DNA of 64,000 nt from Patescibacteria group bacterium UBA3466 (GTDB lineage Bacteria; Patescibacteriota; Minisyncoccia; Phycocordibacterales; UBA918): assembly GCA_002378195.1 (NCBI GenBank), contig DFRJ01000002.1, forward strand, positions 329,677-393,676, written 5' to 3'. How positions within the stretch are numbered: the first letter of the stretch is position 1; the number at the start of each line of letters is the position of its first letter. A program made the translations under genes and the position numbers. The notes beneath the pieces were generated by a model, which saw nothing but the letters and a program-made list of their open reading frames with translations, did not search any database and was not told the DNA's origin. Positions 1 through 64,000 of the stretch are shown here, piece after piece.

Positions 1-339
1 GGCTTCAGCCTCTTTCTTTCGCTCTTCGTTCCTGATTCTATACTGCTCTGAAGTATCAATTGTGGCAGAGTTGATGTCGTTAAATTCTTGCAACAACGAG
101 TAATCCTCAAGATTTTGGAAAGTGATTGTTTCAAGATTCTCCCACCCTAGACCCTCTACACTTGCCGGGAAAATTTTAACTGTTCTTACCTCGTAAAGGT
201 CAGCAAAGAATTGTGCGTAAGCTGTAATAGCTCCTAGTGATAGCGCTACACCACAAATAGCCCACAGGAGTGGTTTTTTCGCTTTAAATAGGGTTATTTT
301 ATTGTTACCTCCTAAGTTGTGAGAATTAAATTTTTTCAC
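1..339 (-). CDS. 5' portion of a secreted or membrane protein (N-terminal signal/TM segment KKPLLWAICGVALSLGAITAYAQ). The gene continues past the window start and its start codon is uncertain (GTG at 337-339, or ATG at 391-393 inside a palindrome)
   Basis: The minus-strand frame is open from about 393 to position 1 with no stop. There is a hydrophobic signal-like N-terminus. An AGGAGG sits at 308-313 (minus strand) but no canonical start codon follows it. Confidence 0.3.
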   Translation of the reverse strand, partial: MKKFNSHNLGGNNKITLFKAKKPLLWAICGVALSLGAITAYAQFFADLYEVRTVKIFPASVEGLGWENLETITFQNLEDYSLLQEFNDINSATIDTSEQYRIRNEERKKEAEA

Positions 340-380
340 TAACCTACGCACCTGTCCAGGTAGAACAGGGCTTAGAATAA

Positions 381-417
381 TTATAACGCGCATGATCTTT
401 GATCATGCGCGTTATAG
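381..417. promoter_or_regulatory. Perfect 37-bp palindrome TTATAACGCGCATGATC-TTT-GATCATGCGCGTTATAA (17-bp arms). It lies downstream of the cohesin gene and upstream of the partial gene at the window start; it is a candidate terminator or operator
   Basis: The perfect inverted repeat is read directly from the sequence. Its half-site, TAACGCGCATG, resembles the half-site of the palindrome at 33237-33270. Confidence 0.5.
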
Positions 418-445
418 ACATTTTCTGTGGATTTTTCAGTATTAT

Positions 446-1984
446 TTACCGCAAAATCGTTTTTACATCATTGATTTCTTTCTCAATCAAGGTCTCGGAT
501 ACTTCCAATGCTTGAGTGAGCCCTTCTACAGCTTCTTTTTCTTTCGCTGACAACCGTTTCCTCTTAGTTATTTCGTTGATCTGGTCGTAGATTTCATCCC
601 TGAGGGCTGAGAAGATTTTCTCCATCTGATCCTGAATTTCTCTTGTTTCTCGACGCAACTTCTCTTCTTTCTCCTTCAAATTTCGGTGCTCATACCAGAA
701 GTATATTATCTGGAGAATAATTATAACAATTAAGAAGAAAATAAATAAGTTGGTGGCTGTGAAGAAGTCCCAGAACGAGCCTTCATCCAAATCTTCTACT
801 GGTTTTACCCATCCTGCCTCGATCAGAACTGGCGCGCTACTTTCTCGCTCATTCCCAGCCATGTCCGTCGCCACAACCTTTACTGTATAGGTACCGTCTA
901 TTAGTTCTCGCAGCAGATATCCTAGGCGAGCTTCATCTGGCGTAATACGGATTGGCTCATTGTCCGCGATGGTCATCTCATAGTAGTCAATTCCTGAAGT
1001 TTTATCATCTGCCTCAAATCGAACTAGCGGGAATGAATCCGGAGTGTTACCAGGCACAATCGTTACCACGAATGGTTCTGGCGGGGTTGTGTCTATCTTG
1101 AGCTTTCTGTTTGTTACTGCACCCCAGCCTACTTGGTTTTGGAAGTTGATACTTACGTATTGCTCACCATCTGAGACCAACTCTGGTGTAATAGCAAATT
1201 CTTCTACCGGTGGATCAATGATTGCCTCTTCATTATCTTGAGGCACATTCTCTGGATCATCACTAATTTCAATTGCTACGACATTTACATCAAACGGTAG
1301 TGTCCAAGTGAAGAGTCCGGTTGTTTCGTTGTACCACGTATCTGGATCAAGGAAGGTTTGTGATCCGATTTCCGGTGGACGTGGTGGATCTCCAAAGATA
1401 ATAGCTTCACCATCTTCCGAACTAACGTCTCCTTCATCAGATGTTGGCTCTGGTGTCGGAGTAGGCTCCGGAGTTGGAGTTGCAGCGGCAGTCACACTGT
1501 ATGAAGCGTTTGTTGCACTTCCGTACACATCTGTACCTCGTCCGTCTGCCGCCAAAACAGACGCTTCAGAAACTGTTACATTTCCAGTACCCTCACCGAC
1601 CACTCTAAATGTGACGGTCAATAAGTTTGAAGTAGAAGTAAACGGAGTAGGGCTTCCGCCGCCAAACTCAATCGTCCCAGCTGAATTTGAAAAAGTAGGT
1701 TCAGTTGTCCATAGTGAAAAAACTGAACCATCCTTACTAAGACTAACTACAGATAGTACGTCGGAATTAAAGTTCAAGGTAGATTCAACAGCATTAATAT
1801 TATCCCCATTAGGAACGGCTCTGATGGTGGCTGTAAACGTCTGTCCAGATGAATATGAACCGGTGCTTGGCGAAATAGCCAGGTCTGCAGCCAAAGCAAT
1901 GGTTAGAGAAGCGTAAAACGCAAATAGGCCGATTGCTAATGCGGCGAGGAAATGAACGGTTTTTTTAATAAGGTACTGCATCAT
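446..1984 (-). CDS. Membrane-anchored surface protein with an N-terminal cohesin-like domain, a PT/PE-rich linker, a C-terminal TM helix and a cytoplasmic coiled-coil tail
   Basis: The N-terminus is a signal peptide (LAALAIGLFAFYASLTIALA). The next ~140 aa (ISPSTGSYSSGQTF...LTVTFRVVGEGTGNVTV) look like a cohesin domain. The linker is TPTPEPTPTPEPT. A hydrophobic helix (LFIFFLIVIIILQIIYFW) is followed by a K/E-rich coiled coil. Confidence 0.6.
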   Translation of the reverse strand: MMQYLIKKTVHFLAALAIGLFAFYASLTIALAADLAISPSTGSYSSGQTFTATIRAVPNGDNINAVESTLNFNSDVLSVVSLSKDGSVFSLWTTEPTFSNSAGTIEFGGGSPTPFTSTSNLLTVTFRVVGEGTGNVTVSEASVLAADGRGTDVYGSATNASYSVTAAATPTPEPTPTPEPTSDEGDVSSEDGEAIIFGDPPRPPEIGSQTFLDPDTWYNETTGLFTWTLPFDVNVVAIEISDDPENVPQDNEEAIIDPPVEEFAITPELVSDGEQYVSINFQNQVGWGAVTNRKLKIDTTPPEPFVVTIVPGNTPDSFPLVRFEADDKTSGIDYYEMTIADNEPIRITPDEARLGYLLRELIDGTYTVKVVATDMAGNERESSAPVLIEAGWVKPVEDLDEGSFWDFFTATNLFIFFLIVIIILQIIYFWYEHRNLKEKEEKLRRETREIQDQMEKIFSALRDEIYDQINEITKRKRLSAKEKEAVEGLTQALEVSETLIEKEINDVKTILR

Positions 1985-2005
1985 AATGAACTAAGAACTG
2001 TTAAT

Positions 2006-2488
2006 CTATTTTGGTTTTGGTCTACCCCGACCAATACTCCTACTTCCGGTAACACGCAATTTTACTTTTTCTTTCTCACTAGGTTTCAGCAGCGGCAAAA
2101 CTAATATTAGAACACCGTTCTTTATTTTTGCTTCAGCTTTATCAATATTTACACTTTCCGGGAGGATAATTCTGCGATAAAAATCTCCCCATACACACTC
2201 CTCAGCCACAAAGGATCCTTTAACTTTCTTCTTCGGAAAAACAATATATTCTGGGCGAATCCTCTTTCCCTCTATTAAAACAATATCAGCATCACCTTCA
2301 ATCGAGACATGCACATCGTTCATGTCGGCGCCAGCAGACTGTGCATACACAACAATCATGCGTTCGGTCTGGAAAACGTCTACGTGGAGTTGGGCAATTT
2401 TGTCCGCAGCAGTTTCTTCATCTGCTGACAGAAGTGTCTTTTCACCACTTCTTACTCCCTTACCTTTTAGTCTTTGCAGAAAGGACAT
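2006..2488 (-). CDS. Hsp20/alpha-crystallin family small heat-shock protein
   Basis: The alpha-crystallin domain is recognisable, with the characteristic GVLILVLP segment and an I-x-I-like C-terminal tail. It is 160 aa long. Confidence 0.8.
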   Translation of the reverse strand: MSFLQRLKGKGVRSGEKTLLSADEETAADKIAQLHVDVFQTERMIVVYAQSAGADMNDVHVSIEGDADIVLIEGKRIRPEYIVFPKKKVKGSFVAEECVWGDFYRRIILPESVNIDKAEAKIKNGVLILVLPLLKPSEKEKVKLRVTGSRSIGRGRPKPK

Positions 2489-2575
2489 ACCCTAACATTA
2501 TACTGGTGAACCAGGATTATTTTTTAGTTTTACCCACATATTTTATATTTAAGTAACATCTACCAAGGCTAGACT

Positions 2576-4540
2576 CTATCCAGTCCAGTTAAAGAGTAAG
2601 ATTGAGAAGTCAGTCAGGTTTACCGACCCATCCAGGTTGATGTCAGCTGGCGGATCCGAATCTCCCCCGTTACTGTTCCACCAGAACAACAAGATCGAGA
2701 AGTCAATCAAGTTAACGCTGCCGTCCCTATTTAAATCAGCGTTAATTGGCAATTCAGCATCCTGTCCTACTCCATAAAAAGTATAGTTTGAGAATTGTGT
2801 TTCCGCTCCACCATCTTGCTCTGACCTAGCCCGAACCTGGTACGTGTCACGACTAAATCCTTGAGTGCTGAGCTCTATACTCCATAGACCTGCACCGTTT
2901 GAGGTTGTCACCAGACTATCGGTAGCGGGCAAATTAATACGACTATTCTCTACTGTCACTGTAGCATTTGGTAGTGCGGAACCAGAAAACGTTACTGTTT
3001 GTCCAGGATCAACCGGATCCGGCGTGACTAATATAGTTGGTGCGATATTAATATTACTCAAAGCAGATGTACGTGCACCAGTCACCGTGAATGATGTGCT
3101 AAAGGTGGAAGATCGAGTGTCGTCACCATCTTCTGCATAGACACCGAAGGTATAAGCCCCTCTAGCAATTTCATCGATAGTAATATCATACTCACCTCGA
3201 CTGTTTGTCCGGGTACTATCTACAAAATTACCATCTACTAATATGGAAACTGTACTGTTGGGGTAAGCATAACCAGACACAACAACCCGACCGTCTCCAC
3301 TTCGATAAGGCGCATCTTCACTTTCAAAACCACCCCCAGCAGACGAGCCTGAGTTACCCCCAGAACCACCTCCGCCTCCTCCGCCGCCTCCTCCGGTACC
3401 ACTAGAACCACCTTCTAGTGGGGCCTCTCCATCGGCTTCACCTTCAGTTCCTCCACCACCATCACCAGTTCCAGTCCCTGAGTCTCCTGATCCAGTACCA
3501 TCACCTTCAGTTGAACCTTCGTCATTGGCTGTACCAGTTGGCTGCTCGTTCACAACAAAGCTAATGATGTAGTCGTCGATATTAAAGTTTCCTTCGTCGT
3601 CGATACATCTAACATAGAAAGTTGCCAACGTTCCCGGCGTCACAGCCACTACCGTTGAATGATAAATCAATCCGGTATTAGAGAATAATTCAGTCATCGA
3701 GCCGAAAGCCGTACCGGCGGTTGTGGAATAGCGACAAAAAGCAAATTCGTCAGTCTCCAGTGAGATTTCCACACTCAAGGTCGTACCTCCCACTGTACTA
3801 GTCGGCGACCCGTTAAAACGATACGGCGGTATCTCTTCGGTAGTATCAATGTTCGGCATCGATACGCGCCTATTTAAAAAGATTACAAAATCTGCGTTAG
3901 CCACCAAGCCACCGTCATATATCTCCATCTGCACATCATGCCGACCAAGTACCGAACTATTAACTATCGGCTCCACATCAGCAGCGGTAGTGGTGGTACC
4001 GGTACTAGTACTGAATCCTGTAGAAGCGGCATTGGCAGTACCGGTATGACTACCGATCCTTAACTCGAGATTAGAGCTAGAAGAAATTCCTGAGTCAGGT
4101 GCCAGAGTATAGCGAATAAAACCTGGGCTCCCAGTTGTAATATCTACCCCGTCCACCCCAGGCGAAGGTGTGGTCGTAGACACTCTCGGTACACCATCTA
4201 CAAACAGCTGTACATTTCGCACATCAAAAGTAGAAGTGGCCAGGATCTCAAAACCGTCTGGAGGAGTGACTTCTATTTGGCTACTCGGTGAAATATCAGT
4301 ATTAAGTACGAATGATAGCGTATGATTGGCCGGAGCGTTTGGTGCCGAATCAGAAATAACATCACTATACTCTAAGATATTTACTGCCGCAGCCTCATTT
4401 GGGAATAGCACAAACACCCAACTCAGCAAAAGAGCCGCGGCTATAGCCAAAAACTTGTATCGGTTGGATACTAAATTCATATTTAATATATTGTACCTTG
4501 TAGACTGCGGTTTTTTTGTCGCATTACACAGTTGTAGCAA
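2576..4540 (-). CDS. Secreted protein with a Gly-rich linker, Ig-like region and a C-terminal type-I dockerin (two Ca-binding repeats)
   Basis: The N-terminus is a signal peptide. A long Gly stretch (GGGGGGGGGGSGG) follows. The C-terminus has DLNRDGSVNLIDFSILLFWW and DINLDGSVNLTDFSILLFNW, which match the dockerin DxNxDGxVNxxD-helix repeat pair. Confidence 0.65.
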   Translation of the reverse strand: MLQLCNATKKPQSTRYNILNMNLVSNRYKFLAIAAALLLSWVFVLFPNEAAAVNILEYSDVISDSAPNAPANHTLSFVLNTDISPSSQIEVTPPDGFEILATSTFDVRNVQLFVDGVPRVSTTTPSPGVDGVDITTGSPGFIRYTLAPDSGISSSSNLELRIGSHTGTANAASTGFSTSTGTTTTAADVEPIVNSSVLGRHDVQMEIYDGGLVANADFVIFLNRRVSMPNIDTTEEIPPYRFNGSPTSTVGGTTLSVEISLETDEFAFCRYSTTAGTAFGSMTELFSNTGLIYHSTVVAVTPGTLATFYVRCIDDEGNFNIDDYIISFVVNEQPTGTANDEGSTEGDGTGSGDSGTGTGDGGGGTEGEADGEAPLEGGSSGTGGGGGGGGGGSGGNSGSSAGGGFESEDAPYRSGDGRVVVSGYAYPNSTVSILVDGNFVDSTRTNSRGEYDITIDEIARGAYTFGVYAEDGDDTRSSTFSTSFTVTGARTSALSNINIAPTILVTPDPVDPGQTVTFSGSALPNATVTVENSRINLPATDSLVTTSNGAGLWSIELSTQGFSRDTYQVRARSEQDGGAETQFSNYTFYGVGQDAELPINADLNRDGSVNLIDFSILLFWWNSNGGDSDPPADINLDGSVNLTDFSILLFNWTG

Positions 4541-4931
4541 CCGGCTCCTTCTGTCGCAGATAGTCGAGTGCGTAGTTTAGGAGTATCAAGACCAACAGCA
4601 GAAACAAAATGCTGGCCAAAACATAAGTCGAGGTGTCAGATCCTTGCGCAGTGCCGCCAGTAGACAGCTCAACGGCAATCTCTCGCTCTCGCAAAGCTGA
4701 CTCCCGCTCTTCAAGTTCACGCTGCTTTTGCGTTAAAGCAGCTGTGTACTTATTAAGTTCAGTCGGTTCAACTGAAGCTGAGGCACCGACTGCGTTGGCC
4801 AGATAGAGCTGTGTGTCGTCAGCCAATTTTGCCGTCGAATCATCAATCAGTCCGCTTACGAACACCAAGACACAAGTACAGACAACGGCCGACACCCGTA
4901 ACAAACTATGATAGACACTATTTTCAATCAT
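4524..4931 (-). CDS. Small membrane protein with a central coiled coil (TM - coiled coil - TM)
   Basis: Two hydrophobic segments flank QKQRELEERESALREREIAVE. I found no recognised family. Confidence 0.4.
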   Translation of the reverse strand: MIENSVYHSLLRVSAVVCTCVLVFVSGLIDDSTAKLADDTQLYLANAVGASASVEPTELNKYTAALTQKQRELEERESALREREIAVELSTGGTAQGSDTSTYVLASILFLLLVLILLNYALDYLRQKEPVATTV

Positions 4932-4948
4932 GCCTCTATTCTAGCAAG

Positions 4949-6028
4949 CTAAGCAAAAAGGGCTAGTAATACGATGAGGAAGAGCGCTGTCACTGTCAGA
5001 GACACAATAACCACCAACAACAAGGCTGAGGAGTTTCCGTTCCGTCTTCGGCGTACCAAGCGTCTACCTTGACTCAAGTGTGCGAGCGATCGACGGATGT
5101 ATAGTTTTACAATAATAAATGTGATCAGCAATAAGACCCCCAACGCTAGAGCCGCCGGCCCAATCACACTCATTGGCAAAATCCAGAAAGAGACTGTGGT
5201 AGACATGGTCTTTTTTGCCCCTAAGTCTCCATACACCGGACTTACAATCGCTTCATAGCGTCCGAAACCTAGTGAATCACCAGTCCAATTTACATTAAGA
5301 AAGTCTCTTGAATCATTTGGAAAGACGGCGGACTGATCCGGATTAAAAGTAATGCTACCGACTTTGTTTCCTAGCATATTGAAAACTTCTAGCGGACCAG
5401 TTGGTCGCACCAGTACGTTTCCCGTGTTTTCAATACGCACCAAGAAATCGACATTTTGTGAACCATACAAAAACTTTGAAGTCGAGAATTGGCGAATACT
5501 AGCTTGCTCAACAGCTTCCCCTGACACCCTGATACTGATGATGTTTGCTACCTGATATCCAACTGCAGCCCCACTCTTTTCAATCTCAGGCGGTTCAACC
5601 GACAAAAACACGCCACCAAAATGACTCCCAGGAGAGGCATTCTCAGGCACCTCCATCGTAAACTCAATATGAACAATACCTTCGCCCGGTATGGTTATTT
5701 GATCGTAAGGCAATGTTATCCAATCGGCCAACTCGTAGCCAGTTACCTCTAAATTGCTCTGGGCGAATATCGGCGATCCACCCTCTCTAACTCCAGAAAT
5801 ATTCCTAGTAAATAGGTAAAAAGTCTGCTCGTTACTGTTTAGATTCTCAACTTTTAGCGAGTAACTATTAACTGCTCCAGGATCAAGCGTTTCTTCAATG
5901 GTGGCCGGGTTAATACTAACGCCAGTACCTTGGGCATGTAGCGAAGCAGGCACCGCATACGCAAGACATAATAAGAATAGTCCGAAAAATAAGTGTTTCA
6001 AGCGGCTAAGACGACAGTTGTAGTGCAT
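4949..6028 (-). CDS. Cell-surface protein with signal peptide and C-terminal TM anchor plus basic tail, reminiscent of the DUF916/CscA class
   Basis: Signal peptide (LCLAYAVPASLHA). Beta-rich body. C-terminal TM followed by RRSLAHLSQGRRLVRRRRNG. The architecture matches DUF916-type surface proteins, but the family assignment is an inference. Confidence 0.45.
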   Translation of the reverse strand: MHYNCRLSRLKHLFFGLFLLCLAYAVPASLHAQGTGVSINPATIEETLDPGAVNSYSLKVENLNSNEQTFYLFTRNISGVREGGSPIFAQSNLEVTGYELADWITLPYDQITIPGEGIVHIEFTMEVPENASPGSHFGGVFLSVEPPEIEKSGAAVGYQVANIISIRVSGEAVEQASIRQFSTSKFLYGSQNVDFLVRIENTGNVLVRPTGPLEVFNMLGNKVGSITFNPDQSAVFPNDSRDFLNVNWTGDSLGFGRYEAIVSPVYGDLGAKKTMSTTVSFWILPMSVIGPAALALGVLLLITFIIVKLYIRRSLAHLSQGRRLVRRRRNGNSSALLLVVIVSLTVTALFLIVLLALFA

Positions 6029-6102
6029 ATAAAGTTTATAAATTCATTAATGATGATTCATTCTACCACCTAAATACACACACCAAATACTGATGTACAC
6101 AC

Positions 6103-6127
6103 AAAAAGCCCCTTGCGGGGCTTTTTG
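6103..6127 (-). terminator. Intrinsic terminator hairpin AGCCCC-TTGC-GGGGCT flanked by A/T runs (for the 6150-7292 gene, and bidirectional)
   Basis: AAAAAGCCCCTTGCGGGGCTTTTTG read directly from the sequence. Confidence 0.7.
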
Positions 6128-6149
6128 TACCTAAATTAATTCGTAGAAA

Positions 6150-7292
6150 CTAGAATGTAGGTGTTGCAATGTAAGTTAGGTTTGTACTGTAGTCATCAGC
6201 CGCTTCTTGCAGAGCTGTGATTTCAACTTGGTAAAGTACGTCAACCTGACCAATGTTTGCTGTTGAGTTATCAGCTGGGTTATTGTGGTGCATAACTTCA
6301 CGTGGTGTAGTTGATGCTGCGATAAACTCATTAGCTGCAAACTCACTTCCGTAGAATCCTCCAACTGAGTTCAAGTCTGCATCGTTAGTGGTTACACCCC
6401 AGTGTCCCCAGGTAGTTGGGTCATTAACATCTGGTGATGGTGAGGCCCATACTGTATCTGACTCTGACTGATCACCGCCTTCGACGAAGGTGTCGATAAT
6501 AGCTCCAGTTGCAGATTCAAGGTCTCCATCTGTCTGTACTGTAACTACGAATCCGTTTCTTGCATTAGTTTGAACGTTCAACCGTTGCGCTAACGCTTCT
6601 GGTTCTCCAGCTACAAGTGTACCGAAATCTAGCAGCACATCTGAAGATGATCCTGTAGTAGAAGTACCATTAACTGCTGTTGATGTGGCAAGACCTGTAA
6701 TAGTGAAGTCGAACACTGTATCAACGATAGCTCGTACTTCAACGCTATCAACGATAGCTACTCGAGTACGACCTGAGTCACCACTAGCAGAGTCAACGAA
6801 GATTTCATATGATCCGAGTGTTGATGGGTTAGTAATAACTCCAGACGCGACTACGATCTCTACTGTATCACCCGCTGATGCTGCGATTCCGTTGATTGTG
6901 AATGAATCATTGTCTGACGCTACAAATGTTGGAGCTGAGAAACCACCTCCGTTTACTTGAAATGTCAGATCAGAGTTATCGCTGATCACTGAGCTAATGT
7001 CCCCGCCTGCGAAGTCTTGGCCGCCGGCACCGTCATCTTGAGCATCGAAAGTAATTTGGATGTTGTTACCTCCAATAATAGCTGATCCGCCAACTGCAGG
7101 AATCGTAAACTCAATTGAATGAGACGGTTGTGCACTCGGAGCTGAATCAGAAATTGTGTTACTAATGTTTGTAAGGTTAGCTGCTTGTGCATTGTTATAG
7201 ATACCGATTGACATCAATACCATTGCACTTGCAACAAGCGTCGCGACCACTCGTTGCGCAAAGCCAACATTGTTAGTTGCTTTTGCGAACAT
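6150..7292 (-). CDS. Secreted Ser/Thr/Gly-rich surface protein, possibly WxL-like (CscB/C-like). The C-terminus NLTYIATPTF only weakly resembles a WxL motif
   Basis: Signal peptide (MVLMSIGIYNNAQA). It lies next to the DUF916-like gene. The repetitive beta-rich composition is consistent; the WxL assignment is tentative. Confidence 0.4.
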   Translation of the reverse strand: MFAKATNNVGFAQRVVATLVASAMVLMSIGIYNNAQAANLTNISNTISDSAPSAQPSHSIEFTIPAVGGSAIIGGNNIQITFDAQDDGAGGQDFAGGDISSVISDNSDLTFQVNGGGFSAPTFVASDNDSFTINGIAASAGDTVEIVVASGVITNPSTLGSYEIFVDSASGDSGRTRVAIVDSVEVRAIVDTVFDFTITGLATSTAVNGTSTTGSSSDVLLDFGTLVAGEPEALAQRLNVQTNARNGFVVTVQTDGDLESATGAIIDTFVEGGDQSESDTVWASPSPDVNDPTTWGHWGVTTNDADLNSVGGFYGSEFAANEFIAASTTPREVMHHNNPADNSTANIGQVDVLYQVEITALQEAADDYSTNLTYIATPTF

Positions 7293-7602
7293 ATTTTTAT
7301 TATTTATATTTTTGTTAAATAACTTTTACTTCGAAGAAATTCTTTGAAGTGTATCGGCTAAACGGGTTTGTGGAGGGACAAATTTCTACGTTTATGAGAA
7401 AAACTCAGCCTTCGTAGTTTTGTCCTATGCTTAACCGATCTTCCACTATTGTACAAAGTCTTTGAGGTTATGTCCGATTTCAGCTGTTGATAACTATTAC
7501 GGACTGACCTTATTTCCCTTAAATTAGCTTATTTTATATGGACATTTTACTTAAGATTGGGACATTTCTTTTTTTGCTTCTAAAATACAAATGTCCAATA
7601 AT

Positions 7603-8859
7603 TTATCTGGCTTTAACCCTTTTCAGATCTGACCACTGAGTCGTATAAGCTGGTGACCTGGTTTCTGATCTTGATTGCCACTCAGCTTTTTTCAGCCGAC
7701 TTCCGATCTGCACCAATTCACTATCCGCTTTCTCATTTAAAATATCGATAGAACTCATGAGGTCTCTCCTGTCTTCTTCTTTGCAATCATTAAACATAGT
7801 AGTCTGACTTCCTCCAGCCGGCACCAAATTAGATAAGCTAACTCCGACTTTTTTATAGGGCACATCTGGCTCATAGAGCCGCTCCACCAAGTTGCTGGCG
7901 ACTTTCATTAAACTAAGTGTATCGCTAGTTGGGTTGATAAATATCGTTTCATCTGAGCCTCCTCTTAGTAGAAAATCTCCATGTCGATTAGTTCCCAGAT
8001 AAACTCTAATATTCAGTGTTTCTTTAGCTATTCTTCGCAGATCTTCTGCTACATGCCGCACATGATAAGCTACTGCATCTTGCAATACCGCCAGCTCCTT
8101 TGTCTCAACTTTGAAGGATCTTGAACTTAAAATACTCTTTTGTTTTCGATCACCCTGCTCTATCAACAAAGCCGGTTCACTACGCAGTTCAGACTGTATT
8201 CTAAGTCCATTTATACCGAATAATTTAGCCACCACCGACCGATCTAGCGCTGTTAAATCAGCCACTGTTTTTAAACCATGCGATCGATAATTGAGCTCGG
8301 AACTAGCGCCCAGTCCCCATATTTCCGCCAATCTTATACCGTCCACCAATCCGTCCCACTCAGTTTCTCCAATAACCCTTACACCTACGCCTTTTTTGGC
8401 TACGGCGTTGGCGTACTTTGCCTGAGTCTTGGTGAGAGACACGCCAATCGAAACGGGTATACCAACCTCTTGCAAGATGATTGATCTCAGATTATTAGCA
8501 ATATCTTCCACCTCAGCCTCTGGCGGTAAAGTAAAGAATGCTTCGTCGACTGAATACTGCTCAACGTTTGCCAGCTCTCGCTTCACTACCTCAAAAACTC
8601 GCTTTGAGATATCTCGATACAGAGCCAAATGCGAAGAGAACGTTACAATTCCCTCTTTTTTAACAATGTCCTTTATCTTAAAATAAGGGACACCCATAGG
8701 GACACCTATGTCCTTTACTTCTTTAGAGCGAGCCACTACACAGCCGTCATTACTTGATAAAACCAGTACCGGAACATTCTTTAATTCGGGCCTAAAGAGT
8801 CTTTCGCAGGATACAAAAAAATTATTACAATCTAACAATCCGATCCACTGCTTTTTCAT
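7603..8859 (-). CDS. umuC: Y-family translesion DNA polymerase, UmuC-like (Pol V catalytic subunit)
   Basis: N-terminal LLDCNNFFVSCERLFRPEL...VLSSNDGCVVARS matches UmuC (LCDVNAFYASCE...VLSNNDGCVIAR). The catalytic SVDEAF motif is present. The C-terminus YTTQWSDLKRVKA matches the UmuC C-terminus YTTRWSDLLRVK. Confidence 0.85.
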   Translation of the reverse strand: MKKQWIGLLDCNNFFVSCERLFRPELKNVPVLVLSSNDGCVVARSKEVKDIGVPMGVPYFKIKDIVKKEGIVTFSSHLALYRDISKRVFEVVKRELANVEQYSVDEAFFTLPPEAEVEDIANNLRSIILQEVGIPVSIGVSLTKTQAKYANAVAKKGVGVRVIGETEWDGLVDGIRLAEIWGLGASSELNYRSHGLKTVADLTALDRSVVAKLFGINGLRIQSELRSEPALLIEQGDRKQKSILSSRSFKVETKELAVLQDAVAYHVRHVAEDLRRIAKETLNIRVYLGTNRHGDFLLRGGSDETIFINPTSDTLSLMKVASNLVERLYEPDVPYKKVGVSLSNLVPAGGSQTTMFNDCKEEDRRDLMSSIDILNEKADSELVQIGSRLKKAEWQSRSETRSPAYTTQWSDLKRVKAR

Positions 8860-8898
8860 CTGCTAATTATAGCCAGCAAATCAGATGGGAGCAATCGA

Positions 8899-10110
8899 TT
8901 AGAAGAGTTTCCACATTTTTTGATCTTCCTCCCCGTCCACCTTGAATACTGCCACCCCCTTGAGGCCATAATCTTCCGCCAACTCGACCTTTTCTTCGAT
9001 TGCTTTAGCGTCACTCCAAGTGATCATTCTGACTGGAATTTCAATACCAGCATAAGTAGCCACCAGAAGAGCTTTAGCCGCTGCTTCAAATCCTTTTGGT
9101 GTATCGTCTGGAGTAGGTAAAGCATTAAAAATTTGCCAAGGGGAATCATCAGGGAAATAGGTTATCACCGCCTCGCCACCATCTGTCCTACCGATTGGTG
9201 AATCGTATTTATCAGCCAGCTCTAGTATCCTAGGCTGGTTTAAAGTAGCCACTAAATCATAGTCTTTGTACCATTCTGGAGCGACAGTAACATCCCAAGC
9301 CCGGCCATAGGTAGCCACTCCGAGCATCACCTTATCTTCATCAAAATCATCCAGAGCAAATTCAACAACTTTCTCCGCCCAATCGATATCAGCTACTGGA
9401 TTGTAAGGCACACCTCGCCTTTCATTATTCAGTTTAATATCAGCTCTCTGCTGGTCATAAGCCATAATTTCTACCCAATCGCAGTGGCGGTTTATAGCTC
9501 GGTAATCATTTGCATATTCAATCTCCGCTGGGACAGCGCGAAACCGTGACTCAGGTGGAGTTCTGGCTTCGATCGTACAAGTCAGCTCGTCTCTTCCCAG
9601 CTCATCCTCCAGCTCTTCTAAAAACTCAGAAAAGTAATCAATGGTTTCGGCCAGCTTTGATTCATAGTCGATGTTGATACCATCAAAATCATTACGCTTA
9701 ACCAGCCTGACGATATCGTCTATATGATCTTCTCTTAAATCATTATCACTTAAGACACTATGTATCGCCTCACCATCAAACCACGCAATGGTTGGAATCA
9801 CCTCAACTCGTCGATCTTCAGCTTCATCCAACAAGTCGTCCCAATGATCATCGTCAAAATCGACACGATTTTTTATATCTCCCAATCCTTCCACCTCATA
9901 AACAAACGGATAAATAATATCGATATCCCTAATGTTATCTAGAGCACTTTCAACACCAGCCTCATCAGCCCACCACGGTATCCAGACACCCACTTCTTGC
10001 CGAGCCTCAGCCACTGCTGGCAAGAAGAAAAAACCGGCTAAAATAATGCCGACATAGAGATGTAGTAATGTATTAACTGATGATCTCATATTCTTTAAGA
10101 CGCAAATCAT
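8899..10110 (-). CDS. Glycoside hydrolase family 18 (chitinase-like) secreted or membrane-anchored protein
   Basis: N-terminal TM/signal. The GH18 catalytic motif FDGINIDYE (DGxDxDxE) is present. MLGVATYGRAW (the YGR region) and GLKGVAVFKVDGEED (C-terminal GH18 motif) are also present. Confidence 0.7.
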   Translation of the reverse strand: MICVLKNMRSSVNTLLHLYVGIILAGFFFLPAVAEARQEVGVWIPWWADEAGVESALDNIRDIDIIYPFVYEVEGLGDIKNRVDFDDDHWDDLLDEAEDRRVEVIPTIAWFDGEAIHSVLSDNDLREDHIDDIVRLVKRNDFDGINIDYESKLAETIDYFSEFLEELEDELGRDELTCTIEARTPPESRFRAVPAEIEYANDYRAINRHCDWVEIMAYDQQRADIKLNNERRGVPYNPVADIDWAEKVVEFALDDFDEDKVMLGVATYGRAWDVTVAPEWYKDYDLVATLNQPRILELADKYDSPIGRTDGGEAVITYFPDDSPWQIFNALPTPDDTPKGFEAAAKALLVATYAGIEIPVRMITWSDAKAIEEKVELAEDYGLKGVAVFKVDGEEDQKMWKLF

Positions 10111-10139
10111 TTCAGTTTCTTACAAATTTTATTAAATTA

Positions 10140-10589
10140 TTACAACAAAGTACGCGCGCTACCCGTCACCACACCCCAAATATAACAATCCTCCATCTCA
10201 TTAACTGCAATTGGTTCATAACCGACCTGCTCGGAGACCAACACCATAGCCCCAGATATCATTTTTAGGCGCTTTACCACCATTTCACCATACACTGCTG
10301 CCACCACAATATGACCATCTTTTGGTGTGACTGATCTGTCCACCACCAGGATATCGTTATCAAAAATCTTGGCTCCTTCCATCGAATCACCAGATACACG
10401 CACAAAAAAGGTGGCCGACTCGTTTTGCACTAGCAAATCATTGATGTTTAGTGACTTTTCCACTAAATCATCACCGGGAGCAGGGAAACCGGCGGCAGGC
10501 TGGCTGGCATACAAAGGATGTTCTGTAGCCTGATTTATATCAGCCATTGAGATGCTTTTAACTACAGTTTCTTTAGGCTGGTTGCTCAT
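10140..10589 (-). CDS. umuD: UmuD-like S24 peptidase (LexA C-terminal-domain fold without an N-terminal HTH)
   Basis: Ser-Lys dyad context: VRVSGDSMEGAKIFDNDILVVD ... VVKRLK. The likely autocleavage site is AAG|F. At 149 aa it has no room for a DNA-binding domain. Confidence 0.75.
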   Translation of the reverse strand: MSNQPKETVVKSISMADINQATEHPLYASQPAAGFPAPGDDLVEKSLNINDLLVQNESATFFVRVSGDSMEGAKIFDNDILVVDRSVTPKDGHIVVAAVYGEMVVKRLKMISGAMVLVSEQVGYEPIAVNEMEDCYIWGVVTGSARTLL

Positions 10590-10628
10590 TTCAATAACAA
10601 GTATACCTGAATATTGTTAGAGCGTGAA
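10590..10628 (-). promoter_or_regulatory. Inverted repeat TAACAA-N13-TTGTTA (contains GTATAC) immediately upstream of umuD; candidate SOS-type operator
   Basis: Read directly from the sequence. It matches no known LexA-box consensus, so the role is speculative. Confidence 0.25.
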
Positions 10629-11735
10629 TTAGGCTATAATCGCCCCCGTGGTCAGAAGTGAATGGGCATACCATAGTCCTCCCATACCAATCAGTAACAC
10701 AAATCCGTAGGCAACTTGTTCAAAATGTAGTCGTCTAGCCTCTTGTACTATAGAAACCCCCAACATTGACACAATTAAGACAGATAACGCTAAGTACACC
10801 AGCTGCAACATTGTATTAGGTTGAGTCATAAAGGAAGACAAGGTGGCTCCAGCATGAGACTCGGGAGTATGAGAAACCTGCGCTGCTACCAAACCAGAAG
10901 AAGTGGCAATCACTGGAGCTTCCATCACCACCACTTCTTCACCCTCAGGTGTAGTTGCAACATACACCACATCAGATTCTAGTGATTCTGATCCTGTAAC
11001 ACTATCAGCAGTTTCGTCCGGCTCGACTTCAACCAACACGGGAGGAACCTCCACCTGTTCAGGTACTACCTCAGAAACCGTTTTCTCTGCAACGATGTCT
11101 ACAACTTCAGGCAATGGCGTAGCTGTTTCTGCTACCGCCAACTCCACAGCCTCGGGTTCGATCGTTACTTCAGCTAGTGATTCGGGGATATCATCAACCA
11201 CTGCAGGAGTACCGAATAATTGCACTACATAGACGGTCTCGTAACCATCAAATTCACCTTTGTAGGTACCGACGCCAATTTCTGTGTACAAATTACTAAC
11301 AATGTTCTGACGGTGGGTCGGCGAATCCATCCAGGCTTCAACCACTTCCGAAGAATCGGTAAAGTGAATAGCCAGATTTTCTCCTGCGTGGGCGTAGACG
11401 TAACCCGCTTGATCAAACCAATGCCACGGAGAAACTCCATCTGGACTAAAGTGAGAGAAATACTCATTCTTGGCCATGTGCTTAGCCTTCATTCGTGCCG
11501 CCTCATCAAGCACTGCATTTCGCTTTAGAGGCATGGCAGCATTATCAGCCCGCTCTTCGTTGGTTAAATCAACCACCACTGAAGGCAAAACGGTGGACAC
11601 TAACCACTCTGAAGACTGCCATAAAATTGCGTGCAAATTAGCCCCAACAAATGTCAAAAGGATCAGCGCCGCCATCAGCGTAGCCGAAATCTTTTGCAGC
11701 TTATCCAGTCCCCTTCTGGTGGTTTTTTTAAACAT
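10629..11735 (-). CDS. CAP/SCP (YkwD-like) domain protein with N-terminal signal anchor, Glu/Val/Pro-rich linker and C-terminal TM segments
   Basis: YFSHFSPDG...HAGENLA...WMDSPTHRQNIVSNLYTEIGVG matches the YkwD/CAP signature. Confidence 0.75.
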   Translation of the reverse strand: MFKKTTRRGLDKLQKISATLMAALILLTFVGANLHAILWQSSEWLVSTVLPSVVVDLTNEERADNAAMPLKRNAVLDEAARMKAKHMAKNEYFSHFSPDGVSPWHWFDQAGYVYAHAGENLAIHFTDSSEVVEAWMDSPTHRQNIVSNLYTEIGVGTYKGEFDGYETVYVVQLFGTPAVVDDIPESLAEVTIEPEAVELAVAETATPLPEVVDIVAEKTVSEVVPEQVEVPPVLVEVEPDETADSVTGSESLESDVVYVATTPEGEEVVVMEAPVIATSSGLVAAQVSHTPESHAGATLSSFMTQPNTMLQLVYLALSVLIVSMLGVSIVQEARRLHFEQVAYGFVLLIGMGGLWYAHSLLTTGAIIA

Positions 11736-11794
11736 GAAGCTCTTTAAAAGTTGTATATATTTAACTATAAATAACTATTTTGTCAATATATAAC

Positions 11795-11823
11795 AAAAAG
11801 ACCCTGTGGAAAGGGTCTTTTTG
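11795..11823 (-). terminator. Intrinsic terminator (AAAAAGACCCTGTGGAAAGGGTCTTTTTG) after the giant surface-protein gene
   Basis: GC hairpin plus T-run, read directly from the sequence. Confidence 0.7.
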
Positions 11824-11837
11824 CTATCTGACTATAG

Positions 11838-14800
11838 TTAGTCGATATCGACGTTCGAATCAAGGTCTTCTCCTTCAAAGTCAGGATACTCCTCGCTTCC
11901 CGGACAAACTATATCATTGATCTTCCAACGCGTTGTTTTGTAAACAAATCCAGTTGGGTCACTGTGCGGAACAATTCCCTTCTCAAACCAAGGAACTAGG
12001 ATTTCGTCGCTGTAGTTCAATTGGAATTGCTTAACGGCTGCGTCTGTCGCTGCGTCAAACTCACCAGTTACCGCCACGTCGTAGCCCATTACGATACTGA
12101 GGAACATCTGTAGCTTAGTCACTTCCCAACGATCATTTTCCCATCCAACTTGCATGAAATCGATAATGAATGGGCACTGATTCACAGTCGAAGCACCGAG
12201 TACAATTCCTTCTGGAGCTGGTTCAGTTGTTCTGGTTCTAGTTCCAGATGAACTACCGCCAGATGAAGTTTCTTCCTCAGGCTCTTCTGGTTCTTCAGGC
12301 TCTTCTTCCACCACCTGATTTACAAAGTCACAACGGTTACCTTCGTAGATTGGCTCATCAATAACGATCAGAGCCGACAAGCTGTTTCCAATTGTAGTGA
12401 AAATTGATTCGTCCTCGATATAGAACTCACACGACATACTGTCAGTGTCTCCAGTTAACACCTGTAGGTTCTGTCTCACTTCTACTTGCTCATAACCAGC
12501 TGGCATCGCTTCAACCACCACATAGTCATCGCCAAGCAATACGTCGAAGTAATAGTAACCAGTATCATCGGTTGAAGTTGAGGCGATTACATTACCTTCT
12601 CCATCTTCTAGGTAGATAGTCCATCCAGCTTCAGGAACTTCTTGCGCATCTACTAACAAGTACTTGTAACCATCGATTCTTTCAGTCGGCTCTTCAGACA
12701 GAGCGTTGTAGAAGTCACATGTGTATGGTGTCTCATCGTCCATAGACAAGCCTTCGCTACCATACTGCTTTGGATCAAATTCTAGATAACAAGATTCGTA
12801 ACCTTCGCCATTAATGAAGTCATACTCACCTTCATACTCGACTCCGACCTGGTACCAGCCTAGTTGCATAACTTCTGAGACTTCATAATCTCCAACTGGT
12901 GCGTAGAAGTAGTAGTAACCACTGTCGTCAGTTGTAGTTGAGGTGATAAGTTCTTGGTCTTCGTAAAGCTCAATTGTCCAGCCAGCTAGCGGTGTTGCGT
13001 ACTCTGGATCGCCTTCAAACTTATAACCTTCGATCAACATCATGTCTGACGTATCATCGTCACAAGGAACGATAGTTTCTTCATGAATGTCAAAACGGAA
13101 TCCGTCAGATTGAGTATCGACCCACAGTCGGAAGTCTACTCCGTCATAATCTGGAGTCGCGACATCTGAACCATCGTCAGTCGGAACGTTATTAGTTTCA
13201 GAGTGATTCTCTAGCTTGAAACTACCTGAAAGATTACTGAAGTTAGTAATTCCTGCGTCTCGTACTTCAATTCGAGCGTCAATCCATTCATTGTTGGTAT
13301 TACCTCCAGGATTATGCTTACCGTACAACGCCACCTTAACTGTTCCACCTTCTCGACTCACAAACAGACCTGATTTATTACCTGGGTCATCGAAGTTAGT
13401 CACCGTGTGCGGGTCGTTGATCATGGTTGCTGAGGTCTCTCCAGATTCGATAATAGAAACTGGGAACCATTCACCAAATTCAACTGTAGTGTAAGCAGCA
13501 TCACCAAGGATAACTTGCTCATTTAAATGTCCGTTACCAGTATTACCAGTTTCATTCAAGATTACTCGTGCTTCCACAGTCGCCTTACATTCCGGACAGT
13601 TATACTCTTCACCATTGTTTACCTCCACAGCCACAGCGTCTTCACCAGTGGTTAGGTAAAACTCGAAATCTACTCCCTCGTCACCATTCTTATCGAAGAT
13701 GTCAGGATAGCTACTATCCTCAGGATCCTCTAGTTCCCAACCAGGAACCGGACCTCGATCTACTGCCCCAAGATCAATACCTTGAGTCATAATGTTTCCA
13801 AAGGCATAATCGAACTGAGATCCATTATTTCCTCCGCTGATAGCTAACCGGAGATCAGTGCCGTTTCTTTCAACTGCAATTCCGTCCACATCAAGCGCAA
13901 AGCTATTGATAGTTGCATCTCCCACCTCGTCAAAATTGAACCAGGTTCCGGCAGGAATCACATTGTCTTCGTCTCCTAGGTAAATATTCCCATCAAATGA
14001 TACTGATTCAGGAGCATTATCAAGCGAGATCTTTACTAGACGTAAGTCAGTACACTGATTGTCGAGCGTACAATAATCTGTACAGTCGGTGTCACCCGGC
14101 TCACACATTTCCCATCCAGTTACTTCACCGTCACCACAATAAGAGGCGTAGTCTGGCTCCTCAGGCTCTGGCACGTAAGGAATCTCACACAAATCTCCTT
14201 CACCTTCAATTACCAGTTCGTAATACAGTCCAGCCGGGTTATTGGCAGGATTACTGTTACCTGCAAAATTTTCCACCACTACCGACAATTCGTTATTTCC
14301 ACTCTGAATTAGGCCAGTAACATCATACTCCTTAGTAGCAGTATGGTTCACACCACCCAATTCTTCTCCGGCCAGAGCGTCGTTTAGTGAGGCAGAGAAA
14401 TTATTGTCAGCCGCGATATACAGGGTAGCTTCAGTCAAAACGTCACCATTCCAACCAAATTGATTTACAAAAGTCTGTGTTTCTGACTCACTCGGGTTTT
14501 GCGGACCTTGATCTCCCCAGATCCACTCTGCAAGTGGCAATGATTCAGTCCAATTGTCATGGATAAAATCTAGCACTACTGCAAGAGCTCCGTCCTTTTC
14601 AACCACCGTATTTGTATCATCACTCTTAATTGTCACTGTACACTGGGTTGGTACTTCTGGCTCTTCACAGCTTCCGTCAATAATAGTAATCGCGTCAAGA
14701 TCGAAACCGTCACCGTTTGATCCTTGCACACCATTTGACTGGTCCACCAACTTAACAAACTTAACAAAGTCCAGATTGGTATCAGCAATATCAACAGTTC

Positions 14801-16493
14801 CGTCTCCAGTAAGAGTATCGGCTAGTTCGAAGTTAATTCCATCCTCAGACAGATAAACATCAATCATTTCCCCTGTAGCATCAGTGCCTCCGGTAATTTC
14901 CCAGATAGCAATATCTGCACCGGCCTGATCGACAGCGATCTTGTTATCGAATTCATACACCAATTCTCCATTGATACCCATTGAATAGAAGTCTAATGGA
15001 TTCACTTCCCAATCACTCCCCTCGCTACCAAAGAAGTTTGAATATGGTGCTACACCAGCTTCAACAGCTGCCACATCACCTCTAGCAGCATCTACAGCAC
15101 CACCGCCATTTGTTAGACCTTGAATGTGAGACACCACCTGCCCTTCGTAAGTACATACTGACGGAGCTTCGGGCTCTTCTGTTTCTTTCAAGAAGTAAGC
15201 TCGAGCCACCGGTGTGAGCTGTTGCACGAAAGAAGGTGCAACTTGTAGGGTGCTGAGTGCTAGTTGAGGCACTTCTGGGATGTCGATGTAGTCATACTGA
15301 CCATCAATGTCATTAACTACAATACTTGGACCAGCATTGATGTTGTCAGTAAAGATGTGTGGGATGTCGGCACCTTCGTTATGTGTACTGGTATTGGCAA
15401 TATTAAGCACTGAAGGTGATGTAACCTCAAAACCTGGCGCCACATTAATACCGTGCCAGCCGTTATTTTCGGTTGTAATATCACTTGCGTCTACAGTCGA
15501 ACCGTTAACCACGATTCCACTACCTTCAAAATCCTTAACAGTTACATTTTCTAGAGTAATATCGATTGATTCGTAGATATTAATTCCATGCAATTGCTCA
15601 GGCCAAGGCTGATCACCACTGCTCATCAACACAACATCTTTTACAGTCACACCGTCAGTATTGGTAATACCCAACACAGCGTTGTTACTATTGCTAGTTT
15701 TCACAAACTGACCGTCTACGGTAAAACCGTTACCGTCTAGCACAATCGCCTTTGTGATGCTTGTTTGTTCTGTAGTAGAGATGTCAGCTGTCAGCTCAAT
15801 TGTTTCTCCAGCTTCAGTTGTAGCTGCATCAATTGCTTCTTGAATAGTCGCAAAAAATAGATCATCCTCTACATTTCGAACCGTTCCTGCAGGTGCAATT
15901 GGAGTACCGGTAACTACAACATTATCTAGCTTGAACACCTCGTTACTAGTGAAGAAAGCGTTAAATTGTAGCAGTACGCTTGGCTTATCATCCATATCAG
16001 ATGACAAATTGATCTCAGTTAGCGTCCAATCAGAAGTATCGTCACCATCGCCGTCAGAGTAAGTTTTTACTACATCTGCGCCAGTTGGAATAGTCCCTGG
16101 AGTAGCTCGCAGTGTAACACTTTCGCCTGCTTCCAGGTTATCAAGCTGGTAGTAATATGAAACCTTGATGTCTTCATATCCCACAGTTGAAAAACCTGCC
16201 CGTAGTAAAGCATCGGTTGGTGAGGTGGTAGATACCTGGGCGCGGATGTTTCCTTCTTGTGCTCCAGCCGCATTGTTTACGGTTGCCCAAGCGTCACCGA
16301 CTAAAGCTCCGATCCAGTTGCTAAAATCTTCAGTCTCAAAACTGTCTGAAAACAGTACGTCTGGTGCAGCCGCCTCAGCAACATTAAAATTGAAAAAAGT
16401 CGCAGGCACTGCGCTCACTAGTAATGACACGATAGTAAGAGCGGCAAATAGCTTTGCCGAAAATCTCCCCTTCGTCAGAGAATTAATATTCAT
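11838..16493 (-). CDS. Giant (1551 aa) secreted multidomain surface protein: signal peptide, right-handed beta-helix (PbH1-like) repeats, Cys-containing modules, two tandem CnaB/SdrD-B-like repeats, a PEEPEEPEEPEEE linker, and a C-terminal peptidoglycan-binding (PG_binding_1-like) domain
   Basis: Beta-helix rungs (NNAVLGITNTDGVTVKDVVL...NVTVKDFEGSGIVVNGSTV). Repeats GWTIELYEDQELITSTTTDDSGYYYFYAPVGDYEV and GWTIYLEDGEGNVIASTSTDDTGYYYFDVLLGDDYVV. The C-terminus VTGEFDAATDAAVKQFQLNY matches the PG-binding motif. Confidence 0.7.
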   Translation of the reverse strand: MNINSLTKGRFSAKLFAALTIVSLLVSAVPATFFNFNVAEAAAPDVLFSDSFETEDFSNWIGALVGDAWATVNNAAGAQEGNIRAQVSTTSPTDALLRAGFSTVGYEDIKVSYYYQLDNLEAGESVTLRATPGTIPTGADVVKTYSDGDGDDTSDWTLTEINLSSDMDDKPSVLLQFNAFFTSNEVFKLDNVVVTGTPIAPAGTVRNVEDDLFFATIQEAIDAATTEAGETIELTADISTTEQTSITKAIVLDGNGFTVDGQFVKTSNSNNAVLGITNTDGVTVKDVVLMSSGDQPWPEQLHGINIYESIDITLENVTVKDFEGSGIVVNGSTVDASDITTENNGWHGINVAPGFEVTSPSVLNIANTSTHNEGADIPHIFTDNINAGPSIVVNDIDGQYDYIDIPEVPQLALSTLQVAPSFVQQLTPVARAYFLKETEEPEAPSVCTYEGQVVSHIQGLTNGGGAVDAARGDVAAVEAGVAPYSNFFGSEGSDWEVNPLDFYSMGINGELVYEFDNKIAVDQAGADIAIWEITGGTDATGEMIDVYLSEDGINFELADTLTGDGTVDIADTNLDFVKFVKLVDQSNGVQGSNGDGFDLDAITIIDGSCEEPEVPTQCTVTIKSDDTNTVVEKDGALAVVLDFIHDNWTESLPLAEWIWGDQGPQNPSESETQTFVNQFGWNGDVLTEATLYIAADNNFSASLNDALAGEELGGVNHTATKEYDVTGLIQSGNNELSVVVENFAGNSNPANNPAGLYYELVIEGEGDLCEIPYVPEPEEPDYASYCGDGEVTGWEMCEPGDTDCTDYCTLDNQCTDLRLVKISLDNAPESVSFDGNIYLGDEDNVIPAGTWFNFDEVGDATINSFALDVDGIAVERNGTDLRLAISGGNNGSQFDYAFGNIMTQGIDLGAVDRGPVPGWELEDPEDSSYPDIFDKNGDEGVDFEFYLTTGEDAVAVEVNNGEEYNCPECKATVEARVILNETGNTGNGHLNEQVILGDAAYTTVEFGEWFPVSIIESGETSATMINDPHTVTNFDDPGNKSGLFVSREGGTVKVALYGKHNPGGNTNNEWIDARIEVRDAGITNFSNLSGSFKLENHSETNNVPTDDGSDVATPDYDGVDFRLWVDTQSDGFRFDIHEETIVPCDDDTSDMMLIEGYKFEGDPEYATPLAGWTIELYEDQELITSTTTDDSGYYYFYAPVGDYEVSEVMQLGWYQVGVEYEGEYDFINGEGYESCYLEFDPKQYGSEGLSMDDETPYTCDFYNALSEEPTERIDGYKYLLVDAQEVPEAGWTIYLEDGEGNVIASTSTDDTGYYYFDVLLGDDYVVVEAMPAGYEQVEVRQNLQVLTGDTDSMSCEFYIEDESIFTTIGNSLSALIVIDEPIYEGNRCDFVNQVVEEEPEEPEEPEEETSSGGSSSGTRTRTTEPAPEGIVLGASTVNQCPFIIDFMQVGWENDRWEVTKLQMFLSIVMGYDVAVTGEFDAATDAAVKQFQLNYSDEILVPWFEKGIVPHSDPTGFVYKTTRWKINDIVCPGSEEYPDFEGEDLDSNVDID

Positions 16494-16555
16494 ATTTATT
16501 CAGTCTAGTCTGTTAAGTTTTTATACACGGCATCCCAAATTTGTCGCGTAGGAGA

Positions 16556-16582
16556 ATATTACTCTACTGACACGAATTTGCA
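16556..16582 (-). promoter_or_regulatory. Sigma-70-like promoter (TTGCAA-N16-TAATAT) upstream of the giant surface-protein gene
   Basis: Read from the minus strand. The spacing is appropriate. Confidence 0.35.
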
Positions 16583-16616
16583 AGTTGGAACACACAATTT
16601 ATCTGTTGACAAGACT

Positions 16617-17537
16617 CTAACGATCAGCCTCTTTTGCCGGCATACGCCGCACCGACTGGATTGAAGCACAAACGCTTTTATTGGTGCTAGAAGCCACTAA
16701 TTCAGCCCTCTCCGGCACACCAGCTCTTATTTCTATCTCGTCGGCATGTTCACGCATTCTTTTTATAAACATATCTCGCTCGTAACGCATCTCTTCTAAG
16801 GACATCGCCCTATCCATCATCCACGGAAAAGCGCCGCAGGCATAAAATCTACCGCTATCAACATCAGATGATCGACCGATCAGTCTAACTATTTTCTGCG
16901 TAGCCAATAGAGTCAAATCACGCTCGTTTAGCTCACTCACATCCATTACCCAGCGCCCACCATCAACGTCAACAAACACTACTGTCGTACTAGGTACCGT
17001 ATCCTCAAACACTCTCTGACCTAATAGACGACCTTCCGCTGGGGCTTGCCAGAGCTTTTGCTCCATCTTTTCTTGTGACATGTACATTTTGATATGAGTA
17101 CCGAGAGCATTATCAACCACATGCCCCAAATCGCTCGCCTGTAACAAAACTCCGACTACCACGCTCATAGCAACACTACTCCCTACAATCATCCAAGCTG
17201 GATACCTGTAACCCCTCACTGTGTGTCTTATATTAAAGGTTGCAAAATAGGCCATCAAACCAAACACCAAAAACCATAAATACGGCAAAGCTTCCACCAT
17301 AAATGTTAGCCAGTTGTCATGGGTTGCCTCATAAAAAGCATACTGACGGTTCATTACCACAAAGAGAGATACGGCTACGGCCATGGCCCCAACCACCACT
17401 GACAACACCCAAAACAACCAGACCGAACACTCTCGACACAGGAAAAAGAATCGTGACTTTGGACACACCTGCTCTGACTCGATTCTTTTAAAGAGCGCGT
17501 CTTTCAGATTATTCTCGTTTTGATCTGGCTTTTTCAT
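16617..17537 (-). CDS. Membrane protein, putative anti-sigma factor. It has a short cytoplasmic N-terminal Cys motif (C-x10-C-x2-C), then TM helices and an extracytoplasmic domain
   Basis: It lies directly downstream of, and is probably co-transcribed with, the ECF sigma gene. The topology fits; there is no sequence-family match by eye. Confidence 0.45.
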   Translation of the reverse strand: MKKPDQNENNLKDALFKRIESEQVCPKSRFFFLCRECSVWLFWVLSVVVGAMAVAVSLFVVMNRQYAFYEATHDNWLTFMVEALPYLWFLVFGLMAYFATFNIRHTVRGYRYPAWMIVGSSVAMSVVVGVLLQASDLGHVVDNALGTHIKMYMSQEKMEQKLWQAPAEGRLLGQRVFEDTVPSTTVVFVDVDGGRWVMDVSELNERDLTLLATQKIVRLIGRSSDVDSGRFYACGAFPWMMDRAMSLEEMRYERDMFIKRMREHADEIEIRAGVPERAELVASSTNKSVCASIQSVRRMPAKEADR

Positions 17538-17551
17538 AACTATTCACAACC

Positions 17552-18136
17552 TTATATACGTAACTTCTCAGTATTTAATACATTTTGTAGCTGCTTTTTG
17601 CCTCGATGCAATAGCGTACCCACTGACCCCACCGGTATCTTCAAAATATCAGATATCTCATCGTATTCTTTATGTTCAAAAAAACGCAATATGATTACTT
17701 CTCGATACTTATTATCAAGCTGTAGCAATGCTCTATTTAAAACCTCCGCATTGATACCCTGGTCAAACACCACGTCCGCGGCATCTTCCTTCGCGCTCAA
17801 AAAAGAAATAACTTCTTCTCCATCAGCGATCAAATGTCCTTCAGGACGCACATTCTTCTTCCGATACCAACTAATCGCCTCATTGTGGGCAATCCGATAG
17901 ACCCACGAAGAAAACTTCAGAGAAGTATCGAAGCCATTGATATTGCGATAGGTTTTCAAGAAAATGTCTTGTAGGACATCACTTTGGTCTTCTGGATCCC
18001 GTACACCTAGACGGGCGATATACCTAGTTAATTTTGCTTGATAGCGATCCACCAAAACACCAAAGTGCTCTTTGTCACTAATAGTTAACTTTACGATCTC
18101 TTCATCGCTTGGTGGAAGTTCGGGTGTACCGTCCAT
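17552..18136 (-). CDS. ECF-type sigma-70 family RNA polymerase sigma factor
   Basis: Region 2 (DVLQDIFLKTYRNINGF...WVYRIAHNEAISWYRKK). Region 4 HTH (REVIILRFFEHKEYDEISDILKIPVGSVGTLLHRGKKQL). Confidence 0.8.
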   Translation of the reverse strand: MDGTPELPPSDEEIVKLTISDKEHFGVLVDRYQAKLTRYIARLGVRDPEDQSDVLQDIFLKTYRNINGFDTSLKFSSWVYRIAHNEAISWYRKKNVRPEGHLIADGEEVISFLSAKEDAADVVFDQGINAEVLNRALLQLDNKYREVIILRFFEHKEYDEISDILKIPVGSVGTLLHRGKKQLQNVLNTEKLRI

Positions 18137-18406
18137 AAAATAATGTATCCGTGTCTAACAATAGTTGCATGAAACGGACTTAAATTAAACCAGTGCTGAT
18201 TAATAGTACGCTAAGAGTTCGTTAAAATTTCGAGTATCGCCATTCAGGCCGCTTATTTTCACATGCTCCGATGTCCACCCAACCAAACCGAGCACTCAAT
18301 CCCCTCAGGCGCTCAAATATGCGGCCTACACGACTCCATTGTCAAACAACAGTACTTATGCCACTATGCGCATATTCATACCAACCAACAAAATGGAGAG
18401 GATGAC

Positions 18407-18905
18407 TATGAATAGTGTTCTAAAGACTGTAAGTCTGATAATTTTAGCGACAATTGTACCCCTATCTGGCTGCGACAAAAAAGAGGAAGTGCTGCCACCG
18501 GACAACATCATCAAGGAAGAGGTGGCCACACCTGCACCCGCACCAGAGCTGGCGCCGCCAGTTGAGGCTGTAGCTATATCAAATGCAGACATCGCCGGTC
18601 GGCCGTTACCACAGGACGAAATCGTCATCGACCAGGAAGAGGTGGCTGAAATGCTCACCGAAGAAGTAGCGAACGAGATACTTCAGTCCGGCACCGTGGT
18701 ATTCATCTTCAATGATGGCTCGGCTAACACTGAACTGGTAGTAGATGTCTATCACTGCATCAGTGACGATGAAGTTGATCAACAGTGTGTCCAAAATGAA
18801 GCAGAAAAAGTCATTCCTGGCACCGCTTACCGTCGTACGGACTATTGCATTAACAGTTGCAGCTCCAAAGGTCAGTCCGAGATCACGCGAGTGATTGAAG
18901 GCTAA
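18407..18905 (+). CDS. Putative lipoprotein (lipobox LSGC), acidic secreted protein of unknown function
   Basis: The ORF track gives 18339-18905. A GGAGAGG RBS precedes the ATG at 18407 (MNSVLKTVSLIILATIVPLSGC). Confidence 0.5.
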
Positions 18906-18928
18906 AATAACCAAAGAAAAGCTGGTCC

Positions 18929-18956
18929 AGCCGCCTAAAGGCGGCTTTTACTTTTA
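18929..18956 (+). terminator. Intrinsic terminator AGCCGCCTAAAGGCGGCTTTTACTTTT
   Basis: Hairpin plus T-run, read directly from the sequence. Confidence 0.7.
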
Positions 18957-18996
18957 GTATTGAAAATTACAGTTATTTATGGCATAATCACGACCT

Positions 18997-19707
18997 ATGG
19001 AATTCCCGATGCGGATAAATAAATACCTCGCCCACAACAACATCGCCTCACGCCGTGAAGCCGATGTGCTTATTGCGGCCGGAAAGGTACTCATAAATGG
19101 CAAAAAAGCCGAAATGGGGCAGCAGGTGGAAGAAGGTGACAGGGTAGACATCAAGGGAAAAACAAAATCTAAAACCTACCTCGCCTACTACAAAGGTCGC
19201 GGAATCATCACTCACTCCCCTTCCGTCAAAGAAACGGACATCGCTACTAAGCTCGAGACAGACTATGGTCTTACCGGCGTAGCTCCAGTTGGACGCCTCG
19301 ACAAGGATTCTGAGGGTCTTATCATCCTCTCTAATGACGGACGGATTACCGGACCACTCTTAAATCCTGAAGCCAACCACGAGAAAGAGTACGAGGTGCT
19401 GGTAGACAAGCGTGTGTCAGGGATGTTTGTGCGAGCAATGCAAAACGGTGTCGATATCGAAGGCTACCGCACCAAGCCAGCTAAAGTGGCTCCAAGTCAA
19501 AAAAACGACAAACGCTTCACTCTCATTATTACCGAAGGTAAAAAACACCAAATCCGCCGGATGTGTGCTGCTCTCGGCTTCCAAGTGCAAACTCTGAAAC
19601 GGACCAGAGTAATGAACATCAAACTAGGAAAGATAAAACCCAACCAATTCCGTAAGATAGAAGGGAGTGAGCTTGATACACTCCTCAAATCATTAAAAAT
19701 CAAATAA
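18997..19707 (+). CDS. Pseudouridine synthase, RsuA/RluB family (S4 domain plus catalytic domain)
   Basis: S4-like N-terminus (RINKYLAHNNIASRREADVLIAAGKVLINGKKA). Catalytic motif GRLDKDSEGLIILSNDG. Confidence 0.8.
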   Translation: MEFPMRINKYLAHNNIASRREADVLIAAGKVLINGKKAEMGQQVEEGDRVDIKGKTKSKTYLAYYKGRGIITHSPSVKETDIATKLETDYGLTGVAPVGRLDKDSEGLIILSNDGRITGPLLNPEANHEKEYEVLVDKRVSGMFVRAMQNGVDIEGYRTKPAKVAPSQKNDKRFTLIITEGKKHQIRRMCAALGFQVQTLKRTRVMNIKLGKIKPNQFRKIEGSELDTLLKSLKIK

Positions 19708-19733
19708 AAAACCCGCCAAATTGGCGGGTTTTG
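19705..19733. terminator. Bidirectional intrinsic terminator AAAAACCCGCCAAATTGGCGGGTTTTG
   Basis: Read directly from the sequence. It sits between convergent genes. Confidence 0.7.
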
Positions 19734-19750
19734 ACTGAAACCAGACGATC

Positions 19751-20097
19751 TTACTTGATAGTTAGGTAGAGACTCTGGTCGACTAGTTCCTTGACGGGTA
19801 TCTCAGGAACCCGTTCTGACGGGCCGCCGAGTGACGTGTGTACAAGGAATTCTCCATCGAAAGTATACGAGCGAAAATTTCCCAAATCATACGTGTAGCT
19901 CAACTCGAGTGGCGGAACCCCCTCAATCCACACCTTGGTACCATCAGGCACCCTAACTTCATGCTGACCTGCAAATCCATAGCCCGCAACAAACTTACAC
20001 CGCCCCGGTGAATCACCAGGTAACACATGGACTCTTTCACCGCTTTTTGGACAGGTGGGTTCCACATCAGCCGCTCCCAACGATGCTTGTGTCTGCA
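19751..20097 (-). CDS. Hypothetical small cytoplasmic protein. The likely start is the internal ATG at 20097, preceded by AAGGAG; the annotated N-terminal extension would read through the upstream gene's terminator
   Basis: The ORF track gives 19751-20194. The terminator hairpin at 20201-20230 and the RBS position argue for the shorter form. Confidence 0.4.
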
Positions 20098-20200
20098 TCT
20101 CATCTCCTTTTTGTACTATTAGTGGTTTCGCCCCTTGCTCAACCTCTATTTCGAATATAACTCTAAGTCTTGAATTGCGCAAATGGTAATGCACATGAAT

Positions 20201-20230
20201 AAAAGGCCGGAGCGAAGCTCCGGCCTTTTA
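20201..20230 (-). terminator. Intrinsic terminator AAAAGGCCGGAGCGAAGCTCCGGCCTTTTA, overlapping the stop of the CNNM gene
   Basis: Read directly from the sequence. A near-identical copy lies at 25276-25305. Confidence 0.7.
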
Positions 20231-21190
20231 TTCATCCCCATCATCCTCATCCTCAATCTCCTGCTGAATAATCTCTTCGATAATATCCTCCATAGAAACC
20301 ACCCCAATAAACTGTTTTTGACTATTTTGCACAATCGCTAAATGCTGCCGATTCTTAAGCATCCGCGCCAGAACCCGATCCAACATATCGTTTCCTCGTA
20401 CCCGTAAAAACTTTTTATCTACCGCATCTTCAGTTTGTCTCAGTGAAATATCATCATCCTCAACCAACAATTCTTTTACATATAAAATACCGATAATATT
20501 GCTTTCATTTCCGCTATAAACCGGGATTCGTGAGTAGCCGCTGTCAGTGATTTTTTCAAAAAAGTCATCAGTTAGTTTTTGATTTTCATCCGCCGACACC
20601 ACGTCTTTGGCAGGAGTCATGACTTCTCTCACTCGTACATGCGAAAACTGCAGCGCGCCGTGCAAAATCCGCTCCTCATCAGCATCAATATCACTATGCT
20701 CTGAGTTCTCGTGCTCTGAGATAATGTCCATTAACTCAGACTTTGAATAGGTAGTGGGTAATTCCGAACCAAGGAAGTAGTCTAGAACCTTTGAGATCGG
20801 CCAAGCAATCGGAAAACACAGTACAATTGCCAACTTAGTAAACCAAATGGTTTTAGCGCCAAACCATAGCGCATAGCGTGAAATCACTGCTTGCGGGATA
20901 ATCTCACCAAAGACCACGATAAGGGCTGTAGCAATGATCCCTGCGATCAGGCCAGATGCGATTGTACCCAAAAAGATAGATAAGGTGGTGTTAACGGCCA
21001 CGTTACCTAGAAGTAGCGTAGTCAACAGTAAATTTCCATTTTGCCGCACCGGGTAAATAGTTTTAGCATTTTCATCACCGTGCCTGGCCCGTCTAGCGAG
21101 TGATTGGGTATCTAGCGATAGGAGTCCAAGTGTTAAGCCCGAGAAGAGCCCTGATAAAAGCACAAGGACTAAAGATATTATGTATTCCAT
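20228..21190 (-). CDS. CNNM/CorC/TlyC-family membrane protein (DUF21 TM domain plus CBS pair)
   Basis: The N-terminal DUF21-like TM region (LVLVLLSGLFSGLTLGLLSLD) is followed by CBS-like sequence and an acidic C-terminus. Confidence 0.75.
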   Translation of the reverse strand: MEYIISLVLVLLSGLFSGLTLGLLSLDTQSLARRARHGDENAKTIYPVRQNGNLLLTTLLLGNVAVNTTLSIFLGTIASGLIAGIIATALIVVFGEIIPQAVISRYALWFGAKTIWFTKLAIVLCFPIAWPISKVLDYFLGSELPTTYSKSELMDIISEHENSEHSDIDADEERILHGALQFSHVRVREVMTPAKDVVSADENQKLTDDFFEKITDSGYSRIPVYSGNESNIIGILYVKELLVEDDDISLRQTEDAVDKKFLRVRGNDMLDRVLARMLKNRQHLAIVQNSQKQFIGVVSMEDIIEEIIQQEIEDEDDGDE

Positions 21191-21300
21191 GAATTATTCG
21201 CCACATTTCAACACGTTTTATAAAAAATAGCAACTGAATAATCTGGAATCCAGCTGGATTTAAAACCATTATTAATTAAGCAATGTTACAATAAGAAAAT

Positions 21301-22209
21301 ATGGCAACAATGGGTAAATTTTCATTAATGAACGGGAATATTGTTCCTACCGAAGAAGCCACTGTTTCAGTGGCTAGCTCAGCTGTTTTATACGGACTCA
21401 GCGTATACTCTGTCTTCTTTGGCAAACACACCCCAGACGGCATGTTGTGCTTTAGGATCCCAGATCACATTAAGCGACTCCAACAATCAGCTCGCATGAT
21501 TGGCCTCACCGGCACAACTCAGACTCTTGAGAAAGAACCGTTAGTTGAAGAAATCAAAGAGCTGATTGCTATGAACAAACCAACCACTGACCAATTCTTC
21601 AGAGTCACTGTACACGCCGTGTCAGAGGTAGCTGGCGTGCGCACCTCAGATTTAGACTTGGTGACTTCAGTCTTTATGTACGACGCGGTCAATATTTTGC
21701 CGCAAGATCAGGCCAAGCTAAAGACCAGCCTCTGGCGTCGTACGGCCGATACTGCCATCCCTGCTCGAGCCAAGGTGAATGGTGCTTACGTTAATTCGGC
21801 TCTAGCTAAGCAAGACGCTATCGACGCCGGTTTTGATGACTGCTTATTCTTAAATCAAAATGGCTATGTGAGCGAGCTCAGTGCGGCTAACATTTTTATG
21901 ATTAAACGTGGTGAATTGATCACTCCTGACTGCGCTTCAGACATCTTAGAAGGGATCACTCGCCGCAGCATTATCGAACTGGCCGAACAGAAAGGAATGA
22001 AGATTTGTGAGCGCAAGGTCGCTCTCACTGAAATGTATACCGCTGATGAAGTGTTCGCTTGTGGCACCTCAGCTTTTGTGTCACCAATCGTAAATATTGA
22101 CGGACGGATAATTTCCGACGGTACCAGCGGCAAGTACACTAATGATCTCCGTCAACAATTAGCCGACGCTCAAGCTGATCTGACAAGTGACTGGACCACC
22201 TTACTCTAA
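21301..22209 (+). CDS. Class IV (fold type IV) aminotransferase, either branched-chain amino-acid or D-amino-acid aminotransferase
   Basis: Length and motifs match (EGITRRSIIELAEQKGMKICERKV...ADEVFACGTSAFVSPIVNIDGR). The N-terminus resembles IlvE/Dat. Confidence 0.7.
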   Translation: MATMGKFSLMNGNIVPTEEATVSVASSAVLYGLSVYSVFFGKHTPDGMLCFRIPDHIKRLQQSARMIGLTGTTQTLEKEPLVEEIKELIAMNKPTTDQFFRVTVHAVSEVAGVRTSDLDLVTSVFMYDAVNILPQDQAKLKTSLWRRTADTAIPARAKVNGAYVNSALAKQDAIDAGFDDCLFLNQNGYVSELSAANIFMIKRGELITPDCASDILEGITRRSIIELAEQKGMKICERKVALTEMYTADEVFACGTSAFVSPIVNIDGRIISDGTSGKYTNDLRQQLADAQADLTSDWTTLL

Positions 22210-22214
22210 AGGTA

Positions 22215-22598
22215 TTAAAAAATAGCGTGCGCTAAGAGCATAATAGCGAACATGCAAAAAATATAGCCGACTTCAATACTGATGGTAAGGCGGTTTTTTT
22301 GCGCGAAGAAACCGCTGGCTTTAGTGAAAGCGATGATTGTTAGTGTGATCAAAATGGCGAGCGGCAAATCGTTATAGACTTCGGTCATGCCGATTGCCCA
22401 AGCCATAAAAAAAGTAGCGAAAGCCTGCGCAATCAAACCCAGCTTCATGTCTCCCCCTCCAGATTTTGTAAGACCCAAGCCAGACCGCCATTTTGGACCA
22501 AAGGCATAATCGCTATACCAAATATACCCAACCAGAAAAGATACGATTGACCCTAGGCACACGGCTGTCCAGTTAGTATCAATAAATAGAGGTTCCAT
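22215..22598 (-). CDS. Small integral membrane protein (4 TM), unknown function
   Basis: Hydrophobicity pattern only. Confidence 0.4.
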   Translation of the reverse strand: MEPLFIDTNWTAVCLGSIVSFLVGYIWYSDYAFGPKWRSGLGLTKSGGGDMKLGLIAQAFATFFMAWAIGMTEVYNDLPLAILITLTIIAFTKASGFFAQKNRLTISIEVGYIFCMFAIMLLAHAIF

Positions 22599-22673
22599 GT
22601 CAGTATTACTATAAGGACATTGTACTCTGAATCCACAAAAGTAGTACTGTTGGTTGTGGTTATTACGAAGTAA

Positions 22674-22696
22674 GGCCGGCGTCTACGACGCCGGCC
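22674..22696. repeat. GC-rich palindrome GGCCGGCGTC-TAC-GACGCCGGCC, a member of the GGCCGGCG hairpin family
   Basis: Read directly from the sequence. It is downstream of the 22700-23197 gene but has no T-run. Confidence 0.6.
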
Positions 22697-22699
22697 ATT

Positions 22700-23197
22700 C
22701 TATCCACACAAGATTTTCCACCAAAACGGAAACTCGGTCCGAATCACAGTCATAAGTAGCTCTTGATTACGAGCGCCAATATCTGGCAACCACGCACTAC
22801 ACTCCATGACCACTCGACTAGACTTATCCCAGGTATTATCTACAACATGTGACACGTGCACAATGTCATCATCGCCGTACCAAATGACGGAACAAAAACC
22901 ATGCCTCAAACCTTGGTTGACGATTTGATCACGGAAATAATCAATACTGGTCAGTATTTCATTACGCTCATCCAATGACAGAGCGTTCTCACCTGTACCA
23001 GTATCAAACGCCAACAAGAAAATCGGTGCGGATTCGGGAAAACCTTCTGGAGTAACAGACAGAGTCAACAAACCTCTCTCAGTCACTCCACACTCATTAG
23101 CCACTGCTCGCAACTTACTCCTGATTAGATATATTTTTAATAGACCATCAAGCCGATTGAGAAGATTACCCGCATAACGCAAAACTGATTGGAACAT
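22700..23197 (-). CDS. Hypothetical cytoplasmic protein (165 aa), first of a run of small orphan genes
   Basis: ORF with a diverged copy of the conserved leader (TCCTCGCTATTCGCGCATTAG) immediately upstream. Confidence 0.45.
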   Translation of the reverse strand: MFQSVLRYAGNLLNRLDGLLKIYLIRSKLRAVANECGVTERGLLTLSVTPEGFPESAPIFLLAFDTGTGENALSLDERNEILTSIDYFRDQIVNQGLRHGFCSVIWYGDDDIVHVSHVVDNTWDKSSRVVMECSAWLPDIGARNQELLMTVIRTEFPFWWKILCG

Positions 23198-23289
23198 TAC
23201 TAATCCTCGCTATTCGCGCATTAGATAATAAAAAGGTACTAGAACCATCAATATCTTGCAACAAAAAAGCCGCATAGGCTCTTTTGTCC

Positions 23290-23805
23290 TTAGCGGCTGT
23301 TAATTAATACGAACTGGTGACGACAGCGTTTGCCATAGATCAACGCGTTATGGTGAAAGATCTCGACCAGGTTCATTGCTCGACTGCTTGGCGACCAGAT
23401 GAGAAATTCAATAATCGACAGATCATTTCCTGATTCATCTTCCGATATTCCCACCCTGAAAGCATAAGTGTCATTTAGCCGGTACACACCGGTTGTACCC
23501 TTCCACTCCACTTCCAAAGGATGATTAATGAAGGCTTGAAACGCCTCTTCAATTAACCCACGGTCACCCTCTTCCGTATTGCAGGCTACGCACGAATCTA
23601 TAGCATTGATTACCTCATTTTCACCACTCAAACTTGGGCCGGGAAAATGAGCAATAAAATTCATGGCGAACTTGTCGGTAAACTCAATTGATTCAGCGAG
23701 GCTTGCAACTGTATTACACATCAGCTGCACCTGAACACTGGTATCTGGCGGTAAATCGACCTCGACTTCGATATATGATTCTTGTACCTTGTCCTGTTCA
23801 ATCAC
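23290..23805 (-). CDS. Hypothetical acidic cytoplasmic protein (171 aa), GTG start, preceded by the conserved leader and RBS
   Basis: AGGAG lies 6 nt upstream of the GTG. A terminator hairpin (AGCCGC...GCGGCTTTTTTG) lies downstream at about 23245-23285. Confidence 0.45.
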   Translation of the reverse strand: MIEQDKVQESYIEVEVDLPPDTSVQVQLMCNTVASLAESIEFTDKFAMNFIAHFPGPSLSGENEVINAIDSCVACNTEEGDRGLIEEAFQAFINHPLEVEWKGTTGVYRLNDTYAFRVGISEDESGNDLSIIEFLIWSPSSRAMNLVEIFHHNALIYGKRCRHQFVLINSR

Positions 23806-23851
23806 TATTAACTCCTCGCTTTCGCGTAGTTAAGAGTTTTTTAAGATACTG
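23806..23851 (-). promoter_or_regulatory. Conserved ~46-nt leader (minus strand: CAGTATCTTAAAAAACTCTTAACTACGCGAAAGCGAGGAGTTAATA), copy 1, containing the RBS and a CGCGAAAGCG mini-hairpin
   Basis: It is near-identical to 24587-24632, and a diverged copy lies at 23198-23225. Confidence 0.6.
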
Positions 23852-24076
23852 TAGCAATCTAGATAATGCAAATCACAGCATACCCTACTGACCAAGCAGG
23901 TCAGCTGCCTCTTCTGCACCATTAATCATTTCGTTGTATTCCCGCCTTTGCTCAGCCATAGTTTTACCCTCGGTAGACTGATTGGCGCTGGTCATCCACC
24001 ATATTGCAAAAGCAGTTACGAATAAAATAGAAATTAAACTGAATACTCTCATTGAGTTAGTTTACTATATAAAAAT

Positions 24077-24099
24077 GCCGGCGAGCAAAGCTCGCCGGC
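24077..24099 (-). terminator. Terminator hairpin GCCGGCGAGC-AAA-GCTCGCCGGC followed on the minus strand by ATTTTTATAT (for the 24143-24586 gene)
   Basis: Read directly from the sequence. Confidence 0.6.
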
Positions 24100-24142
24100 C
24101 ACCGCACCACCCTCAGTGCTTTCTTGGCATCTTCACAAAGTG

Positions 24143-24586
24143 TCACCAGATTCTTTCAGATAATGCCGCCACTGCTGTGCAAGCTTCCTGAAGCCTGTCA
24201 CCCTGACCAGAAAAACAAAATGCTACTACGGAATCTGCATTGGCATGCCAAAAATCAACCTCCCAGTAAGCAAAAAAGACGGATCCTCCGGCACAATCAT
24301 AGAGTGCCAAGTCTTCAAATTTATGCCTCTGATTAATGTACTCGTCCATAATGACTCCTACATGCGCCTTGAGCTCATCAGATACAGGTAGCAGCAAATT
24401 GGGGTAAACAACCCAATCTTTGTAAGTCACTGACTGATTGCAATCAACCTGAGACGGATACGCCACCTGATAAGCAACGGTCAGCTCACCCTCAAAGCCT
24501 GCCTGATCAATTGCTTGTGCGATCTCATAATTCAAAATGAACACTTTCTCGATTTGCAAGTAACCCTCATCAGCTACAGTCCGCAT
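24143..24586 (-). CDS. Hypothetical cytoplasmic protein (147 aa) preceded by the conserved leader and RBS
   Basis: ATG start with AGGAG 6 nt upstream. No homology was recognised. Confidence 0.45.
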   Translation of the reverse strand: MRTVADEGYLQIEKVFILNYEIAQAIDQAGFEGELTVAYQVAYPSQVDCNQSVTYKDWVVYPNLLLPVSDELKAHVGVIMDEYINQRHKFEDLALYDCAGGSVFFAYWEVDFWHANADSVVAFCFSGQGDRLQEACTAVAALSERIW

Positions 24587-24632
24587 TTCTAACTCCTCGC
24601 TTTCGCGTAGTTAAGAGATTATTAGGATACTG
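24587..24632 (-). promoter_or_regulatory. Conserved ~46-nt leader, copy 2 (minus strand: CAGTATCCTAATAATCTCTTAACTACGCGAAAGCGAGGAGTTAGAA)
   Basis: It matches 23806-23851 over a 29-nt core (TAACTCCTCGCTTTCGCGTAGTTAAGAG), with 4 mismatches in the full 46 nt. Confidence 0.6.
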
Positions 24633-24704
24633 CAAACAATACGCTCTAGCAAATAAAAAAGCTGCTAGAGATACCTCCAGCAGCCTACCGACAGCTTACA
24701 GTGA

Positions 24705-25211
24705 TTAATTCACCATTTTTTGCCGTACTCTAGCCCAGTGCCTATCAATGGATTTTTGTGTTGCCTCCCACAGACAACGCTCCGGATTAGATGTTAGATA
24801 CTTAGTAAAATGTTCCAGATTAGTACCGTCAAATGATCTCAGTAGCACCATCAAGATTGAGACCCCGGGCCAACCCTCTTTATACATCCAAACGTTATCC
24901 AGTACCTGACCAGACACGCTCTTGGCAACCACTTTGCCTGCGCAAATATCCTGATAGAGCCTAGGCAAAGAACCAGGGCCATCTCTCAATATTTGACGGT
25001 CTCCACTATCACAATCTGGACTATAGCCCTGCATCACGTAGTGATAACCAGGGTGACTATTCCAAGGACCAGGCTCATAGCGAGCAATGCATATTTCATA
25101 ACCTACCCTGTCATTTTTTTGCACAACGTTAGCGTGTTTAAAAATATTCACCACCTCAAGAGACAGAGTAGTACCATCTCCCAGATAGTTTAAAGCGTAT
25201 GGGTTAGACAT
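24705..25211 (-). CDS. Hypothetical cytoplasmic protein (168 aa)
   Basis: ORF with its own terminator hairpin downstream (GCTGCT..AGCAGC plus T-run at about 24650-24690). It is not leader-associated. Confidence 0.45.
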   Translation of the reverse strand: MSNPYALNYLGDGTTLSLEVVNIFKHANVVQKNDRVGYEICIARYEPGPWNSHPGYHYVMQGYSPDCDSGDRQILRDGPGSLPRLYQDICAGKVVAKSVSGQVLDNVWMYKEGWPGVSILMVLLRSFDGTNLEHFTKYLTSNPERCLWEATQKSIDRHWARVRQKMVN

Positions 25212-25275
25212 TTCATGCCTCCAAAGAACTTAATAACTAGTAAACTTAGTACCTAAAATTTATGACATTGTCAAT

Positions 25276-25305
25276 AAAAGGCCGGGGCGAAGCTCCGGCC
25301 TTTTT
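25276..25305 (-). terminator. Intrinsic terminator AAAAGGCCGGGGCGAAGCTCCGGCCTTTTTG after typA
   Basis: It is near-identical to the terminator at 20201-20230. Confidence 0.7.
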
Positions 25306-25306
25306 G

Positions 25307-27088
25307 TTATTTATCTCGCTTTCGTTCGCTTTCTTTAAGAAATTGCTTACGTAGTCTAATTGACTCCGGACAAACTTCTAGATATTCGTCGGCCAACATA
25401 ATCTCAAGTCCAAGCTCGATTGAAAGTGGTTTGTGGGGAGTTAGATTGATCGCATCATCACTTCCTGACGCTCTGACGTTGGTAAGCTGCTTTCCTTTCG
25501 TCGGATTTACCACCATCTCTTCTCCCTTTGAGGTATTTCCGATCACCATACCTTCATACACCTCTTCTCCCGCTCCAATATATAACTCACCTCGATCTTG
25601 CAGTCCAAAGAGTGAAAAACCAAGCGCTTTTCCCGTCGCCATTGACGTCATTGAGGCTGTCTTTCGTTTCTTGATCTCTCCCGCATATGGTCGGAACTCA
25701 ATAAATCGTGAGGCCATAATTCCCTCACCTTTAGTATCAATGATGAATTGGTTCTTGTAGCCAAGTAGACCACGGGTTGGACCTTCAAACAATAACCGCA
25801 CCTGATTCTCGTGCGGAATCATGTTTTGCATAATAAAGCCGCGATTAGAAAGTCGTTCGATCACCGCTCCCTGGTACTCTTCTGGAATATCAATAGTTAC
25901 TTCCTCGTACGGCTCAGACTTCACGCCATCAATTTCTTTGATAATCACCTCTGGTTGAGATACGGATAGTTCGTACCCTTCTCGTCTCATGTTTTCAAGA
26001 AGTACCGCAATGTGCATTTCTCCTCGTCCTTTTACTAGGAAGGTGTCACCAGTACTTTCAACTTGCAGACCAACGTTAATCTCCAGCTCTTTTTCGAGTC
26101 GTTCACCAATTTGTCGTGAGGTTACATACTTTCCTTCTCGTCCAGCAAATGGACTTGAATTTACCAAGAATGTCATTGCTACTGTTGGCTCATCTACTGA
26201 GATAGCTGGCAACAGCTCAGCTCCTTCATCATCGGTAATAGTTTCACCAATATTAATATCTTCTAAACCAGCAATCAGAACAATGTCTCCAGCGTAAGCA
26301 TCTTCTAACTCTACCTGCTTTACTCCTTCGTAACCTGAAAGCTTCACGATCTTCCCCTTCTTAGTTTCTTCACCTTCAGATTTAATAAATACTTGTTGAC
26401 CCTTTGAAACCTTTCCGTCGTAGATTCGTGCCACTGCGAGTCGCCCAAGGAAGTTATCGTAACCAAGATTAAACACCTGAGCTCGGAGGGCATCAGCTTC
26501 GTCATATCCCTTAGCCGCTGGCACGTGCTCGAGCACAGTATCAAGAACTGGTGCAAGATCTGTCATCTCGTCTTCCATATTCTTTTTGGCCACACCGTCT
26601 CGTCCAATAGCGTAAACTACCGGAAAATCAGACTGTTCGTCGTTTGCACCTAGTTCTAGGAAAAGCTCCAAGACTTGCTCTTCAGCCCGATCAGGATCAG
26701 CCGCTGGCTTATCGATCTTGTTTAGTACCACAATTGGCTTCAAGCCTAACTCGAGAGACTTCTTGAGTACGAAACGTGTTTGTGGCATTGGACCCTCCTG
26801 CGCGTCGACCACCAACAGCACCGAATCGATTGAACGTAGTACCCGTTCTACCTCTGATCCGAAGTCGGCGTGACCAGGAGTGTCTACAATATTAATCTTG
26901 GTATCTTTGTAGGTTACTGAAGTATTCTTGGCGTAAATGGTAATACCCCGCTCTTGCTCAAGCGCGTTATTATCCATTGACGCATCACCGTCTCGGGAGC
27001 CAGTAAATTCCATCAAACCATCTGTAAGCGTGGTTTTTCCGTGGTCTACGTGCGCGATGATTGCGATATTACGAATTTCCTGTGACAT
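25307..27088 (-). CDS. typA: Translational GTPase TypA/BipA
   Basis: [24 protein letters not shown] and NKID G-motifs, with EF-G-like domains. The true start is MSQEIRN at 27088; the ORF-track extension to 27169 reads through an upstream GC palindrome. Confidence 0.9.
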
Positions 27089-27141
27089 AAATAAAAATAA
27101 TAAATAATAAAACTTCGTGGCCCTACAAAATAGTTGAGAAA

Positions 27142-27170
27142 GGTGGCCGGCGCCTGCGGCGCCGGCCACC
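27142..27170. repeat. 29-bp perfect GC palindrome GGTGGCCGGCGCC-TGC-GGCGCCGGCCACC in the divergent promoter region between typA and the 27290 gene
   Basis: Read directly from the sequence. Its 23-nt core is identical to 62741-62763, inside argS. Confidence 0.65.
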
Positions 27171-27289
27171 CACGAACCCGACTAGAATACTGATTTTATC
27201 CAACTTTGTCTACCTTTTTCATTCCCTCTTGACTAAAATATGTTTTGGAATAAATATACAGTTTGAACTGTACCTTAGGAGCTGAACAT

Positions 27290-27991
27290 ATGACAAATAT
27301 AGATTGTCCGCTATCTGAAACCGAAACAAAGTTTCTTGAATTGGGCGAACTGCTCGTTAATATTGAAAACCTAGAGCAAAAAGCTTGCGAGCTAGGTCAA
27401 TCTTTAGCAGACAACATTGCTGATGGAGCACGAACAGGCGACGATTTTTTCGACTTCTTAATCTGCACCAATAGCGGAAAGTACGATCCGGCCATGCCAG
27501 AACATAACTACCACGAACTCTTCGAAATGCTTGCAACAGAACCTGGGCGCGACATCATGATCTGCCAAATGGCATATTTCATGCACACTGATGCAAAAAT
27601 TTCTCTTTGGTCTATCTATTTGGCAACACTAAGAGAAGGAGAAGTAATTTTCCGACCAGACGAAGAAATGATGACCATTCCGGTCGAGCCGGGTTATATC
27701 AAGTACCAAGAGGTGATCGAAAAAAACCAGTTCAAGTTTGGCTGGCAAATCATTGACCATGATCGGCTGACCGTCGGCGGACTCGAACCACTCAACAATG
27801 ACACTCCGTTTATGGCTCACCGCTTTAGGACGGAAGACATTCGCTATGTTCCCCAGAAGACTCCATGCACCATTCAAAGGCACCCGTACGACCGCGTTGA
27901 GGATGAATACGGCATCAACCCTAGTCTTATTGATAGGCTCGACAAACTATGGCTACGTAGTCGTCGTAAGCTGACCTTAGTCGCCGGTTAA
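27290..27991 (+). CDS. Hypothetical cytoplasmic protein (about 233 aa)
   Basis: AGGAG RBS at 27277-27281 and ATG at 27290. The ORF track begins at 27263. No family was recognised. Confidence 0.5.
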   Translation: MTNIDCPLSETETKFLELGELLVNIENLEQKACELGQSLADNIADGARTGDDFFDFLICTNSGKYDPAMPEHNYHELFEMLATEPGRDIMICQMAYFMHTDAKISLWSIYLATLREGEVIFRPDEEMMTIPVEPGYIKYQEVIEKNQFKFGWQIIDHDRLTVGGLEPLNNDTPFMAHRFRTEDIRYVPQKTPCTIQRHPYDRVEDEYGINPSLIDRLDKLWLRSRRKLTLVAG

Positions 27992-28004
27992 TCTGACTGG
28001 ACCA

Positions 28005-28031
28005 GCCCGCACCTCAGGTGCGGGCTTTACA
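28005..28031 (+). terminator. Intrinsic terminator AGCCCGCACCTCAGGTGCGGGCTTTA
   Basis: Read directly from the sequence. Confidence 0.65.
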
Positions 28032-28099
28032 ATTCACCCAAAAAAGCCAGATTAGCATAATAAGCCAATACCAAGCCGGAAATAATAATCATGATCACC

Positions 28100-28795
28100 T
28101 TAAGAACCATTGGCTATAACCTTACGATATTGCCACGTCCGACGGATTAAGTAGAGTAGTATTACAATACCGATCGGGTAGTAGATCAGTGACGACGTCA
28201 ACATCTTCAAGGCTGAGTAGCCATAAAATGATTGGATAGTACGAGCATTCGAGATCGCTTCAAAATAGCCACTTGATTCTCCAGGCTGACCTAAGTCCAA
28301 GACATATTTACCAATATTAACCGGTGTACTTACCTCAAGCCTATACACACCATCGTCTAGCTGTTGGGTGATAATGTCACTCTGCCAGAAAGTTAAACCA
28401 ACTCCACCATCCTTAATTCTAGTCCAGTTTTCATTCTGTGGATTAAAACGCGCAATCTCGGTCACTCCGCCACCCCGGCGATCTTGCTTAACTAAGATTA
28501 AACCAAACGGTATCGGATCACCTTCCACTTGATACAACTGACGCAGTGACACATTGAAGGCAGTGTCCTCACTAAGTTTAAATTGATACATTACCGGAAA
28601 ATCTTCCAGGGTACCAAGATGGGTTTGTCGTTCATCAATATCTATATCGATATCAACCACCTCATACGGTTTTTGCACTTCAGTCAAAAGCACTTCATAG
28701 GCCAACACTGGTGAGGCCAGTAGGGTCACCCCCAAGATGAACAGTATTTTTTTCATAGCTTTATCATAGCAAAAGCCCGAAGTGCCGTCAGGCAC
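28100..28795 (-). CDS. Secreted protein with signal peptide and C-terminal TM anchor, unknown function
   Basis: Signal peptide (MKKILFILGVTLLASPVLA). C-terminal hydrophobic helix. Confidence 0.5.
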   Translation of the reverse strand: MPDGTSGFCYDKAMKKILFILGVTLLASPVLAYEVLLTEVQKPYEVVDIDIDIDERQTHLGTLEDFPVMYQFKLSEDTAFNVSLRQLYQVEGDPIPFGLILVKQDRRGGGVTEIARFNPQNENWTRIKDGGVGLTFWQSDIITQQLDDGVYRLEVSTPVNIGKYVLDLGQPGESSGYFEAISNARTIQSFYGYSALKMLTSSLIYYPIGIVILLYLIRRTWQYRKVIANGS

Positions 28796-28804
28796 TTCGG
28801 GCTA
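28771..28804 (-). terminator. Intrinsic terminator (GCCCGAAGTGCC-GTCA-GGCACTTCGGGC plus T-run on the minus strand)
   Basis: Read directly from the sequence. Confidence 0.65.
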
Positions 28805-28813
28805 ATATGGCTG

Positions 28814-29416
28814 TTAGTTTCTATTCCAGCCTCTATCTGGCAATTCCACTCCAGCTTCTTCTAAAATTGATCGTACCGTCTCTCTATCATTGGCTGCTCT
28901 TGCCACTCGCACCGCCTCTCGCTGCTCTTCGGTCAAATTCTCAATAATATCTGGTCTTTCCGGCTTGTGCTTACGCTCTATCCCTAAGTCATCAAAGATC
29001 TCTCGTGCCTCTTCGTGCTGCCCATCTTCTCTCAGTTCATGAGCTTCCCTAAATTTCTCAAAGTCAGCTTCAGAGGTAATAATATCGGCCAATGGACCGT
29101 CTTCTATCGCCTCTACAAAAGCTTCGTAGTCATTGTTCTCCACCGCTTCCCTTACCTCATTCTTAATCTCTCGCTTTGCGTCGCGAATAGACCGCATCAC
29201 TTCTTCATCAATACCAGCTTCGATTAGAATGTCTCTGGCTGAATCAGCATCTCCGTTTTTTCTTAGCTCATGCGCTTCTTCCAACGCAGCTATTTGATCC
29301 TCTGAAATATTGGCTCTTTGCAGAACCTTAGTCCCGCCATACGCATGCACTCCGGTCGTAGTGACCGCAAAGGCTGCTATGGCAATAAGTAATGATTTCG
29401 ATTGCATAAATTTCAA
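28814..29416 (-). CDS. Secreted helical repeat protein (three ~35-aa E/R-rich repeats)
   Basis: Signal peptide. Repeats EAHELRKNGDADSARDILIEAGIDEEV, FREAHELREDGQHEEAREIFDDLGIE and VRVARAANDRETVRSILEEAGVELPD. Confidence 0.5.
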   Translation of the reverse strand: MKFMQSKSLLIAIAAFAVTTTGVHAYGGTKVLQRANISEDQIAALEEAHELRKNGDADSARDILIEAGIDEEVMRSIRDAKREIKNEVREAVENNDYEAFVEAIEDGPLADIITSEADFEKFREAHELREDGQHEEAREIFDDLGIERKHKPERPDIIENLTEEQREAVRVARAANDRETVRSILEEAGVELPDRGWNRN

Positions 29417-29567
29417 TAGTTAATTAATTTTTGCAAGTGCTTCCGTCGGCCGCTCTTGTCACTTGCCTTAATTATTACGAACAAACCTTTAGAGCATTTC
29501 AAAAAGACGCAATTCCAAAATGGAATTGCGTCTTTTTGAAGATGTACGTCTCTTCCTTCAATCTATT

Positions 29568-30074
29568 TCAAATCGTATTAAAGTAATCCCAAACAGTAGC
29601 CAAACTTTGCCAAAGTTCACCATCACCATCGACCGCCGTGCCGCACGAATCTAAGAAATACGTCTCACCGGCTACGGTAATTTCATAAATTAGATCCAGT
29701 CCATCAACATCAGAATTACAACTTTCCGGATCAACCGGCTCAGATTCAATCGCCAGCGCTTCTGGTGTTAAATTAACTTTTAACTGCCTACTAATATTTA
29801 ACGGCAACACACCTTCACGAGTCAGTCGCTCACCATTGTCATCAGCACCATAAATAACACGATACTCACCATCATTATTAACATGAAAAGACGGACAAAC
29901 ATTCCGACACCCACCATACATGTCAGCAGTTACCGAAAACTCAGTCAAGGCGATACGATCATCAGCCACTCCGTTATTAACCAACGGCAAAAAACCAGTG
30001 GTATAGAAATATGCTCCGGTAAAAATCCCAGCGATTAAAGTAATAACTACACTCAGCCAATCCTGCTTATACAT
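29568..30074 (-). CDS. Secreted or membrane-anchored hypothetical protein (N-terminal TM, several Cys)
   Basis: ORF with an N-terminal hydrophobic segment. Confidence 0.45.
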   Translation of the reverse strand: MYKQDWLSVVITLIAGIFTGAYFYTTGFLPLVNNGVADDRIALTEFSVTADMYGGCRNVCPSFHVNNDGEYRVIYGADDNGERLTREGVLPLNISRQLKVNLTPEALAIESEPVDPESCNSDVDGLDLIYEITVAGETYFLDSCGTAVDGDGELWQSLATVWDYFNTI

Positions 30075-30141
30075 AATCCTAAGTATATCACCATAAATCT
30101 ACCATTTAATACAATTGGTTATGAGTACCAATATTCATGTA

Positions 30142-30180
30142 CAAAAAAATGGCTTCGCGCATATACATGCGCGAAGCCAT
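30142..30180 (-). terminator. Strong intrinsic terminator: a 14-bp-stem perfect hairpin (ATGGCTTCGCGCAT-ATAC-ATGCGCGAAGCCAT) followed on the minus strand by T8
   Basis: Read directly from the sequence. It lies downstream of the GC-rich ORF. Confidence 0.7.
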
Positions 30181-30224
30181 GGGCAAAGGATTCAAGTGCA
30201 AGCACATAGAATCCAAAGTCTAGG

Positions 30225-30818
30225 TCACCTTGCACCAACCGCCGCGGGGCAGTCGTCGCGCCAGTCGTAGCCGAGCCAGTTAGCGTACCAGTGCCACCTG
30301 TCGCCGACCCAGAGGAGATAACGGACGTAGAGGCGGCCGTCCCGGTTGCGGTAGATCGTCCCCCAGAAGAAAACGGCTTTGCCTTTCCACTCCTCGGGAA
30401 TGAGATGCGGTTTGGCGATCAGGTAGTCGAGAACATTTGCGTTCAAGACAGGCTTGTTCGCCAACCCCTTGCGGAGCTTGTAGCCTTTAATCCTTTTGCC
30501 GTTCTTCTGGCCTTTGTCGCGGTGGAGCGCATTCTTCTGGGATTCTTTGTCCCATTTGAACGCACCGCGTACTCGATTTGGGAGTTGCCCGTCGTCGGAC
30601 AGAATCGACCAGCCGTCGGGAACGTGCGGCTTGGCGTCGCAGTCGATGATGTGCTCAGGGGTGATAATTTCGACATCGCCAAGCAGGACGCGACGGACGG
30701 TGGCGAGCATATCCCCTTGCGAGAGCTTCTTCACTTCAGCCGGAGTCCAGCCATTTCGCTCGAAAGCGTGATCGAGTTCCGCAGCTTGGCGCGTAGACAT
30801 GATGAACCTGTCAGTCAT
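30225..30818 (-). CDS. Hypothetical protein encoded in an anomalously GC-rich segment (W/R-rich C-terminus), probably horizontally acquired
   Basis: AGAGGA RBS 8 nt upstream of the ATG at 30818. Local GC is visibly much higher than in flanking DNA. A long ORF overlaps on the opposite strand (30291-30935), as expected in GC-rich DNA. Confidence 0.5.
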   Translation of the reverse strand: MTDRFIMSTRQAAELDHAFERNGWTPAEVKKLSQGDMLATVRRVLLGDVEIITPEHIIDCDAKPHVPDGWSILSDDGQLPNRVRGAFKWDKESQKNALHRDKGQKNGKRIKGYKLRKGLANKPVLNANVLDYLIAKPHLIPEEWKGKAVFFWGTIYRNRDGRLYVRYLLWVGDRWHWYANWLGYDWRDDCPAAVGAR

Positions 30819-31067
30819 GACGTGTTCCTCTTTGGTTGTGTGACGTGTTCGAAGACGAACGTGTCACTTGCCAGCGGGCCTAACCGAGTATTTAGGGTTT
30901 GCCGTAGCAGCCAAAGTCCAACTTTTAGACACTGACTGCCACGGCAGACGTAAGTTTAAAAGGATCATTCGATCTAAATTTTGCCACAATATATTAGCAT
31001 TGTAAAGACAAGCACCCTAAACCGTCTTACACCTAGAATCAGATTGGTGCACACAGAATCTCAATCA

Positions 31068-31181
31068 TGGTGCAAGGATGCGCCTCGCAAAGAAAGCGGA
31101 GAAGACAGGATTCGAACCTGCTCACGGTAAAATAATCTCCCAGATTATTTTACCCCACACACGCTTTCCCCTGCAGTGCGG
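31068..31181 (-). repeat. 114-nt repeat A, copy 1. It is tRNA-like: a T-arm-like GCAGGTTCGAATCCTGT plus an acceptor-like 3' strand, a perfect 12-bp hairpin (GGTAAAATAATC-TGGGA-GATTATTTTACC), and ...TTGCACCA at its minus-strand end
   Basis: It matches 31993-32106 with 1 mismatch. I could not fold it as a complete tRNA: no 5' acceptor strand is present. Confidence 0.6.
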
Positions 31182-31272
31182 GCGGTCTCGAGTTAGGACC
31201 GTGTGATACCAAGCCCTGCTTGACCGACTCAACGATATTTTGGATTTAAACCGATAGTGCCTCGAGCACTTA

Positions 31273-31869
31273 CTACAATGAAGCTTCAAACTCTTTTTTA
31301 AACACCGCTAATACATACTTTGAAATTGCGTAGATGCCTAAAATATGACTTTCAGTTTCATTGAAGGACCAACTTCTACAATGCAATAGAGTATCGTTAT
31401 AGTTTTTATCTGAATGGGCACCCTCCTTATTCGCAACCGATCTTATCAGTTCTCTTATGGTAATTTGTTCCTTGAAAAGGATTTGATCAACCCATTCATC
31501 CACCGACATTTCTTCCATTTCCTTTGAGAAGAGTAAAGTGAATATAGGTATTGTTTCATTTATTACCTCCAACCTGCCTGGCATCACATTCTGTAAACCA
31601 TTTAGTAACGATGGTGTGTTTTCAAGTATTTTTACAAAGTGGAGTTTATGTAACTTAAAATCTGGAATGATACGATTTATAAGTGGAGAAGGGTTCGTTT
31701 CACACAGTAACTTTCTTAGCTCAACTGCCATTGGTTGATATGTGAGAAAATTACCTGCTTCATAGGTTCCAATGTGAGTTTCGAGAAGTGTGAAACTATT
31801 TTTTAAATCCTGTTTGTTCTTTTCTGAAGCGCTCATGCCGTCATTATAAACAAAACCAGCACGAAACAT
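31273..31869 (-). CDS. Hypothetical low-GC protein (198 aa), the cargo between repeat A copy 1 and the tRNA-Ser 3' fragment
   Basis: ORF with no family recognised. It sits inside the tRNA-associated repeat structure. Confidence 0.5.
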   Translation of the reverse strand: MFRAGFVYNDGMSASEKNKQDLKNSFTLLETHIGTYEAGNFLTYQPMAVELRKLLCETNPSPLINRIIPDFKLHKLHFVKILENTPSLLNGLQNVMPGRLEVINETIPIFTLLFSKEMEEMSVDEWVDQILFKEQITIRELIRSVANKEGAHSDKNYNDTLLHCRSWSFNETESHILGIYAISKYVLAVFKKEFEASL

Positions 31870-31893
31870 AGTGTCTCGTGCTAGCTCTAAACG

Positions 31894-31942
31894 GCGGAGA
31901 GTGAGGGATTCGAACCCTCGATACGATTTCTCGTATACATCC
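31894..31942 (-). repeat. 49-nt direct repeat of the 3' part of tRNA-Ser(GGA) (variable arm, T-arm and acceptor 3' strand); an att-like scar
   Basis: It is identical to 32104-32152 of the intact tRNA. Confidence 0.7.
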
Positions 31943-31992
31943 GCCGACCTGATTTTTAAGGAGGCACGACTATAAAAATGGAAGTGCCCTAG

Positions 31993-32106
31993 TGGTGCAA
32001 GGATGCGCCTCGCAAAGAAAGCGGAGAAGACAGGATTCGAACCTGCTCACGGTAAAATAATCTCCCAGATTATTTTACCCCACACACGCTTTCCCTTGCA
32101 GTGCGG
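31993..32106 (-). repeat. 114-nt repeat A, copy 2, abutting (3-nt overlap) the 3' end of intact tRNA-Ser
   Basis: See copy 1. Confidence 0.6.
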
Positions 32107-32190
32107 AGAGTGAGGGATTCGAACCCTCGATACGATTTCTCGTATACATCCTTTCCAAGGATGCGCGATCGACCACTCTGCCAACTCTCC
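32104..32190 (-). tRNA. tRNA-Ser (anticodon GGA), type II with long variable arm; the 3' CCA is not encoded
   Basis: The minus strand reads GGAGAGT-TG-GCAGAGTGGTCGATCGC-G-CATCC-TTGGAAA-GGATG-TATACGAGAAATCGTATC-GAGGG-TTCGAAT-CCCTC-ACTCTCC-G. The anticodon loop is TTGGAAA. A variable-arm hairpin is present. Confidence 0.75.
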
Positions 32191-32325
32191 GTGGTGGGCC
32201 AGATTATACATTTTTATTACTCGCGGCGTAAGGGCCGTAAACAGATCTCGACCTACCTTGGCCCCTAAATTCACTTCGTTCATATCGAGCGCTAGCACTC
32301 TCATTTGAGATTAGTGGCAAGTAAA

Positions 32326-33231
32326 TTAATTTTGTTTTCCATCCATTCCCCTTAGTTTTGCAATCCGGTCGGTGGCTGGCGGGTGAGTAGCGAACAAACC
32401 ATTAATTTTCTGCATTACTCCCCTGCTGCGCTCTTGAAATGGATCAGAAATAAACAAATGAGCAGTGGCATGTGAAGCTTTTTGCATCGGTCGGGCAGTG
32501 GCGCTAATTTTCTCCAGCGCTGACGCCAAACCTTCAGGATACCGAGTAAGCAACGCTCCAGTAGCATCTGCTAGATACTCACGCTTCCTAGAGATGGCTA
32601 GCTGTATCAGCTTGGCCGCAATCGGTGCCAGGATAATCCCTACAATACCAATCAATAAGAAAGCCGGATGTCGATCACGATTGTTGCCGCCACCGTAAAT
32701 CAACGTGCGCGAAAGCACATCAGCCACGATCGCTACAAAGCCAGCCAACACTACCGCCACGGTCATCACCAACATATCTCGATTGCCAACATGAGCCAGC
32801 TCGTGCGCCATCACCCCCTCGAGTTCGTTGCGATCCAAGAGCTCCAAGAGGCCGGTAGTAGCGGCTACCACGGCGTGTTCTGGGTCTCGCCCAGTCGCAA
32901 ACGCATTGGGCGCCGGATCATCGACAATGTACACCCTTGGCATCGGCAAGCCAGCAGTAATAGATAGATTTTCGACGATGTTATAAAGCTCTCTCGCCTC
33001 TTCTCTGGTCGCTGGCTTGGCGTTCGTCATCCGCAACACGATCTTATCTGAGTACCAATAGCTTCCGATACTGGTCACAAGCGCCATAATCGCACCAATG
33101 TACAAAATAGCTGGATTGCCCATATACCAAGACACCCCGTAACAAATAGCAATCACCATCACCGCAAAAAAACCCATCAACATGAAGGTTTTCATGACAT
33201 TATTCGATTGTTGGGTATATAAAGTCGACAT
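32326..33231 (-). CDS. htpX: Zinc metalloprotease HtpX (M48 family)
   Basis: HELAHVGNRD zinc motif. TM topology and length fit. The start may be the internal MKTF at about 33195. Confidence 0.85.
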   Translation of the reverse strand: MSTLYTQQSNNVMKTFMLMGFFAVMVIAICYGVSWYMGNPAILYIGAIMALVTSIGSYWYSDKIVLRMTNAKPATREEARELYNIVENLSITAGLPMPRVYIVDDPAPNAFATGRDPEHAVVAATTGLLELLDRNELEGVMAHELAHVGNRDMLVMTVAVVLAGFVAIVADVLSRTLIYGGGNNRDRHPAFLLIGIVGIILAPIAAKLIQLAISRKREYLADATGALLTRYPEGLASALEKISATARPMQKASHATAHLFISDPFQERSRGVMQKINGLFATHPPATDRIAKLRGMDGKQN

Positions 33232-33236
33232 TGTTT

Positions 33237-33270
33237 GTTACGTAGCATGTTACGTAACATGCTACGTAAC
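33237..33270. promoter_or_regulatory. Perfect 34-bp palindrome GTTACGTAGCATGTTACG|TAACATGCTACGTAAC (three TACGTA cores 12 bp apart) immediately upstream of htpX
   Basis: Read directly from the sequence. The half-site TTACGTAGCATG resembles TAACGCGCATG at 381-417. Confidence 0.55.
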
Positions 33271-33293
33271 AACACCACATTCGCCTCAAAGCA

Positions 33294-33683
33294 CTACAAA
33301 GGAATGCCCTGCACGCTTTCGTTAGAACGGTAGTCAACATCCGCCGACCAGTGCAGGTAGTAGCCATGTTTATAACCTCCCTTCTCTAACAAATTAGCCT
33401 TTCTGGCTTCAATTAGTTGTTCTTTTGGTATATCCAATTGCTTGATCAAGGTTTCTAGCACTACCATCAAGTCGCTGTATTCCTCCAAAAACTCCTCCTT
33501 GCTTCTGGACATTGCTAGAGACGCCGCCTCTTCCTGAATTTTCTTGAATAATTCCTGTTGCAGTTCTTGAACATCGGTGATATTCCGCACCTCACACTCT
33601 TGGTGCTTAGCCTCGATCTTGGCTGGAATATTATCGCGAATAAGCTTGTTGTAGTAGACTCGATTGATTTCAGACATAGTCAC
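33294..33683 (-). CDS. Small all-alpha protein, possibly a MazG/HisE-like nucleotide pyrophosphohydrolase
   Basis: The N-terminus (VYYNKLIRDNIPAKIE) resembles the KLVRDxIP motif of MazG-like NTP-PPases. The match is weak. Confidence 0.4.
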   Translation of the reverse strand: MTMSEINRVYYNKLIRDNIPAKIEAKHQECEVRNITDVQELQQELFKKIQEEAASLAMSRSKEEFLEEYSDLMVVLETLIKQLDIPKEQLIEARKANLLEKGGYKHGYYLHWSADVDYRSNESVQGIPL

Positions 33684-34276
33684 TAGAATTGTACTTTTAC
33701 ATTCTCCCGTTCTTCTGAACCCTCTTCTAATTCGAAGAATTCCTTAGCTTTAAACTTGGAAAACATTGCTGCCACCATATTTGACGGGAAGGTTTCGAGC
33801 GCAATCGCTAGATCACGCACATTCGTGTTGTAGAAGCGTCGCGCAGCCTGAATCTTGTTTTCAGTGTCTGACAGTTCACGCTGTAGTTCGAGGAAGTTGG
33901 TATTGGCTTTCAAATCTGGATAGTTCTCAGCTACTGCCAATAGTCGGCTAAGTGCACCGCTCAAGGCTGACTCAGCGCCCGCCATAGCAGCGATTTGTTC
34001 TGGAGTCACATCACCGGCATCAATGTGGGTTGAAGTTGCTTGTGCTCGCGCCGCTGTTACCTGATCGAGCGTTTCTTTTTCGTGCGCAGCATAACCTTTA
34101 ACAGTCTCGATCAGATTTGGAATCAAGTCGTACCGACGCTTCAGCTGCACATCAATATCAGCCCAAGCTTCTTCAGCTCGCTTGATCAAGCGAACAAATT
34201 TGTTGTATGCCCCAATAACATAAAGAGCGATTACAACTAAAACAATAATGAAAATCCACAATGGGTTCATAAACAA
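33683..34276 (-). CDS. lemA: LemA family protein
   Basis: N-terminal TM, then GAYNKFVRLIKRAEEAWADIDVQLKRRYDLIPNLIETVKGYAAHE, which is the LemA signature. The LemA-HtpX adjacency is typical. Confidence 0.8.
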   Translation of the reverse strand: MFMNPLWIFIIVLVVIALYVIGAYNKFVRLIKRAEEAWADIDVQLKRRYDLIPNLIETVKGYAAHEKETLDQVTAARAQATSTHIDAGDVTPEQIAAMAGAESALSGALSRLLAVAENYPDLKANTNFLELQRELSDTENKIQAARRFYNTNVRDLAIALETFPSNMVAAMFSKFKAKEFFELEEGSEERENVKVQF

Positions 34277-34455
34277 TGATTTATATTTTTACCCTTACAT
34301 TTTAACACAAAAAGCGCGGACCGTAGGTTCGCGCCTTTTGTTCGAATGGTGTAGAAATTCCTGAAAATACGAGGCGCAAAAGAAAAACGACTTAAGTGGG
34401 ACCAGTGTCCAGCGAAAGTCGTTTTTCTTGAAGCAACAAAGTAGTTTCTAAATTT

Positions 34456-36135
<1,680 letters not shown>

Positions 36136-36138
36136 TTA

Positions 36139-36456
36139 CTAGCTATTAAAGATTCCTAGAATACCTGCTTCAGAGACAATGAAGTATTTATTGTCATTAA
36201 ATTTCACCTCATCAAAACCGTATTTGGTAAATACAATCCGATCTCCTTCTTTCACTTCCATTGGAATACGCTTTTCTCCATCTTCATCCCACTTACCAGG
36301 ACCAGTAGCGATAACAATACCCTGCTCTGGCTTTTCTTCCTTGGCTGAGTCAGGAATGATAATTCCCGAAGCTGAAACTGTACCTAATTCTTCTTCAGTT
36401 AATGGTCGCACCACCACTCGGTCGCCTAATGGCTTGATTGGACTCTTTTCACTCAT
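36139..36456 (-). CDS. groES: Co-chaperonin GroES (Cpn10)
   Basis: [17 protein letters not shown]...[10 protein letters not shown] is the GroES signature. It lies directly upstream of groEL. Confidence 0.9.
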
Positions 36457-36515
36457 ATCTTTCTTTAATAAAGTATTAAGAACTAATTTTTAAATTTCTC
36501 TTCAAATATCAGGTT

Positions 36516-36581
36516 GCGACAACAAAATCAATCGTGCTCATGTCGCGCCGGTATTATACTGATCATAGAACGCTAATGCAA
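36516..36581 (-). promoter_or_regulatory. groESL promoter (TTGCAT-N17-TATAAT) followed by an inverted repeat GCGACA-N19-TGTCGC at the predicted TSS/5'UTR (not CIRCE)
   Basis: The minus strand reads TTGCATTAGCGTTCTATGATCAGTATAAT at 36553-36581. The IR arms are at 36516-36521 and 36541-36546. Confidence 0.5.
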
Positions 36582-36631
36582 TTACTACCAAGCCTTGCCT
36601 ATGCTGACCATTTCTGCTAATATCTGTCGGC

Positions 36632-36871
36632 ATGAATATTATCCAAACAGTGCTACCGGCACTGCCTTACATCCAGATAATTCTCTCCATCCTACTCGTT
36701 GCAGCAATCTTGCTTCAGCAGCGTGGTTCTAGTTTGGGAGGAGCCTTTGGAGGTGACAACTTTAGTTCATCATTCCACAAGCGCCGAGGCGCGGAACTAT
36801 TCCTATTCAAGTTTTCAATCGGTATTGCAATACTATTTGTATTCTCTACTCTCTTGAATATCTTTGCGTAA
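36632..36871 (+). CDS. secG: Preprotein translocase subunit SecG
   Basis: 79 aa with two TM helices and the SecG-typical LLQQRGSSLGGAFGG motif. Confidence 0.65.
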   Translation: MNIIQTVLPALPYIQIILSILLVAAILLQQRGSSLGGAFGGDNFSSSFHKRRGAELFLFKFSIGIAILFVFSTLLNIFA

Positions 36872-36955
36872 GCTTAAATTTTACCTTTTGCTGCAATTAA
36901 TAGTGATCTGGAAAGATTAACTTAGTACTTTAGTAACAATTAGCCTTATTAATCC

Positions 36956-38701
36956 ATGGCCATTCAACCTGAATCGTCACCTAGTCTGATAGACCGTTTT
37001 CTCCATATTATTGAGTCTGCTGCCGCCAGCGACCGCTTTCTACTGCGCTTAGCTTTATTTGTAGTCATTTTTTCTGGTATCTGGGTTCTATATTCTCTGA
37101 ATATTCAACACTCTGAAGATACGCCGACTTACGGGGGTGACGTGATTGAAGGTGTGCTCGGTACTCCACGTTATGTCAATCCGGTCTTAGCTATAACCCG
37201 GGCCGATCAAGACTTAGTAGCCCTGCTTTACAGCGGCCTGATGAAAATCGACTCTAAGGGCGATCTCGTGAACGAAATTGCCGACAGTATCACCATCTCT
37301 GACGACGGTCTCACCTACAACATCATTCTCCGAAACGACATCACCTTCCACGACGGCACACCACTGACCGCCAGAGACGTTGTCTATACCATTCAACTCC
37401 TTCAAGATCCGGAACTAAAAAGCCCCCAGAGAGGAAATTGGACAGACATTATCGTAGAGGAGATCGGCGAGTACGAGCTCAATATTGTACTCGAAGAAGC
37501 CTATGCTCCTTTTATTGAGAATCTCACCATCGGCATTATGCCCGCTCATGCTTGGAGCGACCTGTCAGTAGAAAAACTACCGTTTAGTCAGCTAAACACT
37601 GAACCGATTGGTTCAGGGCCATATCGACTAGAACGCGCTCTGCGAGACACTTCTGGTTTAGTGAGTCAATATACTCTGGCCGCTTTCCCCGAGCACACCA
37701 CTGCGCCCAAGATCAGTCAGATACAAGTGCTATTTTATGAAAACGAAGAAGATCTTCTATCCGCCTTGGCCGATAAGGAAATCGAAGCTACTGCCTATAT
37801 TCCGCAAGCTATCGTGAACGACAATATCCCAAGAGGATACACCTTAATAGAGGAAGCATTACCAAGAACTTTTGCGGTCTTTTTCAACCAAAACCGCTCA
37901 GCTGCTCTCCGTGACACGGCTGCTCGTGAAGCCTTGACAGCTGCCCTAGATCGAGACGAATTAATAGCAAAAGCTTTCTTTGGGCACGGTGTCCCCATCG
38001 AGACACCTACCGGAAAAGCCGGCTCTCAGTTAGAATCAAGTGACGACACCGAAGAAAGCGTCTCCACCTCTACTCCAACTGAATTAGCAATCGAAATTCT
38101 CGAAGAAGGCGGCTGGGAACAAAATGATTTAGGTGTGTGGGAGAAAGAAATTGGCGATGATACAGTTGCCCTTAGTATCACGCTGCGAACCAGCAACGCT
38201 CCATTGTTTGAATCCCTCTCAGGTTTGATTGCTCAGCAATGGGAAACGGTAGGGGTTCAAGTGACCACAGAACAATTTGAGCAATCTGGATTAATTGGAT
38301 CAGTAATTCGACCTCGTGACTTCCAAGCACTTTTATTTGGTCACGATCTCAGTCGATCCTACGATTTATATCCAATTTGGCACTCATCACAACAAAGTGA
38401 TCCGGGGCTGAATGTGGCCCAGTATGCCAACATCAGCGTGGATGAACTACTGGAAGAAGCTCGAGTTGAACGTGATGAGGATGTGCGCATGAGCGCTCTC
38501 ACTGAAGCCAGTCAGATAATTGCGGAGGAGAAGCCAGCTATTTTTATCGCTCAGCCGACTCTTACCTACATTATCAGTGACGACATAACCACGTCAGACA
38601 TCAACGAAATTAGCCGACCAGCCGATCGATTCAGCAATATAGCTGAGTGGCACACCGAAAGTGACTCGCTCTGGCCTATGTTCCGAAGAGACATTGAGTA
38701 A
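36956..38701 (+). CDS. Family-5 solute-binding protein (OppA/DppA-like peptide/nickel ABC SBP) with an N-terminal TM anchor
   Basis: YGGDVIEGVLGTPRYVNPVLAITRADQDLVALLYSGLMK is the SBP_bac_5 N-terminal signature. No permease or ATPase genes are adjacent. Confidence 0.7.
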   Translation: MAIQPESSPSLIDRFLHIIESAAASDRFLLRLALFVVIFSGIWVLYSLNIQHSEDTPTYGGDVIEGVLGTPRYVNPVLAITRADQDLVALLYSGLMKIDSKGDLVNEIADSITISDDGLTYNIILRNDITFHDGTPLTARDVVYTIQLLQDPELKSPQRGNWTDIIVEEIGEYELNIVLEEAYAPFIENLTIGIMPAHAWSDLSVEKLPFSQLNTEPIGSGPYRLERALRDTSGLVSQYTLAAFPEHTTAPKISQIQVLFYENEEDLLSALADKEIEATAYIPQAIVNDNIPRGYTLIEEALPRTFAVFFNQNRSAALRDTAAREALTAALDRDELIAKAFFGHGVPIETPTGKAGSQLESSDDTEESVSTSTPTELAIEILEEGGWEQNDLGVWEKEIGDDTVALSITLRTSNAPLFESLSGLIAQQWETVGVQVTTEQFEQSGLIGSVIRPRDFQALLFGHDLSRSYDLYPIWHSSQQSDPGLNVAQYANISVDELLEEARVERDEDVRMSALTEASQIIAEEKPAIFIAQPTLTYIISDDITTSDINEISRPADRFSNIAEWHTESDSLWPMFRRDIE

Positions 38702-38712
38702 ACATTTACATA

Positions 38713-40707
38713 TTGAAAGTTATTATTAAAAAATTTATGAACGAAACAGAAAAAACAACAACGAATCAATCAACTGACCGACCGCGACGACATCGAAATA
38801 ACAATCGACGAAACGGTGGTCATGGAGGGAACCGCAATCAACCACGACGCGGCAACCAAGGTGGTGCACCTGGCCGCTCAAACGAGCGCTCAAATGGTAA
38901 GCCGCCAGCCAAACGCAATGGACGAAAGCGTCGCAATAATCAATTTCGACGACGATCAAACACGTCACCGGCTTTGGCGCACCGGTTAAACGTCACCGAC
39001 GACAAAATGCCGGTCATTCCAGAAATTACTGATGAAGACACAGTCCGAATTATTCCAGTTTCTGGAGTTGAAGAAATCGGGCGAAACATGAACATTATCG
39101 AAACCAAAGATGACATCATCGTGGTGGACGCTGGTTTCCAGTTTGTTAATGAAGAAAGTAATGCCCCAGGGATCAACTACATCCTACCGAACACGCAATA
39201 CCTAGAAGAGCGGAAGCATAAAATTCGCGCTCTTGTGGTAACTCATGGTCACTTGGACCACATCGGTGGTATTCCATTTATCATGGAGAGAATTGGCAAT
39301 CCACCAGTCTACACCCAATACCTCACTTCCCTAATGATCCTCAAACGACAGGAAGAATTCCCACACATGGATCCAATCGACATGCGAGTGATCAAAGAAG
39401 GAGAAAGCTTCACTGTTGGAAACACTAAGATCAAAACCTTCCGGGTAACTCACTCGATTCCTGACGCAATGGGTGTCTGTGTTGAAACCAAGCACGGAGA
39501 CGTTGTAGTAACCGGTGACATCAAGCTGGTCCATGAAGACGGAAAAGTGGTAGTGGAAGAACGAGGTCAATGGGAAAAGGTTGGCGAAAACAACAACCTG
39601 GCACTTCTGTGTGATTCCACCAACTCAGACCGAGCTGGATTCTCAGCTTCAGAAGCTAAGGTATTTGAAACCCTTGAGGAAATCATTAAAAAATCTACCG
39701 GTCGACTCATCGTTGGTACTTTCGCTTCACAATTCGATCGACTAATCAGTATTGTTAAAGTCTGCGAAGAAATGAACAAGAAGGTAGTAATGGAAGGTCG
39801 GAGTATCAAAACCAACATTGAGATTGCTCTACAAGCAAAGTTAATGGAAGCAAAGCCTGGTACTTTTATTAACGCCGGAGACATCAATGACTATCCTGCC
39901 GATAAGATCGTAATCCTATCGACTGGAGCCCAGGGTGAACAATTTGCCGCCTTGATGCGTATGGCGACAGATAAGCACAAATTTATCACCTTAAGCGAAC
40001 GAGACACTATTGTATTGTCCTCATCTGTGATCCCGGGTAATGAAATTGCCGTACAAAAACTAAAGGATAATATTTACCGTAAGAACGTTCGAGTGATCAA
40101 CTACCAAGGTTCGCACGTCCACTCATCTGGACATGGTAACGCCGGAGAATTGGTATGGGTACACCAGACTGTGAAGCCAAAATTCTTGATTCCGGTACAC
40201 GGTCATCACTATCACCTAAAGAGCCATCGTAACGCAGCCGTTGAGAACGGTTTCCCGAAGGAAAATGTGCCAGTGCCTGACAACGGTTCTATTATCGACA
40301 TCAAAAACGGTAGCGAGTTAACGGTTCAGCCAATGAAGATTCCTAATGAACTCATGATGGTTGATGGAACTACTGTCGGAACAAGACAAGAAGTAGTGCT
40401 ACGCGATCGAACAACCCTGTCTGAGGATGGAATGTTTGTTATTATCGCCACTGTTAATTCGAAGACTGGTAAACTACGAAAGTCGCCAGACATTATCTCA
40501 CGTGGATTTGTCTACCTAAGAGAAAACCAGCAACTACTCTCAGAGGCCAGAGTCTTGATCAAGAAGACCGTTGAGAAGCAGACTGAAAGAATGCATCCAC
40601 TAGACTTGGAAACAGTAAAGGATGAACTGACAGACGTAGTAACCAGTTTCCTACTCCAGAAAACACAAAAGAACCCAATGGTCATTCCTGTGCTAATTGG
40701 TATATAG
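38713..40707 (+). CDS. rnj: Ribonuclease J (metallo-beta-lactamase/beta-CASP) with a ~100-aa highly basic, low-complexity N-terminal extension
   Basis: VTHGHLDHIGGIP and the beta-CASP motifs identify RNase J. The N-terminus (RPRRHRNNNRRNGGHGGNRNQPRRGNQGG...) is R/N/G-rich. Confidence 0.85.
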   Translation: MKVIIKKFMNETEKTTTNQSTDRPRRHRNNNRRNGGHGGNRNQPRRGNQGGAPGRSNERSNGKPPAKRNGRKRRNNQFRRRSNTSPALAHRLNVTDDKMPVIPEITDEDTVRIIPVSGVEEIGRNMNIIETKDDIIVVDAGFQFVNEESNAPGINYILPNTQYLEERKHKIRALVVTHGHLDHIGGIPFIMERIGNPPVYTQYLTSLMILKRQEEFPHMDPIDMRVIKEGESFTVGNTKIKTFRVTHSIPDAMGVCVETKHGDVVVTGDIKLVHEDGKVVVEERGQWEKVGENNNLALLCDSTNSDRAGFSASEAKVFETLEEIIKKSTGRLIVGTFASQFDRLISIVKVCEEMNKKVVMEGRSIKTNIEIALQAKLMEAKPGTFINAGDINDYPADKIVILSTGAQGEQFAALMRMATDKHKFITLSERDTIVLSSSVIPGNEIAVQKLKDNIYRKNVRVINYQGSHVHSSGHGNAGELVWVHQTVKPKFLIPVHGHHYHLKSHRNAAVENGFPKENVPVPDNGSIIDIKNGSELTVQPMKIPNELMMVDGTTVGTRQEVVLRDRTTLSEDGMFVIIATVNSKTGKLRKSPDIISRGFVYLRENQQLLSEARVLIKKTVEKQTERMHPLDLETVKDELTDVVTSFLLQKTQKNPMVIPVLIGI

Positions 40708-40790
40708 CCTTTAAAGGCGTTCGTAAATTCCATCATTCCTAATGGAATTTATCTAACAAAACTAGCCCTGGAGCTGGTTTTGTTAGATGT

Positions 40791-40826
40791 AAAGGCCGAA
40801 AGCTTCGCTTTCGGCCTTTACTTTTA
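40791..40826 (+). terminator. Intrinsic terminator AAAGGCCGAAAGCTTCGCTTTCGGCCTTTACTTTT after rnj
   Basis: Read directly from the sequence. Confidence 0.7.
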
Positions 40827-40876
40827 ATTATTAAATAGTACGATTCCCGCAGAAACCCTTTGCACAGGACGCAACA

Positions 40877-41257
40877 ATGTCAAACCCATACCCAGTTAAG
40901 CAGTTATCTTTTCGCGGAGACAATAACCAATCATTTGCCATTCTCAGAATCCGCCAGGTAGGACCACTATCGTGTCGCTGGCGCATTACTCTGAAAGAAC
41001 CAGGCGGTCGAGACCGACTAGAGATAAAGGAAACCATCAGTGACCCGTATGACGATGTGGACAATATCACGACGGTACATCTTGACCAGTCTCCCCCATC
41101 AACCAGATTTCGGTTTTTGCGTGAGCACACCAACAATCAGCTCATATTTGAGTTTGTGATCAAGCTTAAGAATTCACGTAATTCAGCTACCCAAGTCGCG
41201 GTATTAAACAGCTTTGTTCAGACATTCATGGATGACACTAGACAGAATCCTATGTAG
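40877..41257 (+). CDS. Hypothetical protein (126 aa)
   Basis: ORF followed by terminator hairpin 41272-41302 (TAGCCGGCAGAAAC-TTCG-GTTTCTGCCGGCTA) and a T-run. Confidence 0.35.
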   Translation: MSNPYPVKQLSFRGDNNQSFAILRIRQVGPLSCRWRITLKEPGGRDRLEIKETISDPYDDVDNITTVHLDQSPPSTRFRFLREHTNNQLIFEFVIKLKNSRNSATQVAVLNSFVQTFMDDTRQNPM

Positions 41258-41316
41258 TCACAAGTTGTTCATAGCCGGCAGAAACTTCGTTTCTGCCGGC
41301 TATAATGTTTTTATAT

Positions 41317-42516
41317 ATGCCTACACCAGATCACAACATAAGCTTAAAGCGCAGCAAGCGTAGCAACATCATTCCGGTATACATTGCCACCTTACTACTA
41401 ATCTTTCACTCATTTGTCGTTGCCTATATCAACTCATCCTTCCTGGAGCAATTTATTGATACCTCCAGCGTCGGAACCATCTACACCATCGGTTCGGCAG
41501 TGAGTGTGATCATATTTCTCTTTGTCTCAAGAGTATTGCATAAAGTAGGTAATTATCGCTTATCGCTCATACTACTCATCCTCAACCTGCTCGCAGTCAC
41601 TGGCATGGCTTTTGCAGACAGTATGAGAGAGGCTGTGCCTTTATTCTTGATTCACCTGATATCTGTCCCGTTAATCATCTTCAATCTCGACGTATTTATG
41701 GAAGAACAGATTGGAAATAATGAAACAGTGACTGGCAGTCGGCGTGGTCTACTGCTCACGTTATCTAGCATTATTGGTGCTATTTCTCCTTTTTTAAGCA
41801 GTCTCATTATCGAAAGTTCTGGCGGTACCTTTACTAATGTGTACCTATTGAGTGCCGGTACTCTCATTCCGATTATTGCTATCTTGATTATATTTTTCAG
41901 CAATTTCAGCGACCCGACTTATGATGAAATTGATGTCTTTGCCGCCATCAAAACCTTCTGGGACAACATCAATATTCGCAATGTATTCCTAGCTAATTTC
42001 AGCCTGCAAATGTTCTTTATGCTCATGGTGGTATTTGCTCCACTCTATCTAACTAGAGACATCGGACTAACCTGGGCAGAGTTTGGAATCATTATGTTCT
42101 TCGCTCAAATGGCTTATGTCATCCTGGAATACCCTATTGGCATAGTGGCCGATAAATACATCGGCGAGAAAGAGATGATGGGCTTAGGTTTTTTAATTAT
42201 TGCCATATCAACGTCATGGATATCATTCACCGTCACCACTAGCGTCGTTGTGTGGTCTACCATCATGTTTATCACTAGGGTCGGAGCTAGTTTTGTTGAA
42301 GCCACTACTGAAAGCTACTTCTTTAAGCAAACAAAAAGTAGCGACGCTCAAGTCATCAGTTTCTTTAGAGTCACCAGGCCATTAGCTTATGTATTTGGTG
42401 CCATGATCGCCAGCTTCACCCTGCTCTATTTACCATTTAATCTACTCTTCGTAGTTGTCGCAGCCATGATGATACCGGCCATGTTCTTCACAATCGGCAT
42501 CAAGGACACCAAATAA
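41317..42516 (+). CDS. MFS-type transporter (12 predicted TM helices)
   Basis: Hydrophobicity pattern and length. The start is probably the MPTPDH ATG at 41317, because 41305 falls inside the upstream terminator T-run. Confidence 0.55.
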   Translation: MPTPDHNISLKRSKRSNIIPVYIATLLLIFHSFVVAYINSSFLEQFIDTSSVGTIYTIGSAVSVIIFLFVSRVLHKVGNYRLSLILLILNLLAVTGMAFADSMREAVPLFLIHLISVPLIIFNLDVFMEEQIGNNETVTGSRRGLLLTLSSIIGAISPFLSSLIIESSGGTFTNVYLLSAGTLIPIIAILIIFFSNFSDPTYDEIDVFAAIKTFWDNINIRNVFLANFSLQMFFMLMVVFAPLYLTRDIGLTWAEFGIIMFFAQMAYVILEYPIGIVADKYIGEKEMMGLGFLIIAISTSWISFTVTTSVVVWSTIMFITRVGASFVEATTESYFFKQTKSSDAQVISFFRVTRPLAYVFGAMIASFTLLYLPFNLLFVVVAAMMIPAMFFTIGIKDTK

Positions 42517-42517
42517 G

Positions 42518-42742
42518 CTAGTCTATCTCGTAATCAACGCGCCTCTTAAAATCATCTTTAGGCATCACTATCCAACCAGCCAAATAAAGCAGAATGCCAG
42601 GGAACAAACCAGTCAGGAGCAAGAAGGCAATCGCCAGCACCCTAAAAAGCACCGGGTCCTGATTGTAGTATCTAGCCAGACCTGATAAAACACCAGCTAC
42701 CACCTTCTCCTCCTCATCTCTTTTTAATCGCTTTTTTTTCAT
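42518..42742 (-). CDS. PspC-domain small membrane protein
   Basis: VVAGVLSGLARYYNQDPVLFRVLAIAFLLLTGLFPGILLYLAGWIVMP matches the PspC domain. The likely start is MKKKRL. Confidence 0.55.
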   Translation of the reverse strand: MKKKRLKRDEEEKVVAGVLSGLARYYNQDPVLFRVLAIAFLLLTGLFPGILLYLAGWIVMPKDDFKRRVDYEID

Positions 42743-42743
42743 A

Positions 42744-43430
42744 TTACATGTGATAAACAACGTCTTTACGCTCAACCACAACCTTCCACCCCGACCGCTT
42801 TGCGTATTCGTATAGATGTTTATTTGGATTAAAACATATCTGCTCAGTCACAGATTCTAACAAAGGCACGTCACCTTCTGTATCGCCGACAGCGATCGAG
42901 TCGTCACGTGTTAGGTCTGGATTTCTATCAAAAACCCGTTTTACAATATTAGCCTTATTTTGAATCAGGTGCTCATCTAATACCTCACCGGTAAAACAGT
43001 CCTGTGGTCCAATCTCATAAATGCGACCGTAGACCTTATCAAAACCATACTGCTTACAAAACTCATCCAAAACTGTTTTAGGTGATTGTGATATAGCGAC
43101 CACGAAATAACCATCTTCTTTTAACTTCGAAATCAAATCTCTAGTATAGCGATAGACATACTTACTTTGCTGGTCGACAACTTCTTTACCGATATCAGCT
43201 AATGCACCGTAGTGTACCCCCTTAATATGCGCCAAAAATGTGTCGATAACTGCTTGAATATAAGTTTCATACTTTCCTTCCCGAGACCGCCAAGCTTGAC
43301 GCTCTACTTCAAACTGCTCAGCCGCCTCAGCAGGAAATACACCATCTGCTATCAAGCGATCTACTAGCTGAATCAATAAACTTGATCGGAACACAGTTCC
43401 GTCAATGTCAAAAAAGGCAACCTTTTTCAT
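42744..43430 (-). CDS. HAD-superfamily hydrolase (HAD-IB, phosphoserine phosphatase-like)
   Basis: Motif I FFDIDGTVF at the N-terminus. The length and fold pattern are HAD-like. Confidence 0.65.
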   Translation of the reverse strand: MKKVAFFDIDGTVFRSSLLIQLVDRLIADGVFPAEAAEQFEVERQAWRSREGKYETYIQAVIDTFLAHIKGVHYGALADIGKEVVDQQSKYVYRYTRDLISKLKEDGYFVVAISQSPKTVLDEFCKQYGFDKVYGRIYEIGPQDCFTGEVLDEHLIQNKANIVKRVFDRNPDLTRDDSIAVGDTEGDVPLLESVTEQICFNPNKHLYEYAKRSGWKVVVERKDVVYHM

Positions 43431-43436
43431 AATTGA

Positions 43437-44570
43437 CTAACCAAGATGTTTACGTTTCTCAAGAATTAAGTTGGTGATTCCTCCAAGTGCCAAGATAAAC
43501 AAAATTAGTTTTACCACCCCACCTATGACAGGCAGGAAAGAGAGTACGGCATACCCGACAAAACCAATGATTATGGTAAGCAGGGTTGTAACACGACTAT
43601 TCTGACTAAAAGCTACTTGTAGTAATTTACCTAGCACAACCATCATTGCAATACCGCTCATAAACAACATGACGATATAACCGAACAACAAAACGAAGCC
43701 GAGCATAGAGCCAACAATACTCACAAACAAGAGAATGGCAGCGATCGGTAGCAGGATAAAAGTAGCAAAGCCGAGTAAAACTGGCTTTGGACTAGGCTGC
43801 AACGCACTGTTTATCAAAGCGTTTAGTGAACGCTTTGAAATTAGGAACCAAGCTAGGGCTGCAAACAAAATCATCAAGCTAGGAATAATCCATGACCAAG
43901 TAGAATCAACTGGTTCGACAAAAACAGGATCGGTTCTGACGGTCTCCCCGCCAACAGAGGCGTCGAAAGCTTGAATTAGCTCATTACTACTCTCATAGGT
44001 CACAGAACCAACGATCGCAGCTCTATCACCAAGAGTTAGCTGACCACTAGTGACGTCTACGTCCCCTTCTACCAACGCGTCAATTCGCAAATCACTGACA
44101 GTCCCAATCACGTCACCAGCCACTGGCGCCTCTACCGTGACATCACCTCCGTACACCAACAAATCTCCCGCAATTGAGGCTGTAGATAAAATATCCACTT
44201 CGCCCCCTACCACCATTACATCTCCCTCGACCGGCTCAGCAATAACCACCTCACCAGCCACAATCCTCAAATCGTCACCGATTATCCCGTGTGAATCTAC
44301 GCTACCGGCAATCAAAAAAGCGTGCGAACCTACTGAACCATTGATAACCACCTGCCCACCGGCAGCTACTAGATCTTCTTCCACCACTCCAGAAACACTG
44401 AGCGTCTCAGCCACTGAATAAAAATCTCCATTAATTACTTTCTCTTCGGCGATTGATACATTTTCCCCTGAGCGCACCACTGTATCAGCCCAAGCTGCTT
44501 GAGTTGCGGCAAAAAATACTAGGAGAGCAACAAGTACCGCCGTAAGATAATTGTTAGCTATTGCTTTCAT
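43437..44570 (-). CDS. Membrane protein with a secreted N-terminal GD/V-rich beta-helical (bactofilin-like) repeat region and a C-terminal multi-TM domain
   Basis: Signal peptide. Repeated (A/V)GD(V/L) motifs. Four C-terminal TM helices. The family assignment is tentative. Confidence 0.4.
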   Translation of the reverse strand: MKAIANNYLTAVLVALLVFFAATQAAWADTVVRSGENVSIAEEKVINGDFYSVAETLSVSGVVEEDLVAAGGQVVINGSVGSHAFLIAGSVDSHGIIGDDLRIVAGEVVIAEPVEGDVMVVGGEVDILSTASIAGDLLVYGGDVTVEAPVAGDVIGTVSDLRIDALVEGDVDVTSGQLTLGDRAAIVGSVTYESSNELIQAFDASVGGETVRTDPVFVEPVDSTWSWIIPSLMILFAALAWFLISKRSLNALINSALQPSPKPVLLGFATFILLPIAAILLFVSIVGSMLGFVLLFGYIVMLFMSGIAMMVVLGKLLQVAFSQNSRVTTLLTIIIGFVGYAVLSFLPVIGGVVKLILFILALGGITNLILEKRKHLG

Positions 44571-45357
44571 TGTCTTTGATTATATCATCACTAATAACCT
44601 TTGCTTCCACATTCTTTTCTTCAGATATTTTAACTGCTACTTCCGCAATCACTTTGTTTTCTTCCTCTACTTTCTCGTTTTCTTTCTTTACTGTGGATTC
44701 GGCAATATTCTGCTTCTCAGACAGGTTCATCATCAAAAATATAATGATAGCCGTACCAATAATACCAATCATGTTTAAGGCAAAAATCATCAGTGCGCCC
44801 GACACAACACTTACATCAAAAGCCGCTATCCCCACACCAACAGTCGCCAGCGGTGGCACCAACGCTACAGCAATGGCCACTCCGGGCAGGGCGTCATTCC
44901 ACTCTGGTCGAGCCAACATGTACGCCACTGCACCTCCGGCAATGACTGCTACTAGGAGATGCAGTAAATCTGGCTCTGTGCGTGAAGTAACTTCGTAAGT
45001 CTCGTAAGCCAGATCCATGGCATAAATAGAAATAACAGACGCTAATACCGACAATCCAAGCGCCCACATTAGCGACTTGATCAAGGTCTGCAAAGCTCGC
45101 TGAAATAGTCCGATATGATTACCGGACATTACAAAGCCCATCGCTACTCCCAGAATTGGATACATTAAGGGTGCAATCAACATGCTACCGATAACAATAG
45201 AGCTATTGTTCATCAACAAACCAAAGGTGGCCATCAAGGTCGAGGCACCGATCAAAAAGAAATAATCAAAGTCTGGAGTTCCGTTTTCTACTAGCTTTCT
45301 AATCAAGGCGGCCTTATCTTTGTCAGGCAGTGCTCTAAGTCGGGCAAATACAGTCAT
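44554..45357 (-). CDS. Membrane protein, DUF389-like (TIGR00341 family) with a cytoplasmic K/E-rich C-terminus
   Basis: The N-terminal region IGASTLMATFGLLMNNSSIVIGSMLIAPLMYPILG resembles DUF389. Confidence 0.45.
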   Translation of the reverse strand: MTVFARLRALPDKDKAALIRKLVENGTPDFDYFFLIGASTLMATFGLLMNNSSIVIGSMLIAPLMYPILGVAMGFVMSGNHIGLFQRALQTLIKSLMWALGLSVLASVISIYAMDLAYETYEVTSRTEPDLLHLLVAVIAGGAVAYMLARPEWNDALPGVAIAVALVPPLATVGVGIAAFDVSVVSGALMIFALNMIGIIGTAIIIFLMMNLSEKQNIAESTVKKENEKVEEENKVIAEVAVKISEEKNVEAKVISDDIIKDNESNS

Positions 45358-45729
45358 GTTTATGTGATTACAGTGTAAGTTAGGTAATGTTATTTTGCAC
45401 TAATATAAAAGTGAGCACGGTAGCGATCAGCGCTCCTACCAATAGACCCAAACTGATAAGTAAAAATCTTTTCATCTTACTCAGCAATGTAAACTACCGG
45501 AGTTTGCAAAATACTAATAATGGTCAGAGCTAGCATGATCAAAAAAATCACACAACACAAAATCGCCAATCTCGGACGAGACAGCTCCATCTCACCAGTA
45601 TGCCAATTTCTGACAAACAAGAATGAAAAAGCGAATTTGATAAAACTCATAACTTACTATCTATATTCTATCAAAATAGATTGATAAAACTAAGTATTTT
45701 GTTCACTTTCAAAATTCAAATTGATCGAC

Positions 45730-46725
45730 TTATTCCGCAAACAGCTGCTGGCCTCTCTCCCACAATTCCTCGTGACCCTGCAGGTATAACCAGTACCACC
45801 ACTCCGCTCCCCATAAATATTGTTTTTCGAAGCGAGTTTGCTCAGCGTATAGGATAATATCTTCAAATTTATCTAGATTCATGCGAGTAAACTGCACCTC
45901 AATTGGCACATCAGTGACTGGCGCAATTAGCCACGGCTCAAGGGACAGCTCGACTAAAATAGATTCTTTTTGCCCATAAAAAGTCTTCCAAAAATTATCC
46001 TTCACTCGGTAAAACCAAGGTGGCAAAACTGTTCTAAATTGACCCAACTCCTGATTCCAAAAGTGCACATATACGCTAGTACCGAACATATCGCCCTTTT
46101 CATATGGTTTTTGCCAAGAACCGAGATTACCACTATCGGTCACCAATATCTTCCTAGTCTCATCCAACTCTCTAACCAAGGCTAATTCTTTATCAAAGAA
46201 ATCTTCATCGAGCTTTCCACAGTGCTCAAAGGCAAACAACTCCAAGTAAGGTTCATTTTCAATTTGCCACACGACAATCGCTGGACTGTGCTTGTATCTT
46301 TCGATTACCATCCTCATGTAATCAAGCTGTGATTTCTGCATTTCTTCTTTGGACATATTTTTAGTCCACTCTGGAATATGGCACTCCGGCCAGCGCGGCA
46401 ACCTTCGACCAACTGCAAAAATAATCTCTGCTCCCACCTCTTCGGCTCGTTTGATCTGATAGTCGAGTTCTTCAAAATTGTATATATTCGGCCTCGGTTC
46501 GACCATCGGCCAGTGTGCAGCCAAGCGCAAATGCCTCACACCCAAGTCATCCAAAATAGCGTCGTATGTCTGACGCCAATCCAAACCCAGCTCTCTGGCG
46601 TAAGGAGTATTAAACGACATACCATAGGTAATCTTCTCCGGCACCGGCTTCTGAGCCAGCATGACTAGTACAAAAATCAGTACTATTGCCAGGCCGGTAA
46701 AAATGTACATTAAATTTTTTAGCAT
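45730..46725 (-). CDS. Putative clan GH-A glycoside hydrolase (TIM barrel; VVWQIENEP catalytic acid/base motif) with an N-terminal TM anchor
   Basis: The NEP motif is in the expected context. The exact family is undetermined. Confidence 0.5.
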   Translation of the reverse strand: MLKNLMYIFTGLAIVLIFVLVMLAQKPVPEKITYGMSFNTPYARELGLDWRQTYDAILDDLGVRHLRLAAHWPMVEPRPNIYNFEELDYQIKRAEEVGAEIIFAVGRRLPRWPECHIPEWTKNMSKEEMQKSQLDYMRMVIERYKHSPAIVVWQIENEPYLELFAFEHCGKLDEDFFDKELALVRELDETRKILVTDSGNLGSWQKPYEKGDMFGTSVYVHFWNQELGQFRTVLPPWFYRVKDNFWKTFYGQKESILVELSLEPWLIAPVTDVPIEVQFTRMNLDKFEDIILYAEQTRFEKQYLWGAEWWYWLYLQGHEELWERGQQLFAE

Positions 46726-46731
46726 ACAAAT

Positions 46732-47664
46732 CTAGGTAAACAACACCACAAAACCAGTAAGGATAACCACGATATATAGCATCTTGCGCAGAAAAACTTG
46801 TGGCCTCATATCGCGATCGACCGCCGATTCTGGCAACCAATGCGCAAACAATAAGCTGATCAACAAAATAAACACGTACTGCAAGCCACCTAATGCTTGC
46901 ACCACTGCCACATCACCCATATCTGTTGCCCTCAATAACATAAACGCGGCAACACCCGCCAACAACTTAACCAACAACACGATACCGCCGGTTTTAGCCG
47001 ATGTCTCTTTTGTCTGATTTCTGATTTTATCCAAGTAAGCTGGGACCAGTAAGAGAGATAGTGTAAACAACACAAAACCAACCCGAGACCAGAAAAAGCC
47101 ATCGTCAAAACTGGTTTCCAAAAATAAACCCTTCATGGTGATGTAATGCAGCGCGAAGAATAAACCACTATGCAACACCTGCAGCACCACTGTCGCTTTC
47201 GGTAATGTTTGAGCCACCAGCATCGTACCGACCGACAACAAGACCACTCCGATAATAAAATTATCACTCAGACTTTCACCCAAAAACACATAACTAAGAC
47301 CAAATGAAGACAGTGCTGAAATTGAACCGATAATAGGCATCGTGCTCGACGCATCAGCCCTCTTGAGCGCATCAAACATTGATACCAGTGCAATAAAAAA
47401 TGTGTAGGCTGCCAAAAAAGACATCGCCACCACCTGGATAGTAGGGACTTGTACATTAGACAAAGCTGGCAGGCCGACGTTAGTGAGTCCAGGGATAAAG
47501 CTAAATATATAAATCAACACCCAAAACCCCGTCACTAAACAGGAGTAAAAAGCATACACAAAAGGCTTGGGCAGCACATTGGTATCAGATACTATGTACT
47601 TATCAAAAATTGCCACAATTGCGTTCAGGAATTGTCCAACTGTCGCCAGTAAAAGCCAGGTCAT
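46732..47664 (-). CDS. Polytopic membrane protein (about 10 TM), possibly a DMT/EamA-like permease
   Basis: Hydropathy only. It sits between two glycosidase genes. Confidence 0.4.
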   Translation of the reverse strand: MTWLLLATVGQFLNAIVAIFDKYIVSDTNVLPKPFVYAFYSCLVTGFWVLIYIFSFIPGLTNVGLPALSNVQVPTIQVVAMSFLAAYTFFIALVSMFDALKRADASSTMPIIGSISALSSFGLSYVFLGESLSDNFIIGVVLLSVGTMLVAQTLPKATVVLQVLHSGLFFALHYITMKGLFLETSFDDGFFWSRVGFVLFTLSLLLVPAYLDKIRNQTKETSAKTGGIVLLVKLLAGVAAFMLLRATDMGDVAVVQALGGLQYVFILLISLLFAHWLPESAVDRDMRPQVFLRKMLYIVVILTGFVVLFT

Positions 47665-47669
47665 TAGCT

Positions 47670-48893
47670 TTATTCTACTATGCCGTTATTCTCAATGATT
47701 TCCTTATACACGTACGCGGACGGTCTGATTTTTCTGTCTAGCGTTTCGTAATCTATTTCGATCAAACCAAATTTCTTCTCAAACCCTAGTGCCCACTCGT
47801 AGTTATCCATCAAAGACCAGTACAAATGGCCACGCACATCCACACCGTCTTCTATGGCCTGCCAAGTTGCCTCAATCTGCCTGACAATATACTCGGCTCT
47901 ATCCGAGTCGTCATGATCAGCCAAACCAGCCTCAGACACAAACAGAGGTTTATTGTACTTGGATAGCATTTTTAGCGCAGCATATATTTTGTCTGGAGCA
48001 AAGTTCCAATCCATATCAGTTTTTTTCCACTCACGCTTATCACCAAACTGGGTATAGAAATAATAATTCAAACCGACCGAATCACAGTGACCCTGCACTC
48101 GCTTCATAAATTTACCAGTCCATACGTAGTTGGCTACAAATGCTTTAATTTTATTGAACGGATTCCAGTTGGCATCAAATACGATGACGTGTTTTACCAC
48201 ACTTACCTCAACTGCTGAATTTACTTGCTTGATTGCTGAATATGCTTGGTTGTGCGCTGCAGCCAAATTCTTCATTACCCTAAAATAGGTAAATAGAGGC
48301 TTGATTCCTTTGGAGGATTTCGGTTCATATATTTTGCCGGAGTTGGTAATTGAAACCATATCTGTCACTGCAAAGCGCTTAAAGGGCGGCCAGGTACCGC
48401 GCAACCAGCCATTGCTACCAAATACATTGGGTTCATTCATGGTAGAGAAATGACTACACAAATCTCCAAGGTTCTGCACTACGAAACTGGCGTAACGAGC
48501 AAATACTTCTGGTGCGTCGCTACGCTCAAAACCACCAGACTGGTAAAACCAATCAGGCAATGTAAAGTGCCACAATGTCACAAATGGAGTCAGCCCTCTG
48601 TCGTTGAGTGCTTTTAGGACCGCGCGGTAGTGAGTGATGGCGTCCTCATTAAATTTTCCTTCTTCTGGCTCAATTCGAGCCCACTCCACGGAAAAACGAT
48701 GGGCTGTGTGCCCAAGCTCTTTAGCCAGATCAAAATCAGTCTGGAAACGATTAAAATGATCGCAAGCACGCCCGCATAAGGGCACTCGGCCTTCCTCAGC
48801 GGCAATAGCCCAGTCGCAATTATCAATTCCTCCTTCTACTTGGTATGAAGCTGTAGCTGCACCCCAATAAAACCCCTCCGGAAATTTTTTCAT
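47670..48893 (-). CDS. bglA: GH1 family beta-glucosidase/6-phospho-beta-glucosidase
   Basis: MKKFPEGFYWGAATASYQVEGG N-terminal signature. TLWHFTLP, and ITENG-like and NEP motifs. The start is probably the ATG at 48893. Confidence 0.85.
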   Translation of the reverse strand: MKKFPEGFYWGAATASYQVEGGIDNCDWAIAAEEGRVPLCGRACDHFNRFQTDFDLAKELGHTAHRFSVEWARIEPEEGKFNEDAITHYRAVLKALNDRGLTPFVTLWHFTLPDWFYQSGGFERSDAPEVFARYASFVVQNLGDLCSHFSTMNEPNVFGSNGWLRGTWPPFKRFAVTDMVSITNSGKIYEPKSSKGIKPLFTYFRVMKNLAAAHNQAYSAIKQVNSAVEVSVVKHVIVFDANWNPFNKIKAFVANYVWTGKFMKRVQGHCDSVGLNYYFYTQFGDKREWKKTDMDWNFAPDKIYAALKMLSKYNKPLFVSEAGLADHDDSDRAEYIVRQIEATWQAIEDGVDVRGHLYWSLMDNYEWALGFEKKFGLIEIDYETLDRKIRPSAYVYKEIIENNGIVE

Positions 48894-49025
48894 ATCAATA
48901 CAAGTCAAGAATTATGCTGCTAACAGATTTCCCCTCTTACCGAGGCTGTACACCGTGTCGTTATTTCTTCTCGTGAACTCGAGAAATAACTGGCACGGTC
49001 TTGCGAAGGTCTCCCAGACCTTCTC

Positions 49026-49058
49026 ACCCCAATAAAACCCCTCCGGAAATTTTTTCAT
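49026..49058 (-). repeat. 33-nt duplicate of the bglA 5' end including its start codon and first codons (identical to 48861-48893)
   Basis: ACCCCAATAAAACCCCTCCGGAAATTTTTTCAT occurs twice. The copy creates the spurious ORF 48912-49130. Confidence 0.6.
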
Positions 49059-49077
49059 TACTTTAATAGTATAGCAA

Positions 49078-49106
49078 ATACAAAAAGGCTCCCAATTTGG
49101 GAGCCT
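49078..49106 (-). terminator. Intrinsic terminator (AGGCTCCCAAATTGGGAGCCT plus T-run on the minus strand)
   Basis: Read directly from the sequence. Confidence 0.65.
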
Positions 49107-49122
49107 ATCGAGGTGTCCAGAT

Positions 49123-49626
49123 TTACACACAGGTTACATCCTCTTTTCTGATATCACCTTGCGAAAAAAGTTCGTAATGCTGGCGCACCAAATCTTGATG
49201 AGGACCAGAAGGAAACAAAGTGCCATCAATTGTAAATGGATCATCCAAACCTGGCACATTAACAATCTCTGGTTTTCGCAAATTTCCTTTTGCGCTTAAC
49301 ACCAATACTCGCATCGCGATGTCTCCGATTCTCATTGCAAAGTATGGAGTTTCGACAGGGTGGAAAAACCATTGATAGCGCTTATCATCATCACTAAAAA
49401 CTGGATGATATGCTCCATCTATGCCTGCCTTGAGCAGAATCCACTGGCGGTTACGTCGCCAATTAGCATCGACAGCCTTCGGCAGCACATTTGGATCAGC
49501 TGCCACATGCGCCCAACCAACATTGTAGAGCTCTGAAAAATTAACCATCAGTCGACTATTCCAACGTCGGCCCCCGTCCTCTCGAAAATTACGAAAACGT
49601 ACCGTCGGTTGGTTGATATGTAGCAT
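49123..49626 (-). CDS. Hypothetical cytoplasmic protein (167 aa)
   Basis: ORF only. Confidence 0.45.
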   Translation of the reverse strand: MLHINQPTVRFRNFREDGGRRWNSRLMVNFSELYNVGWAHVAADPNVLPKAVDANWRRNRQWILLKAGIDGAYHPVFSDDDKRYQWFFHPVETPYFAMRIGDIAMRVLVLSAKGNLRKPEIVNVPGLDDPFTIDGTLFPSGPHQDLVRQHYELFSQGDIRKEDVTCV

Positions 49627-49676
49627 TTTGATACCTCAAAAGAAAAGAACTTTACCACAAAAATACTATCTCCACA

Positions 49677-50435
49677 TTAGAAGTCAAGTTTATTAATGAA
49701 TGTTCTCGGGGCCATGTGTTTTAACCAAACATCATACAAGTCTTTAATAATCAAAACATCAGTTGAGTTACGGCGGGCAATGTCGGCAAATTTTTTCTCC
49801 TGAAAAAATTTGCCGACCGCTTCCCCTGCAAACAATTGTTTATTCGACAAGCCGTACGCATCGGCCAAAACCTGCAAAGACGGCTTGTAGTTCATTGCCC
49901 CTCCAAAAGAAAACTCGTGCATCAGATCCACATGATAAGGAGGTGACTGTTGGGTTAAATATTTTTGCTGAGCAATTTCTATACTAGGCCGGATTTTGTT
50001 AATGACGGATCGATGAAATATAAACGGTAGCAAAAATGAACGACCGCCATATGTTACAAACGTGTCATAGTTGCTAGCGCCTTCCCACCAATCCTCTAAT
50101 ATTTCTTTCTCTGATCTGGTCTTGTATGTGAAGGAATTGTCCTTAAAATCACCTGCTGTATCAGCTGTGTAGTAGGTGGCCCCTAAATCCCGTTCGATAT
50201 CATACATAGAGAGCGACACCACCCGCCCAGTAAAGGGCGATAAAGCTAGGCGCTCTCGTGCCTCTCGCATTACACTATCCGTCTGCCCTAGAGACTTATG
50301 GCGACTCTGTAGCCATTTAACCAAACCATCCTTACTACTGTCAGGTACGTCTTCCCACTCGTACCCAACCGTCTCGATGTCTACCACCAAAGTCGCCATG
50401 ACTAATTCAAAGGTTGTGGCGAAGACACGAAGCAC
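49677..50435 (-). CDS. RNase H-like 3'-5' exonuclease, related to the PolB exonuclease domain (DEDD family)
   Basis: VVDIETVG (Exo I, DxE). YGGRSFLLPFI (Exo II-like). HVDLMHEF and SLQVLADAYGL (Exo III region). Confidence 0.5.
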   Translation of the reverse strand: MLRVFATTFELVMATLVVDIETVGYEWEDVPDSSKDGLVKWLQSRHKSLGQTDSVMREARERLALSPFTGRVVSLSMYDIERDLGATYYTADTAGDFKDNSFTYKTRSEKEILEDWWEGASNYDTFVTYGGRSFLLPFIFHRSVINKIRPSIEIAQQKYLTQQSPPYHVDLMHEFSFGGAMNYKPSLQVLADAYGLSNKQLFAGEAVGKFFQEKKFADIARRNSTDVLIIKDLYDVWLKHMAPRTFINKLDF

Positions 50436-51214
50436 TCCAACATACTCAAACTTAGTTCAGCTCCTCCCACGTAATAACCATAATTCAGACCATTTGTAAT
50501 TCCTCCGCAACTATCAGTCGGTCGGTCGGTCGTACCGTAAATAGGCCAACCATCAAGAGCGTAACCAATCAATGTAGTTTCATCAAAAATTCTGTACAGT
50601 AAAAAATCTTCGTTTCTAATCAGTGAACCATCTAGCGCAACGCCAATCACATCAGTCTCAAAGCATTGTGGTGAGCCAGCTAGAGGCGGTGACACGGGCA
50701 GCTGCAACAAAGGCCGCTCAACCAGCTCCAACACTTCTATCATTTCTGTCGACGAACCAGTCGAACTAGCCACTTCCACTACCACCTCTTCTTCGATATA
50801 AAATACCCTAGCGCCCTCTGTCTCTTTATGCAAAACACCTCTTAATGGCCAATCACCCGCATACAGCCGGTAATCAGCGCATCCAACCGTATCAATAGTA
50901 ATCTCATCGTCCACCACCAAACTTTCCGGTAAATCCAAAGCTAGCAATGGGTCATCTAGATCGCTATTATCAGCAATCACCAACTCCTGTCCTTCACTAA
51001 TCTTGCGTCGCATTTCAGCCAAACGCTCTGCCCGGGACAGCTCTTGCTCCTCTGGTACAGTAGCCTCATAATCACCATCTAAATCTTCAGTAAAAGTTAG
51101 ACTGTTGTCACTCTTAAACGCAACACCATTATCATTGAGTATGGTGGCACCTATGGCCACGACCAAAAACACGATGGTAACAAACAGCAAAACGAAATCT
51201 CTCGTCCTAAACAT
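50402..51214 (-). CDS. Secreted or membrane-anchored hypothetical protein. The true start is probably MFRTRDF at about 51214; the annotated extension reads through the upstream terminator
   Basis: An N-terminal TM follows MFRTRDFVLLFVTIVFLVVAIGATIL. Confidence 0.45.
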   Translation of the reverse strand: MFRTRDFVLLFVTIVFLVVAIGATILNDNGVAFKSDNSLTFTEDLDGDYEATVPEEQELSRAERLAEMRRKISEGQELVIADNSDLDDPLLALDLPESLVVDDEITIDTVGCADYRLYAGDWPLRGVLHKETEGARVFYIEEEVVVEVASSTGSSTEMIEVLELVERPLLQLPVSPPLAGSPQCFETDVIGVALDGSLIRNEDFLLYRIFDETTLIGYALDGWPIYGTTDRPTDSCGGITNGLNYGYYVGGAELSLSMLECFVSSPQPLN

Positions 51215-51226
51215 ATAGCCATCATA

Positions 51227-51256
51227 GCAAAAGGCGGCGGCAAAGCCGCCGCCTTT
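51227..51256 (-). terminator. Intrinsic terminator (AAGGCGGCGGC-AAA-GCCGCCGCCTT plus T-run on the minus strand) after the ATP-grasp gene
   Basis: Read directly from the sequence. Confidence 0.65.
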
Positions 51257-51267
51257 ACCCACTCCTC

Positions 51268-52647
51268 CTACTTAGTCTTTTTCGTTGTCTTTCTGACTCT
51301 TTTCTTAACCGTCTTTGGTTTTGCCTTCACAACACCTCCCGACCCTCGACTAGCCACCTTAATGTCCACCAGTTTCTCTACCCGCCGAATATCAGCCAAT
51401 AGTTTTGAACGATCTTGGTTGTACATGAGCAAGTTGAACACAGACCGGCCGCCGTTTCTGGCAAAGACAGATTTATCACCGATTTTCTTGTTCTGTTTAA
51501 TGCTGTGGAAAGACTCTAGAGTTTCAATCTTTTTGATCCCTTTCAATTCAGTAATGACACCCTCATTATCAGCAAACCATTTAATAGCACAAGCAAACCC
51601 CTTACACTTCTTTGGAACAACTGGCTTCTTAGGAATCCTCACCAGAACATCGTTGAGTGAGTGATTAATGTCACAGCTTAGCTGATGCAAGACATGACGA
51701 AAACCTCCTACTCGCGCACCCACCTCAACAATCTTCCACTCATCATCAATTTTCATCAATTCAACATGACAAGTCGTACTGCGTAGACCAAGGGCGTGAA
51801 TGGCTTTCTCAGCCGCTTCTTCAGCTTTTTTCACCGTATGTGCCTTCAGAGCGGTCGGTGTCATTTGTAGATAATTATAAAAATCATCATGACCAATATC
51901 TCGTCCGGTCTTTTGACGGACCAGCGGACAGTGACTGATGCCTCCTCTTGAGTTTACATATGAATCAATTGAGTAGAGATCTCCTTCCATGAACTGTTCG
52001 GCAATCACCTTGGGAACATTCATACTGCTCTCATTAGCGTAAGCGGTTTTGATTTTTCTAAACAGCGTCCGGAGCGTCTTTTCCAACTCCTCTTCGTGGT
52101 AGCAGATAGTCACAAACAGGCTTCCTGCCAAACTAGCCGGCTTAATAATCATTGGAAAACCAATCTTCTTGATAGTTCGCTTTCTTTCTTCGATAGAGTT
52201 TTTCTTTACCCATGTGAACTTAGGGGTAATTTTTGAGTCATACAAATTGAAGCGCTTGCGCATTTCATATTTATCACTAGACCAATCCAATGATTCAGTA
52301 CCAGGTGTGCGCAAATATGGCACATGAGGTATGACTTTCATAAACCGAGCCATATGCTTCTCAGACCGACAGGTAACAGCTAAAAGCTCATCTTGATACG
52401 GCAGTAAGGTTTCGGCGATTTTCCACGGTTTAGAAAAATCACAAGCAGCATAAATATCCAAACCTTCAGTCTCAGCCAACTTGGTGGTATCACGCAATCT
52501 AGAATCCATCAGCAACATCACTCGCAAAGGTCCACCAAAGTCCTTTTCGTATCTTCGAATCTGTTCAATTGTGTCTTTGCCGTCAGGCAAATTCATCACG
52601 AACAAAATAATATTTTTATTAATCTCTTTCATGTATCTTAGAAACAA
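51268..52647 (-). CDS. ATP-grasp domain protein (carboxylate-amine ligase-like) with an extra N-terminal domain
   Basis: KIGFPMIIKPASLAGSLFVTICYHEEELEKTL and ELMKIDDEWKIVEVGARVGG fit the ATP-grasp fold. Confidence 0.55.
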   Translation of the reverse strand: MFLRYMKEINKNIILFVMNLPDGKDTIEQIRRYEKDFGGPLRVMLLMDSRLRDTTKLAETEGLDIYAACDFSKPWKIAETLLPYQDELLAVTCRSEKHMARFMKVIPHVPYLRTPGTESLDWSSDKYEMRKRFNLYDSKITPKFTWVKKNSIEERKRTIKKIGFPMIIKPASLAGSLFVTICYHEEELEKTLRTLFRKIKTAYANESSMNVPKVIAEQFMEGDLYSIDSYVNSRGGISHCPLVRQKTGRDIGHDDFYNYLQMTPTALKAHTVKKAEEAAEKAIHALGLRSTTCHVELMKIDDEWKIVEVGARVGGFRHVLHQLSCDINHSLNDVLVRIPKKPVVPKKCKGFACAIKWFADNEGVITELKGIKKIETLESFHSIKQNKKIGDKSVFARNGGRSVFNLLMYNQDRSKLLADIRRVEKLVDIKVASRGSGGVVKAKPKTVKKRVRKTTKKTK

Positions 52648-52780
52648 AAAATCAGCAGAACTGCCGATATTTAAACATCAATATTTCAGATGCTAAAATC
52701 ATACACTGTAATTTACCCAAATTCATACGTGAACACACATGTTATTAGATGACAACTCTTGACTTTATAAAAAGCAAATT

Positions 52781-53647
52781 CTAAGACCTAGACTCATTTG
52801 CCAACTTTTCATACACATCCAACAAGGCATCTTCGAAAGAATTGTCGACCACCGAATCCAGCCCGTACCAGCTCGGATTTACATTAAGCTCAATTAGTCG
52901 ATACTGTCCATCCTGCTCTGACTTGATCAAATCAACTCCAGCTAAATCATGGGGTAGCGTTGCTATCGCCGCCTCGGCCAGATCAAACACTATCTTTCTC
53001 TCTTCTTCATCCGGAATAGCTTCGGCATATCCTCCCAACGCCAGATTAGCTCTAAAATCATCTGCTTTTGGTACCCGCCTATAACCACAGACAGCCTTAC
53101 CCTCCAATACCAGTACTCGCACATCATTTTTGTGTGGTAGATATTCTTGGAATAAATAGAGCGCTGGGGTATCGACACACTCATCCAAATCGCCTTGAGA
53201 CTGTATTTTGTGTACATGTGCTCCTTGAGTTCCTCTAAAGCGCTTGGCTATTATTGGTTCACCTAGTTTGGACTTTAAGGAATCCCAATTTGGTTCACGA
53301 GTAAACTCTGTTTTAGGAACAGGTAAACCAGCTCGTGAAAAATTCAGAGTCTGATACATTTTGTCGTGGGTTAAGTGTGGTAGTTTTGAGCGGTTGTTTA
53401 ACACCGGTATCTTAAGATCGATACAAATTTCACCAAACATCACACCAACCGGATCTGCCGTCCCTGCATAATAATGCAAGGCATCATAACGCTCAGCACA
53501 TTCCTTAGCAAAGGCCGTAAGACCGGCATGGGACAGTGGCATATCTGGCAGTGGAATATGCTCCACCACGTGACCACGCTCACTCGCTTTAAGAGACAAA
53601 GCAGTGAAACTTTTTTGCGCCTTTGCAGCAATAAAACCAAATTTCAT
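52781..53647 (-). CDS. RimK-like ATP-grasp ligase (alpha-L-glutamate ligase / glutathione synthetase-like)
   Basis: PIIAKRFRGTQGAHVHKI...VRVLVLEGKAVCGYRRV...ANLALGGYAE...GVDLI...ELNVNPSW matches the RimK family. Confidence 0.65.
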   Translation of the reverse strand: MKFGFIAAKAQKSFTALSLKASERGHVVEHIPLPDMPLSHAGLTAFAKECAERYDALHYYAGTADPVGVMFGEICIDLKIPVLNNRSKLPHLTHDKMYQTLNFSRAGLPVPKTEFTREPNWDSLKSKLGEPIIAKRFRGTQGAHVHKIQSQGDLDECVDTPALYLFQEYLPHKNDVRVLVLEGKAVCGYRRVPKADDFRANLALGGYAEAIPDEEERKIVFDLAEAAIATLPHDLAGVDLIKSEQDGQYRLIELNVNPSWYGLDSVVDNSFEDALLDVYEKLANESRS

Positions 53648-53683
53648 ACCAATCCTTCGTTGCGCTTATAGGGATTACGTAGA

Positions 53684-54370
53684 CTAAATCCCAAACTTAA
53701 TGTCAGTTTCCAACCCTGGGGCGACACCTCCTTCTGCCTCAACCTCATCATTCACAGCGTCTCCTGAAATAGCCGCTACAATTTGCGCTTCAAATTGTTC
53801 GTAAGTCTCATAAACTAATCTTTCACCATTCAAAAAGAAAGTCGGGGTGCCGGTGACACCTATTTCTCTACCTCCATTGAATTGACTTTGGATTCTATCT
53901 CGCAATACAGAAGAACCGAGATGTCGCCTATACTGATCCATATCCAAACCAATCTCTTCAGCGTACTTAGCAAAGAAAGTATTAGCCGCTGCACCTCCAC
54001 TCCACTCGGCCTGGTTCTGGAAAATCATGTCGTGCATTTCGTAAAACTTCCCCTGTTGGCCAGCCGCTTCTGCAGCCAAAGCCGCTTGCGCAGAAGCATT
54101 ACTCAAAAATGGAAAATGCCGGTATTCAAATTTAATACTGTCTCCGTGCCGCTCCAAAATATCATCCACCACCATAGCTGCCTGAGCACAAGATGGACAT
54201 TGAAGATCACTATACTTGACCAACTCTACTGACGCCTCTTTATTGCCCTTAACTTGATCTTGGACCACCACTCCTTCATTGGCCTGTTTGGCCGAATTGC
54301 TAGAAATTAAAAAAGCGCCGCCAAACAATACTATTGTTACGATGCCGATTATTACCCATGGATTTTTCAT
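53684..54370 (-). CDS. DsbA-like thioredoxin-fold oxidoreductase (CPSC active site) with a signal anchor
   Basis: VKYSDLQCPSCAQ is the CxxC motif. N-terminal TM. Confidence 0.65.
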   Translation of the reverse strand: MKNPWVIIGIVTIVLFGGAFLISSNSAKQANEGVVVQDQVKGNKEASVELVKYSDLQCPSCAQAAMVVDDILERHGDSIKFEYRHFPFLSNASAQAALAAEAAGQQGKFYEMHDMIFQNQAEWSGGAAANTFFAKYAEEIGLDMDQYRRHLGSSVLRDRIQSQFNGGREIGVTGTPTFFLNGERLVYETYEQFEAQIVAAISGDAVNDEVEAEGGVAPGLETDIKFGI

Positions 54371-54426
54371 ATGGAGCCTATTTTATCACAATCACCCACA
54401 CTGACCCAATCTAGACAGACTTTTCT

Positions 54427-57090
54427 TTGGTACACTTAAACACAATGCAACAAGTTCCCCACAGCCCCTGGTCTGACAACCTGGAGGAAATTGAGAACCT
54501 TCTCGACACCAACCTTGAGTCTGGTCTATCTGAAAGTGAAGCCAAGTCTCGTCTCAAAAGCCACGGCGAAAATGTATTCGACTCAAACAACGAAAAATCA
54601 GCAGTGGCTATATTTTTACAGCAATTTGCCAGTCCTCTTATTATCATTCTATGTGTTGCGGTAGTCATCACCGCTATTTTTGGAGAGTGGCTAGACACAT
54701 CCATCATTGCTTTCGCTGTAATCGTAAACGCTATCCTTGGTTTCATTCAGGAATACAAAGCCGAGAAAGCAATCTCCGACCTGCGTTCATACATTACTCA
54801 CCGCACTCGTGTCATTAGAGACGGTCACGAAATGGAGATTGATCCCCGCTTTTTGGTACCAGGAGACATTATTCATATTACTCACGGCGCTCGTATTACC
54901 GCTGACGCCCGAATCATCAGAGAAATTAATTTCACTGCGGATGAAGCAATCATGACCGGTGAGTCACTGCCGGTTGAAAAACAAGCCGAAATTCTAAGTG
55001 AGACAACCCAACTACCAGAACGCAACAACATGATATTCGCCGGCACACTGGGAATTGATGGTTCTGCTTATGGCGTCGTTACCGCCACTGGCTACCGGAC
55101 CGAAATTGGTAAATTAGCTAAGTTGGTTGATGAAACCGAAGCTGAACAAACACCGCTGCAAAAAGCCATGGGACAACTAACTGTTGCGATTATTGTACTG
55201 ACCTCAATTGCAGTTGGAATATTATTTATCGCCGGTCTAGCCCAAGGCTTACCATTTAAAGAAATGGTACTCATATCCATCGCGGTCTTGGTTGGATCAG
55301 TCCCTGAAGCTCTACCAATTGGCCTGACTGCCATTTTAGCGATTGGTGTAACGCGCATCGCCCAAAAGAAAGGTATCATGCGCAATCTGACCGCCGCTGA
55401 AACTTTGGGCTCAACCACTCTCATAATCACGGACAAAACTGGCACCCTGACCCAAGCCGACATGAAGCTGATCGATATTGATACTACTGACACATTGCTA
55501 GACGCAAACTTTACTCCAGCCGACCATACTGACAATTTCAATCAAGACCAACAAGACATCCTGATGCTGGCCCGCTGCTCAAGCGATGTGGTAATCGAAA
55601 ACCCGACTGATGAAATCGAGAAATGGGTCATGAGTGGCTCAGACCTAGAGACCAATATCGTTAAAGCGGCTGCCAAACACGACATCACCCAGACCGAAGC
55701 TGATCGCAGTGAAATCCAAATCCGCATTCCTTTCAGCTCCAAGCACAAATTCTCTGTAGTCCGAATCCCTTCTTCATACTTGCCGGGTCATTTGGACCAG
55801 TTTGAAGATCCGCACGTCGTCATGGGTGCACCCGACATCATGATTGAACGCTCATACCTTGACCATAACGCCAAAGCACAGCTGCTTAATGCCATCAAAA
55901 CCCATAGCCGTTATGGCCGTCGAGTGCTAGGTATTGGATTACTTACTCCTCACACCGACCCATCAAGCATTACGATAGACCACGTCCAAAATATGACCTT
56001 TTTGGGCGTCTTGAGTTTTCACGATCCAATTAGACCTGAAATAAAAGAGTCTTTAACTCGCATCAATTCATACGGCACCCGAGTCATTATGGCTACCGGC
56101 GATCTTCCAGGCACTGCCCTCGCTGTAGCTGAAGAAATTGGCTGGAAAGTCACTGAAAGTAATGTGTTGACTGGAGAACAACTGAAACAACTGACCGACG
56201 AAGAACTCATAAACCTGCTAGACAAAATTCACATTTACGCGCGCGTTACACCAAAAGACAAGCTACGTATTACCCAACTACACCAAAAACAAGGCGAGGT
56301 GGTAGCAATGACTGGTGACGGAGTGAACGATTCGCCTTCCCTTAAAGCAGCCAACATTGGTATCGCTGTTGGTTCGGGTAGCGATGTAGCTAAGAGCGTA
56401 TCGGACCTGATATTACTAGATGACAACTTCAATACCATTGTATCCACCATCGAAGAAGGTAAACAGATCCTTAGTAATATCAAAAAAATGTTTGTTTACC
56501 TCATGTCCAACGCCCTTGATGAGCTTATTTTGGTCGGCGGCGCAATTGTAGCAGGAGTTGCTCTTCCCCTCACTGCGGTACAAATTATTTGGGTGAACCT
56601 GTTCGCCGGCAGTTTGCCGGCTATTGCCTTTGCCTTTGACAGGCAACAAATGAAAGAGACTGATGCTACCAGCCGAAAACTCTATGATGCCCGTGTTATG
56701 TTCGTTACTATTTACGTCGCCGTAACCATATCTTTACTACTCTTTTCTTTGTATCTATTTTTACTCAGCTACGGCGTAGCTATCGAACTGGCCCGCAGCA
56801 TAGTATTCGCTAGCTTTGGTACTTACGCACTTTTTATCTCATTCTCATTCCTAGATCTTAGTCGCCCCTTATTTACTTACTCTCTACTCAAGAATCGACT
56901 CTTGATAGTCGGCGTCACCGTTGGATCACTAATCATGCTGGCCACTTTCACTGTACCTTTCTTGGCTCATGCCATAGATGTAACACCGCTACCGTGGCTT
57001 TGGATTGGATTTGTCGTTCTCTGGATCGGCTTTAATATGTTGGTAGTAGAATTAGGTAAGTGGTTTGCTAACCGATTCTTGGTCAGGTAG
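54427..57090 (+). CDS. P-type cation-transporting ATPase (type II, Ca2+/Mg2+-like)
   Basis: ITDKTGTLT phosphorylation motif. MTGDGVNDSPSLKAANIGIAVG hinge. 10 TM architecture. 887 aa. Confidence 0.9.
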   Translation: MVHLNTMQQVPHSPWSDNLEEIENLLDTNLESGLSESEAKSRLKSHGENVFDSNNEKSAVAIFLQQFASPLIIILCVAVVITAIFGEWLDTSIIAFAVIVNAILGFIQEYKAEKAISDLRSYITHRTRVIRDGHEMEIDPRFLVPGDIIHITHGARITADARIIREINFTADEAIMTGESLPVEKQAEILSETTQLPERNNMIFAGTLGIDGSAYGVVTATGYRTEIGKLAKLVDETEAEQTPLQKAMGQLTVAIIVLTSIAVGILFIAGLAQGLPFKEMVLISIAVLVGSVPEALPIGLTAILAIGVTRIAQKKGIMRNLTAAETLGSTTLIITDKTGTLTQADMKLIDIDTTDTLLDANFTPADHTDNFNQDQQDILMLARCSSDVVIENPTDEIEKWVMSGSDLETNIVKAAAKHDITQTEADRSEIQIRIPFSSKHKFSVVRIPSSYLPGHLDQFEDPHVVMGAPDIMIERSYLDHNAKAQLLNAIKTHSRYGRRVLGIGLLTPHTDPSSITIDHVQNMTFLGVLSFHDPIRPEIKESLTRINSYGTRVIMATGDLPGTALAVAEEIGWKVTESNVLTGEQLKQLTDEELINLLDKIHIYARVTPKDKLRITQLHQKQGEVVAMTGDGVNDSPSLKAANIGIAVGSGSDVAKSVSDLILLDDNFNTIVSTIEEGKQILSNIKKMFVYLMSNALDELILVGGAIVAGVALPLTAVQIIWVNLFAGSLPAIAFAFDRQQMKETDATSRKLYDARVMFVTIYVAVTISLLLFSLYLFLLSYGVAIELARSIVFASFGTYALFISFSFLDLSRPLFTYSLLKNRLLIVGVTVGSLIMLATFTVPFLAHAIDVTPLPWLWIGFVVLWIGFNMLVVELGKWFANRFLVR

Positions 57091-57129
57091 TGGACTTTTA
57101 TCTCAAACTATCATAGCCTCTACACTAAT

Positions 57130-57861
57130 ATGCCAATGAAACCAAATTTCGTCAGGAAGAAAAAACGCAAGGTGCACGGATCGACCTTTTGGGACCAAGA
57201 ATACACAAACCCTGAGCATCTAAAGTTATCCGATAAAGAAAGTGAGGATTTGGCAAAATTTACCAGATGGCTGATTCGACGTGAACGAGGCGACCTACTG
57301 GCAGAAGGAGCCAGCGCGATTGATGCTGGCTGCGGTAATGGCCGCAACCTGATCTACCTGGCTCGTCACTTCAACATGATTGGCGCCGGGGTAGATATTT
57401 CATCAGCAGCCATTTCTCAAGCGAAAGCTGCCTCGAAGGACCTCAATATTAAGTATCAGGTCGGCAGTGCTGCCGACCCACTACCAACCGATGACGGATC
57501 CCAAACCCTCGCCTTAGACATGATGACATCGCACTTTTTAGATAAGGCTGGCCGAGAACGCTTACGCGACGAACTCTACCGCAGTCTGCAACCGGGTGGT
57601 TATCTATTTATGAAAACCTTCCTCAAAGATAAAGACCTCCATACCGCCAGACTAATCAAAGAGAAACCCGGTGCAGAAGAAGGTAGCTATATCCACCCCG
57701 TCATGGGAGTAGCTGAGTATGTGTACAGTGAGGAGGAATTGGTTGATTTTTTAAGTGAGAAATTTATCGTGCGAAAAATTTATCGATCCCACAAACACGC
57801 CTTTAAGGGTAGAGCTCGCAAACGTCGCACTATCTCCATATACGCTGAGAAAGATTATTAG
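57130..57861 (+). CDS. Class I SAM-dependent methyltransferase
   Basis: AIDAGCGNGRNLIYLA is the SAM-binding motif I. Confidence 0.7.
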   Translation: MPMKPNFVRKKKRKVHGSTFWDQEYTNPEHLKLSDKESEDLAKFTRWLIRRERGDLLAEGASAIDAGCGNGRNLIYLARHFNMIGAGVDISSAAISQAKAASKDLNIKYQVGSAADPLPTDDGSQTLALDMMTSHFLDKAGRERLRDELYRSLQPGGYLFMKTFLKDKDLHTARLIKEKPGAEEGSYIHPVMGVAEYVYSEEELVDFLSEKFIVRKIYRSHKHAFKGRARKRRTISIYAEKDY

Positions 57862-57880
57862 AATGTAGTAAAATGTCGAC

Positions 57881-58234
57881 ATGATACAAAAATACCTCAA
57901 TAGAATTCACTTCGCTCTCAATGGCATTAAACACGCGGCACTGAATGACCTTGGCTTTAGAAGCCAGCTATATTTTGGAGCTTTGGTTTTGTTTGTTGTT
58001 CTGGCTTTTCTACTGCCTCTAGATCGCATGGAGACACTTTTTATTATTCTTAGCTACTTTTTAATTTTAATCACCGAACTGCAAAACTCAGCCATCGAGG
58101 CAGCTTTGGATCAACTGCACCCTGGATTAAACGACCATATCGGAATCAGTAAAGACATGGCCGCCGGAGCGGTGCTATTAGCCGGCCTATTTCTGCTAAT
58201 CACACTAGTTGTGATTGGATGGCCAAGGATTTAG
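57881..58234 (+). CDS. dgkA: Diacylglycerol kinase / undecaprenol kinase family (DgkA)
   Basis: 117 aa, 3 TM, the conserved EL(Q/L)NSAIEA motif. Confidence 0.75.
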   Translation: MIQKYLNRIHFALNGIKHAALNDLGFRSQLYFGALVLFVVLAFLLPLDRMETLFIILSYFLILITELQNSAIEAALDQLHPGLNDHIGISKDMAAGAVLLAGLFLLITLVVIGWPRI

Positions 58235-58235
58235 C

Positions 58236-58272
58236 AATAAAGCGCGCACCCTTCGGGTGCGCGCTTTATTAT
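58236..58272. terminator. Bidirectional intrinsic terminator AAAGCGCGCACCCTTCGGGTGCGCGCTTTATT
   Basis: Read directly from the sequence. Confidence 0.7.
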
Positions 58273-58278
58273 TTAGAT

Positions 58279-58911
58279 TTACGGTAATTCAGCTTCGTAG
58301 ATAGTACCAAACTCCATCCCAGCATTCATAATCTGACCAAAGTCCTGGAACAACACGTCACCCGGAGGTAAGAAAATGGTGCGATCTACATTTTCCCAGG
58401 TCTTACAATCATACGAAACCGCCTGATCAAGCGGAATCGGAGCATTTTCTGACACCTCTGTTTCCGACCTATCCGATAGGCTCATTTGCATCCCATAGCT
58501 GGCCCCATCAATTTCCGACCAAACGTACATATTTCCCCCATCCATAATCAAAGAGGATAAAATTTTTCCATCCAGATCCGGAGAGGCGGTCAAGAAATCT
58601 CCTCGGACACTCCCATCACTTACAAAGTAAGTACCTTCTACGTCAGTTGCAGTCGCTTCGTCTTTATAAATAATTGAGCACTCTAGATCATCCTCCCCAA
58701 TCATTAAACTACGCAAGGTATCTTCACCTTGTTTCACTTCAACTTTCTCAGACATCTCAATAGCTTCAGACTGATCAATTTCTGCATATTCCACTTGCCC
58801 TTCAGTTAAGCGCTCTTGGTTCTCGTGAGCTGGTGTAGAGAAAATAGTGTAGTATCCAAAACCAACCACAACTATTCCAATTACAATTCCAACAATAATA
58901 AAAGTTCTCAT
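58279..58911 (-). CDS. Secreted or membrane-anchored hypothetical protein (N-terminal TM, acidic)
   Basis: ORF with an N-terminal hydrophobic helix. Confidence 0.45.
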   Translation of the reverse strand: MRTFIIVGIVIGIVVVGFGYYTIFSTPAHENQERLTEGQVEYAEIDQSEAIEMSEKVEVKQGEDTLRSLMIGEDDLECSIIYKDEATATDVEGTYFVSDGSVRGDFLTASPDLDGKILSSLIMDGGNMYVWSEIDGASYGMQMSLSDRSETEVSENAPIPLDQAVSYDCKTWENVDRTIFLPPGDVLFQDFGQIMNAGMEFGTIYEAELP

Positions 58912-59005
58912 GATGTGACGCTTTTAATTATAATAATTAAGCTAATTATACCTATTTTTTGGATTATTTCGTTTTATTGTAGGTTGATATGTAATAATAA
59001 ACTTT

Positions 59006-60013
59006 GTGCCAACCAGGAGCTTTGTAATTAGATTTATTTATATACTCACTCTCGCCCTAACTATCGCTGTGGTAGTTGGTCTGGTTTTTATTCTGCAAAG
59101 CAAGGAGAAAGTTTTCCATAACGCGGAGCCAATTTCTACACCCGAAGATTCTACAGAACCTTTTCCAGTATCAATTGATATAGAAGCTAAAAAAATTATC
59201 GAAAACCCAGTAGTGGACAGTTTTTACATGGACACTCTCGCCAACCGACCCGAATCAACTGACCGCTGGTGGAATCAAGTGGCGGCTGTTTTTTCTAGCT
59301 ATAGTTGGTACCAAAACTTGGCTTCACCAGTGAGTCGAATCATCGTTATTTGGCCAGGAGAAAGAAAGGAAGAGTCAGTCAATAATATTGCCAAAATCCT
59401 GAATTGGGACCAGGCAGATAAAGACAACTTTAAGCAACAGGTTGATTCAAGCGAACCTGTCATGCGCGATGGTAAGTATTATCCTGGCCAGTATGTAATC
59501 CACAAAGACGCCACCCCGGCAGAGGTACACGAACTCATCAGGAAGGCTTTCGAAACTCAAATTCTAGAACGATACACAGAAGAAGTGGAGGAAATCGTAC
59601 CCCTTGAAGACGCTCTCATTATTGCTTCTCTCTTGGAGCGCGAGGCCAGTGATTTTGAAAACATGAGAGAGGTGTCAGGAGTAATATGGAATCGCTTATT
59701 TATTGATATGCCCCTGCAGCTAGACGCCACCTTACAGTATGTGAGAGGTAGCAAGTCGTACGAACCAGCTTGGTGGCCTATTCCTAGACCAAAAGATAAG
59801 TACCTCGACTCCCCTTTCAATACCTACCTGAACGAGGGTTTGCCCCCTGCCCCAATCGCGAACCCATCCTCTGAGGCTGTATTAGCAGCCCTAAACCCGG
59901 TTGCTACTGATTGCCTTTACTATTTCCACACTTCCGACGGTGGCTACCACTGCTCCCCTTCTTACGAAGAACATGTAAGCAAATTGCGCTCTATCTACGG
60001 ACGCGGATCTTAA
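59006..60013 (+). CDS. mltG: Endolytic murein transglycosylase MltG (YceG family)
   Basis: N-terminal TM. GLPPAPIANPSSEAVLAALNP...YYFHTSDGGYHCSPSYEEH matches the YceG signature. Confidence 0.8.
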   Translation: MPTRSFVIRFIYILTLALTIAVVVGLVFILQSKEKVFHNAEPISTPEDSTEPFPVSIDIEAKKIIENPVVDSFYMDTLANRPESTDRWWNQVAAVFSSYSWYQNLASPVSRIIVIWPGERKEESVNNIAKILNWDQADKDNFKQQVDSSEPVMRDGKYYPGQYVIHKDATPAEVHELIRKAFETQILERYTEEVEEIVPLEDALIIASLLEREASDFENMREVSGVIWNRLFIDMPLQLDATLQYVRGSKSYEPAWWPIPRPKDKYLDSPFNTYLNEGLPPAPIANPSSEAVLAALNPVATDCLYYFHTSDGGYHCSPSYEEHVSKLRSIYGRGS

Positions 60014-60558
60014 GACAACGGACAAACCAAAGGATCATTAATCTTTTTTGCTAAATATCTAATCGCCAAGGACAGCGAAAAAATCCCAACTAATCCAAAC
60101 TCCAGTCCATGAAGTGGCAAAAAAGTTAGCACGGCACCAGCGCCAGCCAAGCCAAACACAGCTGTCAAAACCACCGAGCCACAAGCAGCACAGCCAATTC
60201 CCAAAAAAGCGCTCACAGCTCCACCAATACTAGCTATCTGAGCTTTCTTCTCAGTCACTGGTCCCTGACGCCGACGTATGTAATAAACCAAAAGCGCAAT
60301 GTTCAAACCAAACAGCAGCGCAACGACTATTAAGTATGCGGCCGACCATACGGTAAAGTTTGTCTTGAGAGAACCATATAAACTCAAGAAGAACGACCCT
60401 TTATCCAGCCAGCCTATTGCGTCAGAAGTCAGTATTTGTTGTATCAGTCCGATATTGGGCAGCAAAAGAGCTGCGCTCACTACCATGAACGCAACTCCAA
60501 CTACCACAAAACTATAGCGCCTATGTCTGAATACTCTAGCGAGAACAGACAACAACAT
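60010..60558 (-). CDS. Polytopic membrane protein with an in-membrane CAAC motif; possible redox partner of the adjacent DsbA-like protein
   Basis: 5-6 TM with GIGCAACGS. The function is inferred from its position. Confidence 0.4.
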   Translation of the reverse strand: MLLSVLARVFRHRRYSFVVVGVAFMVVSAALLLPNIGLIQQILTSDAIGWLDKGSFFLSLYGSLKTNFTVWSAAYLIVVALLFGLNIALLVYYIRRRQGPVTEKKAQIASIGGAVSAFLGIGCAACGSVVLTAVFGLAGAGAVLTFLPLHGLEFGLVGIFSLSLAIRYLAKKINDPLVCPLS

Positions 60559-60560
60559 GA

Positions 60561-61352
60561 TTAACCTTCGTTTCTGGCCACTTCAATCAGTTGCTCAACC
60601 GCTGTCTTAGGTAGCGCACCATTTACTGGATAAGTCTTTCCACTAGGACCAATGATGATACTCCACGGAGTACCACGACCACCAGTTTCGACTGCATTGT
60701 TTAAATCAGCTTCTATGTCTTCAGCTTTCTCCTGATTATTAAAGCACTCGTCATATACTGCTCCAGCTGCTCCAGCTTCTCTTACCAAATCACCTATTAG
60801 CGTTGCATGAGCAGTCTGATCTCCGGCTCCCCGAGCAGCAAAATAACCGTCAGTAAAGGACCAGAAGCCTGTTGGACCGGCTACCTTAGCTACACACTCA
60901 GAAGCCAGAGCCACGGCAGCTGCCTGCGGGTGTAGTTGCTCAAGTGGGAAATGACGATAAACCCACGCCACATCATTATTTTCAGCAACAATCTCATTCA
61001 TTACATCGTGGTATCGACTACAAAACGGGCAATCAAAGTCAGAATACTCAACAATCACAATAGCAGCATCACGATCTCCTTTGATGTGGTCATTTTCATC
61101 CACTGGAGAAACCTTATTGGTAGTATCCACTTCCTCCACCTCAGCAACCGCATCAGTTGGATCAGTGACTGGCTGAGCAAGATTCTGTGTGCCTCCACCA
61201 CCAAAGTACAGTCCTGCTCCGACAAATATTCCCGCGATTATTATTGAAAGTGGAATTAAAAAATCTTTAACTGTAGTACCAGCGGGCACTGCTGCTGAGA
61301 TTGGTTGGCTGGTAGTCGGTACATTTTGCTCAGTTTGATTTTGGTCTGTCAT
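60561..61352 (-). CDS. Thioredoxin-fold DsbA-like protein (CPFC active site) with an N-terminal TM anchor
   Basis: YSDFDCPFCSRYH is the CxxC motif. Confidence 0.65.
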   Translation of the reverse strand: MTDQNQTEQNVPTTSQPISAAVPAGTTVKDFLIPLSIIIAGIFVGAGLYFGGGGTQNLAQPVTDPTDAVAEVEEVDTTNKVSPVDENDHIKGDRDAAIVIVEYSDFDCPFCSRYHDVMNEIVAENNDVAWVYRHFPLEQLHPQAAAVALASECVAKVAGPTGFWSFTDGYFAARGAGDQTAHATLIGDLVREAGAAGAVYDECFNNQEKAEDIEADLNNAVETGGRGTPWSIIIGPSGKTYPVNGALPKTAVEQLIEVARNEG

Positions 61353-61447
61353 GTTAGTCTCTCTAAAATAATAATTTTTTATAAGTATACATCCTATTAC
61401 GCTGGTTCTCTACAATGATTTCAACTACTGTCATTAACTGTAAATAA

Positions 61448-62446
61448 TCATCTCAACCGTCGACTCATTTTTTCTTTCTGAATAGCTGCATACTTTTGCT
61501 GTTGGCGCTTCTGGTTGTGCGCGTAATGTCTGCCAGCCTCAGATGTATCTTTGCTGTCTTGATAATCTTGCTCCCGCAAAATTTTATGATAATTATCCAA
61601 CTCCCTCTCAGTTAAATCGCCAGTTTCCAGCGCTTCCAATACAGCACAGCCGGCACTTTTTTCATGGTCACAGTTTCTAAACTTACACCTCGCTGCGATT
61701 TCATCAATTTTATTAAAAACCTCGGCTTCTTTCTGGTCATCGTTATCAATCACACCAAGCTCTCTCATACCTGGTGTATCAATGATAAAACCACCGCTTG
61801 GTAGTGCAAATAATTGTCTTGAGGTGGTGGTGTGCCGCCCCTTATTATCGTCAGAGCGGGTTGCTTGCACAGCCTGCACATCAGCCTGCAGCAACCAGTT
61901 GGTTATGGTAGATTTACCGGCACCAGATGAACCAAGCAAGACAGCCGTCTTGCCCTCTGCCACATAACCACGCAACGCGGCCATATTTTCACCGTTAGTT
62001 GCAGACACGACCTCTACGTTTATGTCACCGGCCACCGCTTCTACTTCTCTTATTTTCTGTTCCAAATCATCTGCGATGTCAGCCTTATTCAAGACTATCA
62101 CCGCTTCAATACCACTCTGAGCAGCTAGCAATAAATAGCGCTCTAGTCGATTGATGCTGTAGTCGCCATCCAGACCAAGGACAACAAAAATTACATCGAC
62201 GTTTGCTGCAATAATTTGCTCTTCATCTGAATCGGCAGCTTTGCGCTTAATTACGCTTCGCCGATTAACAACCTCTTCGATAACCGCTTTCCCGTCATCT
62301 AATACTTCTAGCAAAACAAAATCACCCACCTTAGGAAAATCTCCTTCGGCATGGAAATTTCCCCGCACCGTAGCTATCAGCTCATCAGCCTCTGTCTTGA
62401 CCACAAAGTTAGTACGATGCACCTCAGTTATTCGACCAACAGTCAT
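61448..62446 (-). CDS. rsgA: Ribosome small-subunit-dependent GTPase A (RsgA/YjeQ)
   Basis: Circularly permuted GTPase (VLNKADI, LLGSSGAGKSTI) and a C-terminal zinc finger CKFRNCDHEKSAGCAV. Confidence 0.85.
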   Translation of the reverse strand: MTVGRITEVHRTNFVVKTEADELIATVRGNFHAEGDFPKVGDFVLLEVLDDGKAVIEEVVNRRSVIKRKAADSDEEQIIAANVDVIFVVLGLDGDYSINRLERYLLLAAQSGIEAVIVLNKADIADDLEQKIREVEAVAGDINVEVVSATNGENMAALRGYVAEGKTAVLLGSSGAGKSTITNWLLQADVQAVQATRSDDNKGRHTTTSRQLFALPSGGFIIDTPGMRELGVIDNDDQKEAEVFNKIDEIAARCKFRNCDHEKSAGCAVLEALETGDLTERELDNYHKILREQDYQDSKDTSEAGRHYAHNQKRQQQKYAAIQKEKMSRRLR

Positions 62447-62458
62447 AAAAAGATTTTA

Positions 62459-64000
62459 TTACATCTCATCGACTGTTTCTACACCGATTAGTCCAAAGCC
62501 ATTCTTTAAAGTTATTGCGACAGCTTGCACCAAAGCCAGCTTGTATGACTCATTATCAGACCCATCCAAAATCGCTTCTTTGGCATACCAGCTATTGAAC
62601 TCATGACACAGTGCAAGCAGGTACTGAGAAACATGATGTATAGACAGATCTTTAACCGAATCCAAAACTGATTGCTCAAAATACAACAAAGTTCTCAAAA
62701 GATCAGCCTCCTGTCCCAGACTAGAAGGTGGGGTTGGTAGGCCGGCGCCTGCGGCGCCGGCCTTCCGCAAGATCGACTGAGTACGTACGTACGTGTACAT
62801 CACATACATTCCAGAATCCCCCTGCACATCGACTGACTCCTCAATATCAAACGCCACATCGAGCTTGCTGTCAGACTTCAAGAAAGCAAATTTTACCGCC
62901 GCTAGCGCTAGCTTTTCAGCTAACTCAGTTTCATTAGCCAGATCAGCTCGCTTGCTCTCACTAAACCTCTCCGCAACTGACCGTTTCACCTCATCAATTA
63001 CTTCATCTGCAAACAATACCGTACCAGCTCTTGATGACATCTTTTTAAATGAACCATTTTCATCCTTAAGTCCTACATAGCCATAAGCAATATGAGAAAA
63101 ATCTTTCCGATCACCAATTTCCAACTGCTCACAAACCGCGAACAGTTGTCGCATATGTAGAGTCTGATCCGGACCAACCACCCAAACCAACTTATCAGCT
63201 TGATACTTTTTCTTCTTCAGGTCAGTCAAGGCGATGTCTTGCGTCATATACAAAGCGGTTCCGTCATTTTTAAGCAGGACCGTATCTGATAAACCATACT
63301 TGTCTTCCAGATCAGTCAAAATGGCACCATCTTCAATTTGCTGAAAAAGATTATTGTCCAAACCTTTCTGTACGTAATTTTTACCATCCTCGTAGTGTTC
63401 ATGTTCATACCACACAAAATCCCAATGACTACCAATACGCCCTAAAGTCTGATCAATTCCGTCATAAGCAAACTGCAACACTCGCTCCCACAGCAACCAA
63501 GTGTTTTTATCATTTGACTCCCAGTCAATCACCATCTGCCGGGTAAACGCCTCCACTTCAGGGTCATTAGAGAAATCTTTTTCGGCCAGCACATAACATT
63601 CGGTCACAAACAAGTCTGGTCGCACATTCTTATCCTCTGGCAATAGCCATTCATCCTGATGTTCGGCCCAGTAACCAATGTCAGTTGGTGCCTCTGGATT
63701 CTTCTTCATGTGTGCCAAGTAACCGTACATATTCTTAGCAATCGCTATACCGCGATTATTGTACACACCATCAGCCACCACCTTGGCTCCCGACGCTTTT
63801 AGCAGTCGAACCAAACTCATACCCACCAAGCTGTTTCGTAGGTGACCAACGTGCATAGCTTTATTAGGATTTGGTGAACTATGCTCAACTACCCAGTTCA
63901 CTCCAGCCTGCGTGGTGTTAGCACCAAAATTTTCACCCAATTCAATAATGCCAAGTGCGTGTTGCACCTTAGCCTCTGCAGTTAAGTAGAAGTTAACAAA
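62459..64000 (-). CDS. argS: Arginine--tRNA ligase; the N-terminus extends past the window end
   Basis: HIGH-region HVGHLRNSL. KMSSR class I motif. DALR anticodon-binding C-terminus (YTYVRTQSILRKAG). The ORF is open to position 64000. Confidence 0.85.
   Translation of the reverse strand, partial: FVNFYLTAEAKVQHALGIIELGENFGANTTQAGVNWVVEHSSPNPNKAMHVGHLRNSLVGMSLVRLLKASGAKVVADGVYNNRGIAIAKNMYGYLAHMKKNPEAPTDIGYWAEHQDEWLLPEDKNVRPDLFVTECYVLAEKDFSNDPEVEAFTRQMVIDWESNDKNTWLLWERVLQFAYDGIDQTLGRIGSHWDFVWYEHEHYEDGKNYVQKGLDNNLFQQIEDGAILTDLEDKYGLSDTVLLKNDGTALYMTQDIALTDLKKKKYQADKLVWVVGPDQTLHMRQLFAVCEQLEIGDRKDFSHIAYGYVGLKDENGSFKKMSSRAGTVLFADEVIDEVKRSVAERFSESKRADLANETELAEKLALAAVKFAFLKSDSKLDVAFDIEESVDVQGDSGMYVMYTYVRTQSILRKAGAAGAGLPTPPSSLGQEADLLRTLLYFEQSVLDSVKDLSIHHVSQYLLALCHEFNSWYAKEAILDGSDNESYKLALVQAVAITLKNGFGLIGVETVDEM
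62739..62763. repeat. GC palindrome AGGCCGGCGCC-TGC-GGCGCCGGCCT lying in-frame inside argS (it encodes AGAAGAG); same core as 27142-27170
   Basis: The 23-nt core identity is read directly. The ORF stays open across it. Confidence 0.65.

Follow-up and report, generated by a model that had tools for sequence, protein, structure and literature searches.

Organization of the locus

The DNA analysed here (the window) is a stretch of 64,000 nucleotides from an ultra-small marine CPR/Patescibacteria bacterium. Three open reading frames on the minus strand, between positions 446 and 4540, encode a cohesin-bearing anchor protein, an Hsp20 and a dockerin protein, and are located where the initial annotation of this DNA had placed them. 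They are part of a conserved row of seven genes, comprising a Pam-like pilin, a WxLIP/PamCD-like membrane chaperone, a small protein with two transmembrane (TM) segments, the dockerin protein, Hsp20, the cohesin anchor and a giant surface protein. The features of the locus are as follows, with the evidence for each in brackets.

6150..7292, minus strand: Pam-like pilin candidate, 380 aa (NCBIfam NF058581 matches among orthologues)
4949..6028, minus strand: WxLIP-like / PamC-D-like protein, 359 aa (profile matches, hydropathy)
4524..4931, minus strand: small membrane protein, 135 aa (ORF, hydropathy, presence across loci)
2576..4480, minus strand: dockerin protein, 634 aa from ATG 4480 (ORF, gene calls, orthologue alignment, Pfam, AF2)
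3866..4384, minus strand: head domain of the dockerin protein (aa 33-205), beta-sandwich (pLDDT, hhalign, BLASTP)
2579..2758, minus strand: dockerin module (aa 575-634) with two Ca-binding loops (Pfam Dockerin_1, loops, conservation)
2006..2488, minus strand: Hsp20/alpha-crystallin small heat-shock protein, 160 aa (Pfam HSP20, hydropathy)
446..1984, minus strand: cohesin anchor protein, 512 aa (ORF, Pfam, AF2)
1490..1885, minus strand: cohesin module of the anchor protein (aa 34-165)
686..775, minus strand: transmembrane helix of the anchor protein (aa 404-433; hydropathy window, helix in model)
449..685, minus strand: predicted cytoplasmic helical tail of the anchor protein (aa 434-512; invariant alignment columns, C-termini of 150 representatives)
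382..416, minus strand: conserved hairpin downstream of the cohesin gene stop, before the giant gene (stem, compensatory pairs)
1..345, minus strand: 5' end of the giant surface-protein gene, which runs off the window (gene call, Pfam, conserved position)

The cohesin anchor protein

The 512-aa protein consists of a signal peptide, a cohesin, a PT linker, two Ig/FnIII-like domains, a TM helix and a conserved, presumably cytoplasmic helical tail of ~80 aa. The Pfam Cohesin profile (PF00963) matches residues 45-161 over model positions 11-136 of 139 with 25.1 bits (E 2.2e-5), 1 bit above its curated gathering cutoff of 24.1 bits, and a precomputed PF00963 match is found in most orthologues. Pfam Big_13 also matches the protein. 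The AF2 model (mean pLDDT 76) begins with an N-terminal helix representing the signal peptide. Residues 34-165 then form a beta-sandwich, 168-210 a disordered PT linker and 226-388 the two Ig/FnIII-like domains; a hydrophobic helix starts at 404 and leads into long helices up to residue 511. Structure comparison of this model describes the cohesin module as a nine-stranded jelly-roll beta-sandwich that can be superposed on solved cohesins. The N-terminal cohesin-like sandwich proposed by the initial annotation is thus borne out by both profile and model.

Hydropathy analysis identified two hydrophobic segments in this protein, 9-33 and 404-433, and no LPXTG motif was found in it. These observations support anchoring by a membrane helix and not by sortase, as had been suggested along with the PT linker and the C-terminal TM helix. 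The tail (aa 434-512) is nearly invariant among close orthologues, and its terminal motif is kept family-wide (150 representatives). It had been described as a cytoplasmic coiled coil; a helical tail reaching residue 511 is indeed modelled, but the coiled coil is only a prediction of helix and not an established structure.

The dockerin protein

The dockerin gene had been read from a TTG at 4540, giving a protein of 654 aa. Orthologues and most gene callers start at ATG 4480 instead (634 aa), and the TTG is probably not the real start. The corrected protein contains a signal peptide, a pilin-type N-domain, a small Ig-like domain, a Gly-rich spacer, two Big_6 Ig domains and a dockerin. A catalytic domain was not found in it by Pfam, AF2 or structure search, in keeping with the earlier description of an Ig-like, Gly-rich body.

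Pfam Dockerin_1 (PF00404) matches the protein in two stretches with 32.9 bits, against a gathering cutoff of 22.9 bits. Both loops, DLNRDGSVNLID and DINLDGSVNLTD, contain D1, N3, D5, N9 and D12, as do canonical F-hand dockerins, and in an alignment of 27 orthologues the Ca-ligand positions of both are invariant or nearly so. The assignment to canonical two-repeat type-I dockerins therefore holds. AF2 left residues 578-634 unfolded (pLDDT ~28) and provided no usable helix model of the module.

The head domain was modelled with pLDDT 85-94. Its alignment with the N-domain of the 380-aa pilin-like protein has an hhalign probability of 98.5% (E 2.1e-15), and a motif shared by the two is detected by BLASTP at E 7e-6. 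These comparisons identify the head as a paralogue of the pilin N-domain. It is followed by a segment, aa 207-235, that is conserved and of low pLDDT; a Pam C-domain was not found in the dockerin protein.

Hsp20 and the neighbouring genes

The presence of a small heat-shock gene between the pair is confirmed by Pfam HSP20 (PF00011), which matches residues 40-143 of the 160-aa protein with 40.4 bits (gathering cutoff 20.8 bits). Hydropathy analysis found no hydrophobic segment in Hsp20, which is therefore presumably cytoplasmic and, as such, could not chaperone an extracellular docking step. Only 21 nt separate its gene from the cohesin gene.

The 380-aa pilin candidate has a signal peptide, an N-domain and a C-domain distantly related to that of Pam pilins. 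NCBIfam NF058581 (CPR_Pam_pilin_C) matches 27 of its 32 orthologues, several over the whole model (E 2e-7 to 6e-4). All of these full-model matches are under the curated cutoff of 55 bits; scores are 15.9 bits for the window protein and 30.9 bits for the highest-scoring orthologue. Because the matches are below cutoff yet widespread, the protein is considered a distant homologue of the Pam pilin and not a curated member of the family. No WxL domain was matched in any of the 32 orthologues at E up to 0.1, and none is detectable elsewhere in the locus, where an LPXTG partner is also absent.

The 359-aa protein contains a signal peptide, a DUF916 (WxLIP_PGBD) Ig domain, a second Ig domain and one or more C-terminal membrane segments. 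Pfam WxLIP_PGBD matches 30 of 32 orthologues (best E 2e-9), and the family profile matches EfmWxLIP1 (9i25/9i1y) at E 2e-5. According to hydropathy, the 135-aa protein has a charged helix between two TM segments; its gene is a conserved partner of the chaperone-like gene and occurs in 59 of 80 loci as well as in distant loci.

Downstream of the cohesin gene, the giant gene is conserved; its start would be near 345, judging from alignment with homologue N-termini. In the source contig it encodes 7,532 aa with an N-terminal TM segment and DUF2341 and Laminin_G_3 domains (Pfam). Neither a dockerin nor a cohesin was found in this protein, and its full-length homologues are also devoid of a dockerin. 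The intervening hairpin has a 17-bp stem in the window; its consensus across 34 species is a 13-bp stem in which 9 pairs are compensatory. Genes for GH1, GH18 and GH42-like proteins are located elsewhere in the window, and none of them carries a dockerin.

Conservation of the dockerin-cohesin linkage

Loci of 80 species were sampled from the clade; each of these species has the dockerin and cohesin genes, in single copy. The dockerin gene adjoins the cohesin gene on its upstream side in 69 of the 70 informative loci, i.e. those with enough upstream sequence; the exception (L061) retains the Hsp20 and cohesin genes and has no dockerin gene at that place. In 76 of the 80 loci the Hsp20 gene immediately precedes the cohesin gene. 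Within this close clade, much of the synteny extends to unrelated genes (umuC/umuD) as well, and therefore only distant loci carry weight. Among relatives with 25-42% identity, dockerin-cohesin adjacency was found in almost all loci that extend far enough upstream, and the flanks differ where examined.

The locus occurs in two layouts, A and B, both of which are accompanied by pilin and chaperone genes. Linkage of Hsp20 to the cohesin gene is limited to layout A, where it also extends to distant loci. In layout B, a single dockerin gene has 3-7 neighbouring cohesin paralogues, which suggests that the cohesins may have other ligands. The short dockerin proteins of layout B have kept the stalk and the dockerin, whereas the head has been swapped and the pilin head is absent, as would be expected of a modular display protein. 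The dockerin-Hsp20-cohesin trio can also be separated from the pilin module: in L027 an insertion lies between them and the trio stays whole, and in L074 the trio is present while pilin genes are absent from the 7 kb upstream.

The dockerin is the most conserved module of its protein, with a mean pairwise identity of 76% compared to 49-53% for the remainder. Its distances correlate with those of the cohesin (partial correlation 0.25, permutation p ~0.004; control module pairs 0.01-0.09), a modest mirror-tree signal of a kind that is inflated by shared phylogeny.

Proposed function of the cohesin-dockerin pair

The cohesin-dockerin pair is real and deeply conserved. Conserved adjacency, the constraint on the dockerin and the specific residual correlation support the earlier proposal of a cognate, non-cellulolytic pair encoded side by side. 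The further proposal of a self-contained module was not sustained, as the trio is embedded in the seven-gene locus and the head of the dockerin protein is paralogous to the pilin N-domain; the pair belongs to a larger locus, presumably for a surface fibre. We infer that the dockerin binds the cohesin, that binding depends on Ca, and that there may be a connection to a fibre. With moderate confidence, we suggest that the pair is a non-cellulosomal, Ca-dependent tether of the Patescibacteria (Paceibacteria-type) cell envelope for a pilus-related surface protein.

According to this model, the 512-aa protein would be exported by Sec and retained in the membrane through its C-terminal helix, with the conserved helical tail facing the cytoplasm and the PT linker and two Ig/FnIII domains holding the cohesin off the membrane. 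The secreted 634-aa protein would fold its dockerin around two Ca2+ ions and plug it into this cohesin, and would thus be held at the cell surface with no sortase, SLH domains or outer membrane involved. The tethered protein would present a head homologous to the Pam-like pilin N-domain on a Gly-rich, 2xIg stalk. Because of this pilin-type head, the pair would be the anchoring or display arm of the fibre locus, the other parts of which would be the pilin-like subunit, the WxLIP/PamCD-like membrane chaperone, the small TM protein and the giant LamG/DUF2341 protein. Hsp20 would be a cytoplasmic, co-transcribed passenger or quality-control factor outside the extracellular docking.

A special case of this tether, which we regard as somewhat unlikely, would have the dockerin protein serve as terminator subunit at the membrane-proximal end of a Pam-like pilus. 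The head of the dockerin protein, together with the disordered aa 207-235, would provide the donor strand for the last 380-aa pilin, growth would stop for want of an acceptor C-domain, and the strand insertion predicted for the one-piece anchor PamR would give way to binding of the dockerin by the cohesin of the 512-aa protein. The homology of the head, the missing Pam C-domain and the position of the conserved low-pLDDT segment directly after the head are all consistent with this, as are the two FnIII-like domains plus C-terminal TM common to the 512-aa protein and PamR (doi 10.64898/2026.03.03.709456) and the pilin and chaperone genes in both layouts. However, layout-B dockerin proteins are wholly without the pilin head, the L074 trio is without upstream pilin genes, RbmA does not rank with the best structural matches to the anchor, and every Pam assignment is under the curated cutoff. 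It is unlikely that the two modules are not partners at all, such that the dockerin has some other cohesin or a non-protein ligand (e.g. of a host cell) as its target, the cohesin-like sandwich has a different ligand, and adjacency reflects only co-regulation of envelope genes. The multiple cohesin paralogues of layout B and the L061 cohesin gene without a neighbouring dockerin gene would fit such a situation. For many cohesins and dockerins outside cellulosomes no partner is known (Peer et al. 2009, cited in PMC6030884), which also favours it. Against it are the adjacency in nearly all informative loci at 25-42% identity, amid flanks found to differ where examined, the far stronger constraint on the dockerin and its specific co-variation with the cohesin, and the absence of any other dockerin or cohesin from the 64-kb window and from the giant neighbour.

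That the dockerin protein forms an S-layer-like lattice on a membrane pedestal provided by the cohesin protein, and is therefore a coat and not an adhesin or pilus part, is highly unlikely. Among PDB structures, its whole model is matched best by the Haloferax S-layer glycoprotein 7ptp_A (E 6.6e-10), and single-copy genes in all 80 species would suit a coat, but the TM-score is only 0.14, which indicates a generic string of Ig domains, and the head shares homology with a pilin N-domain. A minimal cellulosome, with a scaffoldin that recruits dockerin-bearing glycoside hydrolases, is scarcely credible. The type-I-like folds and motifs of cohesin and dockerin, and the glycoside hydrolase genes of the window, recall such a system, but there is a single cohesin, no CBM, and the sole dockerin carrier lacks a catalytic domain. 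For the window a cellulosome is ruled out, since no enzyme there carries a dockerin.

Comparison with known systems

The duplicated F-hand with Ca ligands at 1, 3, 5, 9 and 12 is shared with the clostridial type I pairs (1OHZ, 2VN5/2VN6, 6KGC). The two halves of the window dockerin are near-identical (VNL[IT]DFSILLF), a likeness that permits two modes of binding in known dockerins. At recognition positions 10/11 the window dockerin has L-I and L-T, compared to S-T in clostridial type I dockerins. In contrast to clostridial cellulosomes, the cohesin protein carries a single cohesin, a CBM is absent and the dockerin protein bears no enzyme; anchoring is through a C-terminal TM helix with a putative cytoplasmic tail in place of SLH domains or sortase, and the host is a CPR bacterium.

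TMEM132/coherin of holozoans (PMC6030884) is a type-I membrane protein with the same order of cohesin, tandem Ig domains, TM helix and cytoplasmic tail, a likeness of architecture only: it is eukaryotic, with three BIG domains and no known dockerin partner. Homology to its DUF916 domain links the 359-aa family to WxLIP of the Firmicutes WxL clusters (PMC10599100; 9i25/9i1y), and like WxLIP (DUF916-DUF3324-TM) the family has two Ig domains and a C-terminal TM; the window locus differs in having neither a WxL domain nor an LPXTG partner.

With the Pam pilus (Troman et al. 2026, doi 10.64898/2026.03.03.709456) the locus shares CPR specificity, a secreted two-domain pilin whose C-domain matches CPR_Pam_pilin_C, a two-Ig chaperone-like protein with a C-terminal TM (likened to PamC/PamD by architecture alone), and a TM-anchored protein with two FnIII-like domains that is comparable to the predicted anchor PamR. 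It differs in that the window pilin matches under the curated cutoff, the lineage is Paceibacteria-type and not Saccharimonadia or Microgenomatia, the anchor bears a cohesin in place of an N-terminal donor strand, there are an extra dockerin protein, Hsp20 and giant protein, and no ATP-synthase genes were found among the window proteins scanned. Cohesin, dockerin and Hsp20 are all unmentioned by Troman et al.

Cohesin-dockerin modules outside cellulose degradation, surveyed by Peer et al. (2009), are also found in the glycosidase/toxin complexes of Clostridium perfringens (2VO8, 2W1N, 2O4E) and in the Archaeoglobus fulgidus cohesin (2XDH), and the succession of a cohesin and a FnIII-type domain is common to NagJ (2w1n) and the 512-aa protein. 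Whereas those non-cellulosomal systems join soluble enzymes to one another, in the present case the protein held would be non-enzymatic and pilin-headed and its holder a membrane protein, and the pair shares a conserved operon with genes of pilus type, an Hsp20 gene and the gene of a giant protein.

Gene organization

The genes of the locus are tightly spaced on the minus strand, in the following order.

7292-6150, minus strand: 380-aa pilin-like protein
6028-4949, minus strand: 359-aa WxLIP-like protein
4931-4524, minus strand: 135-aa small transmembrane (TM) protein
4540/4480-2576, minus strand: dockerin protein, 654/634 aa
2488-2006, minus strand: Hsp20, 160 aa
1984-446, minus strand: cohesin protein, 512 aa
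left end of the window and beyond, minus strand: giant surface protein, start only

The initial annotation gave the dockerin protein a length of 654 aa. That reading begins at TTG 4540, overlaps the upstream 135-aa gene and is retained in one database cluster. Orthologue alignments and most gene calls favour a start at ATG 4480, yielding 634 aa, and the TTG-started form is unlikely. Opposite-strand ORFs (e.g., 1308-1916 on the plus strand) fall entirely inside conserved minus-strand genes and were treated as shadow ORFs.

The closest relatives carry the record names Candidatus Kaiserbacteria, Nomurabacteria or Paceibacterota, and the locus DNA is also present in marine metagenome assemblies, including TARA. 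These relatives place the organism in the Patescibacteria/CPR, among bacteria of Paceibacteria type. One CPR locus (L018, PANR01000036.1), with a cohesin protein 75% identical to that in the window, was deposited in a MAG labelled Legionellaceae, and many other fetched loci are labelled "uncultured Candidatus Saccharibacteria". These labels are probably the result of mis-binning or mislabelling in public records.

Just upstream of the locus, a GH18 gene is flanked by genes for a UmuC-like Y-family polymerase (7603-8859, minus strand) and a UmuD/LexA-like S24 peptidase (10140-10589, minus strand). The two make up a translesion pair of the polymerase V type, encoded here in a reduced CPR genome, and many relatives show synteny between this pair and the locus. 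Further away, a 1,551-aa putative surface protein (11838-16493, minus strand) combines pectate-lyase-like adhesive, SpaA/SdrD_B prealbumin-like and C-terminal PG_binding_1 domains. It may be a second envelope protein near the locus, anchored differently, by peptidoglycan binding.

Architecture of the cohesin and dockerin proteins

A search of the 64-kb window with custom HMMs and a strict pattern for Ca loops detected exactly one dockerin and one cohesin. Both modules scored above the Pfam cutoffs: Cohesin in the 512-aa protein with 25.1 bits (cutoff 24.1), Dockerin_1 in the 634-aa protein with 32.9 bits (cutoff 22.9). A Big_13 match was also obtained in the 512-aa protein. Single-sequence searches of the PDB with four proteins returned only weak dockerin matches (E 0.06-0.5), the remainder being noise.

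The AF2 model of the 512-aa protein, built from 28 orthologues (pLDDT 76), contains an N-terminal signal-peptide helix, a beta-sandwich (aa 34-165), a PT-rich disordered linker (aa 168-210), two Ig/FnIII-like domains (aa 226-388) and a hydrophobic helix from aa 404, followed by long helices to the C-terminus. Hydropathy places the hydrophobic segments at 9-33 and 404-433, and an LPXTG motif, when searched for in this protein, was absent. These results uphold the initial description of an N-terminal cohesin, a PT linker, a C-terminal TM helix and a tail, with anchoring by the membrane and not by sortase. The cytoplasmic tail (window 449-685) is near-invariant in close orthologues, and its last ~30 residues (...AL.vSEeLI.KEI.DV.K.L) can still be recognised across 150 representatives with identities as low as about 31%. 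Such conservation implies a cytoplasmic partner. The family comprises 7,111 cluster representatives, 1,114 of them with E < 1e-30, and both the architecture and the C-terminal tail motif are kept to about 31% identity.

The secreted protein had been described as ending in a two-loop dockerin, and its loops, DLNRDGSVNLID and DINLDGSVNLTD, indeed carry the canonical Ca ligands at positions 1, 3, 5, 9 and 12. In the AF2 model, the N-terminal beta-sandwich (aa 33-205) is confident and precedes a small Ig-like domain (aa 236-312); a spacer, Gly-rich and disordered, then leads to two Ig domains, and the dockerin module was left unfolded. No catalytic domain was found by Pfam or structure comparison, in agreement with the earlier view of a body that is Ig-like and Gly-rich. 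The head of the protein is homologous to the N-domain of the 380-aa pilin-like protein (profile-profile comparison, 98.5%, E 2e-15).

Linkage of the dockerin and cohesin genes

Eighty species-representative genome loci encoding a cohesin-protein orthologue at 56-78% identity were fetched. Hsp20 lies immediately upstream of the cohesin gene in 76 of the 80, the remaining four ending at contig edges, and the dockerin gene is found upstream of Hsp20 in 69. Ten of the 11 loci without a dockerin gene contain too little sequence to tell. In L061, a fetched locus that has kept Hsp20 and the cohesin gene, FGE-like genes occupy the expected place of the dockerin gene. In another, L027, the dockerin-Hsp20-cohesin trio is intact but stands apart from the pilin module, with three FGE-like genes and an ABC transporter inserted in between. 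The FGE/SUMF1-like genes, assigned by eye from a GNVWEW-type motif, are present as three tandem paralogues in each case (L027, 2714-7040; L061, 1020-3595).

Synteny among close loci is weak as proof of a functional link, since unrelated neighbours (e.g., umuC/umuD) are likewise conserved, and distant relatives were therefore sampled. Their loci were scanned with a 10-sequence subgroup alignment, the 32-sequence set being too diverse. Two layouts were recovered. Layout A has the order pilin-like, WxLIP-like, small TM, dockerin protein, Hsp20 and cohesin protein, usually with a giant ORF next. Layout B, found in other CPR lineages, consists of a WxLIP-like gene, one short dockerin protein reduced to stalk and dockerin with no pilin head, two to six cohesin+2xIg paralogues in tandem and, closing the array, a long-tailed cohesin protein. 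The array holds three to seven cohesin+2xIg proteins, all with a signal peptide and a C-terminal TM helix, and the long conserved tail is confined to the last. No Hsp20 was found in layout B loci. Examples of the tandem arrays are L106 (556-9638), L110 (3-9018) and L113 (4745-11338), and also L104 and L108-L112. In nearly all distant loci with enough upstream sequence the dockerin gene adjoins the cohesin gene or genes, and the flanks differ where examined.

Constraint, co-variation and Hsp20

Conservation of each module was expressed as mean pairwise identity over 74 loci.

Mean pairwise identity of modules over 74 loci
Dockerin: 75.9%
Hsp20: 69.6%
Cytoplasmic tail of the anchor: 64.5%
Cohesin: 60.7%
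Rest of the dockerin protein: 49-53%

Dockerin and cohesin distances remained correlated once the contributions of Hsp20, the two Ig tandems and the tail had been removed by regression on their distance matrices (partial r 0.25, with a permutation p of about 0.004; 0.01-0.09 for control pairs), a modest co-variation in a type of test that shared ancestry inflates. The specific co-variation of the two modules would fit a conserved binding interface.

The small heat-shock gene noted between the pair is confirmed as Hsp20 (40.4 bits, Pfam cutoff 20.8). Hydropathy detected no hydrophobic segment in its 160 aa; the protein is cytoplasmic and cannot act at the extracellular cohesin-dockerin joint. 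It is tied to layout A only, and, speculatively, might be linked to the anchor's cytoplasmic tail, which is strongly conserved.

Pilus-type neighbours and the giant gene

The 359-aa family shows homology to WxL-interacting proteins in their DUF916 domain: its profile matches EfmWxLIP1 (9i25/9i1y) with E 2e-5, and WxLIP_PGBD (Pfam) is matched by 30 of 32 orthologues. With membrane segments at its end by hydropathy, it has the architecture of WxLIP (PMC10599100), which also corresponds to the published description of the membrane-anchored Pam chaperones PamC/PamD (doi 10.64898/2026.03.03.709456). In the 380-aa family, 27 of 32 orthologues match CPR_Pam_pilin_C (NCBIfam), all below the curated cutoff (best 30.9 vs 55 bits), several spanning the whole model and finishing at the protein C-terminus. 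This family gave no match to a WxL domain, and its profile gave none to the PDB.

Downstream of the cohesin gene, the giant gene (window 1-393, minus strand; fetched locus L001, 11592-21539) encodes 7,532 aa in the source contig, with an N-terminal TM and DUF2341, Laminin_G_3 and Ig_Rha78A_N domains. In 73 of 76 close loci, the ORF that follows the cohesin gene stays open through the remainder of the 10-kb flank, as it does in six distant layout-A loci. A giant protein with a C-terminal dockerin could have been the true ligand of the cohesin. Homologues were screened (six full-length, 5,441-5,708 aa, and 14 others), and neither a dockerin loop nor a significant dockerin or cohesin HMM match was found. 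Since the full-length homologues lack both modules, the giant protein is ruled out as a rival ligand of this kind. Its last residues bear a visual likeness to a Pam/WxL-type acceptor domain, a candidate that was rejected when no significant pilin C-domain HMM or NCBIfam match was obtained.

Between the cohesin stop (446) and the giant gene lies a strong hairpin (382-416, minus strand) that is conserved in 34 species and belongs to no Rfam family. Its 13-bp consensus stem (outer stem UAUACCGCGC/GCGCGGUAUA) has nine pairs with compensatory double changes; a conserved ATCCACA box precedes the hairpin by about 15 nt, and a TATA(C/A)T-TATAAT box follows it immediately. The called ATG 393 of the giant gene sits within the hairpin; when the N-termini of homologues are aligned, they point to a GTG near 345 as the start. 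The hairpin could be a terminator or attenuator gating read-through into the giant gene, or the promoter/operator of that gene.

Proposed function and relation to known systems

Functional statements made here are based on sequence, predicted structure and comparative genomics. The cohesin protein would form a type-I membrane pedestal, on which the secreted dockerin protein is probably held by a Ca-dependent cohesin-dockerin bond, so that its pilin-type head would be presented on a flexible stalk. This head suggests a functional tie of the pair to the neighbouring Pam/WxL-like fibre genes. A narrower role for the dockerin protein, as base subunit of the fibre, is in our opinion unlikely. We regard as similarly doubtful a scheme for Paceibacteria-type CPR in which the cohesin-dockerin bond would supplant strand insertion in terminating a Pam-like donor-strand pilus and fastening it to the membrane, with the dockerin protein as base subunit, the cohesin protein as pedestal, and the invariant tail, together with the co-transcribed Hsp20, coupling the fibre and perhaps the adjacent giant adhesin to the cell interior. 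The layout-B dockerin proteins, devoid of a pilin head, argue for a broader role in display.

An attached life on host cells is generally assumed for CPR/Patescibacteria, and to our knowledge little is known about how CPR cells, which lack an outer membrane, fasten their surface appendages. The locus, which has no sortase signal, is a concrete and widely conserved candidate for such fixing. In this candidate mechanism, a membrane pedestal and a pilin-headed surface protein would be held together by a Ca-dependent, mechanically strong cohesin-dockerin joint, and the genes for both are accompanied by Pam-like pilus genes and the gene for a giant putative adhesin. If the binding is true, the Pam pilus system, described only recently, would extend to a further CPR class, where anchoring follows a different principle, and many "orphan" non-cellulosomal cohesins and dockerins would gain a clear physiological role.

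No description of a CPR cohesin-dockerin anchor was found in the literature searched, and the paper on the Pam pilus mentions neither cohesin, dockerin, Hsp20 nor WxL (doi 10.64898/2026.03.03.709456). In that system, the C-terminally anchored PamR, with 2xFnIII, is predicted to be both terminator and anchor of the pili (doi 10.64898/2026.03.03.709456); taken as a pair, the 634-aa and 512-aa proteins look like a PamR divided in two. For the window, a cellulosome is excluded by the single cohesin, the absence of CBM and the lack of a dockerin-bearing enzyme. Non-cellulosomal cohesin-dockerin modules are widespread, according to the passage of PMC6030884 that cites Peer et al. 2009. The use of cohesin and dockerin outside cellulosomes is already known, and the present locus is a variant of it.

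Follow-up and report, generated by a model that had tools for sequence, protein, structure and literature searches.

A Pol V gene pair split by a GH18 gene with its own promoter-like element in Patescibacteria

Introduction

Why does a gene for a secreted GH18 enzyme lie between the two genes of a mutagenic DNA polymerase, and do the three belong to one damage-inducible operon? The question is raised by a 64-kb stretch of DNA from a marine Patescibacteria genome, hereafter the window, where a umuD-type, a GH18 and a umuC-type gene follow one another on the minus strand, as a first-pass annotation had placed them (Table 1). That annotation took them for a probable SOS operon, repressed through a 25-bp inverted repeat at the umuD promoter, with the GH18 gene induced by DNA damage. 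We favor another reading, at a probability of about 0.6. A chromosomal umuD...umuC (Pol V) pair would have been pulled apart by a GH18 gene carrying its own promoter, giving three adjacent, tightly packed units, each transcribed from its start codon or from a position adjoining it. The gene order would have been retained through descent inside a larger conserved block, and the repeat would be due to chance.

Table 1. Features of the umuD-GH18-umuC region and its surroundings in the window
Feature	Position	Strand	Basis or remarks
Hairpin directly after umuC stop codon	7560..7596	-	15-nt arms, 87% complementary, 7-nt loop
umuC-type Y-family polymerase gene, 418 aa	7603..8859	-	Pfam IMS, IMS_C, DUF4113
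Predicted umuC promoter	8866..8894	-	-35 TTGCTC (8894-8889), 17-nt spacer, -10 TATAAT (8871-8866)
GH18 gene, ~396 aa from probable start 10089	8899..10110	-	Pfam GH18, orthologs, solved relatives
Predicted ECF-sigma-type GH18 promoter	10099..10124	-	-35 TGTAAGAA (10124-10117), -10 CGTC (10102-10099)
umuD-type gene, 149 aa, no HTH	10140..10589	-	Pfam S24, NCBIfam NF007621, E. coli UmuD alignment
Inverted repeat TAACAA-N13-TTGTTA, 6-nt arms	10595..10619	.	Overlaps umuD -10 box
Predicted sigma-70-type umuD promoter	10600..10628	-	-35 TTCACG (10628-10623), 17-nt spacer, -10 TATACT (10605-10600)
CAP/YkwD-family secreted protein gene	10629..11735	-	Pfam CAP 1.5e-19; upstream neighbour
306-aa partner gene	16617-17537		Comes after ECF sigma gene
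ECF sigma factor gene	17552..18136	-	Pfam Sigma70_r2 + r4_2; 7.5 kb upstream

Results

By its sequence, the S24 peptidase gene is of the umuD type. Its product matched Pfam S24 (PF00717, E 1.5e-27, 96 bits vs a threshold of 23.3) and NCBIfam NF007621 (140.2 bits vs a cut-off of 110), and E. coli UmuD (8gmt) was its top PDB match (E 1.4e-25). It scored 67 bits against the LexA equivalog model, which has a cut-off of 111. S24 (residues 25-141) is the sole Pfam domain, and a DNA-binding N-terminal domain is absent. The cleavage site Ala33-Gly34 (A33-G34-F-P) is aligned to Cys24-Gly25 of the E. coli protein (C24-G25-F-P), the catalytic dyad is Ser69/Lys106, and these key residues are at least 95% conserved across 56 sequences. 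The Pfam, NCBIfam and E. coli UmuD comparisons thus bear out the earlier description of a UmuD-like S24 peptidase without HTH and with an AG|F cleavage context.

The identification of a UmuC homolog also stands, on IMS, IMS_C and DUF4113 matches (PF00817, 117 bits; PF11799, 59 bits; PF13438, 46.6 bits) and on conserved catalytic residues. The NCBIfam UmuC model NF002955 gave 255.8 bits, short of its cut-off of 431, and was still the top model, DinB models reaching at most 152 bits. Across 38 sequences, conservation of the catalytic Asp10 and Asp105-Glu106 is 95% or higher; matching by known motifs, we take them to be the equivalents of D6, D101 and E102 of the E. coli protein. UmuD and UmuC are both under purifying selection, which indicates that translesion synthesis is kept in these small genomes. 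The hairpin directly after the umuC stop codon possibly terminates the umuC unit; the promoter/terminator scan made no canonical-terminator call there.

Between the two lies, as annotated, a full-length, signal-bearing GH18 gene. Its product matched Pfam PF00704 (E 4e-26, 92.9 bits vs a threshold of 29.6) and begins with a Sec-type signal, an h-region followed by AEA|R. Mean column identity over 10 orthologs is 71%, and the exact GH18 also occurs in TARA Oceans samples. The active-site motif had been called an intact DGxDxDxE. The catalytic D-x-E is indeed kept, D148 and E150 being invariant in the 10 orthologs, but the second Asp is replaced by an equally invariant Asn146, so the motif is FDG(I/V)NIDYE, or DGxNxDxE (FDGINIDYE in the window). 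The best solved relatives are 4q6t, YdhD (3cz8), YaaH (4s3k) and SleL (4s3j), and in the nearest two, 4q6t and 3cz8, the position of Asn146 is also non-Asp. Judged by sequence, the protein is a member of the YaaH/YdhD/SleL peptidoglycan-hydrolase subgroup. As in the Bacillus spore hydrolases YaaH (SleL) and YdhD, the second motif Asp is replaced and D-x-E kept; unlike them, it has no LysM and carries a Sec-type signal instead, its identity to Bacillaceae homologs is 22-25%, and its host is not spore-forming. The gene probably encodes a housekeeping-type extracytoplasmic peptidoglycan N-acetylglucosaminidase, the substrate being suggested by this kinship. Orthologs with the same upstream motif are also found in an unrelated setting, MetRS - hydrolase - GH18 - TatD-like, with umu genes absent; the TatD-like assignment comes from an N-terminal motif read by eye.

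We compared 72 non-redundant GH18 loci of related Patescibacteria, whose lineage is labelled Paceibacteria, Nomurabacteria or Kaiserbacteria; locus L002 is from a complete relative, CP060229.1. UmuD lies upstream of GH18 in 42 of the 48 loci with enough flank and UmuC downstream in 30 of 33; where UmuD is present, UmuC is there as well in 28 of 29. The umuD-GH18-umuC synteny, whose recurrence in relatives the first-pass annotation had proposed to check, is therefore widespread, extending to most of the 72 loci, and persists while sequence identity falls to 56% for GH18 and to about 40% for UmuC. It is part of a larger conserved block: ECF sigma, its partner, a giant surface protein, CAP, umuD, GH18, umuC, orf380 and orf359. 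The CAP/YkwD gene (NCBIfam YkwD family 4.4e-33, under the cut-off) is syntenic 5' of umuD in nearly all loci. As to why GH18 has long kept its place precisely between the two Pol V genes, inherited synteny is the sole explanation that we can offer, and a weak one.

In the window, intergenic gaps of 30-40 bp had been reported. The longest ORFs do leave 29 and 39 nt, but the GH18 start is probably ATG 10089, not 10110, which widens the space between umuD and GH18 to 50 nt. Among the relatives, the umuD stop codon is at most 100 nt from the GH18 start in 46 of 58 loci. Between GH18 and umuC, 0.4-2 kb is inserted in 23 of 43 loci, and the inserts include opposite-strand NUDIX and prepilin-like genes.

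We found a promoter-like element ahead of each gene. In a consensus scan, the umuD ATG lies 10 nt past the -10 box, a near-leaderless arrangement, and most umuD orthologs have the same TATACT box 6-9 nt ahead of the start codon. For umuC, by direct reading of the DNA, the ATG (8859) is six nt past the -10 box, which is a leaderless geometry. About 30 non-redundant umuC orthologs share a TATAAT or TATACT box, usually preceded by TTG-n and 6-7 nt ahead of the ATG, with the consensus TGnTATAAT. When these promoters were aligned on the -10 box, position-wise information content revealed conservation only of the -10, the extended -10 or a weak -35.

A different motif, TGWAAGA-N14-CGTC, precedes GH18. 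An alignment of 60 GH18 upstream regions showed it in nearly all, among them those of 10 loci that lack umuD. In the window, the GH18 ATG at 10089 is nine nt past CGTC, again a leaderless geometry, and such geometry is common in the window. Where 244-839 nt part umuD from GH18, the motif adjoins GH18, not umuD; in 19 of 58 loci its -35 element shares bases with the umuD stop codon. Promoters of the ECF class have a tgaAAC -35 and a CGTC -10 (PMC5758882). In the GH18 element, CGTC is nearly invariant, and the -35 reads TG(A/T)AAGA, with a core of AAG and not the ECF-typical AAC; the spacer from GWAAGA to CGTC is about 15 nt, some 1 nt under the ECF length of 16-17 nt. It appears to be an ECF-sigma-class (envelope-stress) promoter. 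Taken together, umuD, GH18 and umuC each appear to have their own element (TATACT, the ECF-class motif and TGnTATAAT, respectively), placed for a leaderless mRNA.

Separate promoters may still allow partial coupling, in which transcripts from the umuD promoter would read into GH18 and those from the GH18 promoter into umuC, no terminators intervening. Neither the 50-nt nor the 39-nt gap of the window contains a terminator-like hairpin, and the same holds for the gaps of loci L001, L004, L044 and L045. Together with the short umuD-GH18 distances and the overlap of the -35 element with the umuD stop codon, this makes read-through among the three window genes, and thus partial co-transcription, possible. 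Most relatives differ from the window in this respect. A hairpin with a T-rich tail stands between GH18 and the umuC promoter in 16 of 20 short-gap relatives, and inserted genes occupy this interval in over half of the loci, which argues that GH18-umuC coupling is not under conserved selection. We consider partial coupling unlikely. If it is true, UmuC dosage would also be responsive to envelope stress.

The GH18 motif might also be something other than a promoter. It could serve a dedicated transcription factor as its operator, or act within the mRNA, controlling the translation of GH18 from a bicistronic umuD-GH18 transcript. Such a reading would account for the departure of the -35 from the AAC core, for the confinement of the motif to GH18 (the 637 kb of loci, or 1.3 Mb counting both strands, contain 82 matches, 81 of them at GH18), and for the lack of the motif ahead of the nearby ECF sigma gene, which was checked in the window, L055 and L058. 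Its two-block geometry, however, is fixed: the blocks stand about 15 nt apart, and in 47 of the 60 aligned loci the ATG follows CGTC after 9 nt (offset 13), a spacing that parallels the one from -10 box to ATG in the sigma-70-type leaderless promoters of these genomes. The motif is moreover kept in a different context where no upstream gene could give a transcript. A search of Rfam at E<=1 over 7300-10800 returned no match, and in most sequences the blocks have no complementarity apparent by eye (CGTCAT vs AAAGA). A non-promoter role is therefore improbable in our view. We also considered a wider regulon and rejected it: the window contains no exact match besides the one at GH18, matches elsewhere in the window with one mismatch were at chance level (8 vs 6.7 expected), and the 637 kb of loci held a single non-GH18 match.

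The neighbouring ECF sigma factor, whose gene is also syntenic in loci L055, L058, L067 and L003, is a candidate regulator of the GH18 promoter. A more far-reaching idea is that the interleaving is functional, Pol V being tied to envelope stress instead of, or besides, LexA by read-through from the GH18 promoter into umuC in loci that, like the window, have no terminator on the way. We regard this idea as highly improbable. If true, the conserved block, in which genes for ECF sigma and surface proteins accompany umuD, GH18 and umuC, would act as a unit that couples mutagenic translesion synthesis to damage of the cell wall or contact with a host, in the setting of an episymbiotic organism with a reduced genome.

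The 25-bp inverted repeat upstream of umuD, annotated as a candidate operator, is present in the sequence; the regulatory role attached to it is not borne out. The window has 577 perfect repeats with 6-nt arms and spacers of 0-20 nt, or 0.9 per 100 nt, and in 24 the spacer is 13. The pattern TAACAA-N13-TTGTTA, of which the annotation had suggested seeking other copies in the genome, gave 6 hits in the window at up to two mismatches, vs 4.8 expected. With counts this near to expectation, the repeat is no more than chance would give. It was not found in any orthologous umuD upstream region nor in umuC promoters. Among 62 non-redundant umuD/umuC promoters, no dyad (4-6-mers, spacers 0-16 nt) rose above shuffled sequences; the top dyad occurred in 4 of the 62, equal to the shuffle maximum, in a test that is blind to a LexA site that is non-palindromic or very degenerate. 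Lacking ortholog conservation and dyad enrichment and occurring at chance frequency, the repeat was rejected as an operator, and we judge it to be a species-specific chance repeat.

The statement that the window has no lexA is correct: LexA and RecA homologs are both missing from it, and a tblastn search with the E. coli LexA and RecA proteins, run over the window and all loci, matched nothing but the S24 domain of the UmuD-like protein. Co-transcription of the three genes, earlier considered probable, is opposed in silico by the promoter-like elements before GH18 and umuC, and also by the terminator hairpins or opposite-strand genes between these two in most relatives. On the same grounds damage-inducible co-expression of GH18 is without support; the ECF-class element stays with GH18 even where umuD and umuC are absent. 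One SOS operon would suit the common strand, the short gaps free of terminator-like sites and a repeat that overlaps both the predicted -10 box and the spacer, where a repressor would be well placed. The repeat, however, has 6-nt arms only, is at chance frequency and is absent from orthologous promoters; with the lack of a common dyad and the conserved elements, terminators and opposite-strand genes just described, this leaves that model with hardly any credence.

Discussion

Apparently separate promoters and a chance repeat together make this locus a conserved oddity of gene order, not a damage-inducible three-gene operon. Like E. coli umuDC, it encodes on one strand, and in this order, an S24 subunit of the UmuD type, with its Ala/Cys-Gly cleavage site and Ser-Lys dyad, and a Y-family polymerase of the UmuC type that ends in DUF4113. 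Unlike in E. coli, the two genes are neither adjacent nor overlapping; they are parted by a 1.2-kb unrelated gene with an apparent promoter of its own. The LexA-regulated E. coli genes differ further in that here umuC has its own conserved promoter-like element and no SOS-box-like palindrome is conserved, the UmuC falls under the NCBIfam UmuC cut-off, and the mRNAs are predicted to be leaderless.

The GH18 element resembles the promoters of the B. subtilis ECF sigma factors (sigmaM/X/V/W), which likewise consist of two blocks, a tgaAAC-like -35 and a CGTC -10 (PMC5758882). An extracytoplasmic cell-wall enzyme as the target is common to both systems, and here an ECF sigma gene lies nearby. Unlike the B. 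subtilis promoters, the element has an AAG core, a spacer of about 15 nt vs 16-17 and a predicted start at the start codon, and there is no autoregulatory copy of the motif upstream of the neighbouring ECF sigma gene.

Pol V genes without a classical LexA box and in non-canonical organisation have a precedent in Acinetobacter, with its multiple umuD/umuC copies and LexA-independent control by UmuDAb, DdrR and EppR (PMC11332147, PMC12242105). Unlike UmuDAb, the present UmuD is S24 only and has no DNA-binding N-terminal domain, and the dyad test on 62 promoters found no conserved operator here. Our literature searches returned nothing relevant on LexA in Parcubacteria, on umuC/umuD in the Candidate Phyla Radiation, or on leaderless mRNAs in Patescibacteria.

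The main effect of this analysis is to dispose of an attractive idea that lacks support, namely a chitinase induced by the SOS response. A modest but real finding takes its place, a previously undescribed separation of the two Pol V genes throughout a lineage of Patescibacteria. With no LexA-type operator detected at either Pol V promoter, it raises the question of how the mutagenic polymerase is restrained in these organisms. A clean single-target motif of apparent ECF class and a pervasive leaderless geometry may also serve as annotation aids for uncultured Patescibacteria, helping to place start codons and operon boundaries.

Gene assignments at the locus

The ORF listing gave three consecutive minus-strand ORFs, summarized with the other features in the table. 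The S24 protein scored above the cut-off of the NCBIfam Pol V autoproteolytic subunit model (140 bits vs 110) and below that of the LexA equivalog. E. coli UmuD (8gmt) was its closest solved structure (E 1.4e-25), with Ala33-Gly34-Phe-Pro aligning on Cys24-Gly25-Phe-Pro, and at A33, G34, S69 and K106 conservation reaches 95% or more among 56 non-redundant sequences (the window's protein and 55 orthologs). For the polymerase, UmuC was the top NCBIfam model, at 256 bits, a score that does not reach the enterobacterial cut-off of 431 and is well above all DinB models; D10 and D105-E106 are conserved. Since the family assignments, the alignment with E. coli UmuD and the conserved residues agree, the first-pass annotation had called the umuD-type, GH18 and umuC-type genes correctly. 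An imperfect hairpin with 15-nt arms, a possible terminator without a clear T-run, directly follows the umuC stop codon.

The GH18 motif, previously described as an intact DGxDxDxE, is actually FDGINIDYE (DGxNxDxE, with invariant Asn). The protein is identical to a cluster on marine contigs, TARA Oceans among them, and its relatives are labelled Candidatus Nomurabacteria, Kaiserbacteria, Paceibacterota or Patescibacteria. It is better conserved than its neighbours, with 71% mean column identity over 10 orthologs vs 41-57% identity for UmuC. In a profile search of solved structures, 4q6t, B. subtilis YdhD (3cz8), 4wiw, 5jh8, YaaH (4s3k) and SleL (4s3j) ranked at the top and classical chitinases below them; beyond Patescibacteria, the closest genomic homologs are Bacillaceae proteins of 22-25% identity. 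By family resemblance, we infer that a peptidoglycan-directed N-acetylglucosaminidase is a likelier identity for the enzyme than a chitinase.

Features of the locus and its surroundings in the window
Feature	Position	Strand	Description
umuC-type ORF	7603-8859	-	418 aa; Pfam IMS + IMS_C + DUF4113
GH18 ORF	8899-10110	-	403 aa; Pfam Glyco_hydro_18, 4e-26
umuD-type ORF	10140-10589	-	149 aa; Pfam Peptidase_S24, E 1.5e-27, whole domain, no second domain
Hairpin after umuC	7560-7596
Predicted umuC promoter	8894-8857	-	TTGCTC-17-TATAAT-6-ATG
GH18 element	10099-10123		sole exact match in window
Predicted umuD promoter	10628-10600	-	TTCACG-17-TATACT; ATG 10 nt downstream
Inverted repeat	10595-10619		TAACAA-N13-TTGTTA
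Surface-gene run	2576-7292, 10629-16493	-	1551-aa protein (faint adhesin-type domains), CAP/YkwD, orf380, orf359 (weak WxLIP_PGBD match), orf135, dockerin-like 654-aa protein
ECF sigma factor gene	17552-18136	-	Pfam Sigma70_r2 + r4_2; 7.5 kb upstream of GH18
ECF sigma gene and 306-aa partner	16617-18136	-	partner: no Pfam match
ORFs with TAnnnT box near start (examples)	2006-2488, 4524-4931, 11838-16493, 29568-30074, 43437-44570	-
As above	21301-22209	+
Giant-protein gene	1-445		runs off low end of window

Conservation of the gene order

One genome scan, together with one metagenome scan that used an alignment of 10 GH18 sequences, yielded 89 Patescibacteria GH18 loci (72 non-redundant), whose neighbouring genes were scored by tblastn with the window's proteins. 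The splitting of Pol V genes by a GH18 gene recurs in these relatives: a UmuD-type gene lies upstream in 42 of the 48 loci whose upstream flank reaches 1.4 kb or more, and a UmuC-type gene downstream in 30 of the 33 whose downstream flank reaches 3.4 kb or more. UmuC was found in 28 of the 29 loci having UmuD and enough flank. The sole locus without it, L008 (L008:5486-7206), keeps CAP-umuD-GH18, and glycosyltransferase-like genes, recognized by eye, replace umuC downstream.

The entire block CAP-umuD-GH18-umuC-orf380-orf359 is conserved, CAP being the secreted-protein gene upstream of umuD. Because this holds down to 56% identity for GH18 and about 40% for UmuC, we regard the synteny as real and old, yet not specific to umuD, GH18 and umuC. 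At six of the loci with 1.4 kb or more of upstream flank (L089, L092, L100, L103, L106 and L116), the GH18 ortholog has no umu gene nearby. The three loci read in detail (L092, L098, L100) share the order MetRS, alpha/beta hydrolase, GH18, TatD-like gene, with MetRS and TatD identified by eye from N-terminal motifs and the hydrolase from Pfam.

In the window, umuD and umuC are embedded among secreted or surface protein genes, most of them without family assignment. The giant protein at the window's low end, also seen at L120:19718-21212, has 7532 residues by public gene call and DUF2341/Laminin_G_3 repeats.

Promoter-like elements of the three genes

Ahead of umuD, TATACT (at times TATAAT or TACACT) stands 6-9 nt from the start codon, right behind the CAP stop codon; ahead of umuC, about 30 non-redundant orthologs show TTGgTATA(A/C)T at 6-7 nt from the ATG. 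A TAnnnT box stands 5-10 nt ahead of the first start codon at about a third of the window's 61 large ORFs, and judging by this geometry the genome seems to use leaderless transcription as a general rule.

GH18 is preceded by TG(A/T)AAGA-N14-CGTC(A/T)T, with an ATG exactly 13 nt past the C of CGTC in 47/60 aligned loci. The motif's position indicates ATG 10089 (MRSSVNT...) as the probable true start, which gives a typical Sec signal (hydrophobic core, then AEA|R). Of the 82 matches to G(A/T)AAGA-N14-16-CGTC in the fetched loci (637 kb in total), 81 fall at a GH18 start. The element also occurs at loci without umuD, and adjoins GH18 even where umuD is 244-839 nt away. It coexists with umuD-GH18 distances of at most 100 nt in 46/58 loci, its -35 block overlapping the umuD stop codon (G-TAA-GA) in 19/58. 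Like B. subtilis ECF sigma promoters (tgaAAC / CGTC; PMC5758882), it has two blocks with CGTC as -10; unlike them, it has AAG in place of AAC as its core, and a slightly shorter spacer. We regard it as a candidate promoter of the ECF class.

The 306-aa partner of the nearby ECF sigma gene is a possible anti-sigma, and in several relatives (L055:843-2339, L058:407-1904) both genes keep synteny with the CAP-umuD-GH18-umuC block. We do not claim this sigma factor as cognate for GH18, because the GH18 motif was not found upstream of the pair.

The inverted repeat upstream of umuD

The first-pass annotation proposed a 25-bp inverted repeat as a candidate operator. The repeat is present, and its exact form is unique within the window, but its frequency is not above chance: up to two mismatches gave 6 matches vs 4.8 expected. 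Its arms are just 6 nt; the 64 kb hold 577 perfect repeats of this arm length (spacers 0-20 nt), and one is present in 20% of random 60-nt segments. A similar repeat also overlies the umuC promoter. None of the orthologous umuD genes examined has the repeat upstream; the closest relative, L001, keeps the TAACAA arm and lacks the second. All 4-6-nt dyads with halves 0-16 nt apart were enumerated over positions -70 to +3 of 62 non-redundant promoters of umuD and umuC, and none was enriched: the commonest occurred in 4 sequences, the maximum of shuffled sets. In promoters aligned on the -10 box, conservation was limited to that box, the TTG/TG extension (umuC) and a weak -35 (umuD). Its chance frequency, its absence in orthologs and the null dyad test speak against the repeat as an operator. 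Together with the -10 alignment, these results led us to conclude that it is a chance feature of this species, and that the Pol V promoters of the lineage have no LexA-box-like palindrome in common.

Coupling and separation of the three genes

The distance from GH18 stop to umuC start is at most 150 nt in just 20/43 loci; the others have 0.4-2 kb inserted. In one sub-lineage the insert is a NUDIX hydrolase gene on the opposite strand: it was seen in L009 (7218-7712, -) and, judged by eye from shared intergenic sequence, in about ten further loci (L040, L047, L048, L060, L063, L066, L067, L075, L078, L082). There the -10 boxes stand back-to-back, at about 6-8 nt from the respective start codons. 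L006 carries an opposite-strand prepilin-like gene in the interval. Together with the conserved elements of each gene, these inserts and the hairpins of relatives contradict both a single umuD-GH18-umuC operon and damage induction of GH18.

The main surviving alternative is that read-through partially couples the genes in genomes which, like this one, lack terminators; here the 39-nt GH18-umuC gap contains no stem-loop with a T-rich tail. Read-through into umuC may thus occur in the window, but it is clearly not conserved, as 16 of the 20 short-gap loci have such a stem-loop after the GH18 stop codon and ahead of the umuC -10 box.

We favour, with a probability of about 0.6, a reading in which umuD, GH18 and umuC would be three tightly packed units, each with its own predicted promoter, whose cohesion in a neighbourhood of envelope genes would come from inherited synteny. 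The locus organizes the known umuDC genes in a new way and adds a gene that looks like an ordinary ECF-type target.

Follow-up and report, generated by a model that had tools for sequence, protein, structure and literature searches.

Does a sigma factor of the extracytoplasmic function (ECF) type control the giant surface protein encoded two genes downstream of it, or do the two only happen to be neighbours? The question is raised by a 64,000-nucleotide stretch of DNA (here called the window) from a marine Paceibacteria (Patescibacteria/CPR) genome. Four open reading frames on the minus strand encode an ECF sigma factor, a membrane protein (asl), the giant protein and a CAP-domain protein (Table 1). 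This order, recovered here in full, was given in an earlier note on the same DNA, which took it to point to envelope-stress-regulated or contact-regulated expression of a major surface structure. A comparison of 40 loci (with labels such as L001 to L046) led us to propose a conserved envelope-signalling module whose neighbouring giant gene is, in this genome, driven mainly by housekeeping transcription, a proposal to which, taken as one claim, we give a little better than an even chance. Patescibacteria have tiny genomes and few regulators, many are attached to hosts, and the control of their surface is largely unknown; a search of one paper library for ECF signalling in Patescibacteria (CPR) found nothing.

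Table 1. Features of the locus and of the candidate regulon (positions in the window)
Feature	Position	Strand	Basis or remark
Membrane-anchored CAP/YkwD-like protein, 368 aa	10629..11735	-	PF00188
Canonical sigma-70-type promoter of the CAP gene, TTGACA-N16-TTAAAT	11759..11786	-	ECF matrix 1.8
Intrinsic terminator after the giant gene (AAAAAGACCCTTTCCACAGGGTCTTTTTG)	11794..11822	-	Hairpin and T-run, -25.9 kcal/mol with flanks
Giant secreted mosaic surface protein, 1551 aa, pI 4.05	11838..16493	-	Domain matches, locus comparison
Giant, residues 1457-1494, PG_binding_1-like (PF01471) domain	12012..12125	-	Profile matches
Giant, residues 1396-1408, acidic spacer EEEPEEPEEPEEE	12270..12308	-	Read from translation
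Giant, residues 1167-1345, two CnaB/SdrD-B-type repeats	12459..12995	-	
Giant, residues 446-960, three all-beta galactose-binding-like (carbohydrate-binding-like) sandwiches and Cys-rich linker	13614..15158	-	
Giant, residues 216-375, probable right-handed beta-helix resembling pectate lyase (adhesive domain)	15369..15848	-	
Giant, residues 1-42, conserved signal or anchor peptide MNI..RFSAKLFAALTIVSLL.SA.PA.FF	16368..16493	-	
Promoter and 5'-UTR element of the giant gene	16526..16586	-	Conserved among loci
asl, fixed partner of sigma, 306 aa, candidate anti-sigma of a new family	16617..17537	-	
ECF sigma factor, SigW-like, 194 aa	17552..18136	-	Pfam, NCBIfam, PDB matches
ECF-type promoter candidate of the sigma operon, TCGAAAT-N16-CGTACTATT	18202..18233	-	Score 15.5
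p200, conserved secreted helical-repeat protein, about 200 aa	28814..29416	-	Predicted core regulon member
ECF-type promoter candidate 5' of the p200 gene, TTGAAAT-N16-CGTAATAAT	29471..29502	-	Score 22.4, best in the window
Membrane-anchored DsbA/thioredoxin-like protein, candidate regulon member	60561..61352	-	Thioredoxin_4 48 bits, DSBA 47 bits
ECF-type promoter candidate, intergenic, upstream of the DsbA-like gene, TTGAAAT-N16-CGTAATAGG	61393..61424	-	Score 16.0

The first gene of the series could be assigned readily. Its product matched Pfam Sigma70_r2 (residues 28-95) and Sigma70_r4_2 (132-183), the only sigma regions present, as in ECF (group 4) factors, and scored 98 bits against the NCBIfam model of the ECF superfamily, TIGR02937 (cut-off 43), which confirmed the original identification. 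The top NCBIfam matches were the SigW models NF007223 / TIGR02948, with 113 and 108 bits; identity with the SigW equivalog was rejected, the cut-offs being 209 and 243. The closest solved relative was Bacillus subtilis SigW (5wuq, E 2e-24), and identity among all related loci ranged from 51 to 79%. By its sequence, the factor is SigW-like without being SigW; it is of a kind already known.

Its partner is of a less familiar sort. The asl gene was located directly downstream of the sigma gene in all 39 loci examined, the gap measuring -4 to 23 nt in 34 of 35 loci, and the pairing persisted in four distant loci in which sigma was 51-61% and asl 30-34% identical. The protein, whose family counts more than 2,000 sequence clusters, has a short cytoplasmic N-terminal helix, three transmembrane helices, an extracytoplasmic OB-fold domain with two invariant Cys and a C-terminal helix; this positive-inside topology was read from the sequence and a structure model. 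The cytoplasmic part comprises about 38 aa with a single short helix. A search of 23 family members for zf-HC2 or any other anti-sigma Pfam domain gave no match at E<=5, and no HxxxCxxC or other conserved His/Cys motif was found in the family. The N-terminus, previously called Cys-rich, does contain three Cys (25, 34 and 37), but C34 is unique to the protein in the window and C25 and C37 are not invariant. A class I or zinc-binding anti-sigma factor (ASD, zf-HC2; RsiW, RslA or ChrR type) was rejected: such factors carry an N-terminal domain of four helices and about 80-90 aa, often with HxxxCxxC, whereas asl has a short, one-helix cytoplasmic part and lacks both domain and motif.

Nevertheless, asl has the place and the topology of an anti-sigma factor: it stands beside its sigma gene, is probably co-transcribed with it and has its predicted sigma-binding end inside the cell. 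We infer that it acts as an anti-sigma factor which falls in no described anti-sigma family. In the mechanism that we envisage, asl would keep sigma bound to the membrane and release it upon a signal from outside the cytoplasm, and in this sense it would function like an anti-sigma. Of the earlier description as a membrane anti-sigma-like protein, the membrane location and the fixed pairing hold, whereas no anti-sigma domain is recognisable, so that the label is one of position and topology. Alternatively, asl might be an envelope protein under shared regulation, or else a positive sensor (transporter-like or a stress protein), with sigma controlled in some other way. We regard this as somewhat unlikely. 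Neither the pairing nor the close spacing varies from lineage to lineage, the motif hLxRIExExhxPxS+xxF of the cytoplasmic N-terminus is kept even at 30% overall identity, and an inward N-terminus combined with an outward sensor is typical of anti-sigma factors. Class II anti-sigma factors such as CnrY bind through about 30-45 residues. Against an anti-sigma role of asl stand the lack of a recognisable domain and the small size of the cytoplasmic part.

Comparison of the 40 loci yielded a SigW-type motif, TGAAAT-N16/17-CGTA, 5' of the sigma gene and of the p200 gene; SigW promoters have TGAAAC/CGTA (PMC5758882). The pattern TGAAAN-N16/17-CGTAN was matched 47 times in 1.38 Mb, against about 14 matches expected, and 9 of these lay upstream of sigma and 12 in the element upstream of the giant gene. 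A scoring matrix was trained on the sigma and p200 sites only, the upstream regions of the giant gene being kept out of training. Because the training sites were picked by a regular expression taken from the SigW consensus, the core of the matrix is partly imposed, and because the loci are related the site counts are not independent events. The sigma site of the window, which was scored with a matrix trained on other loci only, ends 65 nt before the sigma ATG, and only 6 of 256,000 positions in the window scored as high. Homologous sites precede sigma in L030-L037, L043, L045, L046, L010, L012, L014 and L018, nine distant loci having the motif at this place. The sub-clade of L001, L005, L006 and L007 and several other loci of the main clade have no ECF site within 250 nt upstream of sigma.

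The motif precedes the p200 gene in 13 loci, the window and L035 included (L015 and L039 were spotted by eye). In L041 and L046 a p200 homologue follows asl directly, again with the motif in front. No Pfam family was found for p200; its homologue in L046 matched Metal_resist (Spy/CpxP-like) weakly, with E 0.003. Judging from its position, its conservation and its similarity to the SigW consensus, TGAAAT-N16/17-CGTA(A/T) is most likely the sequence recognised by this sigma factor, the other sigma factors of the genome being encoded outside the window. In the window the motif is intact at the sigma operon, which would mean autoregulation, and likewise before the p200 gene and the gene of the DsbA-like oxidoreductase; the predicted regulon would consist of these units. 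The three motif-bearing units look like a small envelope-stress regulon.

The giant gene is a different case. The promoter noticed earlier was found between asl and the giant gene as TTGCAA (16583-16578), N16 and (GAG)TAATAT (16561-16556), followed by a hairpin formed by CGCGAC (16548-16543) and GCCGTG (16531-16526). TTGCAA-N16-TAATAT alone agrees with the consensus at 8 of 12 positions, which is the chance level. It lies, however, within an element of about 60 nt conserved in 22 related loci. A profile of the element (nhmmer) matched each locus once, and every match fell in the interval that separates asl from the giant gene (E 2.7e-9 in the window); the most conserved columns were TTGC, GAGTA+T, CACGAC and CGTG. 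Rfam gave no match at E<=10 in 16400-16700. The hairpin stem showed no covariation, which is uninformative because the stem is invariant. The pattern TTGC[AT]-N-AGTAnnnT occurs six times in the window, five times in sense upstream regions, among them those of groES and three tandem genes.

In many relatives, an ECF promoter appears to be embedded in this conserved sigma-70-like promoter (TTGCAa-N16-GAGTAnnnT), with the 5'-terminal hairpin behind it. Of 37 loci, 13 had an ECF matrix score of at least 9 (range 9-18) ahead of the giant gene (binomial P 2e-7, with no correction for the relatedness of the loci): the sites of L033, L035 and L037 scored 16-18, like bona fide sites, and those of ten more loci 9-14. 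In the window, the corresponding hexamers are degenerate (TGTCAG ... CCTA) and the score is -3.3 or -2.4, versus 14-23 for real sites. As the ECF hexamers seem to have eroded here and the sigma-70-like promoter to have shifted nearer to its consensus, the giant gene of this genome is probably expressed mainly from a housekeeping promoter. The ECF-type -35/-10 that the earlier note had proposed to look for upstream of the giant and CAP genes was found at neither (scores -3.3 and 1.8); its idea of ECF-controlled giant expression agrees with many relatives but not with the sigma-70 form in the window.

Might the giant gene be under ECF control in this genome too? Transcription that starts at the sigma promoter may run on into the giant gene, since the genes are not set apart by a terminator: the 123 nt between asl and the giant gene contain neither an intrinsic terminator nor a T-run. 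Such read-through may be the only route of ECF input here. Another possibility is that TTGC-N16-GAGTAnnnT is itself ECF-dependent. The invariant GAG in front of the -10 is not explained by the standard sigma-70 model, so the true ECF target could be the TTGC/GAGTA element. Conservation of the sigma/asl/giant order in about 25 loci and the intact ECF sites in the 13 relatives would fit either version. Against both stand the low matrix score in the window and the invariant TAnnnT of the -10, a hallmark of primary-type sigma factors, as well as the use of the same promoter shape by groES and other genes. In L014, L035 and L037, moreover, asl is cut off from the giant gene by a terminator. On balance we consider ECF control of the giant gene in this genome unlikely.

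The opposite extreme, that the gene order is frozen within the clade, that the pair regulates other genes and that the giant gene was never a true target, seems to us more improbable still. It would account for the flanking genes (RluA-type, UmuD-like, GH18 and UmuC-like) being equally syntenic and for the persistence of sigma and asl in L024, L038 and L040, where the slot between the pair and the CAP gene, which otherwise houses a highly variable surface-protein gene, has no giant gene. The gene downstream of the pair also differs in distant lineages, and L008 has a distant giant homologue without an adjoining sigma gene. It is hard to reconcile, however, with ECF sites of bona fide strength in front of the giant gene, and with L046, a distant lineage which again shows the order sigma-asl-p200-surface protein-sortase-CAP.

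The CAP gene is a unit of its own, set off by a terminator and served by a housekeeping-type promoter. The terminator, whose presence between the giant and CAP genes had been claimed before, has nearly the same sequence in L010, L011, L015, L017, L018 and L026, and TTGACA-N16/17-TAnAAT was found at the place of the CAP promoter in at least 10 loci. The CAP protein scored 71.4 bits against PF00188 (cut-off 21.1; residues 55-174), which places it in the CAP / SCP superfamily. Membership in the YkwD subfamily (TIGR02909) was rejected with 113.9 bits against a cut-off of 171. An N-terminal transmembrane segment, the CAP domain, an acidic linker rich in V, E and P and a C-terminal pair of transmembrane segments make up the protein.

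The giant protein itself is, as far as its sequence tells, most likely a wall-tethered, glycan-binding adhesin with predicted peptidoglycan binding. It had been taken for a cell-wall-tethered adhesin or an enzyme scaffold; its features are those of a secreted, adhesin-like mosaic, whereas no catalytic domain was seen. Residues 1-34/54 were 53-59% identical in seven loci with differing downstream modules (L007, L015, L016, L018, L022, L025 and L039), and the N-terminal peptide was only 36% identical in L026. The domain annotation by Pfam and AlphaFold suggested earlier gave a graded picture. The putative beta-helix reached 25.3 bits against Pectate_lyase_5 (PF20585; cut-off 24.3) when its segment was searched alone, yet 21.0 when the entire protein was; against Beta_helix (PF13229) it scored 18-20 bits (19.9 for the segment), below the cut-off of 25.9; homologues in the same slot contain the same beta-helix families. 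For residues 446-960 no Pfam family was found. The AlphaFold model of these middle modules is all-beta, of modest quality and low confidence (pLDDT 63). Foldseek matched them to sugar-binding domains of GH78/GH2 enzymes, to BcsB and to the CBM-like domain of RsgI (6qe7), and by sequence a rhamnosidase N-domain in the PDB was matched with E 0.004. Of the two CnaB-type repeats, the second (1282-1345) exceeded the cut-offs of SdrD_B (32.7 against 29.7 bits) and SpaA (26.1 against 23.1), whereas the first (about 1167-1215) stayed below cut-off with 21-24 bits. Both have the motif AGWTI...TDDxGYYYF, and the region matched the UafA B-domain in the PDB. The acidic spacer was found as described, and so was the PG_binding_1 domain, which passed the cut-off of 23 both as a segment (28.9 bits) and within the entire protein (25.2), with a match to no more than positions 4-41 of the 57 in the profile. 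Most proteins of the slot share the conserved C-terminal region. Sortase-anchored proteins end in an LPXTG motif, a hydrophobic segment and a positively charged tail; no LPXTG-like motif occurs near the C-terminus of the giant protein (...EGEDLDSNVDID), and sortase anchoring was rejected on this ground. In the same slot of related genomes the modules are reshuffled, duplicated or missing.

More tentatively, and with more doubt than confidence, asl may found an anti-sigma class extending throughout the CPR (more than 2,000 clusters), which would bind sigma by the single short N-terminal helix and sense an extracytoplasmic cue by the OB-fold, and the switch may ancestrally have run an adhesin from which it was uncoupled here. 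If so, this would be a contact- or envelope-responsive regulator of an episymbiont's main surface structure; the adhesin under ancestral control would be hypervariable, glycan-binding and host-attaching, and its uncoupling in the window genome secondary. The locus provides a testable promoter motif and a mini-regulon for what is possibly one of few alternative sigma factors in the CPR, and in asl a large uncharacterised family that would be anti-sigma-like in behaviour without any known anti-sigma domain. At the slot itself, each species has its own version of the giant wall-bound, sugar-binding-like protein, put together from shuffled modules; such a protein is a natural candidate for host specificity, and gain or loss of the ECF promoter in front of its gene is a natural experiment in the rewiring of surface-protein regulation.

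One close parallel among known systems is SigW-RsiW of B. subtilis. SigW is the best sequence match of the sigma factor, the promoter inferred here (TGAAAT-N16-CGTA) departs little from the TGAAAC-N16-CGTA consensus of SigW, and both systems would have an autoregulated operon with a downstream membrane partner and envelope or secreted proteins as (here predicted) targets. The sigma factor nevertheless falls far short of the equivalog cut-offs for SigW (113 against 209 bits), it comes from a CPR bacterium (contig of about 0.64 Mb), and asl is unrelated to RsiW: it lacks a zinc-binding anti-sigma domain, spans the membrane three times instead of once and has an OB-fold ectodomain. The order in L041 and L046 (sigma, membrane partner, secreted helical protein) recalls sigma, anti-sigma and periplasmic accessory protein in RpoE-RseA-RseB of Escherichia coli, and the theme of envelope stress would suit a set of candidate targets that includes a DsbA-like folding factor. 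Asl and RseA, like p200 and RseB, have no sequence or fold relationship, however, and the promoter motif differs from that of RpoE.

By analogy only, SigI-RsgI of Clostridium thermocellum may also be compared. There, an ECF-like sigma factor and an anti-sigma factor sensing extracellular polysaccharide control the surface proteins of the cellulosome. Both systems place an alternative sigma factor and a membrane partner beside large carbohydrate-binding(-like) surface proteins, the window also encodes cohesin and dockerin proteins, and modules of the giant protein match the RsgI CBM-like domain (6qe7) by fold. The sigma factor is not SigI-like, however, and the carbohydrate-binding-like modules are part of the target, not of the sensor. 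From the mosaic wall adhesins of Gram-positive bacteria (SdrD/UafA-type) the giant protein differs in its middle modules, which fall in no described family, and in anchoring, which here would be non-covalent through PG_binding_1 without an LPXTG/sortase signal (in L046 the slot protein does go together with a sortase). What the giant protein has in common with them is the signal peptide, a probable adhesive beta-helix, the CnaB/SdrD-B stalk, the acidic spacer and the C-terminal wall-binding domain, together with strong shuffling of modules between species.

The four open reading frames of the earlier note were recovered on the minus strand with unchanged coordinates (see table). Its ECF assignment holds for sigma, the SigW-like gene, whose product contains only the two Sigma70 regions and lies above the NCBIfam cut-off for the ECF superfamily. 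SigW models are its top NCBIfam matches, yet they stay far under their own cut-offs; the nearest solved structure is that of B. subtilis SigW (5wuq, E 2e-24). It is a SigW-like ECF factor of the ordinary kind. The product of asl, its membrane partner, matched no Pfam family, and a profile search gathered 2,121 clusters at 50% identity, all of about 300 aa. Its AlphaFold model (pLDDT 82.8) shows, in order, an N-terminal helix (residues 11-21), three transmembrane helices, extracytoplasmic helices, an OB-like barrel of five strands (170-238) and a long C-terminal helix. At the N-terminus, the motif hLxRIExExhxPxS+xxF is retained even at 30% overall identity. Because of its position, its topology and the conserved cytoplasmic helix we regard asl as a candidate that would be anti-sigma-like in action. 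The protein lies outside every described anti-sigma family and constitutes a new one.

Features of the window, with scores of the ECF promoter matrix
Feature	Position	Strand	Remarks
Cohesin-domain protein gene	446-1984	-	512 aa, with Big_13 domain
Dockerin-domain protein gene	2576-4540	-	654 aa, with Big_6 domain
UmuD-like, GH18 and UmuC-like genes	7603-10589	-	
CAP gene	10629-11735	-	368 aa; CAP domain 71 bits
Upstream of CAP	window	-	matrix 1.8
Terminator of giant	11794-11822	-	strong hairpin, about 11822-11794
giant	11838-16493	-	1551 aa
Upstream of giant	window	-	matrix -3.3 / -2.4
giant-upstream element	16526-16586	-	
5' hairpin, giant mRNA	16526-16548	-	predicted
TTGCAA-N16-TAATAT	16583-16556	-	
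asl	16617-17537	-	306 aa; start 14 nt past sigma stop
Place corresponding to TTGCGtTTcTTTGAACATAAAGAGTACGAT of nine relatives	17690-17720	-	
sigma	17552-18136	-	194 aa; Sigma70_r2, Sigma70_r4_2
TTTCATGyCAsTATTsTAC	18155-18183		
Four-codon divergent gene	18169-18183	+	
Lipoprotein-like ORF	18339-18905	+	188 aa
ECF site before sigma	18233-18202	-	matrix 15.5; 65 nt before ATG
TTGC[AT]N-N17-AGTAnnnT, small genes	23233-23261, 23843-23871, 24624-24652	-	
p200	28814-29416	-	
ECF site before p200	29502-29471	-	matrix 22.4, best in window
Further ECF sites before p200	29571-29540, 29686-29654		high-scoring
tRNA-Ser(GGA) 3' half, duplicate	31894-31942, 32103-32151		exact, 49 nt
tRNA-Ser fragment	32021-32043		78% identical
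5' hairpin, groES mRNA	about 36500-36550	-	predicted
TTGC[AT]N-N17-AGTAnnnT, groES	36553-36581	-	
RNase J gene	38713-40707		
DsbA-like gene	60561-61352	-	
ECF site before DsbA-like gene	61424-61393	-	matrix 16.0

The asl profile gathered 31 species-level genomic loci, to which loci round giant homologues and four distant asl relatives were added. Within the clade a whole block is conserved: a divergent RluA-type gene, then sigma, asl, in many cases giant, CAP, UmuD-like, GH18 and UmuC-like genes. Since the flanking genes are equally conserved, gene order alone proves little. The adjacency of sigma and asl is nevertheless invariant. In 34 of the 35 loci the gap measures between -4 and 23 nt, and the pair stays together even in distant lineages with sigma identities of 51-61%, asl identities of only 30-34% and different genes further downstream. 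What stands between asl and CAP varies. This slot is empty in some genomes (L024, L038, L040) and otherwise occupied by proteins of 728-1820 aa which have a conserved signal peptide in common and mostly a C-terminal wall-binding region, while inner modules are shuffled, duplicated or absent. In the distant locus L046 the sigma-asl pair comes first, and next in order are a 173-aa protein, a surface protein of SpaA/DUF642 type, a sortase, CAP and an S24 peptidase; here the slot between sigma/asl/p200 and CAP (4172-6746 of that locus) is occupied by a 630-aa SpaA_4/DUF642 protein, with the sortase behind it. Unlike giant with its PG_binding_1 tail, this protein is presumably anchored covalently. 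Behind CAP, the order of UmuD-like S24 peptidase, secreted GH18-family protein and UmuC/Y-family polymerase is kept in most relatives, the GH18 gene splitting the two translesion-synthesis genes.

The SigW-type ECF consensus is TGAAAC/CGTA (PMC5758882). Over all loci TGAAAN-N16/17-CGTAN gave 47 matches against about 14 expected. Nine of them lie 33-140 nt 5' of sigma in distant lineages, in what is, as predicted promoters go, the classic autoregulated arrangement. Further matches precede p200, a gene for a conserved secreted protein of about 200 aa, in 13 loci. In distant lineages homologues of p200 occupy third place in the sigma operon; in L041 and L046 they directly follow asl and have the motif at their 5' side. 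The p200 protein comprises three helical repeats (LTEEQ...ELR..GD motifs) and belongs to no family, and its L046 homologue gave a weak Spy/CpxP-type Metal_resist match. Two further high-scoring sites lie just 5' of the p200 site in the window. An intergenic TTGAAAT-N16-CGTAATAGG stands before a gene for a membrane-anchored DsbA-like thioredoxin; this gene is a candidate member of the regulon.

The region 5' of sigma shows other conserved features. In the main clade TGAAAT-N16-CGGTA lies inside the divergent gene, where it coincides with AYFT codons with synonymous variation, a pattern that points to conservation of the encoded protein; as a promoter it is no more than a slight possibility, the window's own intact site excepted. 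The main clade (L001-L029) shares TTTCATGyCAsTATTsTAC, which lies 10-30 nt from the sigma ATG on its 5' side; within this motif, CAT serves as start codon for a divergent gene that encodes a small secreted protein. The window's copy of this gene has only four codons (ATGAAACGGACTTAA) and is followed by a different gene, the lipoprotein-like ORF.

The earlier note had taken the gene arrangement to point to envelope-stress- or contact-regulated expression of a major surface structure. A weight matrix trained on the sigma and p200 sites only scored at least 9 before giant in 13 of 37 loci (95th percentile of the null 8.1; binomial P 2e-7, which ignores kinship of the loci), and in L033, L035 and L037 it reached 16-18, like bona fide sites. 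ECF control of giant would be right for the clade but probably wrong for the window's genome, which scores below zero there. For CAP the interpretation fails: no ECF site was found 5' of it across the loci, except a doubtful 11.1 in L019, and it has a canonical TTGACA-N16-TTAAAT promoter of its own downstream of the giant terminator, conserved in at least 10 loci. That terminator, which the earlier note had also recognised, reads AAAAAGACCCTwTmCACAGGGTCTTTTT and is kept in L010, L011, L015, L017, L018 and L026. Its sequence persists although the proteins of these genomes share only about 50% identity, a conservation that exceeds a terminator's need.

What drives giant instead may lie in an element of about 60 nt found 3' of asl in 22 loci. 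It occurs once per locus, only before giant, and is missing wherever giant is missing; no second copy was found in the window or 40 loci. Its most conserved columns are TTGC, GAGTA with a T four bases on, CACGAC and CGTG, and it reads as a putative sigma-70-like promoter (-35 TTGCAa, 16-nt spacer, -10 TAnnnT) followed by a hairpin where the mRNA is predicted to begin. In many relatives TGAAAT-N16-CGTAA is nested within it; at the homologous positions the window has TGTCAG ... CCTA. The sigma-70-like part, the TTGCAA-N16-TAATAT noticed earlier, is intact in the window, its -10 TAATAT nearer consensus than in relatives. The window contains six copies of TTGC[AT]-N17-AGTAnnnT, of which five stand in sense upstream regions, including those of groES and three tandem small genes. 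Because the same shape serves groES and other genes, we take it for the usual form of a housekeeping promoter in this genome; the AG that abuts the -10 on its 5' side may represent an extended -10 specific to the lineage. The three small genes are paralogous (147-171 aa, no family) and have a common leader, CTACGCGAAAGCGAGGAGTTA, with hairpin and Shine-Dalgarno sequence. The groES and giant mRNAs are both predicted to start with a CGCGACA... hairpin (GCGACA-N21-TGTCGC in groES), which is not CIRCE and may serve as 5'-end protection or as a shared operator.

Other readings of this region were considered beside the housekeeping promoter. A known or riboswitch-type RNA is unsupported: Rfam gave no matches to the element, and RNAalifold found just a 4-bp stem without covariation, which is uninformative because the stem is invariant. 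A sigma-54 reading of CTTGCA (-12 TTGCA) was rejected by eye, the upstream GG lying at 8-11 nt as against the required 10 and not being conserved. Read-through from the sigma promoter could still contribute to transcription of giant, since no terminator separates asl from giant. In nine relatives (L007, L014, L018, L019, L023, L024, L033, L038, L039) the DNA for sigma region 4 (ILRFFEHKEYD), TTGCGtTTcTTTGAACATAAAGAGTACGAT, agrees with the element at 13 of 17 core positions; the likeness is probably due to coding constraint plus chance, and less probably it marks an internal promoter for asl.

The window's exact proteins are also present, on a 638-kb contig, in Tara Oceans surface-water assemblies, and the related genomes are metagenome-assembled Paceibacteria ('Kaiserbacteria/Nomurabacteria'); the source is therefore a marine CPR bacterium. 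Variants within the population are seen among the Tara contigs L001-L004. A literature search for ECF signalling or anti-sigma factors in CPR found nothing, and CPR phyla go unmentioned in the main text of the ECF reclassification paper. The 3' half of tRNA-Ser(GGA) is duplicated 209 nt from the gene, and there is a third fragment; judged by sequence, this is an att-like scar left by an element that integrated or was excised.

Domain content, the sigma-asl pairing, the distribution of the motif and its loss before giant here are established at the level of sequence. We propose that TGAAAT-N16-CGTA would be recognised by sigma, which asl would sequester until an envelope cue reaches the OB domain. 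The p200 and DsbA-like proteins may act as stress effectors or modulators. Ancestrally the giant adhesin would have belonged to the regulon, and here it would be driven mainly from the housekeeping promoter, its abundant mRNA perhaps stabilised by the 5' hairpin; an RNase J gene is present in the window.

Of the domains claimed for the giant protein, the C-terminal PG_binding_1 and the acidic spacer (EEEPEEPEEPEEE) were confirmed, the pectate-lyase-like beta-helix scored borderline, and one CnaB/SdrD-B repeat was clear and one weak. The protein is very acidic (pI 4.05). Residues 446-960 matched no family; their AlphaFold model, of modest quality (pLDDT 63), is all-beta, and Foldseek related parts of it to galactose-binding-like sugar-binding domains of GH78 and GH2 enzymes, to BcsB and to the CBM-like domain of an RsgI anti-sigma factor. 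A weak sequence match of the middle region to a rhamnosidase N-domain agrees with this. The former alternative of adhesin or enzyme scaffold can be narrowed with moderate confidence: because sugar-binding-like modules occur together with an 'adhesive' beta-helix, a CnaB stalk and a tail that would bind peptidoglycan, and because no catalytic domain was seen, we favour over an enzyme a glycan-binding adhesin that is tethered to the wall non-covalently. The cohesin and dockerin genes, neighbours in the window, encode further modular surface-assembly proteins of the same small genome. Although no LPXTG was seen and a sortase signal is thus lacking, giant resembles the mosaic adhesins of Gram-positive bacteria.
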